DNA of 64,000 nucleotides from Candidatus Multivoradales bacterium (GTDB taxonomy: Bacteria; Acidobacteriota; Thermoanaerobaculia; Multivoradales; JAHEKO01). Where the stretch lies: positions 768,001 to 832,000 of the forward strand of contig CBDFIJ010000004.1 of the NCBI GenBank assembly GCA_965248055.1. The letters run 5' to 3'. Numbering within the stretch: the stretch's first letter is position 1; the number at the start of each line of letters is the position of its first letter. A model generated the notes under the pieces. That model was not told the DNA's origin. It searched no databases and was given only the letters and a program-made list of their open reading frames with translations. Positions 1 to 64,000 of this stretch are shown here, in pieces. The translations under genes were made by a program, and so were the position numbers.

Positions 1-8
1 TTGATTTC

Positions 9-179
9 CTACGTCCCCCACACGCCAGCTGAACGGGGTAGTAGAAGAAGCTCCTTCACAATCCCCTCGGCGAGGTGTCTGAGGAACTCGTTTTCGACGG
101 CCTTTTTGAGCTTATCCTTGTCAACACCGTGCTTTTTCACCTCGTCTTGAATGAGCGTCTCTAGTTGCGTTCTTGACAT
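9..179 (-). CDS. Small hypothetical protein, 56 aa (MSRTQLETLIQDEVKKHGVDKDKLKKAVENEFLRHLAEGIVKELLLLPRSAGVWGT); below ORF-track cutoff
   Basis: Translated by hand: ATG at 179, TAG at 11-9, AGGAGG SD at 193-188; same strand as the rest of the element. Confidence 0.6.
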   Translation of the reverse strand: MSRTQLETLIQDEVKKHGVDKDKLKKAVENEFLRHLAEGIVKELLLLPRSAGVWGT

Positions 180-350
180 TGGTTAGTCCTCCTTTTCTCA
201 GTTGGTATTTGTGTGGCCGCTTCGACCTTACATCAGGGCGAACCATATCTGACGGCGACCGTCGTCGCCTCAGACGCAGCGACTACGGGAGAGAACAACC
301 CTCGAACGCTGATCGGTTGGGTTGGACTCGATGGTTACAATGCGGTGGCT

Positions 351-656
351 TCAGCGTATGGCTGACGTGTTGAACTCATCTTCTGGGATTCGAGCTACGG
401 CGGTGGCTTGCTTCTGTTGGTCTGCGCTCATTCCAGCTTCTGCGGCAATATCGCGCTTACTCCTAAAAGGTGGGGTATCCCCCTTTTTAGTACTCGGAAG
501 ATTCCTTCCATCCCTTCCATCAAACTCACGCATCAACTCCCCAGCACGGCGGATTGCTCTTTCGTAACCGCCACGGATATTTCGCACCCGCTGGCAAGCG
601 AGCACACCTTCAACAACCGTGACGATGGAACGGTCTCGATATTTCACCGTTACCAC
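351..656 (-). CDS. Phage-type hypothetical protein, possibly a fragment
   Basis: RAIRRAGELMREF...AAEAGMSADQQKQATAVARIPEDEF resembles a helical phage DNA-binding segment; start uncertain. Confidence 0.4.
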   Translation of the reverse strand: MVTVKYRDRSIVTVVEGVLACQRVRNIRGGYERAIRRAGELMREFDGRDGRNLPSTKKGDTPPFRSKRDIAAEAGMSADQQKQATAVARIPEDEFNTSAIR

Positions 657-790
657 TCCGTCGGCCGCCTACGGCCAAGCAAGCGACGACAAACAGGACA
701 ACGGATATCTTCAATCATCGTTAGTTGGCAGGTTGCACCACAAAGGAGAAAGGTGCTGCGGCGCCTGCCGTCGCCGGACGGAGGCACGCC

Positions 791-1294
791 TCAAATTTGG
801 GCGAGCGAGCGCTCTGCCTTTTCTTCCGCTTTCTTGAGCTGACGCTCAACCTCGGCAATCTGAGGCTCAAGGAAGCAAAGTGGCCTCGCTCGCGACGCAA
901 CAGGGCCTAGCTCAGCCTCAAGCTCGGCTGGCATTCGTGGGGCAACCAGCGGGGAGATGTGTTCTGGCCAGCCGCTTTCGATCCATTCCAGGGACAGCTC
1001 GATTCCGCTGTAGTCGTGGCCGGTTGCAGACGGTAGGCGCTCTTTCAATACTTTTTTTGCATCCAAAAGGGCAGTCCTCGTTTCGCGCAAGGGCACTAGC
1101 TCAGCCTCAGCTCGCTCCAAGGCTTGGAGCGCACTCCCCAGCGAGCCACTAACGGCTCGCATCAAGAATAGCTCCTCTGTCAGCTCGCGGCGCTTTCTTG
1201 GAATCGCTTCGCCGTCGATCACATCGGGCAAAACGGCGATTGCTTCCCTGCTGCGAGTGTGCGCTTCACGCAGCTGGTCTGTTAATGCAGTCAT
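791..1294 (-). CDS. Hypothetical coiled-coil protein of the integrated element
   Basis: 167-aa ORF with ATGA overlap with the upstream ORF; helical Leu/Glu/Ala-rich composition. Confidence 0.65.
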   Translation of the reverse strand: MTALTDQLREAHTRSREAIAVLPDVIDGEAIPRKRRELTEELFLMRAVSGSLGSALQALERAEAELVPLRETRTALLDAKKVLKERLPSATGHDYSGIELSLEWIESGWPEHISPLVAPRMPAELEAELGPVASRARPLCFLEPQIAEVERQLKKAEEKAERSLAQI

Positions 1295-1674
1295 ACGTGC
1301 AGCCCGTAGGTGTCTGGGCCTTGCCCTGGAGCCGTTTTCGCCTTTTTGGCCAGATGTTTTTTCTCGTCGGTTTTTTCGTGCAGGCCGTATGTGTCCAAGG
1401 GGAGGACCTCAGCCCTTGCAATGGTAAGCCGCTGCTTACGGATGGGGGATGTCGTCGGCATGTCGGTCAAGCCGTATGGGTTGAACCACGTGACTGCCGG
1501 TCGCAAGGCCCGTGACTGCTTTGCAGCGGACGGCCCCAAGGCGGCCAGCAGCGCAATGAACTGGTCTCGTTCGCGCTCCAGCACCTTGATTTTCGCCGCG
1601 TGTGGGCACGGCGAGTTTGAGTGTTCACTTCTTGGCATTTTGATATTCCTCCGTCGATTTCTGTTCTGATTCAA
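1291..1674 (-). CDS. Hypothetical protein with repeated (N/D)(P/T)YGL motif
   Basis: Directly downstream of terL; contains NPYGLT and two DTYGLH copies. Confidence 0.6.
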   Translation of the reverse strand: MNQNRNRRRNIKMPRSEHSNSPCPHAAKIKVLERERDQFIALLAALGPSAAKQSRALRPAVTWFNPYGLTDMPTTSPIRKQRLTIARAEVLPLDTYGLHEKTDEKKHLAKKAKTAPGQGPDTYGLHV

Positions 1675-1679
1675 AACCT

Positions 1680-3215
1680 CTAGTGAAGCAAATTCTTCAC
1701 TTGTAGGTCGGTAATAATTTGGCCAGCGAAAGCTCGTCGCGATCGCATGATTTCGCTTTGTCGTTCTGGACTGAGACCAGGATTTTCCATCCGAGCTGGC
1801 GGACCAAGGCCGCTACTACCCCAAGTTCCTGCAATTCGTTCAGGCTCCCGCCCGGCAAGCGTCAGCGCGCCAGCAGCCGCATTGACCAAATCGTCATGCC
1901 CGCTCGACGCATGGTCGATAACATCCCGCCCACCTCGTGAAGTTCGGCGCTCCAAGCCCACAAGCTGTGCTTGCAATCTCTCGTGCTCCAGAAGTTCTAC
2001 GCGACCCGAGTTGAGCAGCGGCAGCAGTTCTGAGTAAATCGCCGTCTTCACCTTCGCGGAAGGCTCAAGAGTGATTCCGTGTTTTCCCATCGCCTCAGTT
2101 GCAAAGTCAGCGGCGAAACGGTCCGCCGTCGCGTCAGTCAATCGATACCGCTTCAGCGCCGCAGCAAACTGGCTGCACACCTCGGCTGGGGAAAACGGCG
2201 GTCTTACCTCCCGTACTAGGTCCAGAATCGAAACCTCCTGCCCATCCCGGTCCTCGACGTGAGCAATTGCCAACGTCGCGGAGTCCGCGCCTGAGCCGCC
2301 CGCAAAGTCAAGGAATCCAGCGTAAGAGACGTCATGAATCGGCCCAAGCTCCAATCGCCCCGGCACAGTTGCGCGCTCAACAATCTCCAGCGGCACGAAA
2401 TTCTCGATGTCACTTCGAAACTGAGCCAACCACTCCGCCCGTGCCGATGACTCGTCATCAGCCAGCGCACGGTCAACTTCAGACTGTGGAACTGTCGGAT
2501 TCAGCGCCCGAGTCGGTGCCTGCACTACTAGCACGTCGCCAGACTTGCCATAGTGCCGCTTGTGCGCCCGCCAAAGCTCACCTTTGCGCGCATATGGAGA
2601 AGACAGGCACAGCAGCATCGAACCCGGTACCGTCGCCATAGCTGGCCGCAGCGCGTTCAAAATCTCCCGGTCAGGTTGCGCCGATGAGTCAACCGGCCAA
2701 AATGCAATTTCATCGGCGGCCACACCGATGATGCTGTAACCGCGAACACTGCGAAAGGATGCCGTGTGAATTTCGATTATCAGCCCGTTGGTCAAACGAA
2801 TCTCGGTCTTGGTTTCCGATTCCACCAACTGCGACAGAACCGGAGTCGATGCCAGCAGCCCCGACACATACCGCCGAATAACTCTGGCTTGTCGACGGTC
2901 AGCGGCGATCACCATGAACGTTCCAACCTCACCCGGCGACAGCGAATACTCTCGGCAGGTAGTCAGGAACACGGCCACCACAGCCGCAATCAAAGACTTG
3001 CCGCCACGACGTCCAACTATCGCCCAAAGCTCTCTAGCTTGAGACTGTGGCGCCTCACTTCGGTCCGTCAATTCTTCGAACGTCGCCAGCTCGCCAGCAT
3101 CCAACGCCAGACCAAACAACGCCTTGAGAATCACCCGCCAGCCAGCCCAAGAGTCACCCTCAAACTGCCCTGGCAAGACTCGATCAAGAAACTCAATGAT
3201 CGTGCGCTCAGCCAT
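1680..3215 (-). CDS. Phage terminase large subunit
   Basis: Walker A GRRGGKS, Walker B VAADE, motif III LSSP, nuclease-domain FLDFAGG..DS and C-terminal GHDD. Confidence 0.9.
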   Translation of the reverse strand: MAERTIIEFLDRVLPGQFEGDSWAGWRVILKALFGLALDAGELATFEELTDRSEAPQSQARELWAIVGRRGGKSLIAAVVAVFLTTCREYSLSPGEVGTFMVIAADRRQARVIRRYVSGLLASTPVLSQLVESETKTEIRLTNGLIIEIHTASFRSVRGYSIIGVAADEIAFWPVDSSAQPDREILNALRPAMATVPGSMLLCLSSPYARKGELWRAHKRHYGKSGDVLVVQAPTRALNPTVPQSEVDRALADDESSARAEWLAQFRSDIENFVPLEIVERATVPGRLELGPIHDVSYAGFLDFAGGSGADSATLAIAHVEDRDGQEVSILDLVREVRPPFSPAEVCSQFAAALKRYRLTDATADRFAADFATEAMGKHGITLEPSAKVKTAIYSELLPLLNSGRVELLEHERLQAQLVGLERRTSRGGRDVIDHASSGHDDLVNAAAGALTLAGREPERIAGTWGSSGLGPPARMENPGLSPERQSEIMRSRRAFAGQIITDLQVKNLLH

Positions 3216-3738
3216 TAAGCACCTCATCTAATGTTGGTGCTAGCTTCGGCTCACGTTTCAGCCCGACCAAACGCAAATGGCGCTCCACTCGATCACATGC
3301 TTGGACCCAGACAACTAGTGCCCGGCGAGTACGTCCAGCACTCGTCAGTGGACCACCAGATTCTGAGACACGGGAAAACGCTGAATCACGAATTGTCACA
3401 GCTTGAGCCAACCCGCTAGCAGCCTGTTTAAGCGCCTCGGGTGCTGATTCCCGACTGTGGCCAGCATCGCTTAGAACCGCGTCCTCAAGCTCCCTCAGCG
3501 CCGCAGCTTGAGCCTTCCAAAACGCTGCGCTGCGATGACCAGCAACAAGTGCAGTTTGATTCCCCGGCAGCACGTGACCACGTTCGCATCGGTCGCTCTT
3601 TTCGAGGTGCGGACCAGCTCCACAAGTGCAAGCCGTCAACGGTCCGTTCTCCATTCCGACTACGCCAGACGGAGCTTGGGCTGCTACACGGTCGCTACAC
3701 AGCCTGTTATTAGTTGGCTTATCTAGTTGATTCATCAA
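3208..3738 (-). CDS. Putative terminase small subunit / hypothetical protein
   Basis: Overlaps the terL start; PGNQTALVAGH motif followed by helices, as in TerS-like proteins; position is the main evidence. Confidence 0.5.
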   Translation of the reverse strand: MMNQLDKPTNNRLCSDRVAAQAPSGVVGMENGPLTACTCGAGPHLEKSDRCERGHVLPGNQTALVAGHRSAAFWKAQAAALRELEDAVLSDAGHSRESAPEALKQAASGLAQAVTIRDSAFSRVSESGGPLTSAGRTRRALVVWVQACDRVERHLRLVGLKREPKLAPTLDEVLNG

Positions 3739-3782
3739 TAGTTAGCTCATATCCGTTTGTAGCTTCATTGGCTCTAGGTCGG

Positions 3783-3989
3783 CTAGGTTTCTTGGCCCTG
3801 CACATCGGGTTCTGCTTCTTGAGTTGGTTCGTTGATGGTGTTTGCGAGCACGGCAGGTTCGCAGTCGCAGGGATCTCCGGCGAAGATGCCGCAGTCTTCG
3901 TCGTGTTCTACGTTGACTTCAACGACGTCACCGGGGCGAAGCTGTTCGGCAATGACTTCTAGCGCTGGGTAGTAGTTCGGTCGCTTCAT
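3783..3989 (-). CDS. Small phage-type protein with HDxxC...CxC metal-binding motif
   Basis: HDEDCGIFAGDPCDCEP; ATGA overlap with the helicase stop. Confidence 0.65.
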   Translation of the reverse strand: MKRPNYYPALEVIAEQLRPGDVVEVNVEHDEDCGIFAGDPCDCEPAVLANTINEPTQEAEPDVQGQET

Positions 3990-5461
3990 CCTGCTCCCTT
4001 CGCTTTCGGGTGATCCGGACTACCGTGTCCCGTGCGAGACTTATGTCTCGCAATTCGGGAAACGCTGTGTGTCCCCGACCGTTTCCCGGATCGAGAATCT
4101 TCAATTTCCCGTTGGTCGGACACGGTGGAAACGCTCGCGTCTGAAACCGTTTCCCGAACCGTGTCCCGCGTGTTAGGCCGGGAAACGCTTTTCGGTGCCG
4201 AATATCGACGTCTGGCAGGGCTTCCGCCTTCGGTGATCCTGCCGTCGGCGATCAGGTTTGTAAGTGCTTGCCGGACGGTTGCGGCGCGACTGGAAACAGC
4301 GTCGAGGATCGAGCGCTGGGAGCAACCATCGTTCGCGCTCACGTGAGAAACGATGTCGCCAGAGATTTCGTCGGTTCCGCGTTCGTCCGAGTCCAGCTCG
4401 AACCGGTTGCCCACCAGCCTCACAGTGAACTCTCCGCGTCCGTAGCGGCCTCGATACTCGATCTTGCGCCGAGTACCCGATCCAGCTCGCATAGTTGCGA
4501 TCACGTCGACTGCGGCTTCGATTTCACCACTGTCGCGGCTTGTGCCGTCTGATTTTCTGGCGTGATGAAGAATTAACAGCGCCGCGCCGGTTTCGCGCGC
4601 GAGCCTCACGAGCGGGCGAACCACTCGCGACCACTGGGTCGAACTTCCGCTCTCTGGGGCAATGTGCTGGGCAACATCCGCCAGACTGTCCACAATGATA
4701 AGAATCGGGTCGGTATCCGCAGCAGCGGCGCGAATTTCTGCGGTTGGGTCACTCCTCCATTGGAGGACCGAAACAACCTCAAGGTCTGCGTTCATGTCGC
4801 GCAGCCGTCTTGCCAAGTCGGCGGGGTATTCCTCGCTCGCGATCAGGACCGGGCCTCTCTTTGCGACGGAACCGAGGAATTCACTGCTGGTCGAAACGCA
4901 AGCGGCCCCGTAAGTGGAGAGAGTCGATTTCCCGAGCTTTGCCGGGGCAACTAACAGTGTCACCCTCCCCGGCCATGCGAGCTTGTTCAGTACCGGGCTC
5001 GGTAGGTCAACGCCTTCCGTGACGATCTCCGCAGCCGTTCGAGCAAGGCTTATCGCCTCGCATGGCGTGGCAAGTACCTCTTCCAGCTCAGCGCGCGCGC
5101 GTTCGTCGTCAGGATCCTCAACGAGCTTCTGAGCCGCAGTTGTGACCTTCCGCTTTTGCGCTGCCCGACGAACTGCGACCACGTAGTCGCCTACGCGCTC
5201 GACATCCGGCAGCGAGGTTTCCAGCCCTGCCAACTCGGCGATGGTGACATTCGAGCCGGCGGCTTCCAACTCAGCACCTACTGTGCGCAAATCGGGCACC
5301 GCATCGGTGCCGACTACTCTCGCAATGGCGTCGCGGATCTCTCCGCAGCGAGCGCTTGCGAAATCCTCGGCGGCAAGCTCCAGGACGACATCTGCTGAGG
5401 ATGGGTCAACCAGCACAGCACCGATAGCTGCGCGCTCCGCTTCGTGTAGGTGCGGGTTCAC
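3986..5461 (-). CDS. Replication protein: DnaB N-terminal-like domain + AAA_25/RecA-like helicase + C-terminal winged HTH
   Basis: N-terminal EAERAAIGAVL...EDF; Walker A APAKLGKS; Walker B LIIVDS; LHHARK; wHTH SQRSILDAV...VRQALTNLIADGRI. Confidence 0.85.
   Translation of the reverse strand: MNPHLHEAERAAIGAVLVDPSSADVVLELAAEDFASARCGEIRDAIARVVGTDAVPDLRTVGAELEAAGSNVTIAELAGLETSLPDVERVGDYVVAVRRAAQKRKVTTAAQKLVEDPDDERARAELEEVLATPCEAISLARTAAEIVTEGVDLPSPVLNKLAWPGRVTLLVAPAKLGKSTLSTYGAACVSTSSEFLGSVAKRGPVLIASEEYPADLARRLRDMNADLEVVSVLQWRSDPTAEIRAAAADTDPILIIVDSLADVAQHIAPESGSSTQWSRVVRPLVRLARETGAALLILHHARKSDGTSRDSGEIEAAVDVIATMRAGSGTRRKIEYRGRYGRGEFTVRLVGNRFELDSDERGTDEISGDIVSHVSANDGCSQRSILDAVSSRAATVRQALTNLIADGRITEGGSPARRRYSAPKSVSRPNTRDTVRETVSDASVSTVSDQREIEDSRSGKRSGTHSVSRIARHKSRTGHGSPDHPKAKGAG
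4022..4189. repeat. Cluster of 10-11 bp iteron-like repeats A(C/G)CGT(G/T)TCC(C)G in both orientations; candidate origin
   Basis: Direct copies at 4022-4032, 4078-4088, 4146-4156, 4158-4168; inverted copies at 4056-4066, 4117-4126, 4126-4135, 4179-4189. Confidence 0.7.
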
Positions 5462-5676
5462 GCCCGACCCCGGTCGCTAGTGCTCGTCATTAACCGGGAC
5501 TCAACGAAGCGCTCAAGGTCGCTGGGGCGATACCTGACGGCCTTCGGCGATAGGCGCACGAACCGAGGGCCACCGCCCCGTAGTCGAAAACTTTCGAGTG
5601 TTCGTGGAGACAAGCCGAGCCGGTCGGCGGCTTGACGAGTGTTCAAGAGTCTTCCGATAGTTGACGTCGTACTCAT
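5458..5676 (-). CDS. AlpA/excisionase-like HTH_17 DNA-binding protein
   Basis: LLNTRQAADRLGLSPRTLESFRLRGGGPRFVRLSPKAVRYRPSDLERF. Confidence 0.9.
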   Translation of the reverse strand: MSTTSTIGRLLNTRQAADRLGLSPRTLESFRLRGGGPRFVRLSPKAVRYRPSDLERFVESRLMTSTSDRGRA

Positions 5677-5731
5677 CGCGTCCACCATCGTATGCAGCCG
5701 TAGCTGCTCCAGCTCACGGTTAACTTCCGAG

Positions 5732-6181
5732 TTAGTCGGGAGGGGCGGTAGTCGCGTGTAGGTAAAACATCGTCGCAAGCTCTTCGGCTGCACGACCATC
5801 GACAGCACTAATCGGTCGCTTGTCGGCACCAAGGTTGATTTCCAATCCTCGCCGGTACTCCCTCCGCGCTACCTCAATCTGAGAAACCGAGCAATTCAGG
5901 ATCTGTCCGGCTGCAGAATCCGCATGGCGACGACGACCTTTCGCGTGCACTACGTCGGCCCGGAGAGTGTCTCCAGCCAGGTCCAGCGGAAACGTTCCGG
6001 CGTAGATACCCTCAGCCACGATAGCTCTGCGTAGTCGGCGCATGACCCGCTCCATTGGCGGGTCTGCCGGGCGATTCGCAGGGCGTGCAGCTAGAGACTC
6101 CATTTCCGCTGCAACCCTGTTTGGGTCACGACCGTTTCGCAGCTCTCCCGCCAGGCGTAGTGCGTCTTTTTTTTGGATCAT
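5732..6181 (-). CDS. Hypothetical protein (possible regulator)
   Basis: ATGA overlap with the integrase stop; sits between int and xis. Confidence 0.6.
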   Translation of the reverse strand: MIQKKDALRLAGELRNGRDPNRVAAEMESLAARPANRPADPPMERVMRRLRRAIVAEGIYAGTFPLDLAGDTLRADVVHAKGRRRHADSAAGQILNCSVSQIEVARREYRRGLEINLGADKRPISAVDGRAAEELATMFYLHATTAPPD

Positions 6182-7491
6182 CGTTCGCCTCTGAACTCCA
6201 GCACCTTCGCCTCTCTACAATCCAGCGCCTGAGCGATCCTCGCCGTAACCCGGTCAGCGATCTCCCTCAACTGAGCGTTGTCGACATGAATATAGGAATT
6301 GAGTACCGGGTCTTTGACAGCGGCTCTACCAGTTAGGGCACCGGCAAAGGCTGGACCTTCCTGAAAGGCAATCGACTCGAATGTATGACGTAGGGAATGG
6401 AGGTCACAGCCATCGATCCCAGCAGCTTGGTAGATCCACCTACGCGGCTTATCGATCCCGACTAATGGAGCTGTTGGGTTCAATGGTGACCTAACAACTG
6501 GCGCCCCGTCTACACCCTCCGGCTTCACCTTGCTCAACAACTCCACCGCCGTAGCACCCAATGGAAGGGTCCGAGGTTGGCCGCCTTTCCCGCCACTACC
6601 GCCCCCGTGAGCTTCCAATTTGTACGAACCAACCTCTAGGTCAACATCACCCCAACGTAGCCCTTCACGTGGCCCCCTGTAGGCCAGAGTCATGTGCCCA
6701 AGTAATTCGCTTCTCCGCATGCCAGTTAGAGCAAAGGTGCGTATCGCTAGAGCAACGTTGGGGTGAATTGTCTTGGACTTGTCCCCGATCTTGATCGACT
6801 CCCCCGCTTCAACCTTGCGCAGCACTTCCCCAAGCCGCCCTAGCTCCTCAGTGGTCAATGCTCGACGTGGATTCTTTGGTGGCGCGTTGAACTTCTTAAC
6901 CCGTGATGCTGGGTTGGTGTCGATCAGTCCTTCTGTAGCGGCATGCTCCAGGACGGCGTGTAACACCATCCTCAAGTGGTCTGCAGTGGTGGGTGTGTCG
7001 GATAGCTTGCGGTGCATCCGTCTCACGTCATCGACGGTCACATCCTGGATACGTCTTTTCTTCATCGCTGGCGGGACGTGCCTTCTCCATACCCCTTTGG
7101 CGAACGTGAGGCTTGACAATCGACCACGGCGAGCACCAGCCTCCGCCCTCGCTTTGAGATCTTCAAAGTAGCGACTGGCAACATCGTCAAACGCCTCACC
7201 CTCCCTGGCCCGTCTCCGTTGCTCCATCGGATCTACACCCGTGGCCGCACCATACAAATGCTTCTTAGCCAGTTTGCGGCCCTCGTCCACAGTCAATTGA
7301 CCAAAGTTCCCGACAGTCATTCTCCGACGCCTAGATCCATCCCGGTATTCAACAAAAAATGCCTTGGCCCCACCCGCGGTAACCCGCAATCCGAACCCCT
7401 TCAACTCTGTATCGCGGTAGAGGGTCTGATTCGATGCCCCAGCGTGCTGGGCAGCATCGCAAACAGTCTTGGTCAGTTTCTTCGCTGGCAT
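6178..7491 (-). CDS. Tyrosine recombinase/integrase with N-terminal Arm-DNA-binding (DUF4102-type) domain
   Basis: YRDTELKGFGLRVTAGGAKAF arm domain; catalytic TGMRRSE, HSLRH and Y in LNSYIH; adjacent to a tRNA 3' end. Confidence 0.93.
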   Translation of the reverse strand: MPAKKLTKTVCDAAQHAGASNQTLYRDTELKGFGLRVTAGGAKAFFVEYRDGSRRRRMTVGNFGQLTVDEGRKLAKKHLYGAATGVDPMEQRRRAREGEAFDDVASRYFEDLKARAEAGARRGRLSSLTFAKGVWRRHVPPAMKKRRIQDVTVDDVRRMHRKLSDTPTTADHLRMVLHAVLEHAATEGLIDTNPASRVKKFNAPPKNPRRALTTEELGRLGEVLRKVEAGESIKIGDKSKTIHPNVALAIRTFALTGMRRSELLGHMTLAYRGPREGLRWGDVDLEVGSYKLEAHGGGSGGKGGQPRTLPLGATAVELLSKVKPEGVDGAPVVRSPLNPTAPLVGIDKPRRWIYQAAGIDGCDLHSLRHTFESIAFQEGPAFAGALTGRAAVKDPVLNSYIHVDNAQLREIADRVTARIAQALDCREAKVLEFRGER

Positions 7492-7709
7492 CTATGCACC
7501 TCCATTCCCCGACCTAGAGCTTGTGGATCCGTTGATCCGGCGACAACTTACAAGCGACCTACAGTTTGATAATCCGTTGGTCGAAATGGTTCTCGTGTAT
7601 CGCCTGTGTAGCACTTTCGGCCCGTTCCATGACGTAGACCAGCGTACCACGTGCGGCGAGCACATGCCAAGTTTACCTGTTATTTATTGACGTTCTTCGA
7701 AGAAAGTGG

Positions 7710-7786
7710 TGGTGCGGCTGGAGGGAGTCGAACCCCCGACCTAGAGCTTAGGAGGCTCTCGCTCTATCCAGCTGAGCTACAGCCGC
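7710..7786 (-). tRNA. tRNA-Arg (anticodon CCT)
   Basis: Folded by hand: GCGGCTG acceptor stem, AGAGC-CT-CCT-AA-GCTCT anticodon arm, GTTCGA T-loop, encoded CCA. Confidence 0.97.
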
Positions 7787-7822
7787 GTCTTGGCGACCAG
7801 GATTCTACCGATCTTCCATTTT

Positions 7823-8341
7823 CTAGTACTGCAATAAAGCCTCGAGACGATAGCCCTCGAGCGCTGCGCGTCCCTCGAGCCCGACCAACTCAATCAAAAC
7901 TTCAACCGCCACGACATCTCCACCTAGGCCGGATATCAGGTCAGCGGTGGCGCGGGCAGTGCCTCCGGTGGCGATCAGGTCGTCCAGGATCAAGACCTTA
8001 TCCCCTTCTTGGATCGCGTCAGCGTGGACTTCAACAGTGTCGGAGCCGTATTCCAGGTCGTAGCTTTGGCTGCGGGTTTCGGCGGGCAGTTTGCCAACTT
8101 TGCGCACAGGAACAAACCCGACATTCAGCTCGTAGGCGACCACCGGGCCGAGAATGAACCCTCGCGACTCGATACCGACAATCTTGTCGATCTTGGTATC
8201 TTCGACCAATTCCATTAAGCCGTGTATCGCTTTGCGGAGGCCCAACGGATCGATTAGCAGCGTGGTGATGTCATAAAAAAGAATCCCCGGTTTGGGGAAA
8301 TCTGGGATTTCACGAATATAGCTCTTGAGTTCATGTGACAT
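7823..8341 (-). CDS. apt: Adenine phosphoribosyltransferase
   Basis: IPDFPKPGILFYDIT, GIESRGF, PRPP motif LDDLIATGGT. Confidence 0.97.
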   Translation of the reverse strand: MSHELKSYIREIPDFPKPGILFYDITTLLIDPLGLRKAIHGLMELVEDTKIDKIVGIESRGFILGPVVAYELNVGFVPVRKVGKLPAETRSQSYDLEYGSDTVEVHADAIQEGDKVLILDDLIATGGTARATADLISGLGGDVVAVEVLIELVGLEGRAALEGYRLEALLQY

Positions 8342-8358
8342 AGGAAGTCCTAGTGAGA

Positions 8359-9015
8359 TTAGTCGGCGACCGGCGGCTCTGGATCCGCCACCGGTGATTC
8401 GGGATCGGTGCGTCCGATCCTGCCGGCGCCCCTGCCGAGCAACCAGAACCCACCGATCAGCAGGATAACAAAGGCAATGGTGAGGACACCGAGGTAGTTT
8501 TCAATAAACGCCTGAATGGGAGTGCCGAACAGACGGATCAACCCGGCAACCAGAAAAAACCGAGCGGATCGGGAGAGTATCGAGGCGATGACAAAAATGC
8601 GGAAATTGACGGCGAAGACTCCCCCGGCGATGGTGAAGACTTTGTAGGGAATCGGGGTCAGGCCGGCGATACCGGTCGCCCAAGCGTTGTAGCGATCATA
8701 GAGTTCTTCGACTTTCTGAATCCGGTCACTGCCACCAAACATTTTTTGCAGAATCGGCCGACCGCCTTTGATGCCGATACCGTAGCCGGCGATGCCGCCG
8801 AGGACTGAGCCCAGGCTGCAGATAAAGGCAAACCACACCCAGCGAGTGGGGTCGCCCAAAACCAAGGCGATCAGCAATACGTCTGCGGCTATCGGGAAGA
8901 AGCTACTCTCCATAAAGGCGAGGGCGAACAGCGCCCATGAGCCGTGCGGAGAGCCGGCCCAACTCTCCACCCAACGCAGCAAGTCGTGGAGCATGGTTTC
9001 AAATCGATGCCACAT
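8359..9015 (-). CDS. YqaA/DedA (VTT domain) membrane protein
   Basis: LAFMESSFFPI, GSVLGG..GY, TPIPYKVFTI. Confidence 0.9.
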   Translation of the reverse strand: MWHRFETMLHDLLRWVESWAGSPHGSWALFALAFMESSFFPIAADVLLIALVLGDPTRWVWFAFICSLGSVLGGIAGYGIGIKGGRPILQKMFGGSDRIQKVEELYDRYNAWATGIAGLTPIPYKVFTIAGGVFAVNFRIFVIASILSRSARFFLVAGLIRLFGTPIQAFIENYLGVLTIAFVILLIGGFWLLGRGAGRIGRTDPESPVADPEPPVAD

Positions 9016-9048
9016 TATGAGCCCGGATGATCCAAGATGTTGTGACGC

Positions 9049-9744
9049 TCATGAATCATTCGGGCTATCCTCCCAGCCGTGACGGCCGATCAAGGGGACA
9101 AACGCCACCGGTTCGCCCGCCTGGCGCGCCACTCCTTCGTGGGTTTTGTCGTAAACCGTCAGCCGCTGCATTTCTCGATTACCCTCTGGCACCACCAAGC
9201 GTCCACCTTCGGCCAACTGGGTGAGTAAGGCAGAAGGCACTTTTGGCGCTCCTGCGGTAACCATGATGCGATCGAAAGGAGCCATCTCGCTCCAGCCAAC
9301 CGTACCGTCAAAGACATGAACCTTGACGTTGTCGACTCCCAGACTACGCAAACGGGCAACCGCATCTCGCCCCAAGTCGGGAATCCGCTCCAGGCTAAAT
9401 ACCCGTCGGGCGAGCCGCGCCAAGATCGCGGTCTGATATCCCGAGCCAGTACCGATCTCTAACACTGAATCCTCGTCTCCAACCCGCAGCAATTCGGTCA
9501 TTCGGGCGACCACATAGGGTTGCGAAATGGTCTGGTCATTGCCGATCGGTAGCGCTGCATCCCGATAGGCCTGGGTCTCCAAGTGTGACGGGACGAAGAC
9601 TTCCCTGGGCACGGCGGCCATTGCTTCCAAAACCCGTTGGTTGGCGATTCCTTTGCACTCCAGCAAGCGAATCATGCGGTCGCGGCGAAGATTCCTGGGA
9701 GCGTTATTCACGGCCCTCTCCCTGGGTTTCTCGATCTTCTCCAC
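9049..9744 (-). CDS. pcm: Protein-L-isoaspartate O-methyltransferase (true start may be GTG near 9711)
   Basis: QTISQPY, VLEIGTGSGYQ, APFDRIMVTAG; follows surE. Confidence 0.96.
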   Translation of the reverse strand: MEKIEKPRERAVNNAPRNLRRDRMIRLLECKGIANQRVLEAMAAVPREVFVPSHLETQAYRDAALPIGNDQTISQPYVVARMTELLRVGDEDSVLEIGTGSGYQTAILARLARRVFSLERIPDLGRDAVARLRSLGVDNVKVHVFDGTVGWSEMAPFDRIMVTAGAPKVPSALLTQLAEGGRLVVPEGNREMQRLTVYDKTHEGVARQAGEPVAFVPLIGRHGWEDSPNDS

Positions 9745-10504
9745 TCTGGCCCAGCTTCGCCGTCAACTCGCTCAAGCGCGGGTCTCCGGCAAGCCTTCGG
9801 TAGTCCGTCAGGTCCAAATGAAGCGGAGTGATCGAAACCTCGCCAGCCAAGATCGCCGCGTGGTCGGTGCCCTCTTCGTCTTGCCACTCTGGAGTGCCGG
9901 AAATCCAGAAATAGCGCCGGCCTCGCGGATCCGATTTCTCCGAAATCACCTGCTCGTAGGTGCGCGTGCCCAATCGCGTGAGCGACGCTTCTGTGAAGTC
10001 GCGCGCTGGAAAATTAACGTTGAGCAGTACTTTCGGCGCCACCTCTTGGCATAAGACCTCTTGCACCAGACGTCGAGCGAAGCGCGCAGCTCGACCTCGA
10101 TCGGCCTCTTGATCCCGCTGAGAGAAGGCAATCGAAGGAATTCCCAGCAACGAGCCTTCAAAGGTGGCACTGACGGTCCCGGAGTAGGTAACGTCATCAC
10201 CCAGGTTCAACCCATGATTGATGCCCGAAAGCACCAAATCCGGTGGGTTGTCTTTCATCAACCACAACACCGCGAGGTTGACGCAATCGGTGGGAGTACC
10301 GTCGACGCTGTAGACACCCTCCTCCAGCATCTCCAAACGCAGCGGTCGGTGCAGTGTCAAAGCGTGCCCGGAGGCGCTCTGCTCGCGATCTGGAGCAACC
10401 ACCGTCACTTCGGCAATCTGTTCCATCTCCTTGGCCAGCTCGCGCAAGCCTGGAGCCAGAACCCCATCGTCGTTGGTCAGCAGTAGTCGCGGTCGCGTCG
10501 TCAC
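9704..10504 (-). CDS. surE: 5'/3'-nucleotidase SurE
   Basis: LLTNDDG, GTPTDCV, SGIN.G.NLG, YSGTV. Confidence 0.97.
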   Translation of the reverse strand: MTTRPRLLLTNDDGVLAPGLRELAKEMEQIAEVTVVAPDREQSASGHALTLHRPLRLEMLEEGVYSVDGTPTDCVNLAVLWLMKDNPPDLVLSGINHGLNLGDDVTYSGTVSATFEGSLLGIPSIAFSQRDQEADRGRAARFARRLVQEVLCQEVAPKVLLNVNFPARDFTEASLTRLGTRTYEQVISEKSDPRGRRYFWISGTPEWQDEEGTDHAAILAGEVSITPLHLDLTDYRRLAGDPRLSELTAKLGQSGEDRETQGEGRE

Positions 10505-10531
10505 GCTGTCGAATCCTTCTGGTCGCCCGCT

Positions 10532-11401
10532 CTAGTCAGCCAGGTAAGGGGCGAGCAAGGGCCGCAACGCTTCGATCGTGCTATCGGGCACCAAAGACAA
10601 GTCGGTGACCAACGATTGGCCCAAGACTCCCTGGTAAGGACTGGCCTGATCTTCGGCAATCCGCGCCAGAATTTCGGCCAACGAGCACTGAGCCGTTTTG
10701 ACATTTTCTTGGATCACTTCCATCACCGCGACGCCGCTGACGTCATCTTCTTCCTCGTGCCAGCAGTCGTAGTCGGTGACCATCGCCAAGGTGGCGTAGC
10801 TCATCTCCGCTTCGCGAGCCAGCTTGGCCTCTTGGAGGTTGGTCATGCCGATGATGTCCATACCCCACGAGCGATAGACGTTCGATTCAGCGCGAGTGGA
10901 AAACTGCGGGCCTTCCATGTTGACGTAGGTTCCGCCCTCGTGCACCGTTGCTCCTGCAGCCCGCGCACCTTCGACCAATACCGACGCCAGCGTCGGGCAG
11001 ACCGGCTCGGCGATCGAGACATGGGCAACCAGGCCGTCACCAAAAAAGGTATCCACACGGTGACGGGTGCGGTCATAGAACTGGTGTGGCACCACGATTT
11101 CCGTTGGTTTGTACTCCATTTGTAGCGATCCGACCGCGGACACCGAAACAATCCACTCCACTCCTAGGCTCTTGAGGCCCCAAATGTTGGCGCGAAAGTT
11201 CAATTCCGACGGCAAGATGCGATGGCCACGGCCATGTCGTGGCAGGAAAGCCACATCGCGTCCGCCAATTCGCCCAATAACGTAGGCATCCGAGGCATCT
11301 CCAAATGGAGTCTCAATCTGCCGTTCTTCCAAGACCTCGATCCCATCCATCTCATAGAGCCCGCTGCCACCAATCACACCAATCCTGATTTCTTCACTCA
11401 T
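10532..11401 (-). CDS. mtnP: S-methyl-5'-thioadenosine phosphorylase
   Basis: IGGSGLY, PRHGRGH, EGPQFSTRAES, VTDYDCW. Confidence 0.95.
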   Translation of the reverse strand: MSEEIRIGVIGGSGLYEMDGIEVLEERQIETPFGDASDAYVIGRIGGRDVAFLPRHGRGHRILPSELNFRANIWGLKSLGVEWIVSVSAVGSLQMEYKPTEIVVPHQFYDRTRHRVDTFFGDGLVAHVSIAEPVCPTLASVLVEGARAAGATVHEGGTYVNMEGPQFSTRAESNVYRSWGMDIIGMTNLQEAKLAREAEMSYATLAMVTDYDCWHEEEDDVSGVAVMEVIQENVKTAQCSLAEILARIAEDQASPYQGVLGQSLVTDLSLVPDSTIEALRPLLAPYLAD

Positions 11402-11439
11402 CTAACTTCCTCAATGGTTCGTTTTATTTCTTAGTTATT

Positions 11440-12393
11440 CTAGGTACGCGAAGCGATGGTCGCACTGATCGCCTCAGCGGTCTGCAATGCCACCAGCCCC
11501 TGCGCGCCGTTGACCTGCCGCGCGTTTTGACCACTGCAAGCGCCGACAAAAGCCTCGAGTTCATCGGCCAGCGGATTGGCACCCTCTTGGGTCACCACAG
11601 TTTCCACGATCTCTGGCTCCGCACCCTCTTTCTTGATGACCTCAAATTGATTCATCGTCATGCTTTCGAAGTCGAGGGCACAATAGAGTTGCGGGAAAAA
11701 GGCGCGAAGCCGTCGTTCTTTGCGCAGACTAACGCGGGAAGCGGTCAAGTTGGCGACCATTCCCGAACCGAACTCCAGTCTGACATTGGCGATGTCGACC
11801 TTGTCCGACAACGCCGCAGTACCCACCGCACGGATTTCCACCACCGGCGTGTCGTCCAATTCGTGTAGCAACTGCAAATCGTGGATCATCACATCGGCGA
11901 TAACGTCGATGTCCAGGCTGCGCTTGGTGAATCCCGAACGGCGTTGGACCTCTACGTATCCAGGTGCTCGATTGAGGTTGAGCAAAGCCTGAGTTGCAGG
12001 GTTATAAAACTCTACGTGCCCCACCGCAACAATGCGATCGCCCGCAGCATCGAGCATCTTCTGAGCTTGTTTTGCGGTGCTGGCAATCGGTTTTTCGACC
12101 AACACATGGCAGTCATGGGCGAACGCGGTCTCGGCTATCTCCAGATGTTGCTGGGTCGGAGCGGCGATCACCAAGGCTTGACAATCTCGGGCCAACTCCT
12201 CGACGCTTGAAAACGAAGCCACTCCGTGCTCTGCGACGATGGTCCCGGCGACCGATGGATCTGCATCGAACACCCCCACCAAATGGGCACTTTCCAAGCC
12301 CTTGAGCAACCGCACATGGTGACGCCCCATGGAACCGGTACCGACGACGCCGATGGCTAGTGCTTCAGGCACCACGTTGCCCACTACGATCAC
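11440..12393 (-). CDS. Gfo/Idh/MocA oxidoreductase (GnnA-like, next to lpxA); start probably GTG near 12372
   Basis: GVVGTGSMG Rossmann motif, VEKP, VGHVE, D.MIHD. Confidence 0.88.
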   Translation of the reverse strand: MIVVGNVVPEALAIGVVGTGSMGRHHVRLLKGLESAHLVGVFDADPSVAGTIVAEHGVASFSSVEELARDCQALVIAAPTQQHLEIAETAFAHDCHVLVEKPIASTAKQAQKMLDAAGDRIVAVGHVEFYNPATQALLNLNRAPGYVEVQRRSGFTKRSLDIDVIADVMIHDLQLLHELDDTPVVEIRAVGTAALSDKVDIANVRLEFGSGMVANLTASRVSLRKERRLRAFFPQLYCALDFESMTMNQFEVIKKEGAEPEIVETVVTQEGANPLADELEAFVGACSGQNARQVNGAQGLVALQTAEAISATIASRT

Positions 12394-13182
12394 TGTCCGG
12401 CAACTTACGGATCACGCCCTTCTTGCTGTTGGTTATAAAGCCGACCCAATTCTTGGCGTCCTCATCTTCGGATAACTAGCCACAATCTTTTCTACCGCTT
12501 GGCTGGTGTTGAGACCACTTCTGACCAGGATACGAAACAGATCATCTAGCACCTTTATCCGCTCGCGGGCAAACCCTTTGCGCCGCAGACCCACCCGGTT
12601 GATGCCATAGACCTTGGGGGTTCCGCCCACCGTTTTGACAAACGGCAAGGCGTCCCGTGTGACCACGGTAAAGCCACCCAGGTAGGCGTGCTGCCCGACA
12701 CGGCAAAACTGATGCACCGCGCTAAACGCACCGATCGTCACGTGATCGGCAATTTCCACATGACCGGCAAGCGTCGCATTGTTGATAAACACCGTCGAAT
12801 CGCCAATGTGGCAATCGTGAGCGATATGGGAATAGACCATAAACAAGTTGTCGCTGCCGATGGTGGTCAACCCCCCTCCAGCGCCGGTACCACGGTGCAC
12901 GGTACAAAATTCGCGAAACACGTTGCGGTCGCCGACTTCCAGCCGTACCTCTTCGGTACCAAACTTCAAGTCTTGGGGCTCAAAGCCAATCGCTGCATGC
13001 GGGTAGATGCGGTTTTCAACCCCGAGAACCGTCGGACCGCGCAACTGAGCACCGGCGCCGATCTCGCAATCTTGACCAATGACGACCTGCGGTCCAATCA
13101 CCGCGAAAGGGCCAACAGAAACACCGTTAGCGATCTGCGCGCGCGGATCCACCACCGCGGTTTCATGAATCAATCCGCTCAT
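12365..13182 (-). CDS. lpxA: UDP-N-acetylglucosamine acyltransferase; apparent 1-nt frameshift near 12471
   Basis: Hexapeptide repeats, PQDLKF, HIAHDC, HQFCRVG; the expected C-terminus (EDAKNWVGFITNSKKGVIR...) is in another frame after ASYP. Confidence 0.93.
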
Positions 13183-13190
13183 CGTGCTCC

Positions 13191-13637
13191 CTATCGCGGG
13201 ACCATCGCAGAGGTAATCGTGGCTTCGGCAGCGAGTTCTCCGTCGACTTTGGCAAGCGCGTGCAATTTGCAGTAGTCGCGGCGCAAACGGAGAACGTCCA
13301 CTTCGTAAACCAACCGGTCGCCAGGAAGAACCGGACGCCGGAAACGAGCCTTGTCAATCCCCGCGAAGTAAACCAACTGCTGGTCGCGATCCTCTCGATT
13401 GGAAAGAAGCAGGACACCGCCGGTCTGCGCTAGGCCCTCAATGATCAACACTCCCGGCATCACCGGAGCCCCGGGAAAATGACCGTTGAAGAAATCTTCA
13501 TTGATGGTCACATTCTTGTAGGCAACGATCCGTTTGTCTTCTTCCAGCTCGACTACCCGATCGACCAGAAGCATCGGGTAACGATGCGGAAGCACTTCAA
13601 GAATCCAGGAAATATCCCACTCTGGCTGGTCAGTCAT
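13191..13637 (-). CDS. fabZ: 3-hydroxyacyl-ACP dehydratase
   Basis: LPHRYPMLLVDRV, FFNGHFP, MPGVLIIE. Confidence 0.97.
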   Translation of the reverse strand: MTDQPEWDISWILEVLPHRYPMLLVDRVVELEEDKRIVAYKNVTINEDFFNGHFPGAPVMPGVLIIEGLAQTGGVLLLSNREDRDQQLVYFAGIDKARFRRPVLPGDRLVYEVDVLRLRRDYCKLHALAKVDGELAAEATITSAMVPR

Positions 13638-14685
13638 CTTCCGTTTGCGTTTCATCGTCCTGTTCTCGATTCATCAACTCTTCCAAGTCTCGCACCCTTC
13701 GTTCCAATTCGCCAAGACGACGCAACCGGACCGACTGTCGCTTCCACTCCATCAATGGAATACCCGGAACGCCACCCCACTTGGTCCCCGGTGCGGCGTC
13801 ATCGTACAACGCACATTTGGAGGCGATCTGGACATCATCACCGACCTTAAGGTGGCCGGAAACGCCAGCGTGTCCACCCATCACCACGCGGTCGCCCAGG
13901 GTCGCACTACCGGCGATCGCCGAACCAGCGACAATCATGTTGGCGCGCCCAACTTGGGCATTGTGCCCCACCTGAACCAAGTTGTCGATCTTGGTCCCGG
14001 CGCCGATCACAGTATCTTCAAGAAGCGCACGATCAACCGTGGTGTTGGCCCCGATCTCGACATCGTCCTGCACTACAACCCGCCCCAAGTGCCTGATTTT
14101 CTGATGCCCTGAAGCATCGGACACATAACCGAACCCGTCTGCCCCAATCACCACCCCCGAATGAAGCTGTACTCGGTCCCCGATCCAACATTGATCATAG
14201 ACACTGACCATGGGAAACAACGTTGATTCAGCGCCAACCGTCACGTTCGCACCGATCGCGACCTGGCCAACCAGGCGACTACCTGGACCGATTCGTGCTC
14301 CATCGCCGATCACACACAGCGGTCCGATCATCGCCGTGGGGTCGATCAGCGCACTGTCAGCCACCACCGCACTCGGATCGACCCCAGGTTGCCAACTATC
14401 GGCAGGAGCGAGTCGCTCGAGAATCGTTGCCAGGGCGCGATGAGGATCGTCCACCACCACCTGATGCCAACTGGCCGCAGACTGCGCCGAGTCGATTTGC
14501 TTTGCCAACAGCAAAGCCCCCGCCCCGCTCACCTCCGCTTCTACCCGATAACGAGGATGGGCCAAGAAGGCCAGATCATGCGGCCCCGCAGCCACCAAGG
14601 ACCGCACCCGCTCGATCTCATACGAAGTATCCCCGATGACCTGACCGCCAACCCAAGAAGCGATGTCGCCGAGCGAGTAAGACAA
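13630..14685 (-). CDS. lpxD: UDP-3-O-acylglucosamine N-acyltransferase
   Basis: IGADGFGY, EIGANTTVDR, KIDNLVQVGHN. Confidence 0.96.
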   Translation of the reverse strand: MSYSLGDIASWVGGQVIGDTSYEIERVRSLVAAGPHDLAFLAHPRYRVEAEVSGAGALLLAKQIDSAQSAASWHQVVVDDPHRALATILERLAPADSWQPGVDPSAVVADSALIDPTAMIGPLCVIGDGARIGPGSRLVGQVAIGANVTVGAESTLFPMVSVYDQCWIGDRVQLHSGVVIGADGFGYVSDASGHQKIRHLGRVVVQDDVEIGANTTVDRALLEDTVIGAGTKIDNLVQVGHNAQVGRANMIVAGSAIAGSATLGDRVVMGGHAGVSGHLKVGDDVQIASKCALYDDAAPGTKWGGVPGIPLMEWKRQSVRLRRLGELERRVRDLEELMNREQDDETQTEDD

Positions 14686-14686
14686 A

Positions 14687-15340
14687 CTACCCCTCGGCGG
14701 GGGCCGTCGTCTCAGAGGCTTTCTGATTGTTGTAGCGCTCTACCACCAAGCCAGTGATATTGACCTGCTCGTGGGAGTAGACAACACCTCCATCGGTGAT
14801 GCTGAGGATCGCGGCAAACTGGTTCTCTTGTCCGATTTGGCGAATCAAAGGAACAATTTCCCGCTCGATGGTGCCAAAGCTTCTGGCCTGTGCCGTCTGT
14901 AGCTCTTGCTCCGCATCCTGAACGCTACGCCGATACGCGGTTGTGCCATCTTCTAGCTGTCTGTTGAGTTCATTCAAACGCTCCTGAGAGAGCGACAGAC
15001 GGCCTTCGGTAATCTGCGTCTGGAGTTGCTCCAGAGCTACACTTGCGGCTTCCAATGCGGCCGTCTTGGCCTCCTTCAAGGCTTCCATCTCTTGCATCGC
15101 TTGCTGACCAACGTTGGAGTCGCTAATCAAGCGGCGAACGTCAATCACGCCGATTTTGGTCGGCACCGCCGTCGCTTGCACTGCGGCGGTTTCTACTGCG
15201 TCCACGGGGGCAGTCGCCGATTCGGCGGTTGTCTCCTGTGCGGCTCCCGCTCCAGCGCCTACCCCACTCAACAAGAATACAGCCAGGACACTGACCTGGG
15301 TCAGGCCTGCATGCAAAAATTTCATCATTCGATTTCTCAT
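14687..15340 (-). CDS. skp: OmpH/Skp periplasmic chaperone
   Basis: Signal peptide, KIGVIDV, coiled coil, NITGLVVERYN; lies between bamA and lpxD. Confidence 0.88.
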   Translation of the reverse strand: MRNRMMKFLHAGLTQVSVLAVFLLSGVGAGAGAAQETTAESATAPVDAVETAAVQATAVPTKIGVIDVRRLISDSNVGQQAMQEMEALKEAKTAALEAASVALEQLQTQITEGRLSLSQERLNELNRQLEDGTTAYRRSVQDAEQELQTAQARSFGTIEREIVPLIRQIGQENQFAAILSITDGGVVYSHEQVNITGLVVERYNNQKASETTAPAEG

Positions 15341-15353
15341 CAACAATCTTCTC

Positions 15354-17792
15354 CTAAAACGTTGTGCTAATGGTGAACTGAAAGTCATCAAAACGGTCAC
15401 CCGGTATCAGGATCCCGGTTCCGGCTTCATTAAGTACTGTTTCAATCGGGTCTAAGTTCCGCGCCCAGATAAAACGTAGCGGCGCACCAAACAAGGGCAC
15501 CGTCAAACGGAATTCCAAACCAGCGGAGTAACGTAGGTTACTGAAGTCCCAATCTTGGTCATCGAAAAAGACGTTGCCACCGTCGGCGAACAGCAACACC
15601 CGAAACGACTCGTTGGGCACAAAATGGTATTCCAAATTGGCGAAAAATCTCTTGTCTCCACCGAGAAAAAGAGTGGTGAAGTCGTCAGTGAAAGCGCTGT
15701 TGTCTTCCTGGCGTGGGTAGAGCGAACGGCTACGAAAGCCTCGGATCGTGGTCTCGCCTCCGGTATAGAAACGATCAAATATAAACAGGCTCGACGCGCC
15801 AAAAGGATCGATCTGGGCCGCCTCAACATTGACCGCAAGCACCGTGGTCAGCGCTTTCTGGGTCACCGGCTTATAAAGAGTCCCCTTGACGATGGTACGC
15901 AGATAGTCAGAATCGCCGCCGAGCGCTCCACCCGCATAGTCAAGAACGGTCGAAAAGCGCGGGCCACGGGTCGGATTCAAACGACTGTTTCGCTTATCCC
16001 ACTGGTAGGTAAGCCGCAGAGAGGAAAGACTGCGGTCAAACGAGCGAGGGATTTCTTCACCGGTGAAGCGGTTGGTAACTACGCTGTTGTCAATCGTCGA
16101 AAACAACGAATAGGTAGTCCCCAAACTGCTGAACAAGGACAGATTCCGCGAATAGCTCACCGAGCCGCCTTGCTGTTCCTGCAAGATCCGTTGGCCTTGA
16201 ATCAAGTCGAAATCGGTGTTGCGAACGAACAGGTTGATTCCCAAGTTCTGCGGTCGGTCCAAGAACCAAGGGATGCCATAGGAGAATTCATAGCGATCTC
16301 CGAATCGTCCGTTTTGTAGATTCATGGTCAGGGTCTCACCGCGGCCCAAGAAGTTGCGGGTGGTGAACATGAACTGACCGAAGAATCCCTCAAACTCGGA
16401 GAACCCGGCACCAAACTGCAATTCCGTTCGATCACCCTCTTGACCGTGGACCACCAAGTCAACGACCTTCTCTTCGGTATCGGTTTCAATATCGACCGGA
16501 TTTTCCTCGTCGATCTTAAAGAACTCCAGCTGGCGCAAACGCAACAAACTGTTACGCAAAGCCCCGGCATTCATTACGTAGCCTTCTTGCACCGCCAGTT
16601 CACGCCGCAACACCTTGTCGCGGGTACTGACATTGCCTTCGATCTCTAGGCTACGCACCCGGTACTGGTCGCCTTCGTCGATATGAAAGATCAAGTCGGC
16701 AATGTACTCCTGTTCATCGCGTTCTCGCACCTCTGGGCTGATGGTTGAGAACAAGAAGCCGGTGTTGCTATACACCTCTTCAATCCCTTCTTTGCCTTCG
16801 TCGATCACCTTGGAACGCAACCAACCACCCCGAGGCTCGGGAACCAAACTGAGTAGGAACTCGGTGGTAAATGTGTCGTTGCCCTCGACCTCAACGTTGC
16901 CCAGGCTCCAGCGGCCCCCTTCTTGCACTGGGACTGTCAGGAAAAGTCGTCGTTTACCCTCTTCTCCGCCCCCCTGTGCGCGAATCTCGTCCTCTGGTTC
17001 GCCCAACACAACGTCCTTGTAGCCCCGCTCTCGGTAGGCGTCGCCAACCGACTTGAGGTCTTCAGCCAAAGTCGCCTCGCCATAGACGTCACGCTTGCGC
17101 AACTTGGTCCAAAAGTTACTCTTCTTGGTTTTCTTCATCGATCCGCGCAACGCACGATCCCCAAGGATGGTGTTGCCATCGAAGGTCACTCCGCCGATGC
17201 GCACCTTGTCCCCTTCATCGATGGTGAATACAACCTTCTGTTCTCCGTTCTCGGTCGCGAACAGTTCATAACTCACGTCCGCCAAGCGAAAGCCCTTCTC
17301 CGAATAAAGACCCTCAATCGCTGCCCCGAGACGATAGAGCTCACCCAGGTCGAGAGTGTCGCCCTCTTGTAGGCGAATCCGCTTGCGCGCGATCAGGTCC
17401 AAAATATCCGAGCTGGTGACCCGCTTGAGTCCGTCGTATTCCAATTCGGAGATCAACGGCCGCTCCTGGATTGAAAAGGTCACACTGACGCCACCGGCAA
17501 CCGCTTCTGCGCGAACGGAAATATCGTCGATCAACCCCCGTTCCCACAGCTTGTGCATCTGATCGTTGATGCCCTGGGTGCTGTAGGGGCTCCCAACCTC
17601 AAGCTCCAAATAGAACAACATGGTCGATTCCGGCAGTGCACGCAGGCCTTCGAAGTGCACCTCCTGAATCGGCAGTCCTTCCAGGTTGACGGGTTGCAAT
17701 AGGGGCTGAGCAACAATTGGCACCGCCGCCAAGCCCAGAACTACCCAAGTGATTAAAACGGACCCAAACAGGATCTTTGCCATTGCTCGCAT
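15354..17792 (-). CDS. bamA: Outer membrane protein assembly factor BamA
   Basis: POTRA repeats (GNVSTRDKVLRRE), TIRGF motif, C-terminal Phe. Confidence 0.95.
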   Translation of the reverse strand: MRAMAKILFGSVLITWVVLGLAAVPIVAQPLLQPVNLEGLPIQEVHFEGLRALPESTMLFYLELEVGSPYSTQGINDQMHKLWERGLIDDISVRAEAVAGGVSVTFSIQERPLISELEYDGLKRVTSSDILDLIARKRIRLQEGDTLDLGELYRLGAAIEGLYSEKGFRLADVSYELFATENGEQKVVFTIDEGDKVRIGGVTFDGNTILGDRALRGSMKKTKKSNFWTKLRKRDVYGEATLAEDLKSVGDAYRERGYKDVVLGEPEDEIRAQGGGEEGKRRLFLTVPVQEGGRWSLGNVEVEGNDTFTTEFLLSLVPEPRGGWLRSKVIDEGKEGIEEVYSNTGFLFSTISPEVRERDEQEYIADLIFHIDEGDQYRVRSLEIEGNVSTRDKVLRRELAVQEGYVMNAGALRNSLLRLRQLEFFKIDEENPVDIETDTEEKVVDLVVHGQEGDRTELQFGAGFSEFEGFFGQFMFTTRNFLGRGETLTMNLQNGRFGDRYEFSYGIPWFLDRPQNLGINLFVRNTDFDLIQGQRILQEQQGGSVSYSRNLSLFSSLGTTYSLFSTIDNSVVTNRFTGEEIPRSFDRSLSSLRLTYQWDKRNSRLNPTRGPRFSTVLDYAGGALGGDSDYLRTIVKGTLYKPVTQKALTTVLAVNVEAAQIDPFGASSLFIFDRFYTGGETTIRGFRSRSLYPRQEDNSAFTDDFTTLFLGGDKRFFANLEYHFVPNESFRVLLFADGGNVFFDDQDWDFSNLRYSAGLEFRLTVPLFGAPLRFIWARNLDPIETVLNEAGTGILIPGDRFDDFQFTISTTF

Positions 17793-17927
17793 AGTTTTTC
17801 GATGGTTGGAGATTCGTTGAAAAATTGTTTTTCGATTGGTGGCCTATCCGAGCCACCGACCCAGAATGAGGTCTGTCGTCGAGCGCCCAATCAACCGAAG
17901 GACACCCGATGCAAAAACCGTGCTGAT

Positions 17928-20354
<2,427 letters not shown>

Positions 20355-20390
20355 AGCAGGTGTTCCAGATCGCCAAAAAACGCAATGAGA

Positions 20391-21089
20391 TCAGGCTAAA
20401 CGACCATCTCTCAAGGTCAAGACCCTACCACAGCGAGTGGCTATTTCTGGGTTGTGGGTGACCAAAATCAGGGTTGTTCCGTGCTCCCGTTGCAGGCCCA
20501 AAAGCAGCTCAATAACGGCTTCTCCTTGCTCTTCGTCCAAGCTTCCCGTGGGTTCGTCCGCCAGAATCAGCGAAGGGTTGTTGATCAACGCTCGACATAG
20601 TCCAACACGCTGCCGTTCGCCACCCGACAACTGGGCCGGAAAACGATCACCCAAGCCCGCCAATCCGACCGCCTCCAGCGCAATCAAGGCGAGCCTTTCG
20701 GCTTCTGGCCCTGCAACGCCCGAGATCCGGGCCGGAACCGCGACGTTCTCCACTGCGGTGAAATCGGGCAATAATTCCTGAAACTGAAAAACAAACCCAA
20801 CTTTGCGGTTGCGAAATTGAGCCAACTCCCGCGACGTAAGGTGCCCCAGATCCCGCCCAGCGATTTCGACCGTTCCTTGGTCATAGTGATCCAAAGCCCC
20901 GATCACATGGAGCAAAGTCGACTTGCCGGATCCGGAGGGCCCGACGATGGCCACCGACTCCCCAGGTTCGACCGCAAGATCGACACCTTGGAGGACCTCG
21001 GTGCGGACTTCGCCATCCTGATAACTCTTCGACACCTCCGCCAAGTAGACCAACGGCCTGATCGCCTCTGAACCCAGAGCGGCACTCAT
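20391..21089 (-). CDS. lolD: Lipoprotein-releasing ABC transporter ATP-binding subunit
   Basis: GPSGSGKS, LSGGERQR, ADEPTG, VTH; ATG 21089 overlaps the permease stop. Confidence 0.85.
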   Translation of the reverse strand: MSAALGSEAIRPLVYLAEVSKSYQDGEVRTEVLQGVDLAVEPGESVAIVGPSGSGKSTLLHVIGALDHYDQGTVEIAGRDLGHLTSRELAQFRNRKVGFVFQFQELLPDFTAVENVAVPARISGVAGPEAERLALIALEAVGLAGLGDRFPAQLSGGERQRVGLCRALINNPSLILADEPTGSLDEEQGEAVIELLLGLQREHGTTLILVTHNPEIATRCGRVLTLRDGRLA

Positions 21090-22264
21090 CGTCGCAACGC
21101 CTCGACCGGAGAAGCCTCGGCTGAACCCCGCGTGGCGACCCAGCACACTGCCCACGCCAAAACCAACGAGCTGACCGCGATCAAGCCGACGTCCAGGGGC
21201 CGTACGACAAACGGAATGTGGTCCAAGGTATAACCGTCGCTGGGAAGACGAATCCAGCCGGTCCGGTCGAGAACCCATGCCAACAGCAAGCCGACCACCA
21301 AACCACCCATCGCTCCTCCAGCGGCGATCGCCAAGCCGAATCGTTGAAACGCGCGCCGGATTTCCTTCTGGGGAGCTCCCAGTGCCTGCAAGATGCCAAT
21401 CTCCCGGCGGCGATCCGTCACCAACATATAGAGATCTGCAACCAGGGCTAGAACCGCCACCAAGACGATCAAGAAAACCGCAAAGAACACCAGCACCTTC
21501 TCCAGACGCAAGGCGAACCACAGTCCTGGTTGCAAAGATTCCCAGCCATACACCGTGACACCAGGTATCTCTTCGAGGGCCGAGCGAATACGCCCCGGCA
21601 ATCGATGGTCTTCGATGGTACTCGCGGCAACTGCCAGCTCGACGCCTTCAGATCGACCGAGAAGTCGCTGAGCGTTCTCCAAGTTGAGATAAACCGTCGC
21701 TTCGGAGAGAACCGCCGTTGTCCCCTCGACACGCATCCGAGCGATCATTGGCTCCGGCCCCAGCGGGCCGATTCGAGATCGCGAAGTTGCCAATTCCAGC
21801 ACCTCACCGACTTCGCCCAAGACGCCGTTGGGACGACTCACGCGCACTAATCCAAGCGCTGGGGGGGCTCCGTCGTTCCCCACTGCCGCAGCGCGAGGCA
21901 GCCAGCCCGAATAACCGACGATCTTCACCGGTCTCAATGAGGGGCCTGAGATCAGCCAACCGTTCCCTTCCACGACCCTGGCGATGCTGTTATCTCCGAC
22001 CAACGGTTGCAACGCCTGACGGACCTCTGCCTCTCGCTCAAGATTCCGGATCTCAATACGGGCCGAATCCGCGTCTTGAAGTGCCTCTTGCCGGATCGCG
22101 TCCTGCAGCCCGGTCATCGCCGACAGCGCCAAGATCAAAGCAGCAACGCCGAGCGCGATCCCCAAACCTGCAGCCCAGGAAAGAAAGCGGACAAATGAAT
22201 CCCTGCGCCCAGTGCGCAGATAGCGACCGGCGATCCAGGACGGCCAATTCGATGTTTTCAACAT
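21086..22264 (-). CDS. LolC/E-family ABC permease
   Basis: IAGRYLR...GIALGVAALIL, RREIGILQALGA (FtsX domain). Confidence 0.85.
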   Translation of the reverse strand: MLKTSNWPSWIAGRYLRTGRRDSFVRFLSWAAGLGIALGVAALILALSAMTGLQDAIRQEALQDADSARIEIRNLEREAEVRQALQPLVGDNSIARVVEGNGWLISGPSLRPVKIVGYSGWLPRAAAVGNDGAPPALGLVRVSRPNGVLGEVGEVLELATSRSRIGPLGPEPMIARMRVEGTTAVLSEATVYLNLENAQRLLGRSEGVELAVAASTIEDHRLPGRIRSALEEIPGVTVYGWESLQPGLWFALRLEKVLVFFAVFLIVLVAVLALVADLYMLVTDRRREIGILQALGAPQKEIRRAFQRFGLAIAAGGAMGGLVVGLLLAWVLDRTGWIRLPSDGYTLDHIPFVVRPLDVGLIAVSSLVLAWAVCWVATRGSAEASPVEALRR

Positions 22265-22330
22265 CTTAGGAGTTCAACCATCCCGATTAGCTACCTCGCG
22301 AAGCCGTCGATCGAGTGGTAGCCAGTTCGG

Positions 22331-23836
22331 TCACGAATCTTCGGACTCACCTTCTGCCTGGGGTTTGAGCAGCGGAAACAAAATTACATCGCGAATCGAT
22401 TGGGCGTCCAGCAACAACATCACCAAACGATCGATGCCAATCCCTTCTCCACCGGCAGGGGGCATCCCGTACTCGAGAGCTTGAACGTAGTCGCCATCAA
22501 AACGGTGCGCCTCGTCGTCACCCAGTTCACGAGCAGCCAGTTGCGCACGAAATCGCTCCGCTTGCACCTCGGGATCGTTTAATTCGGAAAACGCATTGGC
22601 GATTTCCATGCCACCTATGTAGAGCTCAAAACGCTCGGTCAAACGAGGGTCATCGGCCCTCTGTTTAGCAAATGGTGAAACTTCGATCGGATGGTCCAGG
22701 ATGAAGGTTGGTTCGATCAACGAATCTTCCGCTAGCTCTTCAAATAGATGCAACAACCAGTGGCCGTAACTGACGCCACCGCGCGGAGACTCGATGCCAC
22801 GATCTTGGGCAAGACCCTGCAACGCTTCCAGGCTGTTCAAGTTGTCGACCTCCAGGTCTGCCGCCTTTGCCAGCGCCTCGGTCATCGTCCAGCGACGCCA
22901 CGGTCGCGAACAATCGATAATCTCGCCCTTCCAACTCAGAGTATTGCCCCCGGTCAGTTTCTTAACCGCACCACCAATTAGCTCTTCGGAGAAATCCATC
23001 AACTGACGATAGTCGATGTAGGCCCAGTAGAACTCAAGCATGGTGAATTCAGGGTTGTGCTTGGTCGAGATCCCCTCGTTGCGAAAATTCCGGTTGATCT
23101 CGTACACCCGGTGCATGCCTCCGACCAAGAGCCGCTTTAGATAGAGCTCCGGAGCGATACGCATGTAGAGATCGATCCCCAGTGCTTGATGGTGGGTACG
23201 AAATGGCCGCGCTGCAGCTCCCCCCGGCATCGCTTGCATCATCGGTGTTTCCACCTCCAAGAAATTTCGATCATCCAATTGGCGGCGCAGATAGCTCACC
23301 AAGCGACTGCGTGTTTCAAAACGCTGGCGTGACTCCGGGTTGACCACCAAGTCGAGGTAACGCTGGCGATAGCAAGACTCAACGTCGGTCAATCCATGCC
23401 ATTTCTCGGGCCACGGGCGCAGGGACTTGGCCAGCAAAGTCAGTTCACTAACCAACAAAGTGAGTTCCCCGGTCCGGGTTCGGATCAATGTGCCCCGAGC
23501 ACCCACGTAGTCGCCAAGATCGATGTGCGAGAAGACCATCGCCGAGGTTTCATCCAGCACCTTGAGCCGCACCATCAATTGCAGCTTTCCTCGCCCGTCG
23601 ACGATGTCCAAGAACGCCGTCTTGCCGTGTTGCCGCAAGCTGCGCACCCGACCCGGAATCCGAAGTGCAACCGCTGCCGCTTCCAGCCCTTCAGTATCCA
23701 GATCAGCGTACTTGTCGTGGACCCCGGTTGGTTCCAAGTCGTAGTCAAACCGATGGGGATACGGATCAACCCCCTTGGCGATCAACTCGCTGAGGTTTTG
23801 TCGTCGGTTTTCAATCTGGTTTTCTAGTTCTGACAT
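22331..23836 (-). CDS. lysS: Lysine--tRNA ligase
   Basis: YRQRYLDL, GGAAARPF, RIAPELYLKRL, FRNEG, GIGIDRL. Confidence 0.98.
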   Translation of the reverse strand: MSELENQIENRRQNLSELIAKGVDPYPHRFDYDLEPTGVHDKYADLDTEGLEAAAVALRIPGRVRSLRQHGKTAFLDIVDGRGKLQLMVRLKVLDETSAMVFSHIDLGDYVGARGTLIRTRTGELTLLVSELTLLAKSLRPWPEKWHGLTDVESCYRQRYLDLVVNPESRQRFETRSRLVSYLRRQLDDRNFLEVETPMMQAMPGGAAARPFRTHHQALGIDLYMRIAPELYLKRLLVGGMHRVYEINRNFRNEGISTKHNPEFTMLEFYWAYIDYRQLMDFSEELIGGAVKKLTGGNTLSWKGEIIDCSRPWRRWTMTEALAKAADLEVDNLNSLEALQGLAQDRGIESPRGGVSYGHWLLHLFEELAEDSLIEPTFILDHPIEVSPFAKQRADDPRLTERFELYIGGMEIANAFSELNDPEVQAERFRAQLAARELGDDEAHRFDGDYVQALEYGMPPAGGEGIGIDRLVMLLLDAQSIRDVILFPLLKPQAEGESEDS

Positions 23837-23944
23837 CGGTCTTCGCGCTCTCTTTGCTGGGGGTGAACTGTAACGGATTTTGAAGGCGTCGAGTGATTTT
23901 GCGATCGATTCGACTCACCCCTGCCAATGTTACGATTCGCAGCC

Positions 23945-24802
23945 ATGCGAGGAATCTCTGACATCGACCAACAACAGCTGCAGACGGCCGCGGAAAAGTG
24001 GCTCGCACTGGGCCTCCCCCAGCCGAAGGTCTGGCTAGTCGCCGGTTCCGGCCTTTCAGGCGACCTCGGAGTCGGTACCCCAGACGCCGAGCTCAAACTG
24101 CAGCAGCTCCTCCCTTTTGCAGTGCGGGCGGTGGTCGGGCACCCCCACTCGGTGAGCGTGTTTGCCGACTCGGTCAACGGGCCGGTGGCCTACCAACAAG
24201 GACGCCTCCATCTCTATCAAGGCTACTCGGCAGCCGAGGTCGCCTTCACCGTGCGTTTGGCCGCGACCCTGGGCGCTAAGACCCTGATCATGAGCAATGC
24301 CGCAGGTTCATTGCGACCCGAGATTGGGCCCGGCAGTTTGGCGGTGATCACCGACCACTTGAATCTCACCGGGCAGAATCCGCTGGTCGGTTCAGTGCCA
24401 CCCGGGTGGGGGCCACAGTTCCCCGATATGACCACCGCCTATGACCCCGCTTTAGTCGTGCTGGCTAAGTCGCTGGCCAAAGAACAGGGGCTGAGTCTGC
24501 CTTCGGGTACCTATGCCGGCCTTTTGGGGCCAACCTACGAGACCCCGGCGGAAGTGCGTATGGTCGGCACCATCGGCGGGGACTTGGTGGGGATGTCGAC
24601 GGTCACCGAAGTTATCGCGGCGCACCACATGGGCTTGCGTTGCCTATGCTTTTCCATGGTCTCCAACCTGGGAGCTGGGATGACGGACAACCCTCTGCAC
24701 CACGACGAAGTGCTCGAAGCAGCAGCTGAAACAACGGTACATTTCGCCACCCTACTGCGTGCCATACTGGCCAATCCGGCACTCACAGCGAGCACGCCTT
24801 AG
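23945..24802 (+). CDS. Purine-nucleoside phosphorylase (trimeric PNP)
   Basis: GSGL, GRLHLYQGY, GPTYETPAE, VGMSTV.E. Confidence 0.93.
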   Translation: MRGISDIDQQQLQTAAEKWLALGLPQPKVWLVAGSGLSGDLGVGTPDAELKLQQLLPFAVRAVVGHPHSVSVFADSVNGPVAYQQGRLHLYQGYSAAEVAFTVRLAATLGAKTLIMSNAAGSLRPEIGPGSLAVITDHLNLTGQNPLVGSVPPGWGPQFPDMTTAYDPALVVLAKSLAKEQGLSLPSGTYAGLLGPTYETPAEVRMVGTIGGDLVGMSTVTEVIAAHHMGLRCLCFSMVSNLGAGMTDNPLHHDEVLEAAAETTVHFATLLRAILANPALTASTP

Positions 24803-24844
24803 AGTCTGTTATCGTCCCGGTTTTGAACCTCGACAAATTCTTCT

Positions 24845-25378
24845 ATGAGCCAATACCTACCTCCGAAAGCGCTGATTACCGAGCAACAGATTGAGGAACG
24901 TATCCTCGATTTGGCCAAGGAAATAGAGAGCGATTACCGCGACTCCGGCGAATCCTTGATCTGTCTCGGCATTCTCAAGGGTTCGGTGTTTTTCCTGGTG
25001 GACTTGCTCAAAAGGGTTGACCTTCCGGTAACCGTCGACTTCTTCCGAGTCTCTAGCTACGAGGGCACCAGTTCCGGCGAGGTGCGCCTACTCAAAGATG
25101 TCGATCTGCCGCTCAAGGGGCAAAACGTATTGATCATCGAGGACATCGTCGACACCGGAAATACCCTCAAGGTGATCCTCGACCTGATGAAATTTCGTGG
25201 CGCCAAGAGCGTCAAGCTTTGCTCGCTGTTGGACAAGCCGTCGCGACGGCAAGTGGAAGTACCGATTGATTACTGTGGCTTCCAGATCGAAGACCACTTT
25301 GTCGTCGGCTATGGACTCGACTACAACGAGCGTTATCGCAACCTTCCTTACGTAGGTATTTTGGAATTGGAAGACTAA
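24845..25378 (+). CDS. hpt: Hypoxanthine phosphoribosyltransferase
   Basis: ILKGS, IEDIVDTG, FVVGYGLDY. Confidence 0.96.
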   Translation: MSQYLPPKALITEQQIEERILDLAKEIESDYRDSGESLICLGILKGSVFFLVDLLKRVDLPVTVDFFRVSSYEGTSSGEVRLLKDVDLPLKGQNVLIIEDIVDTGNTLKVILDLMKFRGAKSVKLCSLLDKPSRRQVEVPIDYCGFQIEDHFVVGYGLDYNERYRNLPYVGILELED

Positions 25379-25389
25379 CTGGAGGCTTC

Positions 25390-25770
25390 ATGCAACCCGT
25401 CTCTACAGATCAAGCACCTGCGGCCATCGGGCCTTACTCGCAAGCAATCATCGTCAACGGCCTTCTTTTCACTTCTGGACAAATCCCACTCAACCCCGAG
25501 ACCGAACAGCTGGTTTTGGGCGACTTTGACGCTCAGGCCAAGCAGGTCCTAGCCAATCTTCGACAAGTGCTAGCGGCCGCTGATTGTAGCTATGCTGACG
25601 TCGTCAAGGCAACCGTCTACGTGACCAACCTGAGTAACTTCCCAACGCTCAACGAGTTGTACGGTGAGGCGATGGGTGACCACCGACCGGCCCGGTCTAC
25701 GGTTGAGGTCTCAGCACTGCCCAAGGGCGCCCTAGTCGAGATCGACTTGGTTGCCCGGATCCCCGGCTAG
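25390..25770 (+). CDS. RidA/YjgF/UK114 family protein
   Basis: APAAIGPYSQA, SGQIP, PARSTVEV..LP. Confidence 0.95.
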   Translation: MQPVSTDQAPAAIGPYSQAIIVNGLLFTSGQIPLNPETEQLVLGDFDAQAKQVLANLRQVLAAADCSYADVVKATVYVTNLSNFPTLNELYGEAMGDHRPARSTVEVSALPKGALVEIDLVARIPG

Positions 25771-25777
25771 CAGGCGT

Positions 25778-26704
25778 TCACTCAGGAGTTACAACCCCGT
25801 CCAGGTACTGGCGGCGGATGGTGGTCAAAAGCGATGGGTCTCCGCTAGCGGCGAGTTCTTCTAGCACCTGTCCCGCTTCCCCGTTCAATTCCGGAACCAC
25901 CGCCAAGTGCCCATCACGGACCAGGACGCTTAAGTCCCAAGGGGATCTTTCCAACCACCGAGCCGCTCGGAGAAATCTCTGGCCACGTTCTTCTTCATCC
26001 AATCGCAGCAGCAGATCCCCCAGCCAGCTCAAAACCGTGCAGGCTCGGGCGTGCAGTTCGCTCTCGCTGGCATGGCGCGGGCGCGGCGGCTGGAATCTAA
26101 TTCCTTCCTGATCGACCACTTTCACTGCCGCAGCGACCTCAGGGCTTGCGCTGTGGTGCAGGGCTTCGAAGACCGCAGGTCCATACTGGTCCACCAACTT
26201 CCGTTTGACCGAAGCAGACAAATGCGCCACCACCGGGAGCACCCCCGACACCTCAGCGACCGATTCCCGAGCAACAAACTGCGCGAGAGCGGCGCCGTCA
26301 CTGACGCCAGCGATCAGAGGCCATACCACCCAAGCACTCAGCGGAGGGTCCGGGAGCTTATGTACCTGACCACCAACCAGGTGTGCCGTCGGATCCCAAA
26401 CGACCAGGCCGTCGCTCGGTCCGGCTATCGAGTCGCCGGCTAAGACATGGTCGACAATTCGCGCCCCTTGTGCGCGCCAAGTCGTGAGAATTTGCTCGCG
26501 TTGCTCCCGGTCGGCCACCGGCACCGGTGGCGCGTAGACCACCTCGTCCGGGGCTTTCTGAAAATCCATTGAGCCCGCCCGTCCACGATCCACCACTTGA
26601 TGACTGGTGAGATCGGTCCATAGTTCTGGTCGTGGCCATTTGGTCGGAACCGTGCCGATCCAAAACGAATCGCAACTGCTGGGATGGAGTCGCCAACCGC
26701 TCAC
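25778..26704 (-). CDS. Hypothetical protein with C-terminal PolX/Pol-beta-like helical (HhH) domain
   Basis: RFLRAARWLERSPWDLSVLVRDGHLAVVPELNG..LEEL..SG resembles the PolX 8-kDa domain; coupled to ftsY. Confidence 0.6.
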   Translation of the reverse strand: MSGWRLHPSSCDSFWIGTVPTKWPRPELWTDLTSHQVVDRGRAGSMDFQKAPDEVVYAPPVPVADREQREQILTTWRAQGARIVDHVLAGDSIAGPSDGLVVWDPTAHLVGGQVHKLPDPPLSAWVVWPLIAGVSDGAALAQFVARESVAEVSGVLPVVAHLSASVKRKLVDQYGPAVFEALHHSASPEVAAAVKVVDQEGIRFQPPRPRHASESELHARACTVLSWLGDLLLRLDEEERGQRFLRAARWLERSPWDLSVLVRDGHLAVVPELNGEAGQVLEELAASGDPSLLTTIRRQYLDGVVTPE

Positions 26705-27711
26705 AGGACCTCGGCCACGGATATCGATTCAACCGACCGTTCTAAGTCATAGCCGAGAAACTGCTCAGCAAACTGTCGAGGATTGAAGGGCACCAGATCT
26801 TCTGCGGTTTCCCCGACTCCGAGAAAGCCAACCGCTACCTGCAGTTGGTGCGCCACCGCGATCGCCATTCCACCTTTGGCAGTGCCGTCCATCTTCGCCA
26901 AGATCAACCCCTGAGCCTGCACCAGTTGTTGAAACTCACGCGCCTGAACCAGGGCATTTTGGCCGGTGGTTGCGTCGAGCACCAACCAGGTAGTCAGGAC
27001 CCGATCCGACGCTTGGTTCTCCACCACCCGTCGGACTTTCGCCAGTTCTTCCATCAACGGCGTTCTGTTATGCAATCGGCCTGCGGTATCGACAATCACC
27101 CGGTCACATCCACGATGACTGGCCACTTCCAGCCCTTGATAGACCACCGCAGCCGCGTCTGCCCCGCGCTCGCGCGCCAACACTGGGATCTCTAGCCGCT
27201 CACCCCAAATCTGTACTTGTTCAATCGCCGCCGCCCGAAAGGTATCGCCGGCAACCAGCAACACTTTCTCTCCTTGATTCTTGGCGCGTTGGGCAAATTT
27301 GGCCAGAGTCGTGGTCTTGCCGGCCCCGTTGACGCCAACCAGAAGGTCCACGCGCGGCAGGCAGTCGGGATCCACTTGCGGTAGATCATGCAGCAGCAGA
27401 GCGATCTCCTGCACCAAACGAGCGCGAAGCGCCAACACATCCACCCCTTGTCCGGGCAAAGGGTCGCGGCGCAATCGCTCCACTAAGGTCAATGAGGTTT
27501 CGACCCCAACGTCCGACGAGATCAAAGCCTCTTCGATCGCTTCTAGGACTTCTTCATCGACACTCTGACGACCGCTGAGCGCAGCGTCGAGCCGATCTCC
27601 CAGGCGATCGCGGCTGCGGGTCAGGCCGGAACGCAAACGCTGAACCCAACCGGGGCGGCGTTCTTGCCTCAGAACACTGTCCTGGTTCACAACGCCGTCT
27701 GGATTGGCCAT
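26701..27711 (-). CDS. ftsY: Signal recognition particle receptor
   Basis: GVNGAGKTTT, DTFRAAA, DTAGR, KMDGTAKGG. Confidence 0.96.
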   Translation of the reverse strand: MANPDGVVNQDSVLRQERRPGWVQRLRSGLTRSRDRLGDRLDAALSGRQSVDEEVLEAIEEALISSDVGVETSLTLVERLRRDPLPGQGVDVLALRARLVQEIALLLHDLPQVDPDCLPRVDLLVGVNGAGKTTTLAKFAQRAKNQGEKVLLVAGDTFRAAAIEQVQIWGERLEIPVLARERGADAAAVVYQGLEVASHRGCDRVIVDTAGRLHNRTPLMEELAKVRRVVENQASDRVLTTWLVLDATTGQNALVQAREFQQLVQAQGLILAKMDGTAKGGMAIAVAHQLQVAVGFLGVGETAEDLVPFNPRQFAEQFLGYDLERSVESISVAEVL

Positions 27712-27722
27712 ACGATTTTCGC

Positions 27723-28847
27723 TCACCCTTCCCCCCAAGGATTCGGCAGGAATTTCTCCAGTTCTCGCCTGACTAGGCCCGACTCAACTCCGTTGTGGAA
27801 ACAATAGTTTCCGACTCCGTTGGGCAACACCCAGATCACGCCCTCGGCGGTAACCTTCTTGTCCTTGGCCATCGCAGCTAGTAAGTCGTCCACATCCAAT
27901 TCCGGTAGATTGGTTAGATCCAGATCACGCAATAAGCTGGCAACCCGATTCTGACTCTGACGCTGCAGCGCTGTTGCATTTCCTTGCGCATCATCGGTGC
28001 CCAGTGCGTTGGCCAACTGAAATGCGAACAAGATGCCGTAGGCGACCGCTTCTCCGTGCAGCAAAGTCTGGCCACGATCGATCGCTTCCAATCCATGCCC
28101 TAGGGTGTGTCCAAAATTCAGAACCCGACGCAGACTCCGCTCCTCCAGGTCTTGCTCAACCACCCGCAGCTTGGTCTCCACAGCTCGCGCAATCACCGTT
28201 TGCAAAGCATCCGCATCGCCGGTCAACAAGTCCTGCCAGCGACCCTCGACCAATTCAAACAACTTCCGGTCGTAGACCACGCCCAATTTCAGCGCCTCGA
28301 CCAGACCCGCCTGGCGTTGGCGTCGATCCTCGGTGGCGAGAACTTGCGAATCGGCAAGCACCCAGGCGGGCGCCGCCACCGCCCCAACCACGTTCTTAAT
28401 TCCACCCAAGTTGACGCCGTTCTTGCCTCCCACCGCCGCGTCAACCTGCGCCAAAGTGGTCGTCGGCAGCAGGGCGAATTCGACCCCACGCAGATAACTG
28501 GCAGCGACAAAACCGGCCAGGTCGGTGGTCGCGCCGCCGCCCAACGCCAAGATCACGCACTCGCGAGTGGCGCCGCCCTGCGCCAAACGACGCCACGTGC
28601 CTTCTGCCTCTGACAGCGATTTGGCCGATTCGCCATCGGCAATCTCCAACACAGCCCAAGCACTCGCTTTAGTCCGTAGCGCATCGAGCCGCTCTAGATG
28701 GAGCGAAGCAACACTCGACGCCGTCAGCAAAAAGGCCTGCCGCCCTTCCAGCCAATCTAGAAAGCCCTCGGGAGGGTGCGTTAAGCAGCCCGCCTCGACC
28801 ACATGACGCGTCACGCCTTCGCGACGCCACCGACTGGAATAGTTCAT
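27723..28847 (-). CDS. aroB: 3-dehydroquinate synthase
   Basis: LGGG..DL.GF, PTTTLAQVDAAVGGK, LNFGHTLGH, HGEAV. Confidence 0.94.
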   Translation of the reverse strand: MNYSSRWRREGVTRHVVEAGCLTHPPEGFLDWLEGRQAFLLTASSVASLHLERLDALRTKASAWAVLEIADGESAKSLSEAEGTWRRLAQGGATRECVILALGGGATTDLAGFVAASYLRGVEFALLPTTTLAQVDAAVGGKNGVNLGGIKNVVGAVAAPAWVLADSQVLATEDRRQRQAGLVEALKLGVVYDRKLFELVEGRWQDLLTGDADALQTVIARAVETKLRVVEQDLEERSLRRVLNFGHTLGHGLEAIDRGQTLLHGEAVAYGILFAFQLANALGTDDAQGNATALQRQSQNRVASLLRDLDLTNLPELDVDDLLAAMAKDKKVTAEGVIWVLPNGVGNYCFHNGVESGLVRRELEKFLPNPWGEG

Positions 28848-30646
28848 TCCGCTTGATCTGACTCCGTGGGCACCATGGCAATACCAAGCTCAGCCAACTG
28901 AGCAGAATCCACCGGGGTCGGCGCTTCGGTCATCAAGCACGCCGCTGAAGTGGTCTTGGGAAACGCGATCACATCCCGCAAAGACTTGGCCCCGGTCATC
29001 AACATGACGATGCGGTCCAAACCCAAGGCAATGCCACCGTGGGGCGGAGCGCCGTAGCGCAGGGCTTCCAAAAAGAATCCAAATCTCTCTTCGGCTTCCT
29101 GCGGATCGATGCCGAGCTTGTCAAACACCCGACGCTGCAATTCGGGATCGTGAATCCGTAGCGACCCGCCACCCAGTTCAAATCCGTTGAGTACCACGTC
29201 ATAGGCGCGGGAACGCACCGCCCCAGGATCCATTTCCCCTTTCTCCATCGCCTGCCATTGTTCCAAGTTGGGCATGGTAAAAGGATGGTGTACTGAAAGC
29301 CAACGCTGATCATCTTGGCTGTACTCGAACATCGGAAAATCCACCACCCATAGGAAGCGCCACAGACTTGTGTCGATCACCTCCTGGGCTCTGGCGATCT
29401 CGGCCCGCAACGCCCCCAATGCGGTGCAGGAGACACTCCAATCACCCGCCACAATCAAGCCAAGGTCGCCCTCTTCTAAGCCCAACTCATCTGCGGCGGC
29501 GTTCGCCTCCGCATCGCTCAGCGCCGTCTTGACCTGGAAGCTGACGCCCTCGGCGGTACGTTTCAGCCACAGCACGCCAACCGCTCCGTGCTTGCGCGCC
29601 AGATCACCCCAAGCGTCGAGTTCCCGGCGCGTGGCGTTAGCTGCTCCCGGCACCCGCAGTGCCTTGATCACGCCGCCACCCTCCACCGCCGCTTGGAAAC
29701 CGCGAAAACCGCTGGTCCCCAGAGTCGTTGACAGATCGGCGAGCTGCCAATCAAAACGCAGGTCAGGACGGTCGGAACCAAATCGATTCATCGCCTCGCG
29801 GTAGTCGAGCCTTGGAAAGGGAGCCTCGATCGCAATGCCGATCGAAGCGAACAGACGCACGAACAGGTTCTCAATCAATTGGTAGATGTCCTCTTCTTCG
29901 ATGAAGGACATCTCCAGGTCTACCTGAGTGAACTCCGGCTGGCGATCCGCGCGCAGGTCTTCATCGCGAAAACAGCGAGCGATCTGGGCATAGCGCTCCA
30001 TCCCGGCCACCATCAGAATTTGCTTGAACAACTGTGGTGACTGCGGCAACGCATAGAACGAGCCCGAGGAAACACGACTCGGAACCAAGTAGTCACGAGC
30101 CCCTTCCGGGGTCGATCGGGTCAAGATCGGAGTCTCCACTTGCACGAACTCCTGTTCGTCCAAATACTTGCGCACCTCCAGATCCAGCCTGGACCGCAGA
30201 ATCAAGTTGTTCTGCAGTTCTGGTCGCCTGAGCTCCAGATATCGATAGCGCAAGCGCGTTTCTTCACTGGCGTCCACCTTACCTTCCGGGCTCACCGGCA
30301 ATGCGTCGGACTTAGCCACCACGCCACCACTCTGCGCCTCGACTTCAATCTCTCCGGTCGGCAAATCCGGATTCACCGCCCCGGCATCACGAGCCACCAC
30401 CTGCCCGACGATCTCGATCACCCACTCCAAGCGAGCTTCGCCGAGCCGAGTGGCCAATCCGTTATCCACATCGCCATCCGGGTCGCTGCTAACCACCACC
30501 TGAACAATCCCGCTGCGGTCGCGGACATCGAAAAAGGTCAAGCCACCGTGTACCCTACGACGCTGAACCCAGCCAACAACGCGCACCTCACGACCAATAT
30601 CTTGGCGGCCTAGGTCGCCACCCCACACTCTTGCCAGACCAGTCAT
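28844..30646 (-). CDS. aspS: Aspartate--tRNA ligase
   Basis: TPEGARDY, LPQSPQLFKQ, FRDED.RADRQPEF, PPHGG. Confidence 0.98.
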   Translation of the reverse strand: MTGLARVWGGDLGRQDIGREVRVVGWVQRRRVHGGLTFFDVRDRSGIVQVVVSSDPDGDVDNGLATRLGEARLEWVIEIVGQVVARDAGAVNPDLPTGEIEVEAQSGGVVAKSDALPVSPEGKVDASEETRLRYRYLELRRPELQNNLILRSRLDLEVRKYLDEQEFVQVETPILTRSTPEGARDYLVPSRVSSGSFYALPQSPQLFKQILMVAGMERYAQIARCFRDEDLRADRQPEFTQVDLEMSFIEEEDIYQLIENLFVRLFASIGIAIEAPFPRLDYREAMNRFGSDRPDLRFDWQLADLSTTLGTSGFRGFQAAVEGGGVIKALRVPGAANATRRELDAWGDLARKHGAVGVLWLKRTAEGVSFQVKTALSDAEANAAADELGLEEGDLGLIVAGDWSVSCTALGALRAEIARAQEVIDTSLWRFLWVVDFPMFEYSQDDQRWLSVHHPFTMPNLEQWQAMEKGEMDPGAVRSRAYDVVLNGFELGGGSLRIHDPELQRRVFDKLGIDPQEAEERFGFFLEALRYGAPPHGGIALGLDRIVMLMTGAKSLRDVIAFPKTTSAACLMTEAPTPVDSAQLAELGIAMVPTESDQAE

Positions 30647-31911
30647 TCTTCGGTTTCCTTGTTTGTCATGATGCTAACCAGTTGTTCGAGGCTGGCGACC
30701 GTCTGTTGCTCCCCGCTGGTCAAATTCTTAGCCGTCCAGCTTCCAGCCGCGATCTCCTCTTCCCCTACCAGCACAACCCAGCCAGCCCCTCGCCGGTCTG
30801 CCGCCCTAAGTGCTTTGCCGATACCCCTATCTGCAGTGCCCAGGTCCGCTTGTAGGCCAGCGGCACGCAGAGTTGCAGCAGCCTCAAGTCCAGGTGTCAC
30901 CGCTTCCTCGTCCAACGGCAACACCACCACTCGCAGACTAGCTTGATCGTCTTGCGACTTGGGCATCGCCTCACACACCCGGTCCAATCCGATGGCAAAG
31001 CCAATCGCCGGAGTTGCCGGACCACCCAGCTCGGCAACTAGGTTGTCGTAGCGCCCACCACCAACCAACGCATCCTGTGCCCCCAAAGCGGAGCTAGCAA
31101 TCTCAAAGACCAGTCCGGTGTAGTAATCCAGCCCGCGCACCAAAGAAGGCTCGACTCGGTAGGCGATATTCAAAACCTCTAATAGCTCACGAACCCGCTC
31201 AAAGTGGCTGCGCGCTTCCGGGCTGAGATAGGACTCCATACGCGGAGCGTCGGCAACGATCTCGCGATCAACGGGAGACTTCGAATCCAGAATCCGCAGC
31301 GGGTTGGTATCCAAACGGGCTTGGCTATCCTCGGACAACTGCGCTCGGTATGGCTCCAGGTAGTCGACCAAGGCCGCTCCATAGTCCGCTCGACTTTGGT
31401 CATCGCCCAGAGTCTGCAGCGCAACCTCCAAGCCAGAGAACCCGCAACCGGCGAGAAACTCCACCAGCATCTGAATCACTTCGACGTCGGCTTCGGGGCG
31501 TGGATCGCCGATCAATTCGGCTCCGATCTGAAAAAACTGCCGATACCGACCCTTCTGTGGACGCTCGTAGCGGAAGTACGGACCTAGATAAAACAACTTC
31601 AACGGCAAAGGGGTACCGCGCAGCCCGCGCTCAACAACCGCGCGCACTACCGGGGCCGTACCTTCGGGACGCAGCGTTAGGCTCCGTCCGCCCCGATCTT
31701 CGAAGGTGTACATCTCCTTGCCGACGATGTCGGTAGACTCGCCCACCGAGCGAACAAAGAGCTCGGTGCGTTCCGCCAACGGGGTCCGAATCTCTCGGTA
31801 GCCGTAGGAGGAAAAAACCTGCTGTGCTCGGGCTTCAACCGCCTGAAACACCGCACTCAACTCCTCGTCGAGCACGCGCATTCCTTTGACGCTGGGGATT
31901 TGGTTGGCCAT
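30643..31911 (-). CDS. hisS: Histidine--tRNA ligase
   Basis: LRPEGTA, RYERPQKGRYRQF, VRGLDYY, GGGRYD. Confidence 0.98.
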   Translation of the reverse strand: MANQIPSVKGMRVLDEELSAVFQAVEARAQQVFSSYGYREIRTPLAERTELFVRSVGESTDIVGKEMYTFEDRGGRSLTLRPEGTAPVVRAVVERGLRGTPLPLKLFYLGPYFRYERPQKGRYRQFFQIGAELIGDPRPEADVEVIQMLVEFLAGCGFSGLEVALQTLGDDQSRADYGAALVDYLEPYRAQLSEDSQARLDTNPLRILDSKSPVDREIVADAPRMESYLSPEARSHFERVRELLEVLNIAYRVEPSLVRGLDYYTGLVFEIASSALGAQDALVGGGRYDNLVAELGGPATPAIGFAIGLDRVCEAMPKSQDDQASLRVVVLPLDEEAVTPGLEAAATLRAAGLQADLGTADRGIGKALRAADRRGAGWVVLVGEEEIAAGSWTAKNLTSGEQQTVASLEQLVSIMTNKETEE

Positions 31912-32148
31912 GGTTCGTTCTAGTCGGTTTTCGTCCTGGGCAGTGAGTTACCGATGGAATCCTGCAGCCCGATCCAATCGAGCGCAAAAAAACCGTAGCA
32001 AATGCCGTTTCCAGCACCCCCTCGGATCAAAGCCGATGATAGCGAACAATCGAACCAATGCCGCAGCCAATTCGGCAACCGGCAAAACAACCACAACGAC
32101 CTACCAACCGCCCGATAGGATGCTCCATCTACCGCTCGCCGCCCACTC

Positions 32149-32871
32149 ATGATCACTGATCTCATCATTCCAGCCCTCAACGAGGAAAAGGCGATCGCCG
32201 CCGTGTTGCAAGCGGTACCGCGATCCAGCGTGCGCCACATGATTGTGGTCGACAACGGCTCGACCGACAGTACCGCCGAAGTCGCCCGTGCGGCGGGGGC
32301 AACCGTGGTGCCAGCCGATCACAAAGGCTACGGATCGGCCTGCCTCGCCGGCATCGCCCACCTCGCTGAGTTTGCTGGCACCGCTCAGGGCCTACCCGAG
32401 GTTGTTGCGTTTCTGGATGGTGATTTCTCAGATTATCCCGAAGAACTGCCAACCGTCCTGGCACCGATTGAGTCCGATCACGCCGACCTAGTGATCGGCT
32501 CACGCACCCGCGGCAACCTGGCCAAGGGAGCCTTAACCCCCCAACAACGGGTGGGCAACGCGGTAGCCTGTGGCCTGATTCGTCTGCTCTACGGTTTTCA
32601 CTACACCGATCTGGGTCCGTTTCGCGCCATTCGTTGGACTGCGCTGCAGACACTCTCAATGCGCGACCCCAACTTTGGCTGGACCGCGGAAATGCAGGTT
32701 AAGGCGGTGCGCGCCGATTTGCGCGTTCGAGAAGTGCCGGTGAGCTATCGGCCGCGGATTGGTGAATCCAAGATTTCCGGTACCCTGCAAGGCTCGGTGA
32801 TGGCCGGATGGAAGATTCTTAGCACCGTCTTGCGTTACAGTTTCGCGTCATGGCCACCCCAGAGACCATAG
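32149..32871 (+). CDS. Glycosyltransferase family 2
   Basis: IIPALNEE, VVDNGSTD, DGD motif, GSR, DLGPFRAI. Confidence 0.92.
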   Translation: MITDLIIPALNEEKAIAAVLQAVPRSSVRHMIVVDNGSTDSTAEVARAAGATVVPADHKGYGSACLAGIAHLAEFAGTAQGLPEVVAFLDGDFSDYPEELPTVLAPIESDHADLVIGSRTRGNLAKGALTPQQRVGNAVACGLIRLLYGFHYTDLGPFRAIRWTALQTLSMRDPNFGWTAEMQVKAVRADLRVREVPVSYRPRIGESKISGTLQGSVMAGWKILSTVLRYSFASWPPQRP

Positions 32872-33314
32872 TCACCACCACCGAGGTTGAGGTGCGCTAT
32901 GCCGAGACCGATCAAATGGGCGTGGTTCACCACGCCAACTATCTGGTGTGGTTCGAGTTGGCGCGTACTCACCATTGCCGCGCCCAAGGTATTGAGTACG
33001 CCGAGATCGAACGCCGAGGTTTTCTCTTGATGGTGGTCGGGGCCCAACTGCGCTACCGACGCTCGGCACACTACGGGGATCACATCCGCATCGAGTGTTC
33101 TACTGGACGGGTCGGCAGTCGTGGCGTCACGTTTGTCTACCGCGTGCTCAACGGCGATCAACTCTTGGCAACCGGCAGTACCAACCACATCTGGGTCTCC
33201 CGAGAAACCCGCAAACCGACCCGGATTCCGGATTTCGCACGACATCACTTCTTTCCCGAAGAGGCGCAATCTGACCCTGGGTCACAAGAGCCTAGAAACC
33301 GAGACGAAACTTGA
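32850..33314 (+). CDS. Acyl-CoA thioesterase (YbgC/4HBT family)
   Basis: VRYAETDQMGVVHHANYLVWFE. Confidence 0.93.
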   Translation: MATPETIVTTTEVEVRYAETDQMGVVHHANYLVWFELARTHHCRAQGIEYAEIERRGFLLMVVGAQLRYRRSAHYGDHIRIECSTGRVGSRGVTFVYRVLNGDQLLATGSTNHIWVSRETRKPTRIPDFARHHFFPEEAQSDPGSQEPRNRDET

Positions 33315-33316
33315 CC

Positions 33317-34507
33317 ATGCAACAACTTCGATTACTCACCGCAGGGGAGAGTCACGGTCCGGGGATGACCGCGATTCTGGAGGGGATTCCTTCCGGCGTC
33401 TCGATCGATCGTCAGGCCATCGAACATCAATTGGCGAGACGACAACACGGCTACGGTCGTGGTGCCCGGATGAAGATTGAAAATGATCAGTTCGAGATCC
33501 ACGGCGGGATTCGCGGCGGCTTGACCCTGGGATCACCCGTTTGTCTGTGGATCGCCAATCGGGATTTCGACAACTGGCGCCCGATGATGGACCCCGAACA
33601 GGTCGACCCCCAGCGCGCCGAGCAACGCAGGGTTCACTCCCCCCGCCCAGGACACGCGGATCTGGCTGGTGGTTTCAAGCACCTCAGCGGCGATCTACGC
33701 AACGTACTGGAACGCGCCTCTGCTCGGGAAACCGTGGCCCGGGTCGCGGCTGGAGCCATCGCGCGCGGACTGTTGTCCGACCTGGGAGTCGAGATCGCCA
33801 GCGGTGTGGTGTCATTGGGTCCGATCGGCAACCAGCGCTCGATCCCCTCTTGGCAAACCCTGCAATCGATGGACGACTCTTCTCCACTGCGCGCCGCCTA
33901 CCCAGAAGACGAAGCGGCGATGATCGAAACGGTCGACCAGGCCCAAGCAGACGGTGACACCCTGGGAGGCAGAGCGACCGTGTTGGTGCACAACCTGCCT
34001 CCCGGTTTGGGCAGCTACGCCCACTGGGACCGCAAGCTCGACGCCCTGCTCGCCCAAGCCTTGATGTCGATTCCGGCAGTCAAGGCCGTGTCCCTGGGAG
34101 ACGGAGTCGAGGTCGCTGGCTTGCCGGGCAGTCAGAGCCACGACCCCATCGAGCGAGTCGCAGACGGCGGGGTGCAAAGAAGCAGCAATCGTGCTGGCGG
34201 CCTGGAAGGTGGTGTCACCAACGGCTCGGATCTGTCTGCCACCATCCACATGAAACCGATATCGACTCTGCGGCAGGGCATGCCCTCGGTAGACCTCGAC
34301 ACTGGCAAGCCGCATACCTCGCAATACGAGCGCAGCGACGTCACAGCGTTGCCTGCCGCGGGGGTCATCGCTGAAGCCATGGTGGCCCTGGTCTTGGCCG
34401 ACGCCATGCTGGTCAAACTTGGCGGCGATTCGCTGGCCGAACTCCGCTCCCACCTGGAAGCCAGCCGACAACTACAGCGACAGTGGACCGAGCCACGAGA
34501 TTCCTAG
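33317..34507 (+). CDS. aroC: Chorismate synthase
   Basis: TAGESHG, RPGHADL, ERASARET, MKPISTL, ERSD. Confidence 0.97.
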   Translation: MQQLRLLTAGESHGPGMTAILEGIPSGVSIDRQAIEHQLARRQHGYGRGARMKIENDQFEIHGGIRGGLTLGSPVCLWIANRDFDNWRPMMDPEQVDPQRAEQRRVHSPRPGHADLAGGFKHLSGDLRNVLERASARETVARVAAGAIARGLLSDLGVEIASGVVSLGPIGNQRSIPSWQTLQSMDDSSPLRAAYPEDEAAMIETVDQAQADGDTLGGRATVLVHNLPPGLGSYAHWDRKLDALLAQALMSIPAVKAVSLGDGVEVAGLPGSQSHDPIERVADGGVQRSSNRAGGLEGGVTNGSDLSATIHMKPISTLRQGMPSVDLDTGKPHTSQYERSDVTALPAAGVIAEAMVALVLADAMLVKLGGDSLAELRSHLEASRQLQRQWTEPRDS

Positions 34508-34717
34508 CAATCCAGTCCGCCCCAGTCTGAATCCCAGTCTGGATTGCACCGCAGTGAGATCCCGGCTCCCCACACAGCGCCCGCCGGATGGCGAAGAGAG
34601 CGCCCCCAACCGGATAACAAGGACGAGAATTCGGTGTTCAAGAATCGGTTGCCGCTACCTGCCCCTGCCTCCAAGGTGGCGAAGCTGGACGCAACCAAGA
34701 CCAAGGAGCACTGAACC

Positions 34718-35236
34718 ATGACCTCAGCAACCCCCTATCGAGTCGTCGCCATCCCCACCTCGGTCGCCGACAGCGTGCGCACCACCCGTCAGTCTCCCTT
34801 CGCCGGGCACCCGACACACGTCGAAATCGCACAAGGTCATGGGCCCTGTCGACACTGCTTGCAGGAATTCCGAGTCGGAGAAGAACGGCGCATTCTATTC
34901 ACTCTAGATGAATTTTCCGGGCTCGAGCCTTACCCGCAACCCGGACCGGTGTTCATCCACGAGCAGCCCTGCGACCGCTACGCCGAGTGCGCCGAAATGC
35001 CCGAAGCACTGAAAGCGCATCCTCTCACTTTGGTGGCCTATGCCCGGGGTCGCGTCCTCCGCCAACAGGAACGGGTAGAGACTGGAGACTTTGACGAAGC
35101 ACTCGAACGTCTCCTGCAAAGAGAAGATGTCGACTACATCCACGTCCGGGATACCAGTGCTGGGTGTTTCGATCTGCGTATTGAGAAAACCGCGACCTCT
35201 AGCAGCGACAGCGAATCAGAAGCTACCTGCTGTTAA
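34718..35236 (+). CDS. DUF1203 family protein
   Basis: PCRHCL, PY...GPVFIH..C, YIHVR....GCF. Confidence 0.85.
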   Translation: MTSATPYRVVAIPTSVADSVRTTRQSPFAGHPTHVEIAQGHGPCRHCLQEFRVGEERRILFTLDEFSGLEPYPQPGPVFIHEQPCDRYAECAEMPEALKAHPLTLVAYARGRVLRQQERVETGDFDEALERLLQREDVDYIHVRDTSAGCFDLRIEKTATSSSDSESEATCC

Positions 35237-35454
35237 ACCCCAGTTTCGACCGGTCGCGCTGAGTTAAGAAGCCAACGCAGCCGAGCAATCAAACTTATTC
35301 ACCTGGCGCCTCTGTGGCTCTAGATCCCAGTGTCAAAATTGGTGCTGGAGAAATTGAGATCCTATATCTGATTTCCAACTGAGGGCTATACTCTGATCTC
35401 CCTGTAGGGGTGGACCGGCTGGGCGATCTCGCTCGGCCAACTCGAGGAGACAGG

Positions 35455-36555
35455 ATGAAACGTGCGTTGTTGCTCTGCGTGGTTAGCGTCGTAGCCGTCT
35501 TTCTTGCCAGTAGTGGACCTCTGGTGCTAGCGGATGAACCTGAACCGGTTCCCGGGTGGGAGGATTTTGTCCAACCGGTCCTGGACCAAGAGTCAGAAGG
35601 GGGCCTCGCCTTCTTTCCCGCAACTCACTCCGGCGGCAAAGTATCTGAGGTGCAAGATCCAGATGGTTATTTCGTCCATTTAGCTCCGGTTGCCGAACGA
35701 GGAAAGGAGCTCGTCTTTCCTGCCGGCGTGCCGTTCAAACCTCCCTCAGGACGCGTCAATATTTGGCTGGAGTCTGAGTGGAACATGACGCCACGCCCGG
35801 ACTTGGTCGTGATCGGTGGTCGTTGGCCAGCGGAACATAAAGCATCGGCCAGGACCATACAACACGCCCCCGCTGGACGCATCGATGTTGCCGTAGACAG
35901 AGAAGTCGGCGCCGACCTCGACCTGTGGCTGCTGTATACGGGAGCGACACTCGAGAAAGTTGAGCTGTCGCGATGGAGTGAAGTCAACAAGCTGGATGGC
36001 GGCCTTCTCATGCCTCCTGGGCTGGTAGTAGCAGGGCTGTGGAACCGTCGGGAAGAGAGTTGGACAGCTCTGAGTCAGCCGTTTCAAGTAGCTGCCGAGA
36101 AGACCATTTCGGCGCCGCTGAAACTCCCCAATCTCGAAGAATCCTGGCTCAAGGTGTACCTCAAGCGGTCCGGACGCGAGTCACTAGACGGGCTGACCCT
36201 GAGCCTGTCGCAAAACGACGTCGAGCACGCGCCCGACTTCATGCACATGACCACGTGGGGCGTCCACGCCATCTGGAATGGCCTTGAGCCTGGGGCCTCC
36301 ACCCTCATTGCTGGCAACTCGGAGGTTTACCATGCACCCCAAGCGATCGAGCTAAGCGGAGCGGCGATCGAGCACTTCGACGGAACGCTGGTGAAAAGAC
36401 CCCGGTTGCGGGCCAACTTGAGGCTCCCCTCTTCAGTCCGAGAAGAACCACTTGAGCCTAAAGTTCTTCTAGGGCGTGTTAACACTATGGGTAACATCTA
36501 CGATGAGTGCGAAGTATATGAAGAATGTGAAGATTACGTCCTAAAGTTCTTCTAA
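35455..36555 (+). pseudogene. Exported hypothetical protein, probably 3'-truncated near 36456
   Basis: Signal peptide MKRALLLCVV...VLA; the last about 30 codons come from an AT-rich segment flanked by direct repeats. Confidence 0.55.
36457..36554. repeat. 15-bp direct repeat CCTAAAGTTCTTCTA flanking a 68-bp insert
   Basis: Exact copies at 36457-36471 and 36540-36554. Confidence 0.85.
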
Positions 36556-36836
36556 GGTTCCACCCGATTTCTGCGAGGTCATGCGGCGCCCAACCGTGGC
36601 GTCCCTCAAACACCTCGAATCGATGAGCAGAGCCGACTTGGTGCAGGTGCTGCTCTAACGCCATCATCTCCTGGTAGTTGAAGTCAGCGTCACCGGTAAT
36701 TCCGTAATAGGCAAAAGGCACGGTATCTTCCGGCGGCCCGTGGCTGCTGACCTGGACCCCGCCAGCACAGGCAATCACCGCGGCCAGTCGACCCTCCAAG
36801 GCTTGACCAAACATCCAACTGGTGTGCGCAGTGCCA
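36555..36836 (-). pseudogene. Internal fragment of an alpha/beta-hydrolase (esterase-like)
   Basis: VIACAGG, ITGDADFNYQEM, FEGRHGWAP; N-terminus cut at the IS110 left end. Confidence 0.65.
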
Positions 36837-36842
36837 GTGCCA

Positions 36843-38144
36843 GATGAGATGAGTCGGTCGGTCTCCAAGCTGGGACAATGTGCCAGTTTGGATCAACCAA
36901 AGAAATCGGCATCTAGCCGAGAAAGGAGACCGACCATGGAGTATCTTGGCATTGACGTTCACTCAAAGTACAGCGAGGTATGTGGGATATCTCAGGAGGG
37001 TGAGGTGACGGTTCGTCGTCGGATTTCGACGACGGAGACGTCGATCCGTGGGTTCTTCGGTTCTCGTGAGCGTGCACAAGTGACGCTGGAGAGCGGTCCG
37101 GTGACGCCGTGGGTATATCGGTTGCTGTGTGATCTAGGTCATGCGGTAACGGTAGTCAATCCCCGGCGAGTGCGTTTGATTGCCGAATCGACACTAAAGA
37201 CCGACGGCATTGATGCCGAGGTTTTAGCTCGGCTGAGCCGATTAGACCTGGGGTTTCTGCGTCCGGTGTATCAGCGAAGCCCTGAGGCCCAGGAGCTTCG
37301 CACTCGTTTACGGGTGCGATCGGCTCTGGTTAAGTCTCGGACTTCGTTGATCAACGCGGTACGTGGGACTCTGCGTGCTCAGGGCTACCGGATGCCTTCG
37401 TGTGCAGCCAAGATTTTCATGGTGCGTTACGAATCGATGGGATTCGATTCGGGAGTATCAGAGGCCCTGGCTCCCTTGGTATCGACGATCGGTGAGCTGT
37501 CGGATCGGATCTGTGAGCTAGAGAATGACCTGAAAGCTCAAGCAAGTACCGATGAGCTTCTCGTTCGTCTGCAGACAGTGCCCGGGGTAGGGCCTCTGGT
37601 GAGCTTGGCTTTTGCCGGCTGGGTAGACAATCCAGATCGGTTTCAAAAGAGTCGAGATGTTGGAGCATGCCTGGGCTTGAGGCCCTCGCTTCGCAGCTCA
37701 GGAGGGCATGAGATCCGTGGCCGGATCACTCGGGAGGGGGATAGCGAGATGCGCCGACTCCTGGTCCAGGCTGCGCATGCATCTTTACAGTGTCACAAGG
37801 ACTCAGCGCTCAAGCGCTGGGGTGAGGGTTTGGTGGCAAGGCTAGGTAAGAGCAAAGCAGTGGTAGCGCTGGCTAGAAAGATCGGAGTCCTACTGCATAG
37901 GTTGTGGGTCACAAACGAGAATTTCCAGCCGTTTCCACAAGCCACATAAGCGAGGATTCGAAGTAAGAAAGCAAGAGAAATCAGTCATGAGTTTCAAAGG
38001 ACGGATGAAAAGTTTCGATGACTCCGATAAATGGGTTGGAGGCTGGGACTCCGCGTGCCAGATGGGAGCATCGAATTTCCTCAACAGACGGAAAACCCTA
38101 TCTGCCAACGTAGCTGAGACACTTGGCCCCCTGATAATTAGAGG
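36843..38144 (+). mobile_element. IS110-family element with about 190-nt non-coding right end; boundaries approximate
   Basis: Transposase plus non-coding flanks, lying between two unrelated gene fragments. Confidence 0.7.
36936..37949 (+). CDS. IS110-family transposase/recombinase
   Basis: DEDD motifs GIDVH, LESG, KTDGIDA; VPGVGP; GLRPS.RSSG (catalytic Ser); LARK. Confidence 0.95.
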   Translation: MEYLGIDVHSKYSEVCGISQEGEVTVRRRISTTETSIRGFFGSRERAQVTLESGPVTPWVYRLLCDLGHAVTVVNPRRVRLIAESTLKTDGIDAEVLARLSRLDLGFLRPVYQRSPEAQELRTRLRVRSALVKSRTSLINAVRGTLRAQGYRMPSCAAKIFMVRYESMGFDSGVSEALAPLVSTIGELSDRICELENDLKAQASTDELLVRLQTVPGVGPLVSLAFAGWVDNPDRFQKSRDVGACLGLRPSLRSSGGHEIRGRITREGDSEMRRLLVQAAHASLQCHKDSALKRWGEGLVARLGKSKAVVALARKIGVLLHRLWVTNENFQPFPQAT

Positions 38145-38449
38145 GCGGAAGGACTTCTGCCGCTCGTTTTTCCGCTGGTACAACACCCAGCACCGTCACG
38201 CCGGCATCGCCATGCTGACACCCGAAGATGTCCACTACGGCAAGGCCGACCACAAGCTCAAGATCCGTCAACTGGCCCTCGATAAAGCCTGGCGAAACAA
38301 CCCGCAGCGCTTTGTCCGAGGAAGACCGACCATTCAGCTATTACCGAGGGCCGTCTGGATCAACCCACCCAAACATCAGCGCACCAAGGAGGTTGTCCCG
38401 ATTCACTAATTAATTCTGCCAACTGTCTCAAAGTTGTTGACAGGTTCCG
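38145..38449 (+). mobile_element. IS3-family transposase C-terminal fragment and right end
   Basis: FFRWYNTQHRHAGIAMLTPEDVHYG...PQRFVRG...VWINPP; terminal TGTCTCAAAGTTGTTGACAGGTTCCG. Confidence 0.8.
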
Positions 38450-39046
38450 GGTTTCGCCGAAGCGCGCACTCATCTGTGGGATCGACACACGGGAAATCAT
38501 CGTCTGCAAGGAGAGACCGCCGACGGCCAGAGCTACCTGGTGCTGCATAGTCTTGCCGACCAAGGCCAGGGCGCGGGCCAGGTGTTCATCGACGGCTCGC
38601 CCGAAGAAGCTGAGGACGTCAAAGCTAAGTTCTTGACTAGAGCCTACGGTGCTTGGGTCAACGACACCTACTGGTTATTGATGCCCTACAAACTGCTTGA
38701 CCCCGGCGTCGAATTGCAAGACCTCGGCACGGTCACCCTCGACGGCCACCACTACACCAAACTCGGTCTCAGTTTCGGCAGTGTAGGACTCACTCCAGGA
38801 GACCGCTACTGGGCATATGTCGATCAAACCAGCAACTTGGTCACCCGGTGGCAGTACATCCTTGAAAACCAAGATCCAGACTCAGCGCCCACCACTTGGA
38901 CTTGGGGCAACTGGCAACGCCACGGCCAGGTGTTGCTCTCCGACACTCGCACAGAACTCAGCGGCGACGGTGCAGGTCGCGTGCTGAGTCTGGCTCCGAT
39001 CCAGGTTCTAGACACTGTTGACCCTTCGCTCTTTGAGGCCCCCTAA
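38450..39046 (+). pseudogene. 5'-truncated exported protein (DUF6503-like), paralogous in style to the next gene
   Basis: Frame stays open back to the IS3 end (GFAEARTHLWDRHTG...); NDTYWLLMPYKLLDPGV, VGLTPGDRYW. Confidence 0.65.
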
Positions 39047-39150
39047 GAGCAACCGAGGTTGATCGAGCACCTCTCGACCGGCTCATCGGTCAAACTACTT
39101 CGGTCTGTCTGCCGTAGGTTCTTGCGGGAGGAGGTGCAGCGACCCGGCCC

Positions 39151-40014
39151 ATGAAGGAAAACTCGATGAAAAAATATCTGTACATCGCCATCGCAGCCTT
39201 GTCGATCTTGACCGTGTCCTCTAGTGCGGGGTCAGGCCCGCACTATGCGAGCCCTGAGACCCAAGAGATTATCGACGCCATGGTCGCCGCCCACGGCGGT
39301 CTCGACGCATGGAACTCTGCCTCGGTCATCAGCTTCGACAACACCATGTTCAACCCGTTTGCCGGGGATGGCGACAATCCCTGGTGGTACACCCACGAGA
39401 CCATCGAACAGGGCAGCCGCAAAGCGGTTCAAGATTGGCCACTCAACAACGCCACCCTGGTCTATGACGGTGAAGCCACCTGGACCACCGGCTGGAACAT
39501 GAGCAACCCACCCAAGTTCATGGTCCACTTCTTCTACTACTTTGTCGGCCTGCCTTGGTTGACCCAAGACAGCAATACCCAGCTCGGCGCTCCCGAACCG
39601 GGCAGACTTCCCGGAGTTGACCAGGATTTGGTGACCATCACCATGACCTTCTCTGAAGCCCCGAGCGTCGGCAAAACCGCCCTCGATTCGTTCAAGCTCT
39701 ACATCGACCCCGACAGTCACCTCTTGCGCGGCTACGAGTACTCCATTGGCTATGGCGCCATGCTCGACCTTTTCGGCGTTCCCGAGGGTCAAGTCTTCGG
39801 CCCGATGTTGCGGGTACACGACGACTTTGCCGAGGTCGACGGCCTAACGGTGCCGATTCGATTCCACACCATGGCGGCTGACGGTTCGGCCACTTACGGC
39901 TATCACATCCTGACCAACTACTCGTTTAGCGACTCCTTTGATCAGGATCGCCTGCATCGTCCAGCCGACGCGATCGTCGATCAGTCTTCAGCAGAGCGAG
40001 CAGCAACAGGCTAG
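39151..40014 (+). CDS. Exported hypothetical protein (DUF6503-like)
   Basis: Signal peptide, AHGGLDAW, YFVGLPW, LYIDP. Confidence 0.7.
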   Translation: MKENSMKKYLYIAIAALSILTVSSSAGSGPHYASPETQEIIDAMVAAHGGLDAWNSASVISFDNTMFNPFAGDGDNPWWYTHETIEQGSRKAVQDWPLNNATLVYDGEATWTTGWNMSNPPKFMVHFFYYFVGLPWLTQDSNTQLGAPEPGRLPGVDQDLVTITMTFSEAPSVGKTALDSFKLYIDPDSHLLRGYEYSIGYGAMLDLFGVPEGQVFGPMLRVHDDFAEVDGLTVPIRFHTMAADGSATYGYHILTNYSFSDSFDQDRLHRPADAIVDQSSAERAATG

Positions 40015-40068
40015 TTCTATATCCTTCGACGACCTGCTTGCGCGGGACGAACAAACGGAGAGCACACC

Positions 40069-41271
40069 ATGCCAGAAATTGACGCGTCGACCAACGTTCG
40101 TTCCGCCAGCAGCCTCTCGGTCGATGTCGAGCAGGCAACTCGAGATCGCTACGCTCAGGCTTCATCTCAGGTTGAGACCGAGCTGTGTTGTGCAAACGAC
40201 GGTTATCCGGCGGAACTTCTCGACAACGTCCCCGCAGCAATCCGCCAGATCGACTACGGCTGTGGTGACCCGACTCGTTGGGCGCAACCGGGCGACAGAG
40301 TACTCGACCTGGGCTCGGGCTCGGGCAAGCACTGCTACCTGCTGGCTCAATTGGTTGGTTCCGAGGGCAAGGTGGTCGGCGTCGACTTCAACCCGCCAAT
40401 GTTGCAACTTGCTCGCTCTGGCCTCGATGAATTCACAGCCACCACCGGGCTCTCTAATGTTGAATTTGTTAAAGGTCGTATCCAAGACCTGGCGTTGAAC
40501 CTCGAATCCGTCGACACTTGGCTAGCCGACAATCCGGTCGCAGATACCGTTTCCATGGCCACCCTGGAGGCCGAACTTGATCGACTGCGTTGCACCACTC
40601 CCTTGATCGCCACCGACTCGATCGATTTGATCGTCTCCAATTGCGTTCTCAACCTAGCTCGGGATCAAGAAAAGCCAGCGCTCTTTGCCGAAATGTTCCG
40701 CGTCCTGCGGCGAGGTGGGCGCTGTGTGATTAGCGACATCGTGAGTGACGAAGAGGTCCCGGAAAACCTCAAGAACGACTCGCAACTCTGGAGTGGCTGC
40801 ATATCCGGCGCGATGACGGAGACCGGATTTCTCCGGGCCTTCGAGCGTGCTGGATTTCACGGCATCGAGATCTTTGAACGGAACGAACAACCGTGGCAAA
40901 CCGTTGAAGGGATCGAATTCCGTTCAGTGACGGTGCGCGCATTCCAAGGCAAGCAGGGCCCGTGCATCGAAAAGAATCAAGCCGTGATCTACCGAGGCCC
41001 GTGGAAGCAAGTCCACGACGACGACGGTCACGTCTACCCTCGTGGCGAGCGAGTCGCGGTATGTGAAAAAACCTTGGGCATCCTCACCGGTGAGACCTAC
41101 CGCGACCACATATTTGCGGTGGAACCGCTACAGCCGGTAGATGACCAGCAAACTCAACCCTTCGACTGCTCGCGAACCATCCTTCGCCACCCACGCGAAA
41201 CAAAGGGCCTCGACTACCAGGTCACCACGGATCCTTGCGCCACCTGCGGCCCAGGATCAGACTGCTGTTGA
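40069..41271 (+). CDS. ArsM-like SAM-dependent methyltransferase with C-terminal extension
   Basis: LCC, YGCGDP, VLDLGSGSG, SNCVLNL, WSGCISGA, C-terminal CC. Confidence 0.85.
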   Translation: MPEIDASTNVRSASSLSVDVEQATRDRYAQASSQVETELCCANDGYPAELLDNVPAAIRQIDYGCGDPTRWAQPGDRVLDLGSGSGKHCYLLAQLVGSEGKVVGVDFNPPMLQLARSGLDEFTATTGLSNVEFVKGRIQDLALNLESVDTWLADNPVADTVSMATLEAELDRLRCTTPLIATDSIDLIVSNCVLNLARDQEKPALFAEMFRVLRRGGRCVISDIVSDEEVPENLKNDSQLWSGCISGAMTETGFLRAFERAGFHGIEIFERNEQPWQTVEGIEFRSVTVRAFQGKQGPCIEKNQAVIYRGPWKQVHDDDGHVYPRGERVAVCEKTLGILTGETYRDHIFAVEPLQPVDDQQTQPFDCSRTILRHPRETKGLDYQVTTDPCATCGPGSDCC

Positions 41272-41310
41272 CCCAAGTAAACATCTTTGGTGCGTTTTCG
41301 AAGTGAAGGA

Positions 41311-42621
41311 CTATTTCTTTCTGTTCAGATGCGCTCGCACCCATTCCATAGCGTCCTCACGAGTCGCTAAATCACCTTGTCGACTGCGTTCTTGAATCTC
41401 CTTCATTAGCCGACCAAGCTCCGGTCCGGGTGGGATCCCCAGTTCGATCAGGTCGTTGCCGGTGATCAGCGGAGCCGGATCGGGTGGTTGCCTGCGCAAT
41501 TCTCCCAGCAAACGGACTGCATCTTTGACTTCCTTCAAGTTACCGCTGGCGGCAAGACGGTCGCAGATGTTCAGAACCAACAGCCGATCAGCATCAGCGG
41601 ATTGCACCAGAGTTCTTGCGGTCTCCGCACGCATTTCTGGAAACGACTGCAGCCGCATGTGGTGGGCGATCAACCAAACGACGCTGTCCACGATGCTGGT
41701 CTTGTACTTCAGTCTACGCAGGTCCTCGCGGGCGATATCGGCGCTCACCAATTCATGTCCGTAAAAGGTGATTTTGCCGTCGCGCACCGCCTTGGTTGAC
41801 GCTTTTCCGGTGTCGTGCAGCAAGATCGCCAGTAGGGTCTCAAGGTCTTGAACCCCCAACGCATCAGCATGGCTCATCGCCATCACTGTGTGGGTCCAAA
41901 CGTCCCCTTCTGGATGAAACTCGGCGCCTTGCTCGACTTCGCTCAAGCCCTCGAGCGAAGGAAGCACCGCGTCCAAGATCCCCAATCTCTTCATCAGGTC
42001 ACAACCATAGGACGCCCGGCCACTGATCAAGATCTTGGTGAGTTCGGCAGAAATGCGTTCGCCAGGTTCGTCCGCCAATTTGCTGGCGTTGGCCGCAATC
42101 GCCGAGGCGGTTGGCGAATCGAGGTGAAAGCCCAGCTGGCTGGCGAAACGGACGCCCCTGAGCATGCGAATATGATCTTCAGTAAATCTCTCGTGCGGAT
42201 CGCCGACGGTGCGAACGAGCTTTCTGCGCAGGTCCTCGCGGCCCCCTTGGGGGTCAAGAAGTTCACCACCCTCACTCTCATAGATCGCGTTGATGGTGAA
42301 GTCACGGCGTTTGGAGTCTTCCACTGCCGAATCCGCATACTCGATCTCGCTCGGATGACGGCCGTCTCGATACGCGGACTCAGTGCGAAAAGTCGCGACC
42401 TCAACCGGTGTGCCGAAGTCTTTGACCAAACACACGCCAAACGCCTTGCCGATGTCGATGACGTGGTCGAAAACCTCTCGGATCTGATCCGGAGTTGCCG
42501 AAGTGGCTATGTCAATCTCCCCAGGCTCGCGACCCAACAACGCATCGCGAACCGCACCGCCGACAAAATAGGTGTCGTACAAGCGGAGTCGATCACGGAT
42601 TTCGGTTGCTGCTTTCAACAT
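41311..42621 (-). CDS. cca: CCA tRNA nucleotidyltransferase with HD domain
   Basis: VGGAVRD, RRDFTINA, ED..RMLR, HPEGDVWTHT, LLHDTGK. Confidence 0.9.
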   Translation of the reverse strand: MLKAATEIRDRLRLYDTYFVGGAVRDALLGREPGEIDIATSATPDQIREVFDHVIDIGKAFGVCLVKDFGTPVEVATFRTESAYRDGRHPSEIEYADSAVEDSKRRDFTINAIYESEGGELLDPQGGREDLRRKLVRTVGDPHERFTEDHIRMLRGVRFASQLGFHLDSPTASAIAANASKLADEPGERISAELTKILISGRASYGCDLMKRLGILDAVLPSLEGLSEVEQGAEFHPEGDVWTHTVMAMSHADALGVQDLETLLAILLHDTGKASTKAVRDGKITFYGHELVSADIAREDLRRLKYKTSIVDSVVWLIAHHMRLQSFPEMRAETARTLVQSADADRLLVLNICDRLAASGNLKEVKDAVRLLGELRRQPPDPAPLITGNDLIELGIPPGPELGRLMKEIQERSRQGDLATREDAMEWVRAHLNRKK

Positions 42622-42706
42622 TACCGTTCTCTAGGAGTCTGCGTCTTCACCCTCCAATAGTGACACGCAACCAAGCGATTCACCCCGACAGCAGGTGCAA
42701 AGGTTA

Positions 42707-43840
42707 TTAGATCTTGATCACGAGGTTCCGTCTGTAGAGTAGCGCCATTGCCCCCCACCACAACCCCAGGTAGCACAGCGCATAGGCGAGGGAGGCATTG
42801 ACGGGTGACAGCCACCCAGCAAAAAAACTCTGGTAGAGCCACGATTGAGCATTGCCGCTCGCGAACTCGGTGCGCAGCAGGTTCGCCAACAAGCTGGAGA
42901 AAACATAAGCCGCCAGTGGATTGACACCAAAGACGATCGCTGGCTTCGCCCACCGAGGCAGACCACGAACGTCGATTAACCAATAGCAAACGGCCAGAAC
43001 TATCAGAGCCACTCCCGCAGTGAACAACACATAGGAACTGGTCCATAAGTTCTTGTTGATCGGAAAAACGGCTCCCCACGCCATACCCAGAACCGTCGCC
43101 ACCACCCCAGCACCCAACATCCCGGTTGCTATTTGCGACCGTTCTCGCCCGGAACGAATCCAGTCGCCAGTAAACACGCCCAGCAAGGTGGTTGCCACTG
43201 CTGGAAAGGTACTGACCAAGCCTTCTGGATCCCACGTGCCTCGGTGCATCGCTCCCAACACCAAGAAACGATCCAACCAAGAGGCAAAATTGCCCTCTGG
43301 CGTCAGGACACCAGGACCTACGTTGGGCACCGGAACCCACTTCATCAGCGCCCAATAGCCAAGAAGCAATCCGGCGGTGATCCATATTTGGGTTCGCTTG
43401 GTGGTCCTGAGCAAGATTAACGAGACCACCAGATAGACGATCGCGATCCGCTGCAAGACTCCGACGATTCGCAGATGGGCGAAATCGAACTTTGGAAACA
43501 GGGCCAGCAGCAACCCAAGAGCAAAGATCACTGCGGCGCGCCGTAGGATCTTGCGGTAGAGAGCTGTGTTCGTCGCTGCCGGTACTGCTGCCGTTCCTAC
43601 TCCTCTCGATTGAGGTGAGTCCCTATATCGAGCCAGTGAAAACGTCATCGCCACCCCAACGATGAACAAGAAGAATGGAAAAACCAGATCGGTTGGCGTC
43701 CATCCATGCCACGTCGCGTGCAGCAATGGCGCATACACATGATTCCAACTGCCGGGGTTGTTGACCAGAATCATCCCGGCAATGGTCAGCCCTCGAAAAG
43801 CGTCGAGAGAAGCCAAACGGTCGGTGGAGCTCGATTTCAT
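42707..43840 (-). CDS. HGSNAT/DUF5009-like membrane acyltransferase
   Basis: SLDAFRG..IAGMILVNNPG, DLVFPFFLF, GVLQRI, DPEG, INKNLWTSSY. Confidence 0.9.
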   Translation of the reverse strand: MKSSSTDRLASLDAFRGLTIAGMILVNNPGSWNHVYAPLLHATWHGWTPTDLVFPFFLFIVGVAMTFSLARYRDSPQSRGVGTAAVPAATNTALYRKILRRAAVIFALGLLLALFPKFDFAHLRIVGVLQRIAIVYLVVSLILLRTTKRTQIWITAGLLLGYWALMKWVPVPNVGPGVLTPEGNFASWLDRFLVLGAMHRGTWDPEGLVSTFPAVATTLLGVFTGDWIRSGRERSQIATGMLGAGVVATVLGMAWGAVFPINKNLWTSSYVLFTAGVALIVLAVCYWLIDVRGLPRWAKPAIVFGVNPLAAYVFSSLLANLLRTEFASGNAQSWLYQSFFAGWLSPVNASLAYALCYLGLWWGAMALLYRRNLVIKI

Positions 43841-43984
43841 AACTTGGTGCAAGCGATTCGTCTACGGTACGTGGCGCACGCTACAACACCAAGAGTTCGT
43901 AAATTGGTAGTGCCTTTACCCCCTCCTCCCCTTGCCCTAAAATCTCATCCCCGCGGAACCCTCCGCACCGGAGACCTCCCCCGG

Positions 43985-44060
43985 GCCGACGTAGCTCAGT
44001 TGGTAGAGCAATTGATTCGTAATCAATAGGTCAGCGGTTCAAATCCGCTCGTCGGCTCCA
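43985..44060 (+). tRNA. tRNA-Thr (anticodon CGT)
   Basis: GCCGACG acceptor stem, ATTGA-TT-CGT-AA-TCAAT anticodon arm, GTTCAA T-loop, CCA. Confidence 0.97.
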
Positions 44061-44142
44061 ACCTTTTCTCTTCAACTCAAACTTGCAGCATCGTGTCCGA
44101 TAGCTGCAGATCTACTCTCAAGTTCATGGGCCACCATGTGGG

Positions 44143-44254
44143 TGGAGTTGACTCCCAATTTAGTGGACACCCAGTTTAGCTCTCATTAAGCGAGAGTGGT
44201 TTGTTTGCCAACCGCTGCAGAATCAGCAAGTCGGGATTCATAGGCGACAGGACT
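44143..44254 (-). mobile_element. IS3-family right-end remnant
   Basis: Minus strand reads SPVAYESRL...TTLA* and is followed by an IR-like end (TGGAGTTGACTCCCAATTTAGTGGACACCC on +). Confidence 0.55.
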
Positions 44255-44526
44255 GGAGCTGGAGGAGGCTTCACTTAGCGCCCGTCAGCTCCGCGCCGCT
44301 CGGCGTACACCTCACAGTGGCCGCACCGTAGCGGTCATTGCGAAATCGTCTAACGCCATGAAGTAGGCGCGTCAAACGGCCCAATTTGAACCTATCCAAG
44401 GGCCGCCAATTGTCTGGGATCTTGAAGCCACCGTCAGGTGGCCATGTGCGTTGCTGTAGTGTGCCCCTGGAACTATGGAGAAGTATTCGATCCCGTAGAT
44501 AGCACCATCAATCCGCGCCGAGGTCC

Positions 44527-46353
44527 TTATCGACCGGTCGGTTTGCGCCTGGTCGTCTTTGTGCTCCGAGTTTTCTTTTTGGCGGTGCTGGGCTTTCTCG
44601 TGGTGGATTTTCGCGCCGCAGATTTCGCCGTTTTGGTTGACCGGCTCTTCGCGCTGGTTTTGGAGCTAGCGCTAGTCTTCGACGTAGCCTTGGTCTTGGG
44701 CGCGGTTTTTTTCTTCGTCTTGGCCTGTGCTTTGGGCTTAGTCTTTGATTTGGCCTTGGTCTTAGATTTTGCGGAGGGGCTACTAGTTGTCGCCAACGCC
44801 GGTATTCTCTCCGATCCACCAAAGCCATCAACGATGAGATAGTCGAAGTAGTCCAGTTCGCAGTTCATCCGCCCGGCGAATTTCTGCCATTCCGCGCTCG
44901 AAACAGATTGGGGCTTCCGCGGTTCGTCTTCGTCGGTTTGAAAAATACGGCCCTGGGTTTTCTCTTCCAGCGCAGTTCGTATCGACGGCAAGGGGTGGCG
45001 CCAGGGAGGGGTGTTCTTAGTCATGGCCCATTCGTTAACCGCGGGTACCATGGCAGTGAATTCTGAAGCGTACTGGTCTTGCCCCATCCAAGACAGATTG
45101 GCGTAGTCATCGTCTGGGGTCCCATTTAAAGTCGCGTTGTGGCTGCCATGGTGACCGACCTTGTAGAGCACGGTACGCCCGAGTAGGTCTCGTGTCTTGT
45201 CTTGGTCACCGTCTTTCCACGGACAGTCGCTCCACGAGATCCAGTTACCACGCTGAGCGTCACCAACAAACAGCAGCACCTTGTTGGACTTCGGAAGTTC
45301 AAAGGCTAGGACCAAACTGGTGTTATTGATTCCTCTATTGAGCTTCAGTGCCAGGCTTTCGGCGGAGTAAAGCCACTCATCATCGATACGGCGCCAAGAC
45401 ACTCCGTCTGCCACCTCTTCGCTCTGCAACTCACCACTCTCCAACTCATCGGGATCAGCAACAGCACTCTCCGAACCGTAGTAGCGCGCGAAGAATTCAT
45501 CTTGCAGTCCCCCCCCAGGCGGGAGCTGAAATGGGCGACCAAACGGGGACCTTGGCAGAGTCTGATTCTCGGTCTCTTTGACTGCGGCCGAAAACGACAG
45601 GCCGTGGGAATCGGTATCGGAGAATCCTTCGTCTCCTACCGGGTCTTCGTCGGTTAAGAGGTCTTCACTTTTGGGCGGCCCTAAGACATAGGCCTTGATG
45701 CCTTCGGTCCCTCGTACTTTTTCAATTCTCCCCGGTTCCAAATACTCGACCCCTTGGTTCAGGGACGCCTTATCTTTGACCAGTTTGATCGCTTGCTTGT
45801 TGGTCGACTTGCTCGGTTCCGTGGCGGCGAGAATCATTTCAGCCTGATCGAAGCCATCACTCTCGCCCCCGAGTTCAAGATTCAGTAGGCTGTCGAGCCG
45901 ACCTATCTCCGGCGTGTCAGCGCCCACTACGTTAGCGAGTTGAAGACGGGCGTTGATCAGCCCGAGTAGCTGGTCGCGATGGCGGATGCGCAGCTCAATG
46001 GCGAGCTGGTCGGTCGGACTCTCAGTCCACGCCAGCCACGCCTGCTCGATGACAAAGTCTTTGAAATAAGGGTCGTTTTTCTTCCAGATGCCGTTTACAT
46101 GGTCTTGGTGTTCGTGGGTAATGACCATCAAATCCAATCGAAATCCAGTCGCTTCGCCGATGTGATTGACGATCTCTTGGATCTTGGTTCCGTGGACGAA
46201 GTTCTGCGAGCCGGGTTTGAGGCCACAATCAATCAAAACGTACACCGGTTTTCCACCGCCCTGGCGGGGAAAGGCGAGTAAGAAACAATCGCCGTGACCC
46301 TGTCGATACATGCGAACGGTCACTCCGTTCTCAACCGCTTCAAGCCTGGGCAT
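44527..46353 (-). CDS. MBL-fold metallo-hydrolase (ComEC/Rec2-like) with Lys/Ser/Thr-rich histone-like C-terminal tail
   Basis: GHGDCFLL, IDCG, THEHQDH, NNTSLVL, GDAQ, KVGHHGSHNAT; about 85-aa basic tail. Confidence 0.88.
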   Translation of the reverse strand: MPRLEAVENGVTVRMYRQGHGDCFLLAFPRQGGGKPVYVLIDCGLKPGSQNFVHGTKIQEIVNHIGEATGFRLDLMVITHEHQDHVNGIWKKNDPYFKDFVIEQAWLAWTESPTDQLAIELRIRHRDQLLGLINARLQLANVVGADTPEIGRLDSLLNLELGGESDGFDQAEMILAATEPSKSTNKQAIKLVKDKASLNQGVEYLEPGRIEKVRGTEGIKAYVLGPPKSEDLLTDEDPVGDEGFSDTDSHGLSFSAAVKETENQTLPRSPFGRPFQLPPGGGLQDEFFARYYGSESAVADPDELESGELQSEEVADGVSWRRIDDEWLYSAESLALKLNRGINNTSLVLAFELPKSNKVLLFVGDAQRGNWISWSDCPWKDGDQDKTRDLLGRTVLYKVGHHGSHNATLNGTPDDDYANLSWMGQDQYASEFTAMVPAVNEWAMTKNTPPWRHPLPSIRTALEEKTQGRIFQTDEDEPRKPQSVSSAEWQKFAGRMNCELDYFDYLIVDGFGGSERIPALATTSSPSAKSKTKAKSKTKPKAQAKTKKKTAPKTKATSKTSASSKTSAKSRSTKTAKSAARKSTTRKPSTAKKKTRSTKTTRRKPTGR

Positions 46354-46355
46354 CG

Positions 46356-48440
46356 CTACACCTCCTCCAGGTCATGCAGCAAAGCAAACGGCTCGCTTCT
46401 CATACCGTGCCGCTGAACGCCAAAGCGATCAGCTACTCCAGCATCAAATGCGTTGGCCGTGGCATTCCCTTCGCCTAAGCGAAATCGCCGAACCCGTTCT
46501 AGCTGCTTGTCATCAGCGACATCACCGACCGTTCTCATCACTCGACGAACCTGTTGGCTGGAAGGGTCGATGAGAAGGGTACACCCCGCTCGATACTTAA
46601 AGTCAGGTTTGTCGTTTTCAAGTGGAATCTCACCACCATCAATGGCTCGTTGCTTCTTACGATCAAAATACCCCCGCCGCCGCTGGGTGATCTCAACCAC
46701 CAAGTGGGTTCTTGGACCCCCGTAAGCGGTACGGCGAATTGCCGGTCGTACCGAATGCACTTCAATCGTTGGCTCCAGGCCGCCGCCGTAGTCCTTCGAA
46801 TAGACGGTCGGGGGAACGCCGCCAGGGTGATCCGCACCTACCAAACCAAAAGCCTTCGAATATGCACGTCCATAACTGTCTCCGCCCTCGCGCAACCATC
46901 GCCATAGGGCTGCTGAGACCTTGTCCATCCGCTGCCAGACCTCGAACCGATTGCTTCCCCGTGTCCAGTCCAAGCCTTCCTGCGACAAAAATCCTTTCCT
47001 AAATGACGACTTGCCGCGCTGGAGATGCTTAGTGAGGTCTGCTTCGGTGGTTGTTCGTTGATGTTCAAGCGCCGCCATACGCTCGTCACCAGTAGGCCAA
47101 GCCAACGCGTCCTGCCCCATGCAAGTCACGCCTCGAGGATGTATCCCCCACTCGCGAAAACTTTCAATAAAAACCACTCGGTAGCCATGTTGATCTGCTG
47201 GGTCAGAGTCCAAATCTGCAGTCACGATCCCTCTCAAGAAATCACCGAAGGTGATATCGACCGGGGGGCAATAGTCGATCGCTCGAATACACATCTGTAA
47301 TACACGGTCGGCAGATTCGGCCCCCTCAATCGCGAGACGACGGATCAGATCTGGGTGGAGATCGCCTTCTGGGAGTACTCCGGTACCGTTGGTGGCAATG
47401 CGGAATAGATCAGCGGTACGAGCTCGATAGATCAGAAGAAAGGCGCTAAAAACTGCTGCAACCAGAACCGCCCCGCGAGCATGGGGGCCACGGGTTCTCT
47501 CAAGCTTGTGGGGGTCTGGGGTAGCAGGCTGCCAAACACCAGTTTGCTTGTCTTCAGCTCCCAACGCGTCGCGCAGCGCCGAGCCCCGACCGGTGGCGCG
47601 GCCAAACTGCTGCGCCAACTGGCTGAGGAGGTTTTCGCTGTCGAGATCTCCCTGAGTCCGGCGGATCTGACTCTCCAGTACGCTCGGATAGGAGAAATGC
47701 TGAAACAAAGCGACAATATCGGCAAACGCCTCATGGAAAGCATGTACGTCTGGATTGGTTGGCTCGTTAAAACGTGGATGGACACCATCGAGCAAAGCGT
47801 GGGTCACCTCGTGGGCAATGATGTCGTGCGAAAGACAGGTGAATACCAAAGTCCCTGGGGTGTTGTACTTATCCTTGGTGGCCACCGGGAAGTAGCCGAA
47901 TAGAAGTGCCTTCTTGCTCGGGCTGTAGTAGGCGTTGCGATCCCGCAATGCGTGGGGATAGATCCTAAGCCGCCTGACAAATTGAACGACATATCCTTGT
48001 TCCTTAGTCCAGGTCCAATGGTCTGCCCAAAACGCGACCCGGCCCAAAGCACGCTCAAACTGCTGGATGGTCCGCATCGCCACTGCGTACACCATCTGCT
48101 GATGAAACTGCGGATTGGACTCCGAAGGAGTCAGGCCGTCCTGGGCCAAGAGATGACCATCATTGAGGTCAACCGGGTGATAGAAAACTCCGCTAGCGGG
48201 ATCGTGATCAACCACCTCGAGGTACTCGCCCACCGGGCCAGGCTGAAGCCCTGGTTCCCACGGCATCTCGAGCGTAATCTGGTTGAATTCGCAAGTATCC
48301 AATCGGGTTGCAAGGCTCGGATCGAAAGAAAACGATCGCAAGCGCCTCGATACTGGGGGTACCACTGGAGGCTGCATGGTTTGTTTAGCCCCTGGTCTTT
48401 CAGTCGATAGCATCACTCTTGGACCTCCCTGACCAGCCAC
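46356..48440 (-). CDS. M4-like gluzincin metallopeptidase, no obvious signal peptide
   Basis: NAYYS, DIIAHEVTH (HExxH), HEAFAD (third ligand Glu), GPHARG. Confidence 0.85.
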   Translation of the reverse strand: MAGQGGPRVMLSTERPGAKQTMQPPVVPPVSRRLRSFSFDPSLATRLDTCEFNQITLEMPWEPGLQPGPVGEYLEVVDHDPASGVFYHPVDLNDGHLLAQDGLTPSESNPQFHQQMVYAVAMRTIQQFERALGRVAFWADHWTWTKEQGYVVQFVRRLRIYPHALRDRNAYYSPSKKALLFGYFPVATKDKYNTPGTLVFTCLSHDIIAHEVTHALLDGVHPRFNEPTNPDVHAFHEAFADIVALFQHFSYPSVLESQIRRTQGDLDSENLLSQLAQQFGRATGRGSALRDALGAEDKQTGVWQPATPDPHKLERTRGPHARGAVLVAAVFSAFLLIYRARTADLFRIATNGTGVLPEGDLHPDLIRRLAIEGAESADRVLQMCIRAIDYCPPVDITFGDFLRGIVTADLDSDPADQHGYRVVFIESFREWGIHPRGVTCMGQDALAWPTGDERMAALEHQRTTTEADLTKHLQRGKSSFRKGFLSQEGLDWTRGSNRFEVWQRMDKVSAALWRWLREGGDSYGRAYSKAFGLVGADHPGGVPPTVYSKDYGGGLEPTIEVHSVRPAIRRTAYGGPRTHLVVEITQRRRGYFDRKKQRAIDGGEIPLENDKPDFKYRAGCTLLIDPSSQQVRRVMRTVGDVADDKQLERVRRFRLGEGNATANAFDAGVADRFGVQRHGMRSEPFALLHDLEEV

Positions 48441-50234
48441 TCAACGTGCAGCGGCAATTGCATCCCTGACACTCTTCGGCAAATCAAAACCTTCTGGTAA
48501 GCCCTCTATTCCCTGAAGATATTGGTCGAAATCGCTCACCGAGGCTAAGTACCGAAGAAGGTTTTTCGGGCGGTAAGGAACGAACTTAGCGTCAGATTCA
48601 CCCCATTGAGGTGATTCCGCCGCAAGTCGCACTAAGACAGACGGATGTATCGCAAGCCCAGCCGGTTCGGATTCGGAGAGCTTGCGCACCCCCTTTCCGT
48701 TGCGCAAGGTCAGCGTTTGAATCACTCGCCAATGTAATTTGTCGGACTTGTAGAGCCGACCATACGGATTCGGGTCGTAATGTTTGAGATACTCCCAGTC
48801 AATTCCCAGTCCCTGACCTCGCGCTTCCGTCAACAACCATCTGAGCGCCGTATTGGCTAAACCATCATTAACATAGCCGCCACCGACATTGGTGTGGACT
48901 CCTGCAAACCATCTTTGCTTCAGGGTCTGGCGACCATTAGCGGACGAGCGTTTCTGCCAGATTCGCGGGCAAAAATCTGCCCTGCGTTCATCAATCGCCA
49001 AGGCCTGGCGGGCATTTCTTACCCCGGCAGGGACTTCGACTCCGACGTGCACCCGCTCACGACGTTTGCCAATCGACAACACCGTGTCCCATAGGCCTAA
49101 GAAGTCCACCGGAGCCGGATTTATGTCGCCCACAATTTCGAGAGCCTGTTGCTTCGCCTTGTCTGGAGATTTCCCTTCCTTCAAGCGGCGGGCTATGCGT
49201 TCATCCAATATATTTTTCCGCGCTTTTCCACCGCTTATCTTGCCGTTTAAGAATTCATCGAAGTAGCGAGGAATCCAATAGGAATCCTCGGCAGGCAGCA
49301 CTCCACCCATCCAATCAATGAATCGCGCCAAACCTCTTGCCGAACTTGCCCCGCGGCTGAATTCAAACAAATAAATCTCGTCGCCGGGCCGGAAATTGAG
49401 AGACAGAAAGGTATACGCATCCTCAACGTTGCCCTCAAACCCTGCGCCCGCGGCACCGCCAAATAACTTGTCAATCGTCCGGTGAACTCGGTTTGAAAAT
49501 CCGGGGAACTTACGCAATGCGCCGACCCCGATGTCGTAGTAAGCAATTTGAGGTATTCCACGACTCGGATCAAGACCGCGTTGTCGGTAAACGCCTGCGA
49601 TCTGCTGCTTGTCAACCCAGAATCCCGACTCCAGAACATCTGCGACAACCGGCAAGCGGCCTATTCCCTGAGGGGTGACGAAAATTTCCATAGCCCGCTG
49701 ATCGCCGCCAACTGCTCGCGCTCGTACCGTGGGATGCGGGGTCGTACTCGCGGCATAGTGGTTCTTACTCGGACCTTCGGTGTTGATCGCCTGACGAAGG
49801 TTCTTGAGCGTCCGCACCATCTCTTCACCCGGGTCGTCTGAGGGATTTGGTGAGGCGATTTGAACATGCCCATCAACATCCGTGAGCTGCTCTTGAAAAG
49901 TGAAGACCTTGCCGTCAATAGTCACCGTCTCCCCAACTTGCGGTTGCCCGGTAAGAACAAGGGTGGCCGTGGTGTCATCCAGCTCCTTGACCGCTCGACA
50001 GGCTTTCAGCACATTACTTGGTTTGAGCACCAAGTCGCCGTCATCCCGCTCCTTCTGCTTGGCCGGATTGCTCCAAGTTCCATCCATACAAATAACGATG
50101 TGCTTAGGACTCGTCGGTGCTACGTCTGGGTCGGGCTGGGCGGACACTGGATTGGATTCGGTCATCATAATCAGGCCTCCGATGAGCAAGCAAAATAGCG
50201 CTCGATGGGTTTCTGCATATGTTCTCAAGCTCAC
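48441..50234 (-). CDS. DUF2235/Tle1-like alpha/beta-hydrolase with signal peptide and an inserted domain
   Basis: ICMDGTW, SNV, YYDIGVG, FSRG, LWDTV, ALAIDERR, WFAGVHTNVGGG. Confidence 0.88.
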   Translation of the reverse strand: MSLRTYAETHRALFCLLIGGLIMMTESNPVSAQPDPDVAPTSPKHIVICMDGTWSNPAKQKERDDGDLVLKPSNVLKACRAVKELDDTTATLVLTGQPQVGETVTIDGKVFTFQEQLTDVDGHVQIASPNPSDDPGEEMVRTLKNLRQAINTEGPSKNHYAASTTPHPTVRARAVGGDQRAMEIFVTPQGIGRLPVVADVLESGFWVDKQQIAGVYRQRGLDPSRGIPQIAYYDIGVGALRKFPGFSNRVHRTIDKLFGGAAGAGFEGNVEDAYTFLSLNFRPGDEIYLFEFSRGASSARGLARFIDWMGGVLPAEDSYWIPRYFDEFLNGKISGGKARKNILDERIARRLKEGKSPDKAKQQALEIVGDINPAPVDFLGLWDTVLSIGKRRERVHVGVEVPAGVRNARQALAIDERRADFCPRIWQKRSSANGRQTLKQRWFAGVHTNVGGGYVNDGLANTALRWLLTEARGQGLGIDWEYLKHYDPNPYGRLYKSDKLHWRVIQTLTLRNGKGVRKLSESEPAGLAIHPSVLVRLAAESPQWGESDAKFVPYRPKNLLRYLASVSDFDQYLQGIEGLPEGFDLPKSVRDAIAAAR

Positions 50235-50240
50235 TTCGGC

Positions 50241-51022
50241 CTACACCCCCGCGGCCTTCACCGCCTCGATAAAGAGCCTAGCCACCTTCTTCGCCCCACT
50301 CGCGCCTGGGTGAATCTCGTCTTTCCAGTCACGGGGTTCCAAAGTATTTCTGGTTTCAACACGAACCAATCTACCAACGCCGCGGGGCTCAGCAGCCACC
50401 ACATCGATCGCATCGACCAAGCATCGATCAAGAAGCGAATTACCTCTTGTTGTATCGCTTGGGGAATACTGCGTTGTTTGAAATATGGGGCCATCCAAGG
50501 GCCCGCAACCTTGACCCCAAGCAATTTGACCGGCTTGTTGGAAGGAATCGCGTAATCATACGAATTGGCGAAGACCTTCGCTTGCTGGCCGGCGTCAGAC
50601 ATCATGTCCAACAATTCCCGGTAGCAATCTTGAATCTGGCGCACGCGGCGCTCGTAGCGCGAAAACGCGACCACATCTTGGGGGCTCATTCCCCATTGGA
50701 AAGGTCTCAGCAGCGGTAACAGATCTGGACCAACGATGTCGTTGCCTCCTGCAGAGAAGAGCAAAGCATCCAATTTCCAACGCAATAACCGCTTGCGCAG
50801 CTTGCTTCGTTGCCCGCCGGACATGATCGTCATGATCTCGTCTCCAGCCTTTTCAAGACGTAGCAGCGACCATGCCCGCTGGGAACCTCCAACTTGATCC
50901 AACTTCCCGATTACATTGGCATAGGAGAACCAGGAATCACCTTCGCTATGAACCACCGGCCAACTTGGATGATCCTTCCGGCAGCGCTCAAAATCGCCAA
51001 TGTAGTGTCTCTTGTACGCCAC
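50241..51022 (-). CDS. SGNH/GDSL hydrolase; apparent 1-nt frameshift near 50420
   Basis: Block I EGDSWF and block III SAGGND in ORF 50258..51022; block V WKDEIHP in ORF 50241..50498. Confidence 0.8.
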
Positions 51023-51092
51023 TCTGTACTCCTTTCAAAAAACCATCCCTTTATTGTCTTGCTCAGTCCGCCGCGATAAGACTCGGTAACGG

Positions 51093-53477
51093 CTAAACCG
51101 TGACATCCACCTCTCCTCGGTGAAAGCGGATCGAGGTGTCGACCATCAGCGGGTCTGCGAGCAGTGCCAACATCAGAAACTTGGCGTCCACCGGCTTGGT
51201 TGATAAGGCACCTGCCGTAGCCCTTATCGTGCGGGCCATATCTCGTAGCTCCTTACTCACATCTTTCACCGAGCTACCATCCAATAGCGCCTTGCGAGCG
51301 CTCTTAAACGCCTGGATGAACAGGTATCCCTCGCGAAGGTAAACCCAAACGAAACGGTGAGCACCGGCTTCCAGCCGCACCCCCGGTGGTGCGCTAGCCC
51401 AAAAAGTCTTGAACCCATCAGGCCTGCCACGTTCCACCTGCTCGATCGCATCCCAGGTGACCAGATTGGAAAGCGAGGTGTTGGACTGGCCAACGTCCAT
51501 ATCCAAGTAACGCAATGCCAGTTTGAAGGTGCTCCACAACCTGGTGCGCAGCTCGTCTTTGGTCAACCGTTCGTCAGCCAGAAATGCCTTTCTTAACGCG
51601 TGCTGGGAGAAACCAATCCGCAAGTCGTAGGAATAGTCCCCAGGTTGATTGAGCAGCGCCTTCTCCAGAGCGTCACGGTCGACCTCAGTAAGCCTCCCAA
51701 GTGCTTCGGCACCTCCGAGGTGCAGCGGCATCATCCTGCCAATGGCCTTGTGCTTCAGGCTTGCACTCCTGGTGATCGTCGCCTTACGTCCTTCGAGTCG
51801 ATCCACCGGCGTAGCATGGCTTGAGTCCACCACGGCTCCAGCGATCTCAAACACAGCCATCGCGTTTCTAACCTGACCTTTGTAGGTCGAAAACAATTTC
51901 GCCCCGGACTCTCCAACCAACCAAGTGGTGCCAGCAACCAGATCCGACTCGACTTTAGTCTGTTTCCAACTAGTCATTTCCCGAGTGACTTTGAAGCCAA
52001 ACAGATTCAGTTCCAAGCCGAAAGAACGCTCCGCACGGGCCAGTTTCTTCAGCGTTCCGCCAATAATCTCCACCCCGGTATTGCCGTTTTTTGCGGCGGC
52101 CTTTTCCAGCGCCGGGGCGAAGTTACCGCGCACCGCCGCGAGGTAAGCATCTTGCGTGCGGTTGAGATCAAAGACCAAATCCAGCAGTGCGTCTTGCTGT
52201 TGGGTGCGGTTGATCTCCGCTGAGAACTCAGCTGTGAGACCTTCTTTGACTCGACTGGTAACAGACTCGGAAACTTGTCTGCGGATCTTGCTGTAAGCAT
52301 CGAGCCAACCATCAATCGCGTCATCGATCGCATCCAACTGACCGATGTCGGCTAAATCGGCAATTCCCTGCTCCAGCCGCTCCTGGATCCCAGTCACAGA
52401 ACCGAGGAGTGACTCCGCCTTGTCGATCAACGCACCAACTTCTTGCCCATGGGCAGGAGACAACCCACCCACCGCTTGGGAGATTGCCTGCAAGTCCGAC
52501 AGTTCCATAGCCCTAACAGCCTTTCCAGCCGCTTTGGCTAAGGCGCTTTTCGCCCCAGCCGATAACTTGCCAAGATCACTACGCAGATCAGAGAGTTCTT
52601 TTTTCACGCCTTCGATCTGAGCCACCGCACCGTCCGGTAGCCGAAGCATTTTCTGGAGGCTAGCGGTGACAAATTCTTCAGGGTTGCCGATGTCGAGTTC
52701 TGCTCTTAGATCGAGGCCAGCACTCACAAATGAGCTCTTCGCCTTGTGCAGCCGGACGCGCACCAGATTGCTCGACGGCTCTGTTTCAGTCGGTCGACTT
52801 ACAACCACCCGGAGAACCCCTCGCAGATCGGCCAGAAAGGTAACTCCCAGGGTCACACCAGCGTCAACCGTGACCGGTGCTTCTACTTGAAGGCTGTCAA
52901 ATGCCTTTCCCGATAGTTCGCGGGTCATTCCGTACTGCCAGGCACCATGGGCGCGCAGAATTGCGTTTCCATCGAACTCAAATTGCAAGATGTCAGTATC
53001 TGCCAGGGATCGCACTCGGTCCAAATCGCTCGGGAACGTCAGATCACCGACCAAGCCGACGACAGCGTTCACCCCTTTCTGAGCCTGGCTAACTTGTCGA
53101 TGATGAGCTAACCGAATTTGCACCCCTCCCGTGGCTCCAGCCGAGATCTCTCCACCCTGAATCGCCTCGCTAGCGTTGAAGCCAGCCACCGCTCCTCCCT
53201 GGATCAAGATCGTCGCGAAAGCAACACTCTTCTCGGCCGGATCACCTGAAAATTCAAGATCGAGGGGTGGCACTGCCGCCTTGGTTATGTGAGCACTCAC
53301 CTCCGCCGCTCCAGTGAGCCGCCCGACACCTAGATCGGTCAATAGCCCATCCGCACTCTTTCGCCACGACAGCTTCTTTTTCCACGCTGATTTTTGGAAA
53401 GTTCGAATCGGGGCCTGCAGTGACTGCAGCGCCTGGAGCGCTTTTTTCGATTTTGCAATAAATCCGTTCTTATCCAT
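51093..53477 (-). CDS. Large hypothetical protein (794 aa): beta-rich N- and C-regions around a long helical/coiled-coil core
   Basis: Long ORF; GGAG SD before (GTG)ATG 53477; no family recognised. Confidence 0.8.
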   Translation of the reverse strand: MDKNGFIAKSKKALQALQSLQAPIRTFQKSAWKKKLSWRKSADGLLTDLGVGRLTGAAEVSAHITKAAVPPLDLEFSGDPAEKSVAFATILIQGGAVAGFNASEAIQGGEISAGATGGVQIRLAHHRQVSQAQKGVNAVVGLVGDLTFPSDLDRVRSLADTDILQFEFDGNAILRAHGAWQYGMTRELSGKAFDSLQVEAPVTVDAGVTLGVTFLADLRGVLRVVVSRPTETEPSSNLVRVRLHKAKSSFVSAGLDLRAELDIGNPEEFVTASLQKMLRLPDGAVAQIEGVKKELSDLRSDLGKLSAGAKSALAKAAGKAVRAMELSDLQAISQAVGGLSPAHGQEVGALIDKAESLLGSVTGIQERLEQGIADLADIGQLDAIDDAIDGWLDAYSKIRRQVSESVTSRVKEGLTAEFSAEINRTQQQDALLDLVFDLNRTQDAYLAAVRGNFAPALEKAAAKNGNTGVEIIGGTLKKLARAERSFGLELNLFGFKVTREMTSWKQTKVESDLVAGTTWLVGESGAKLFSTYKGQVRNAMAVFEIAGAVVDSSHATPVDRLEGRKATITRSASLKHKAIGRMMPLHLGGAEALGRLTEVDRDALEKALLNQPGDYSYDLRIGFSQHALRKAFLADERLTKDELRTRLWSTFKLALRYLDMDVGQSNTSLSNLVTWDAIEQVERGRPDGFKTFWASAPPGVRLEAGAHRFVWVYLREGYLFIQAFKSARKALLDGSSVKDVSKELRDMARTIRATAGALSTKPVDAKFLMLALLADPLMVDTSIRFHRGEVDVTV

Positions 53478-54121
53478 CACCCTGTTCTCCGTATGATGCA
53501 GTTCATAGATTCCGCCACAAGATGACGCCGCCACCTCCACGTAGGCGACCACCGATCTCGGCGTCTCTCGCCACCGCAGTCGTGATAAAAAAACGGGTAG
53601 ATGCTCTACTCGACAATCGAGCAACGTTTTGTTCTTGACAAGCCATAGTCAATCTACCTGCTTGGGAAAGTCGAGCCCACACCAAACAAAGGCTTTTCCT
53701 TCCAATGCAGTCTTCCGGGACCAGGAAACCCATCCCCAGTAAGACCTACTGTCCAAAAGCTGGTTGATAATACCACGAGACCCGTTCGTCGCAGCTCGCG
53801 ACCTCCTTGCTCTCTTCGATGACAAGCCGATGAACCAGCGTCGATCACGCTGACGCCTACCGCCGCATCCAACAATTTCAAGGTCAGCGTCACCACACAC
53901 TGTCAGCCCCGAAAACGGCCGCCAAGGGCGGCCTGCCTCTTCGATGGGTAAACTTCGCTCAGAGTCTGCGCGGTGCCATTGGAAAATTCGTGAGCCGGGT
54001 ACGGTGCCACCATCAAACGTTCCCCAACTCAGACCCAATTCCAGGACGCGGTACTTTGGAAGAGACTTCCAAGATAGGTACTTGCGCAGCCTGCACCCGG
54101 CAAGCCGCGAATTATTGTCCA

Positions 54122-54316
54122 CTATTCCTCTTCTGTCTCAAGTCCCTCGGCGTCCTTTTCACCTTGATCCCGAAGCCCCGCTGACTCCTCAATCATTTCC
54201 ACACCACGGACGTCGAGCACATCTGCCGCAACCGCCTGTGCCAGAAGGAAACTTTCGACAGCGCGCCCAACGTCTGTTGAGAAGTAGGATGAAACAATAG
54301 TCGAAGGTGGCGGCAT
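54122..54316 (-). CDS. Possible small acidic protein
   Basis: TAATG coupling to the upstream lipoprotein stop; no other support. Confidence 0.3.
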   Translation of the reverse strand: MPPPSTIVSSYFSTDVGRAVESFLLAQAVAADVLDVRGVEMIEESAGLRDQGEKDAEGLETEEE

Positions 54317-54906
54317 TAAGAATCGGGAACCCGCTCTCCTCGCTCACGAATCTCATCCTCAAACACACCTAATGGCAGCTCGATGATGGTCTCCAAACGA
54401 TCTTGGCCTTTGAGAGCGCTCATAGTCTCAGAGTTGATAACAGAGACAGGGGTTCCTGGCAGGATCCGATGAAGACGGAAGACAGTGTCTGCCAAGTCGG
54501 AGCTCTCAAGGGCGATCCCAGGGAGTTTGATCTTGACCACGGCGGACGCCTGGCTCTCAACGTGATGCGAGGCATCATCCTCGGGTGGCCCTCCAAAACT
54601 CCTTGCCTCGAACAACCCGTAAATCGCCTCGACACTCAAGATCTGGTCGCCGCGAGATACTTCCAACAGGTGATCACCTTTCGGCGCGTCGGAAACCAAC
54701 GCTGGGCCCGCCAACTCACTGGCGCTGATCAACTCAACATTTCCGTCGTTTGTAACCTGCAACACCAACTGGAGATGGACCTCAGCCCCTCGAATCTCCA
54801 CGTCGTCGGTTCTCTCGACTACATTCGAGGTTGGTTCAACGCCACCGACGCACGCGAGGGGAATCACAAACAACAGTGAGGCAATGAGCAAGGATTGAAC
54901 TGGCAT
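54316..54906 (-). CDS. Putative lipoprotein; paralogue of the C-domain of the upstream gene
   Basis: Hydrophobic leader ending PLA-C; FEARSFGG...HH motif shared with 54955..55845. Confidence 0.75.
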   Translation of the reverse strand: MPVQSLLIASLLFVIPLACVGGVEPTSNVVERTDDVEIRGAEVHLQLVLQVTNDGNVELISASELAGPALVSDAPKGDHLLEVSRGDQILSVEAIYGLFEARSFGGPPEDDASHHVESQASAVVKIKLPGIALESSDLADTVFRLHRILPGTPVSVINSETMSALKGQDRLETIIELPLGVFEDEIRERGERVPDS

Positions 54907-54954
54907 AACTGGTTGATTGACACCCCCCTATCGTGTGGAGGACACGAGACCAAT

Positions 54955-55845
54955 TCAGTGGTCGACTCGGACTCCCTTTTCGCGAACGTACCTAGCTATC
55001 TCCACGCCAGAAACTGAGGTTACCAACTCAAGACGACGCTCACTTCGAAGATTCTCCAGCGCAGACGCGCTGAAAGACTCTACCTCTGGACCCGACCTGA
55101 GTTGGTAAAGGTCAAGTTTCAGCGACCCAAGTTCACTATCTAGTGAGCGATTAGGGACACGCACGCTGACGGTCGCCTCGTCCAGTTCGATGAAGTGGTG
55201 CCCTTCGGTACTATCGGCACTTCCACCGAAACTGTGACCTTCAAACGGGTTACCTGGCAAGGCCTGTGTTCCTAGGACTGCTCCATCGTCACTCACTGCA
55301 AAGACAAAGTCACTCAAGGCCTGATCGGATTCCCCAGGAACACCGACTATCTCGGTCGCACTGAGGACCTCAGACTGGCCATCTTTCGAGATTCTAAGAA
55401 GCAATGTCAGATAAGGCTCGCCAGAGGTAGCCTCAGCGAATAGCTCTTGAGAATCGTCAAAGTCCTCTCGCGGTACCTGGTCAGCGCCTGATTCCTGCCC
55501 AGCCCCCAGTACCTGCTCAACTGGCATCTGGTCGTCGACTTCTTCTGAAGTCGACGCCGCAGCTCTCTCCATTGGTGACTCCGTCGCAGCCTCACGTTCC
55601 TGGTAGTCATCGCCCCTTACTTCGGGCTCGGAACCGCTACCTGGCATCGCTTGACCAGTGATTTCCTGCACTAATTCTTTCCCTTGACTCTTGCCATCTT
55701 TCGAGTGTTCACCTTGAGGCTTTCCGGCTCCAGAGTCCTGCGCCGATAGCAGGCCTACCGCGAGCGCTAGTAGACCTAGAGCAATCAGCGAAATAAGAGA
55801 TGCTCGGGCTCCTGTCTTCAATCTAGTTGTTGGAACAAAATTCAT
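54955..55845 (-). CDS. Exported hypothetical protein (acidic linker + shared beta-domain)
   Basis: AAGGAG SD, signal peptide ending LSA-Q, FEGHSFGG...GHH motif. Confidence 0.78.
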   Translation of the reverse strand: MNFVPTTRLKTGARASLISLIALGLLALAVGLLSAQDSGAGKPQGEHSKDGKSQGKELVQEITGQAMPGSGSEPEVRGDDYQEREAATESPMERAAASTSEEVDDQMPVEQVLGAGQESGADQVPREDFDDSQELFAEATSGEPYLTLLLRISKDGQSEVLSATEIVGVPGESDQALSDFVFAVSDDGAVLGTQALPGNPFEGHSFGGSADSTEGHHFIELDEATVSVRVPNRSLDSELGSLKLDLYQLRSGPEVESFSASALENLRSERRLELVTSVSGVEIARYVREKGVRVDH

Positions 55846-55886
55846 TGTTAGTCTCCTTATTGAGTAGTTCATCATCATCACCGTTC

Positions 55887-58106
55887 TTACGGCATACCCA
55901 ACTGCCACGGCTTGCTGTCGTGCAAAGGACTGTAGATCCATCGGTGGTAGTGGCGATCCATACGAAAACCGCTCGCAGAGCGTCGGATCATCCCAAACCA
56001 ATACTTGTTGCGAATAAAGATGTCCGCTTTGCCAGCTCCGCCCTCATAGTTGGCAGCGAGGATCTTGTCGCCAATACCAAGGTTCCAACCACCGGCACCT
56101 GGAATTCCGGTCACCCAGTCCTTCGACCAACTCCCGCTCAGCGCGGCACCTCCAGATGTCAGCGTGCCGAGGTACTCAGTGCTCCAGTTGACCTTTGGGT
56201 TGTACACGAACAGGTCTTCTCTGCCATCTTTGTTAGCGTCTGCGACAAAGTGTCGGTCTCCTTTCTTCATGTTCCAACCTGGAATATTAGGCGCCCAACC
56301 GGTCCCAGGATCGTCGTCATACCGCTTCGCGTAGTTCAGCGCGGTGCCCGTGGAACGCGTCAACTCCAGATACGCTCGAGACCAATCCAGACCATTGAAT
56401 ACGTAGAGGTCGTCCCGGCCATCACCATTGATGTCTGCTGGAAAGTGTCGGTCATTCTTGCCCATGTTCCATCCTGAAGCCAAAGTGTTGTGGTACAGCC
56501 GCACTCGACTCAACGCTGCACCCGACGACCTGAGCATGCCAAGATACTTGTGCGTCCCCCAGTTCACCGCGTTAAACACATAAAGATCTTCTTTACCGTT
56601 ACCATCAAAGTCGGCGACGTAGTACTTGTCGGCCTTACCCATCATCCAACCGGGAAACGAATCGTCATGGCGCTTCACCCCGGTTACCGAAGTCCCACCG
56701 GACCTGAGCAACCCCATATATTCCTTGTTCCAACTAGAGCCGCTATACAAGTACAAATCGTCCTTACCGTCGCCGTCGAAGTCAGCGGGGAACAGCTGAT
56801 CCTGTCCTCCGATATAGCCGTAACCCGGCAAAGTGGTCTTGTACCTGCGGACCGTTTCAAGTCCACTGCCCGTAGACCGCCACATGCCGACCCAACGATT
56901 GATCCAACTCGTAGTGTTGAGAACGTAAACATCGTCTTTGCCATCACCGTTGAAATCCGCAACGTGCAGTTTGTCGCCCCAAGAAAGGTGCCAACTTCCG
57001 GTTCGAATCCCAGCAGCTCGTGGCACTACATTGTTTGCCGTCCAAATACGATCAAGCCGTCTGGGACCAGTACCGGTCTGATAGAGCGCCAGATCTGGAC
57101 CGTTTTGCACCAAGACATCATCGCGACCATCGCCCGTGAAGTCTCCAATCACGGCATCATCGAAATCGTGCCCCAAGTTCGCGTACAGGTCCTGGCGCAT
57201 GAGTGTTTGGCATACCGGGCCAAAGTTGGGCGTATTGCCTCTCATCCTGCAGTTGTGCACTGGACGATATATGCCGGTAGTCTTGTACTTGCAACCGGCG
57301 AATTCTCCCACCGTACGGTTAGGATCGATACTAGGAGCAAGCGTAGTCGGAACCGGCGTTGCTGGACTGATAAAACGATTCCAAAATACCGTGTTTCGAT
57401 TCAAGACGCTGGAACAATTACGATTGTTGATGACCGCACCAGTGTAGGCACCGGGCCTAGTGTATTCGTCGAACAATCCACCGATACCGTGCCCCGCTTC
57501 ATGCCCAACAACCTGCCAACTGACGCTCTTGGTTTGAACGATATCTCTCGGGCCACGATTGCAGCCGCCAAATCCGGCGTTGTTCAAGATCACGATGATG
57601 TAGTCCGCGTGCGAAAGACTGTTCGCCGCTAAAACGGCATTCTTCAGCGTATTGGTAGTGCTGCCGGTATGCTCCAGCCAGCAATGGGACCAAGCACCGT
57701 TGAAGAGATACTTGAGCGCAGTGTTCTTGGCGTTGGTGCTAACAAGGACATCGTCACTCGAATCGTTCGGCGTACCATTGAGATTCCAAGTGCGAGTCCC
57801 AACACCGGACTCTGTGGACACCAAGTTCAAGCGATAGACATTAAATGCGTTTTGCATCTCAAGAAAAAAGTCGTTGCCAAAAATACCGTTGGTGACCATG
57901 TTTGCAACTTGCGTGTTGTATGCCGATTGCTCCCCGGCCGTGTAGCCATCACCCATCACTACCACTACCTTCTTACCGGCATCAGAGCCGTTGTTGATGA
58001 TCTTGGTACAGGTTGGTGCAGTGCAGGCGCCCCATGCTTGGCTGGCCGGGAACCCGACCGCCACTAGGACAACTAGCCATACTCGCCAGAACATAAATAT
58101 CTTCAT
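55887..58106 (-). CDS. Secreted M64-family (IgA-peptidase-like) metallopeptidase with FG-GAP/VCBS beta-propeller
   Basis: Signal peptide, MGDGYT, HEAGH..GLFDEY, NCRMR; six DxxGDGxDD-type repeats plus one degenerate. Confidence 0.88.
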   Translation of the reverse strand: MKIFMFWRVWLVVLVAVGFPASQAWGACTAPTCTKIINNGSDAGKKVVVVMGDGYTAGEQSAYNTQVANMVTNGIFGNDFFLEMQNAFNVYRLNLVSTESGVGTRTWNLNGTPNDSSDDVLVSTNAKNTALKYLFNGAWSHCWLEHTGSTTNTLKNAVLAANSLSHADYIIVILNNAGFGGCNRGPRDIVQTKSVSWQVVGHEAGHGIGGLFDEYTRPGAYTGAVINNRNCSSVLNRNTVFWNRFISPATPVPTTLAPSIDPNRTVGEFAGCKYKTTGIYRPVHNCRMRGNTPNFGPVCQTLMRQDLYANLGHDFDDAVIGDFTGDGRDDVLVQNGPDLALYQTGTGPRRLDRIWTANNVVPRAAGIRTGSWHLSWGDKLHVADFNGDGKDDVYVLNTTSWINRWVGMWRSTGSGLETVRRYKTTLPGYGYIGGQDQLFPADFDGDGKDDLYLYSGSSWNKEYMGLLRSGGTSVTGVKRHDDSFPGWMMGKADKYYVADFDGNGKEDLYVFNAVNWGTHKYLGMLRSSGAALSRVRLYHNTLASGWNMGKNDRHFPADINGDGRDDLYVFNGLDWSRAYLELTRSTGTALNYAKRYDDDPGTGWAPNIPGWNMKKGDRHFVADANKDGREDLFVYNPKVNWSTEYLGTLTSGGAALSGSWSKDWVTGIPGAGGWNLGIGDKILAANYEGGAGKADIFIRNKYWFGMIRRSASGFRMDRHYHRWIYSPLHDSKPWQLGMP

Positions 58107-58289
58107 CAGTCTTTCCTCCTTGGGCTTGGATCTGCGCTGGTACCTTGCGGAAAAGCCAGCGAAAATCCGTGCTAATGGGTCACGCATAGTAGAGATGCGT
58201 TTCTTCGCGGAGTTGTTTAGTCATATTTCCACTGTCACATCGTTCAGGCGCAATCATCGTGATTTCTTGAACTAGATACATCCCACACT

Positions 58290-58553
58290 TCACACCCGCC
58301 TCAGCTTTGGCACTGCGTCCAATGACCTTCGATCTCTTCGATCAACGGCGACGACCGTATTCGGACCGTTGAATCGGTAGGCTCGTCCTGAAATCGGTCC
58401 ATAGGTGAGCAAGCTGGAGTCGCCGACATATCGGAAGTAGACAGACTCGATCTCCTGACGCGGTGAGTTCTCGCGATGGCGCCGTCGGGTTTGAGTGGAC
58501 CACTCACCAACCACTGCTCCACCCGTCCTTGTTCCCCGACCACAACAACTCAT
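58290..58553 (-). CDS. Small protein with N-terminal MSCCG motif (87 aa)
   Basis: ATGA overlap with the DUF1360 stop; FRYVG...GPISGRAYRF...VAVDRRD domain. Confidence 0.8.
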   Translation of the reverse strand: MSCCGRGTRTGGAVVGEWSTQTRRRHRENSPRQEIESVYFRYVGDSSLLTYGPISGRAYRFNGPNTVVAVDRRDRRSLDAVPKLRRV

Positions 58554-58879
58554 CTTTCGATCTCTCCTTCTTGGAAGTAGGCAACGGGCGCCAACGGTTC
58601 GTGGGGCTTCGTCAAGCGTTCGGCCAGGATCGCGCCGGCGGACAGAGCCAGCCACAGCATCACTCCGCGTTGTAATTTGGCTTCAAGTAGCCAAGCGACC
58701 GGTGCCGCGAGCCAAAGGCTGAGGCAGTAGAAACAGTCAACTAGACCAGCTAGGCCGATGCGAGACAACAGTTTGCGCAAACGTACCAGGATCTTCCACG
58801 GTCCATCTTCCGCATTGAGCAAATGGGTAACACGCCAAACGACCAGCGATCCCAAGATCAACAGATAGATATCTCTCAT
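58550..58879 (-). CDS. DUF1360-family membrane protein with CxxC
   Basis: WRVTHLL..EDGP...RLR, LVDCFYCLSLW. Confidence 0.82.
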   Translation of the reverse strand: MRDIYLLILGSLVVWRVTHLLNAEDGPWKILVRLRKLLSRIGLAGLVDCFYCLSLWLAAPVAWLLEAKLQRGVMLWLALSAGAILAERLTKPHEPLAPVAYFQEGEIER

Positions 58880-58945
58880 CGGCCTGTCATGGGTTTGTCA
58901 CTCTTGGCCTTCTTGTGTCTACGCCGGAGGCAACCTGCGAAGAAT

Positions 58946-58973
58946 GGGGCGTTCGCGCCATCGCGGACACCCC
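58946..58973 (-). terminator. GC-rich stem-loop after the 749-aa gene (terminator or mRNA-stabilising hairpin)
   Basis: GGGGTGTCCGCG...CGCGAACGCCCC followed by ATTCTT on the minus strand. Confidence 0.5.
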
Positions 58974-58984
58974 ATCGAATTCGT

Positions 58985-61234
58985 CTACTCGGGTTCTACC
59001 ACGCAGAACCCGACAAAGTCGCTGGCCGAGTGACCGGATCTGCAACTAGCGATCGTGCGGTCACGCACCAATAGGCGAACGGTGTAGCCACAGGCTGGCA
59101 GGCTGCTGGTGTCCAGCTGCCAGCTACCTGCTTCTCCACTGCCAAGCACTCCATGATTGTAGTAACTGCGGAAACTCGGAGTGGGTATTACGCCATGCAC
59201 GTTGCCATTGATCTTGGCAGGCTGGAGTTGCAGGTGCAGTTCCTTGAAGTGATCGTCTGGGGCATCAGTTGCGGTGTAATTGCCGTGGATGACATCGCCG
59301 ATCTGGAAAGTAGAACAATCCACTGCCGGCTGAATCTTTCCACCTTTGCTCGAAAACCCTGTGATTTCCAGCTCAGCAAACGGCAGAGTCTGATCCAGCT
59401 TCACTTTGACGTTCTGCCTCGTGCTGCTATCCGCCACGCACTTCGTGACCCCTGCCAGATAGTAGTTGTTCAGCGAATCCTTAGCGCGAATCATGATCTC
59501 CCACAGTCCGCTGCCATAGGAGGTTGAATTCCATTGAGCAAGCTGACGATTGGGCGAGATCACCCGCCGCCACTTGCCAGGAGACGTTCCATACTCACGG
59601 TAGGTGTAGTAGCCGTCAGCCGTATCCACTTTTTGGATAAATGGGTAACTGATCGGGGTGCTCCCACCAGTGCTCTCTTGAATGGTGACCTTAAAGTCGT
59701 TGGCCAGAGCCTGGTACGACCCTTTAGGCGTGCCGTTGTTGTTGAGCGGACGCACCCAAATCTTGTACTTGAGGGTGTCGGCCGCGTTGAGCGCCGGAGC
59801 GGCGGGGATCTCACCTTGAATGTTGATCCCACCGCCGTAGGGTCGATCTAGGTTATCCAATCCGCTTCCCTGGTTGATCGAGCAAACATCCTGATTGCAC
59901 AAGCTGTAGAGAAATGGGGTGTAGTCGCCATCCTCGATCGCGTTGCCAGCCCGGATTTGCACCAACGTTTGCTCCCGGTTACCCCAGGTGGGCACGTAGT
60001 TCGGGTTGTTGCAAGGGGGTGCTGATTGCCAGGAAAGAATGGCTCGAATCGGCACCAGCCGCGGCCCCTCCTCGCAGTTTCGGCGATAGGGGTTCAAGTT
60101 AACCGGCACCTGCAAAGAGTATTCGAGGCCCTCATCGGGGATTCTGTCGATGTCGTAGACCTTCACCTGGGCAGTGCCAAGACAGGTCTCAAAGGTGCCG
60201 TTGTTGTCGAAATCTCCCCAGAACGTGACGTACTCAGTACTACCGTCGGTACATGGATCTCCCGAATAGCCCGCAGGCTTCTTGACCCTGATGATCGCCA
60301 CCAGTTCGTCCCGTTCGTTGTCTAATCCAACGCATTCGAGTTCTTCATATCTGGTGTTGCCGTCTGAAGATGGCAGGTTAACCAGCAGGTCCGAGATATC
60401 GATGTCCAGGTCCTGGAAGATGCTGGTCGATTCCGCCGTGACAAGCTTTTCCAGTAGTCCAGGCGTATCCAGCATCTTTTGCACATGCGCAAAACCGAAG
60501 CGGCGCGGTTCCACCCTGCCCTGATACAACTTGGCGAGGTCTGCCAAGGCGAGTTGCTTCGGCTTAGCCAGCGTCAGGGTCTGCGATGAATCCACCAACG
60601 GGGCAAACGTTGAGTCCAACGTGAACTCGCTCTCGTCCAATAACTCACCAACCGTAATGTCCGCCTTGAAGGGATCGACCAGGATGTGGGTGTTGTGCAC
60701 CTCGCCCCACACCGGCTGAAAGTTGGGTTGGTCTGCCGGTGGCTCGAAGTTCCACGACAGAATCGCCCGTGCCAAAATCGTGTTCTCGACATGACACCAA
60801 CGTTTGCGCGGTGCGACTTCGATTGCTACCGCGTACTCAAGCCGTTTTCGCCCTTCTGTTTCCTGTGGAATGTTGTAGGCGGTGAAATTGGTTACCCCTT
60901 GATCTTTCCAGGTGACGCCTCCGTCAAACGACAGATAGAAGCGAACGTACTCGGGCGTTCCTGCAGTACAAATATCGCCGCCATATCCTGACGGTTGGTT
61001 GACGAAAACCACCGCTTCGAGCCGATTGAGCTGAGGCTGAAAACCGACACATCCGATCTCTTCGTAGCTGGTGTTGCCGCTGATCTCAGCTTCTGCACTG
61101 AGCTCGCTGGCCTCCAGATTACCGAAGTAGTTGGGGTTCTTCAGGAGTAACTTTTTGAAACCCCGGCGGAACTTGAGGGTCTTTCCCGATACTTCGACGC
61201 CGTCGTGCGAGTCGTCTTGTTTCTTAGTTGCCAT
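58985..61234 (-). CDS. Cys-rich hypothetical protein with an internally duplicated domain (749 aa)
   Basis: Two copies of GNTxYEExxCVG...GYxGDxCTxGxxEYVxF...RAILSW...PxWG; no signal peptide. Confidence 0.85.
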   Translation of the reverse strand: MATKKQDDSHDGVEVSGKTLKFRRGFKKLLLKNPNYFGNLEASELSAEAEISGNTSYEEIGCVGFQPQLNRLEAVVFVNQPSGYGGDICTAGTPEYVRFYLSFDGGVTWKDQGVTNFTAYNIPQETEGRKRLEYAVAIEVAPRKRWCHVENTILARAILSWNFEPPADQPNFQPVWGEVHNTHILVDPFKADITVGELLDESEFTLDSTFAPLVDSSQTLTLAKPKQLALADLAKLYQGRVEPRRFGFAHVQKMLDTPGLLEKLVTAESTSIFQDLDIDISDLLVNLPSSDGNTRYEELECVGLDNERDELVAIIRVKKPAGYSGDPCTDGSTEYVTFWGDFDNNGTFETCLGTAQVKVYDIDRIPDEGLEYSLQVPVNLNPYRRNCEEGPRLVPIRAILSWQSAPPCNNPNYVPTWGNREQTLVQIRAGNAIEDGDYTPFLYSLCNQDVCSINQGSGLDNLDRPYGGGINIQGEIPAAPALNAADTLKYKIWVRPLNNNGTPKGSYQALANDFKVTIQESTGGSTPISYPFIQKVDTADGYYTYREYGTSPGKWRRVISPNRQLAQWNSTSYGSGLWEIMIRAKDSLNNYYLAGVTKCVADSSTRQNVKVKLDQTLPFAELEITGFSSKGGKIQPAVDCSTFQIGDVIHGNYTATDAPDDHFKELHLQLQPAKINGNVHGVIPTPSFRSYYNHGVLGSGEAGSWQLDTSSLPACGYTVRLLVRDRTIASCRSGHSASDFVGFCVVEPE

Positions 61235-61493
61235 GATTCGTTCCTTCTCTAGTTTCGTTGCACGGATTGGCAGACCGACCGATTTATCCGAAAGCCAACC
61301 AATGCAGGGTTATTTCGCACTTCATCTCCTAGATAGTGGGCGGCGAGACCAAGGTCTAGCGACTTCTTTGTTCTGCGAGGCTGATCACCGCCCACTCTTG
61401 GGGTCACGCCTAGTAATGGTCCGATCAGCGAGGGGTTTGTTTACCTTGTTGCTCAAATAGGTGAGAGCAACTTCGCCGGGACTGTCCAAGACA

Positions 61494-63373
61494 ATCGACA
61501 TAGGTAGGCCCTCACGGGCTTTCCCTGTCACACCACCGTGCGTACGGGTCCGTACACGGCGGTTCGGTGAGGTTGAGCTTTAGTGACGAGGATCAAGTCG
61601 AAGGAGTCCAAGGGAATCAAAAGTGGCATTGGGCAACGCGAAACTCAGCGCCGGGCTGCAGCTGATCCGCCAAGGACCACGAAGACTCCCGGCTGTCTTT
61701 GCAGCCAGATCGTGCCCCACGTCCAGGCGGCGCAGCTGTGCAAACCGACGGCGCCCATTTCGCCATTGTTTCCAGACACAACAGCGCAAGCGCCGCCGCA
61801 TCCACGAGTCGAGGTGTCCTAATACCGAAGGTGTCTCGCAGAAACCGTAGTACTGAATCCACCCTCTCAGGTAGCGATTCAGCACCACGATCCTGTGCTC
61901 AAGACTCACGCTCCGGTTGCGGCGCGTCAGATCCCGGACTTTCCTTTTAAAGCGCGAGCGAGCCGACGGCGATATTCGCCGTCTTGGCTCATCTCCGTAG
62001 GTAAAGCTAAAACCCAGAAACGATCGCTTCGATGGCCGAGCCACTGCACTCTTCGCTTTATTAATCTTAAGCTTGAGCTTCTTCTCGATGAAGCGCCTAA
62101 TACTCTCCATCACACGGTGACCTGCTCGTTCGCTCTTTACGTAGACGTTACAGTCATCCGCATAGCGCACGAAGCGGTGTCCCCGATGCTCCAACTCTCG
62201 ATCCAAAACGTCGAGCACAAGATTCGACAATAGAGGCGACAATGGGCCGCCTTGCGGCGTCCCTTCACGCGTCACAACAACCAGCCCGTTCTCCATCACT
62301 CCGGCGTTCAGGTATGACCGCAGGAGCTTGAGCAAGCGTTTGTCCATCACCCGGTCCGCCACACGCGCCATCAGTTGATCGTGGTTCACTCGATCGAAGA
62401 ACTTCTCCACATCGAGATCCACCACCCACTCGTAACCCGCCGCAACATACTGCTGCGCTTGGGCCACCGCCTGATGCGCCGAGCGACCCGGACGAAAACC
62501 AAAACTGTGCTCGGAAAACGTCGGATCCCAGAGTGGCTGCAAAACCTGGAGGATCGCCTGTTGAATCAGGCGGTCCAGCACGGTCGGTACCCCGAGCTTT
62601 CTCACCCCGCCACCCGGCTTGGGGATTTCCACCCTTTTGACCGGTTGCGGACGATATTCGCCCGAGAGAAGCTGCTCTCGAATCCTTGACCAATGATCCC
62701 GCAGGTAATCAGAAAGCTCCGAGACTCTCATCCCGTCGACTCCTGGACCACCGCGGTTTCTACCGACTCGTTGCAATGCTCTCTTCAAATTCTCGCCTGA
62801 GACCACCTCCTCCATCAATCCCTTGCCACCCGCCGGACTTTCGTTTCCTCGATTCGCCGTAGATACTTCGGTCCCTTCCGAGGACGCGCTCGGGGCTTCA
62901 CCCCCAACACCGTCTTCAAAGGCCAGCTCTAGCTGGATCTTCTGCCGCTTGCTATCCATGAAAATCAAAGCCTATTCATCCTGACTCACCGTTCGGGCCT
63001 TCGGTCTCCTGAAAAAAAACCTACTATGCCCTCTGCTGACTTCTGCGATGCGGTCAAAGCACCTCACGGTGCTCCCAGTCCCCTTTGCAAAGAGACACAT
63101 CGCAGACCTCCCGAGGTAAGTTCAACCACCTTCACCGCACACACGCCGGATTTACAGCCCAGACGCTTGATGGGTATGGACTTCGTGACCTCTTGCTCAC
63201 TCGTCCCACCTGGACTGCCTCGTATCCGATTCCTGTTCGTCGTGTCGCGGTTTTGCTCCACACTGCCTTCAGACCAGACCTCACGATCTCGCCCTTGTGC
63301 TTCGCTAGCACTTCACCTCCATCTGGTTGTGCAGGGACTCGCACCCATAAGTTGTTGAACATGCTCGGCACAC
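61494..63373 (-). mobile_element. Group II intron, class C (IIC), complete (1880 nt)
   Basis: 5' GTGTGCCGAGCATG at 63373; domain V ACCGCCGTGTACGGACCCGTACGCACGGTGGT (about 61531-61563); domain VI ending ...CCTATGTCGAT at 61494. Confidence 0.92.
61580..62959 (-). CDS. ltrA: Group II intron reverse transcriptase/maturase (no endonuclease domain)
   Basis: GPGVDG, RKLGVPT..DR, GFRPGRS, GTPQGGPLSPLL, RYADD, FLGF, domain X RGWIQYY. Confidence 0.96.
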   Translation of the reverse strand: MDSKRQKIQLELAFEDGVGGEAPSASSEGTEVSTANRGNESPAGGKGLMEEVVSGENLKRALQRVGRNRGGPGVDGMRVSELSDYLRDHWSRIREQLLSGEYRPQPVKRVEIPKPGGGVRKLGVPTVLDRLIQQAILQVLQPLWDPTFSEHSFGFRPGRSAHQAVAQAQQYVAAGYEWVVDLDVEKFFDRVNHDQLMARVADRVMDKRLLKLLRSYLNAGVMENGLVVVTREGTPQGGPLSPLLSNLVLDVLDRELEHRGHRFVRYADDCNVYVKSERAGHRVMESIRRFIEKKLKLKINKAKSAVARPSKRSFLGFSFTYGDEPRRRISPSARSRFKRKVRDLTRRNRSVSLEHRIVVLNRYLRGWIQYYGFCETPSVLGHLDSWMRRRLRCCVWKQWRNGRRRFAQLRRLDVGHDLAAKTAGSLRGPWRISCSPALSFALPNATFDSLGLLRLDPRH

Positions 63374-63402
63374 AAAAAAGAGCGCTGCAACTCGCAGCAC
63401 CA
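63374..63402 (-). terminator. Intrinsic-terminator-like hairpin + U-tract; the intron's target site
   Basis: Minus strand GGTGCTGC-GAGTT-GCAGCGCT-CTTTTTT directly before the intron 5' end. Confidence 0.8.
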
Positions 63403-64000
63403 TGGGAAATCAGACTTGTACCGCCACGCTATTCGGCGGAACCACAATTTCGGTCTATTCTGTTATCAACGTTGCCCAACCATTATCATCCACGACCCCG
63501 AAACTGCCAGGTGATCCGTCCGACTTCTTCTCCTCGATAGAGCTGGCGAATGGCCAAACTATGGCTGTCAGCGATCTCCTCTCCGGAGATCCGAAATCGA
63601 CACTTAGACCGAGCCCCGGCAAGTTTCGAAGTGGTGCGTGCCACATCATGGGTTAATCACGCCAGCAGTTCTGCGACATCCGGCGCAAACACCGAACCTA
63701 TGAAGATGGGGGGCTTATCAATCGCTTGCCAGGGTCTAGCAAACCCCCACCCTAATTGAGTCTCAGAGAAGATTGAGAAACCAGTGTCGACTACTGCCTC
63801 AGGTACCCAACTCACGGTGCACTGCGAGATGCTCAGCAACCCGTCCTGGAAGGAATCCAAGTTTCCTCGACCAGAGTTGGTGACGTTTGAGCGCATCATA
63901 AGCTTCCGACCAAGCATGAGCACTGCTGGAGGCTGCACAAGAAAAGGGCGCTGCCAGCGCAGCGCCCAAAGCTTTCCTACCAAACCATGGGATTCACGAA

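Follow-up and report, generated by a model that had tools for sequence, protein, structure and literature searches.

A gluzincin-MBL gene pair with an optional lipase gene: a candidate metalloprotease-gated pro-nuclease cassette in a Candidatus Multivoradales genome

Organization of the locus

The window, a 64,000-nucleotide stretch of contig CBDFIJ010000004.1 from a Candidatus Multivoradales bacterium, contains five ORFs on its minus strand (44527-53477/53624). In ascending order of coordinates, these encode a ComEC-like MBL-fold hydrolase (MBL), a thermolysin-like (gluzincin) zinc metallopeptidase (GLZ), a DUF2235/Tle1-like lipase, an SGNH-like protein, and a 794-aa protein. An earlier note, made from the sequence alone, had described five co-oriented genes at this position, and all five were found. 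The gaps of 70, 0, and 2 nt that it gave are correct, but its 6-nt gap is obtained only if the SGNH-like gene is read through a frameshift into the ORF at 50241-50498. The motifs it assigned to GLZ (HEVTH, HEAFAD) and MBL (THEHQDH, HHGS) are present as described.

A tRNA-Thr(cgt) gene, identified by ARAGORN at 43985-44060 on the plus strand, lies 466 nt from the MBL stop codon, in agreement with the ~470 bp claimed. Between them is a 96-nt end fragment of an IS3-type element (44159-44254, no strand assigned), which is 77-83% identical to five other places in the genome. At three of these, the matching sequence forms the end of an IS copy with ORFs for HTH_Tnp_1 and rve. The IS3 remnant reported previously is therefore real as a scrap of the element's end, but no remnant of a transposase ORF was found within the window. 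The segment 42735-44060 aligns to a genome of the same genus (G026) beside that genome's own GLZ-MBL pair, and the tRNA-Thr flank is common to both. At this flank G026 carries, of the five genes, only GLZ and MBL.

The GLZ metallopeptidase

GLZ (46356-48440, minus strand) is a cytoplasmic protein of about 675-694 aa belonging to a family whose members are typically ~650 aa long. It has the HExxH and downstream Glu that define gluzincins, as HEVTH at residue 210 and, 23 residues further on, HEAFAD. The earlier call of an HExxH+E metallopeptidase is upheld. Across 65 GLZ sequences, no variation is seen at HExxH, the downstream Glu (third zinc ligand), or certain other positions. No Pfam, NCBIfam, or PADLOC model matches the window GLZ, which accordingly has no above-threshold Pfam M4 match by which it might be placed in that family, and no sensor domain recognized by these three libraries. 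Peptidase_M4 matches were found in three of six relatives tried; these are weak, and only P0035 (26.7 bits) exceeds the 22.4-bit cut-off. Searches of PDB sequences gave no match, and atlas relatives fall into M4/M36-like clusters. At E<=1e-30 the family comprises 1710 clusters (50% identity). Judged by its sequence, GLZ is a distinct, unnamed gluzincin family, large and nameless in all libraries searched (Pfam, NCBIfam, PADLOC).

Forms with a single GLZ lack a recognizable sensor. Elsewhere, the domain is duplicated (GLZx2), fused to an S8 subtilisin (P0156-P0174), or, in a single metagenomic protein (P0123), fused to a STAND-type NTPase with AAA_16/NPHP3_N domains. GLZ is the domain common to all of these forms, and is masked by annotations such as "S8 family peptidase" and "hypothetical protein." An MBL of the window family comes next in 28 of 32 loci encoding S8-GLZ fusions. 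GLZ is predicted to be the activator of MBL.

The MBL protein and its insertions

MBL (44527-46353, minus strand; Pfam Lactamase_B, 2e-4) is a predicted protease-gated nuclease of 608 aa, from a family of ~500-aa proteins. Its core is formed by residues 1-110 and 321-508, and a basic, K/T/S-rich tail (residues 516-608) is specific to the genus. Two insertions, at about 111-207 and 227-321, interrupt the core in all aligned members and form a double insert of roughly 210 aa. In the window protein the first is helical (116-197), and the second is acidic and disordered (about 228-320). Invariant residues are H80, H82, D84, H85, D365, H401, and H402. The AF2 model of the window protein has a pLDDT of 79.4, with a disordered stretch (248-270) inside a low-confidence insert.

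A Foldseek search with this model highlights the MBL domain of ComEC (PDB entry 9ic4; E 4e-8, TMt 0.69) as the best PDB match. Weaker fold matches include phosphorylcholine esterase and lactonases. ComEC likewise carries an HHGS motif, but its MBL domain differs in its length of ~266 aa and in belonging to a membrane channel. An aligned span of 473 columns against 266 residues implies that the two inserts are missing from it, and it is not known to have a partner protease.

PADLOC had been expected to return no hits. This holds for GLZ and for the 794-aa protein, but not for MBL, which matches the models LmuA-MBL (8e-15), RTasMBL (3e-8), and Avs1a (7.5e-5), in each case over its N-terminal ~100 residues only. 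Among 61 aligned MBLs, the same models match 61, 52, and 42 sequences, respectively. The family is thus homologous to defence and ComEC-type MBL nucleases, the window copy over its N-terminal part, and at the level of sequence the proposed connection with Avs1-type MBLs holds. The locus itself does not have the Avs1 arrangement, in which an MBL adjoins a STAND NTPase that is fused to a serine protease: no STAND gene adjoins the window pair, and the NCBIfam Avs1a model scores 29.7 bits against a cut-off of 420.

Pairing of GLZ and MBL

In 74 of 80 loci from many phyla, the gene immediately downstream of GLZ is MBL; the other six loci are on cut or short contigs. In a second set the same order is found in 69 of 75 further loci; five of the misses are cut and one (L139) is unexplained. 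A median of ~20 nt separates the GLZ stop from the first MBL codon in the alignment. Pairwise distances within the two families are strongly correlated (r = 0.86, Mantel 0/999), and in the MBL tree all 23 MBLs linked to S8-GLZ form one clade while all five linked to GLZx2 form another. Adjacency to the protease gene is thus conserved and accompanied by co-evolution, with clades that track protease architecture. That protease and MBL constitute a functional pair, as the earlier note supposed, is very strongly supported by their adjacency in both sets of loci. The conserved core of the cassette is two genes, GLZ then MBL.

A recurrent lipase gene

Immediately upstream of GLZ, a gene at 48441-50234 (minus strand) encodes an alpha/beta-hydrolase lipase of at most 597 aa. 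Its match to Pfam PF09994 (4.7e-59) bears out its assignment to the DUF2235 domain, the catalytic domain of the T6SS effector Tle1. In the window protein, 130 aa are inserted at about aa 90-220, and the GFSRGA motif reads EFSRGA, with the nucleophile Ser retained.

A lipase gene adjoins GLZ-MBL in 22 of the 80 loci (patatin, 18; DUF2235/Tle1, 4; PLD, 1). DUF2235 also stands beside the pair in six other genomes of the order and on one Methylorubrum plasmid. Every one of the 24 lipase-type matches falls within 3 kb of the pair, and 696 kb of more distant flank yielded none (binomial p = 5e-11). As a third component of the cassette, the DUF2235 lipase recurs but is optional. A paralogue in the same genome (54-56%) is found beside another MBL and DUF6119.

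Relation to published protease-nuclease modules

It was not until 2025, according to the available text of recent reports, that proteolytic licensing of MBL nucleases was established, and the proteases concerned were of the serine and cysteine types; a partner of the zinc-metalloprotease type, if true, would add a fourth protease class. The available portions of two of these reports describe trypsin-MBL (nuclease-protease) modules in Hachiman (HamM), AVAST Avs1/Avs2, Lamassu, and DRT (Tuck et al., Science 2025, PMC12799240; Huang et al., bioRxiv 10.1101/2025.09.03.673762). In the first, LmuA-MBL, RTasMBL, and Avs1a systems carry the nuclease-protease pair, and gated nucleases bear disordered insertions over the active site. 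The earlier note knew of no characterized system of this composition. That statement should be qualified in view of the trypsin-, caspase-, and subtilisin-MBL zymogen modules that appeared in the 2025 literature.

As in the trypsin-MBL modules so described, a ComEC-like MBL with insertions, one of them disordered in the predicted model, is encoded beside a co-evolving protease, and the family matches the PADLOC models of their MBLs (for the window copy, within the ~100 N-terminal residues only). However, the protease here is a thermolysin-like metallopeptidase rather than a serine protease, its gene comes first in the cassette, and in single-GLZ forms no HamA, STAND, or LmuA sensor is fused to it. 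The MBL, at ~500 aa, has a double insert of roughly 210 aa with a four-helix element, and the cassette often includes a lipase gene.

The available text of PMC12799240 further describes Canu (CanABC), a caspase-nuclease system, and gated nucleases associated with "other diverse protease families." Canu resembles the GLZ-MBL cassette in having a nuclease gene downstream of a stand-alone protease gene, in its variable loci, and in dual insertions, proposed there as gates. In contrast, the protease of Canu belongs to the caspases, carries an Ig-like domain, and is partnered by CanB. A subtilisin (S8)-associated MBL clade is designated "Clade 3" in the accessible part of Evans et al. (bioRxiv 10.1101/2025.11.14.688446), the main text of which makes no mention of a GLZ module. 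The S8-GLZ-MBL clade may be Clade 3 of those authors, in as much as their text is available, although the window GLZ lacks an S8 domain.

Proposed mechanism

With moderate confidence, the genes at 44527-50234 are interpreted as one copy of a widespread, horizontally spread, unnamed protease-effector cassette, a metalloprotease-gated pro-nuclease module that would be kin to the trypsin-, caspase-, and subtilisin-MBL modules. MBL would be produced as an inactive pro-nuclease. A stress or infection signal, possibly sensed by the ~250-aa C-terminal region of GLZ itself, would lead GLZ to cut the MBL insertions, and the DNase so freed would arrest or kill the cell. In other versions, the second GLZ, subtilisin, or STAND NTPase fused to GLZ could act as alternative sensors. 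The phospholipase (DUF2235 here, patatin or PLD elsewhere) would be a facultative second effector or a helper; its facultative presence suggests that a single protease could control effectors of two kinds.

A more elaborate version of this scheme is offered tentatively, as possible but rather doubtful. In it, one GLZ would license both a ComEC-like pro-DNase and, where present, a membrane phospholipase. The cassette would then serve immunity or suicide with two effectors and apparently no separate sensor (self-sensing), and GLZ would be the core, hidden until now, that the subtilisin-associated MBL clade has in common. The GLZ family occurs in culturable rhizobia, Methylorubrum, Hymenobacter, and Deinococcus plasmids, and is therefore directly testable.

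Distribution and alternative explanations

The distribution of the cassette bears on a different explanation, in which GLZ and MBL act alongside each other in housekeeping or stress turnover, such as during starvation or, with the lipase, in envelope-lipid remodelling, and no zymogen step or conflict role is involved. We regard this as unlikely, if worth serious attention. The immediate neighbours of related loci suit it, most being housekeeping or metabolic genes and only 4 of 112 giving a PADLOC defence match. One GLZ copy lies among SIR2, AAA-ATPase, and exonuclease genes. Within this genus the pair looks, on sequence comparison, to be vertically inherited: in the sister species it is syntenic with tRNA-Thr and an HGSNAT-like gene at similar divergence (~75% identity for the pair, 72% for the flanking gene). 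Against this explanation, the occurrence within the order is scattered and multi-copy (67 of 201 genomes), sequence similarity is scrambled across phyla, and 37 plasmids, of which 21 are conjugative, carry GLZ. In its favour are the phosphorylcholine esterase and lactonases that figure among weaker fold matches of MBL, and the lipid hydrolases that recur as partners. The best fold and profile matches, however, are to ComEC and defence MBLs, and the fusions of GLZ to S8 and STAND NTPase also argue against it.

Lipase toxins of secretion systems include the DUF2235, patatin, and PLD families, and the recurrence of these families here, with a hydrophobic stretch ahead of the lipase core in the longest ORF, would suit exported antibacterial effectors with GLZ or MBL as co-effectors or immunity factors; this is very improbable, given that alternative start codons remove the stretch, GLZ and MBL have no obvious N-terminal hydrophobic signal on reading of their sequences, secretion-system Pfam families are absent from all 113 immediate neighbours of related loci, and no link to T6SS or immunity genes was seen among these or the window neighbours scanned.

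The SGNH pseudogene and the 794-aa gene

The metalloprotease-gated module favoured here takes in three of the five genes. That all five form one protease-activated system, with the 794-aa protein and/or SGNH as extra substrates or effectors, was suggested by their shared orientation and short gaps; it now has very little likelihood, and is largely refuted by absence of co-occurrence. The sister species holds only GLZ-MBL, and SGNH is beside the pair in none of the 80 loci. SGNH adjoins only divergent GLZ relatives, in two genomes, as an SGNH-GLZ-MBL trio (G145) and as an SGNH-like gene after a GLZ relative (G020).

The SGNH hydrolase gene itself, although represented by an SGNH-like ORF, is a pseudogene (50241-51022, minus strand; first ORF 50258-51022) of an SGNH/GDSL-like hydrolase, with a frameshift near 50414. 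Among the matches listed, alignments of strong homologues stop at about aa 203, and those of two weak ones extend to 215. In the comparison with the G026 homologue, frame -1 matches up to aa 208 and frame -3 thereafter, with DEIHP included; the DxxH block is out of frame. Independent contigs of four runs show no differences at SGNH.

The 794-aa protein (51093-53477/53624, minus strand) belongs to a sporadic, function-unassigned family, without a Pfam, NCBIfam, or PADLOC match. It is not the orphan it was taken for: full-length homologues are encoded by 4 of 200 further genomes from the order. There it stands alone among unrelated genes, and it was found beside the other four genes in none of these four loci and none of the 80 GLZ-MBL loci. 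The SGNH pseudogene and this bystander are neighbours, not parts of the cassette. Atlas matches of the 794-aa protein are to unnamed clusters only, the commonest phylum being Acidobacteriota.

The conserved protease-MBL pair

Five minus-strand ORFs lie side by side in the window, co-oriented as the earlier note had claimed: an MBL-fold protein (MBL; 44527-46353, 608 aa), a thermolysin-like HExxH protein (GLZ; 46356-48440), a DUF2235/Tle1-like protein (48441-50234; PF09994, 4.7e-59), an SGNH-like ORF (50258-51022) and a large ORF (51093-53624) encoding a 794-aa protein from a start at 53477. A tRNA-Thr(cgt) gene (43985-44060) is located 466 nt from the MBL stop, matching the distance of about 470 bp reported previously. 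The intergenic gaps given there were reproduced, the 6-nt gap only if the SGNH frameshift is read through into the ORF at 50241-50498.

The conserved unit comprises two of these genes, GLZ and MBL. Scanning one genome per species with an alignment as query returned 549 relatives, from which 80 loci were kept; a single-protein query gave none. Scoring by tblastn with the five window proteins showed that MBL directly follows GLZ in 74 of the 80 loci, the remaining six being cut or short contigs, while DUF2235 was present in 4/80, and SGNH and the 794-aa protein in 0/80 each. A median of about 20 nt separates the GLZ stop from the first MBL codon in the alignment. A second set of 75 loci, seeded with a subtilisin-GLZ fusion, has MBL downstream of GLZ in 69: 28/32 with S8-GLZ (the four misses are cut contigs), 7/7 with tandem GLZ, and 34/36 with single GLZ. 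Of the last two misses, L183 is cut, and L139 has 2.2 kb downstream without an MBL match. The earlier observation and its protease-MBL(-lipase) logic stand, the latter as a gene combination; the proposed five-gene unit, from which both SGNH and the 794-aa protein drop out across the 80 loci, does not.

Pairwise distances of GLZ and MBL correlate (r = 0.86, reached by 0/999 permutations in a Mantel test), which shows that the pair is inherited as a unit; r alone is compatible with co-evolution or with shared history. A tree was built from 112 MBL sequences, after rows in which the MBL match was partial or interrupted by a frame break had been removed. Within its GLZ-linked radiation, the 23 MBLs linked to S8-GLZ all group in a single nested clade, the five linked to tandem GLZ group in another, and the window MBL falls within a single-GLZ clade. 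In the sister species of the same genus, an HGSNAT-like gene, tRNA-Thr, MBL (74%) and GLZ (75-76%) are syntenic with the window, and the sequence upstream of GLZ has no match to it.

The GLZ protease family

GLZ has no match in Pfam, NCBIfam, PADLOC or, by sequence, the PDB. A word-index search gives a family of at least 8000 proteins, and hmmsearch over 1.84 billion representatives retrieved 1710 clusters at E ≤ 1e-30, 3835 at 1e-10 and 5290 at 1e-3. The motifs HEVTH, at residue 210, and HEAFAD, 23 residues on, are invariant in 65 sequences, and GLZ therefore carries the gluzincin signature. Peptidase_M4 matches were obtained for three of six GLZ relatives, one of them above cut-off, and in the Atlas GLZ lies near M4/M36-like clusters, which provides a lead. 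An N-terminal signal is not evident on reading the sequence by eye.

Relatives of about 1200 aa consist of the entire GLZ module duplicated in tandem, with HExxH intact in both copies; an interpretation of the long homologs as GLZ-MBL fusions was ruled out. An S8 subtilase is joined N-terminally to GLZ in 19 of the 120 longer proteins listed, and the GLZ module is C-terminal in the longer forms, which have no PADLOC match save a weak 'subtilase' match of the S8 part. In P0123 (2069 aa), a metagenomic protein, a STAND-type NTPase (AAA_16/NPHP3_N) is combined with tandem GLZ. The metagenome scan did not recover the contig that encodes it, and this candidate STAND-GLZ fusion is a lead only. At locus L114 (G020:C1, 9791-14742), a divergent GLZ relative lies between the gene for a 1041-aa protein whose C-terminal domain is a caspase (Peptidase_C14) and an SGNH-like gene; MBL was not detected at this locus.

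The MBL-fold protein

Residues H80, H82, D84, H85, D365, H401 and H402 of MBL are invariant. Among 61 aligned MBLs, the PADLOC 'LmuA' MBL model matches all 61, RTasMBL 52, Avs1a 42 and PDC-M48B 36; for the window MBL the match is limited to the N-terminal ~100 residues. Its AlphaFold2 model (mean pLDDT 79.4, pTM 0.78) has a confident core and a confident four-helix insert (residues 116-197). A low-confidence acidic insert (22 D+E vs 5 K+R in residues 228-320) includes a disordered stretch at 248-270, and the C-terminal tail is disordered over residues 526-604. This tail (residues 516-608, window 44527-44820) comprises 93 K/T/S-rich residues with 35% K+R and no D/E. It is absent from almost all other MBLs of the 61 compared and is seen only in this genus, the sister species having a shorter version; from its composition, the basic tail could bind nucleic acid.

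A Foldseek search of the PDB highlights the ComEC MBL nuclease domain as the closest structure (9ic4, E 4e-8, TM 0.69 on target), followed by phosphorylcholine esterase and then, with much weaker scores, by RNA-processing MBL nucleases and lactonases. A sequence search of the PDB gave only weak N-terminal MBL matches. Aligning the MBL family to the second MBL of the same genome with hhalign matched only the N-terminal motif region (83% probability). In a Gemmataceae MAG (L002:13623-16382), a 920-aa protein encoded directly downstream of GLZ-MBL carries a second defense-type MBL at its C-terminus (RTasMBL 5e-15); its N-terminal 600 aa are without assignment.

A facultative lipase

A lipase gene is an optional third member of the cassette. 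A lipase-type gene adjoins the pair in 22/80 loci (patatin 18, DUF2235 4, PLD 1; L037 holds two). All 24 lipase matches are found no farther than 3 kb from the pair, with none in 696 kb of farther flank (expected share 0.37, binomial p = 5e-11, for related loci that are non-independent and with L051 counted twice). Six other genomes of the order, all belonging to one family, have DUF2235 next to GLZ-MBL, three in the gene order of the window and three with the lipase last; two of these six loci coincide with the contigs of L001 and L075 of the related loci.

Similar combinations are found on annotated plasmids. Plasmid pCMU01 of Methylorubrum extorquens CM4 encodes DUF2235, an 'S8 family serine peptidase' (S8-GLZ) and an 'MBL fold metallo-hydrolase', surrounded by SIR2, AAA-ATPase, 3'-5' exonuclease and IS5 genes. 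Rhizobium phaseoli pRphaN671d carries GLZ-MBL-patatin, a Deinococcus plasmid an integrase, GLZ-MBL and an opposed patatin, and a Hymenobacter plasmid AAA ATPase-GLZ-MBL.

The window DUF2235 protein is one of a subfamily characterized by a 130-aa insertion, and it has EFSRGA in place of GFSRGA. A paralog with the same insertion (54-56% identity) is encoded in the same genome at C4:2635485-2640694 (L117:3486-8695), followed by a different MBL (514 aa, PADLOC LmuA 2e-11) and a DUF6119 protein (494 aa). This trio is kept in the sister species (MBL 86%, DUF6119 72%) and may represent another lipase-MBL conflict module.

Relation to known protease-MBL modules

The cassette is unnamed in Pfam, NCBIfam and PADLOC, and is kin to known protease-MBL modules. 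In the main texts of three reports from 2025 (PMC12799240; bioRxiv 10.1101/2025.09.03.673762; 10.1101/2025.11.14.688446), ComEC-like MBLs encoded beside trypsin-like or caspase proteases are shown to be pro-nucleases, whose active site is blocked by insertions until two specific cuts are made by the partner protease; the cut MBL is a DNase that aborts infection. A metalloprotease partner is not mentioned in these main texts, and literature searches for a metalloprotease-MBL defense module gave no description of one. The main text of Evans et al. (bioRxiv 10.1101/2025.11.14.688446) sorts protease-associated MBLs into three clades, those of trypsin, caspase and S8 subtilisin, the last of which may be the same as the S8-GLZ-MBL loci in this study. 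If so, the gluzincin would be an unrecognised domain shared by that clade and the S8-less forms, which are far more numerous than the S8-GLZ forms.

By analogy with these modules, GLZ would cleave the inserts of MBL, releasing a DNase, and the lipase would act as a second effector. Purely by inference, processing of the DUF2235 protein by the protease is also conceivable, because a protease-activated α/β-hydrolase zymogen is shown in the main text of Evans et al.

Several features count against a defense role. PADLOC matches at 1e-6 were found for only 4/112 immediate neighbors (a 2107-aa ORF of L064 was left out for size), and these neighbors are mostly metabolic genes; the pair looks vertically inherited within the genus of the window; and the phage collection contains almost no GLZ relatives (two weak records). 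In favor of mobility are the presence of GLZ on 37/72,556 plasmids, 21 of them conjugative, its patchy distribution in the order (67/201 genomes, some multi-copy), and the scatter of the best GLZ matches over many phyla.

Bystander genes and flanking elements

The SGNH gene and the 794-aa gene are bystanders. The SGNH family is common in the order (54/201 genomes). Strong homologs align to about residue 203 only, two weak matches extending to 215. In the alignment with the sister-species protein the reading frame changes after residue 208, residues 209-265 and with them the DEIHP block being matched in a different frame. Positions 50100-51100 are identical in contigs assembled independently from four runs, so that the gene is broken in the DNA itself, the runs being of one sample that is possibly the source of the assembly. 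SGNH genes adjoin divergent GLZ relatives in two genomes, which hints weakly that enzymes of this class may be recruited as well. Full-length homologs of the 794-aa protein occur in 4/200 other genomes of the order, none near any of the other four genes and all with unrelated neighbors.

The IS3 remnant noted beside the operon is real but tiny (44159-44254, 96 nt), without a transposase ORF remnant inside the 64-kb window. It is 77-83% identical to five other places in the genome, three of which are ends of IS copies with ORFs matching HTH_Tnp_1 and rve. A further candidate IS3 remnant, at 53630-54315, was ruled out, being single-copy and having five frames without a Pfam match.

Elsewhere in the window, a 1.26-kb element (36836-38096) recurs three more times in the genome at 99.9% identity, and the adjacent 38093-38452 contains pieces (58 nt and about 296 nt) that match many IS copies at other genomic sites. 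An ORF for a group II intron reverse transcriptase/maturase (61580-62968, minus strand; RVT_1 3e-44, GIIM 2e-23) is adjoined by a segment (62933-63386) with one further genomic copy at 98% identity. At 54316-56001 (minus strand), two neighboring genes (196 and 348 aa) without a Pfam family encode a common C-terminal domain of about 160 aa (29% identity). They are located just upstream of the gene for an M64-like peptidase that has FG-GAP repeats (55887-58187).
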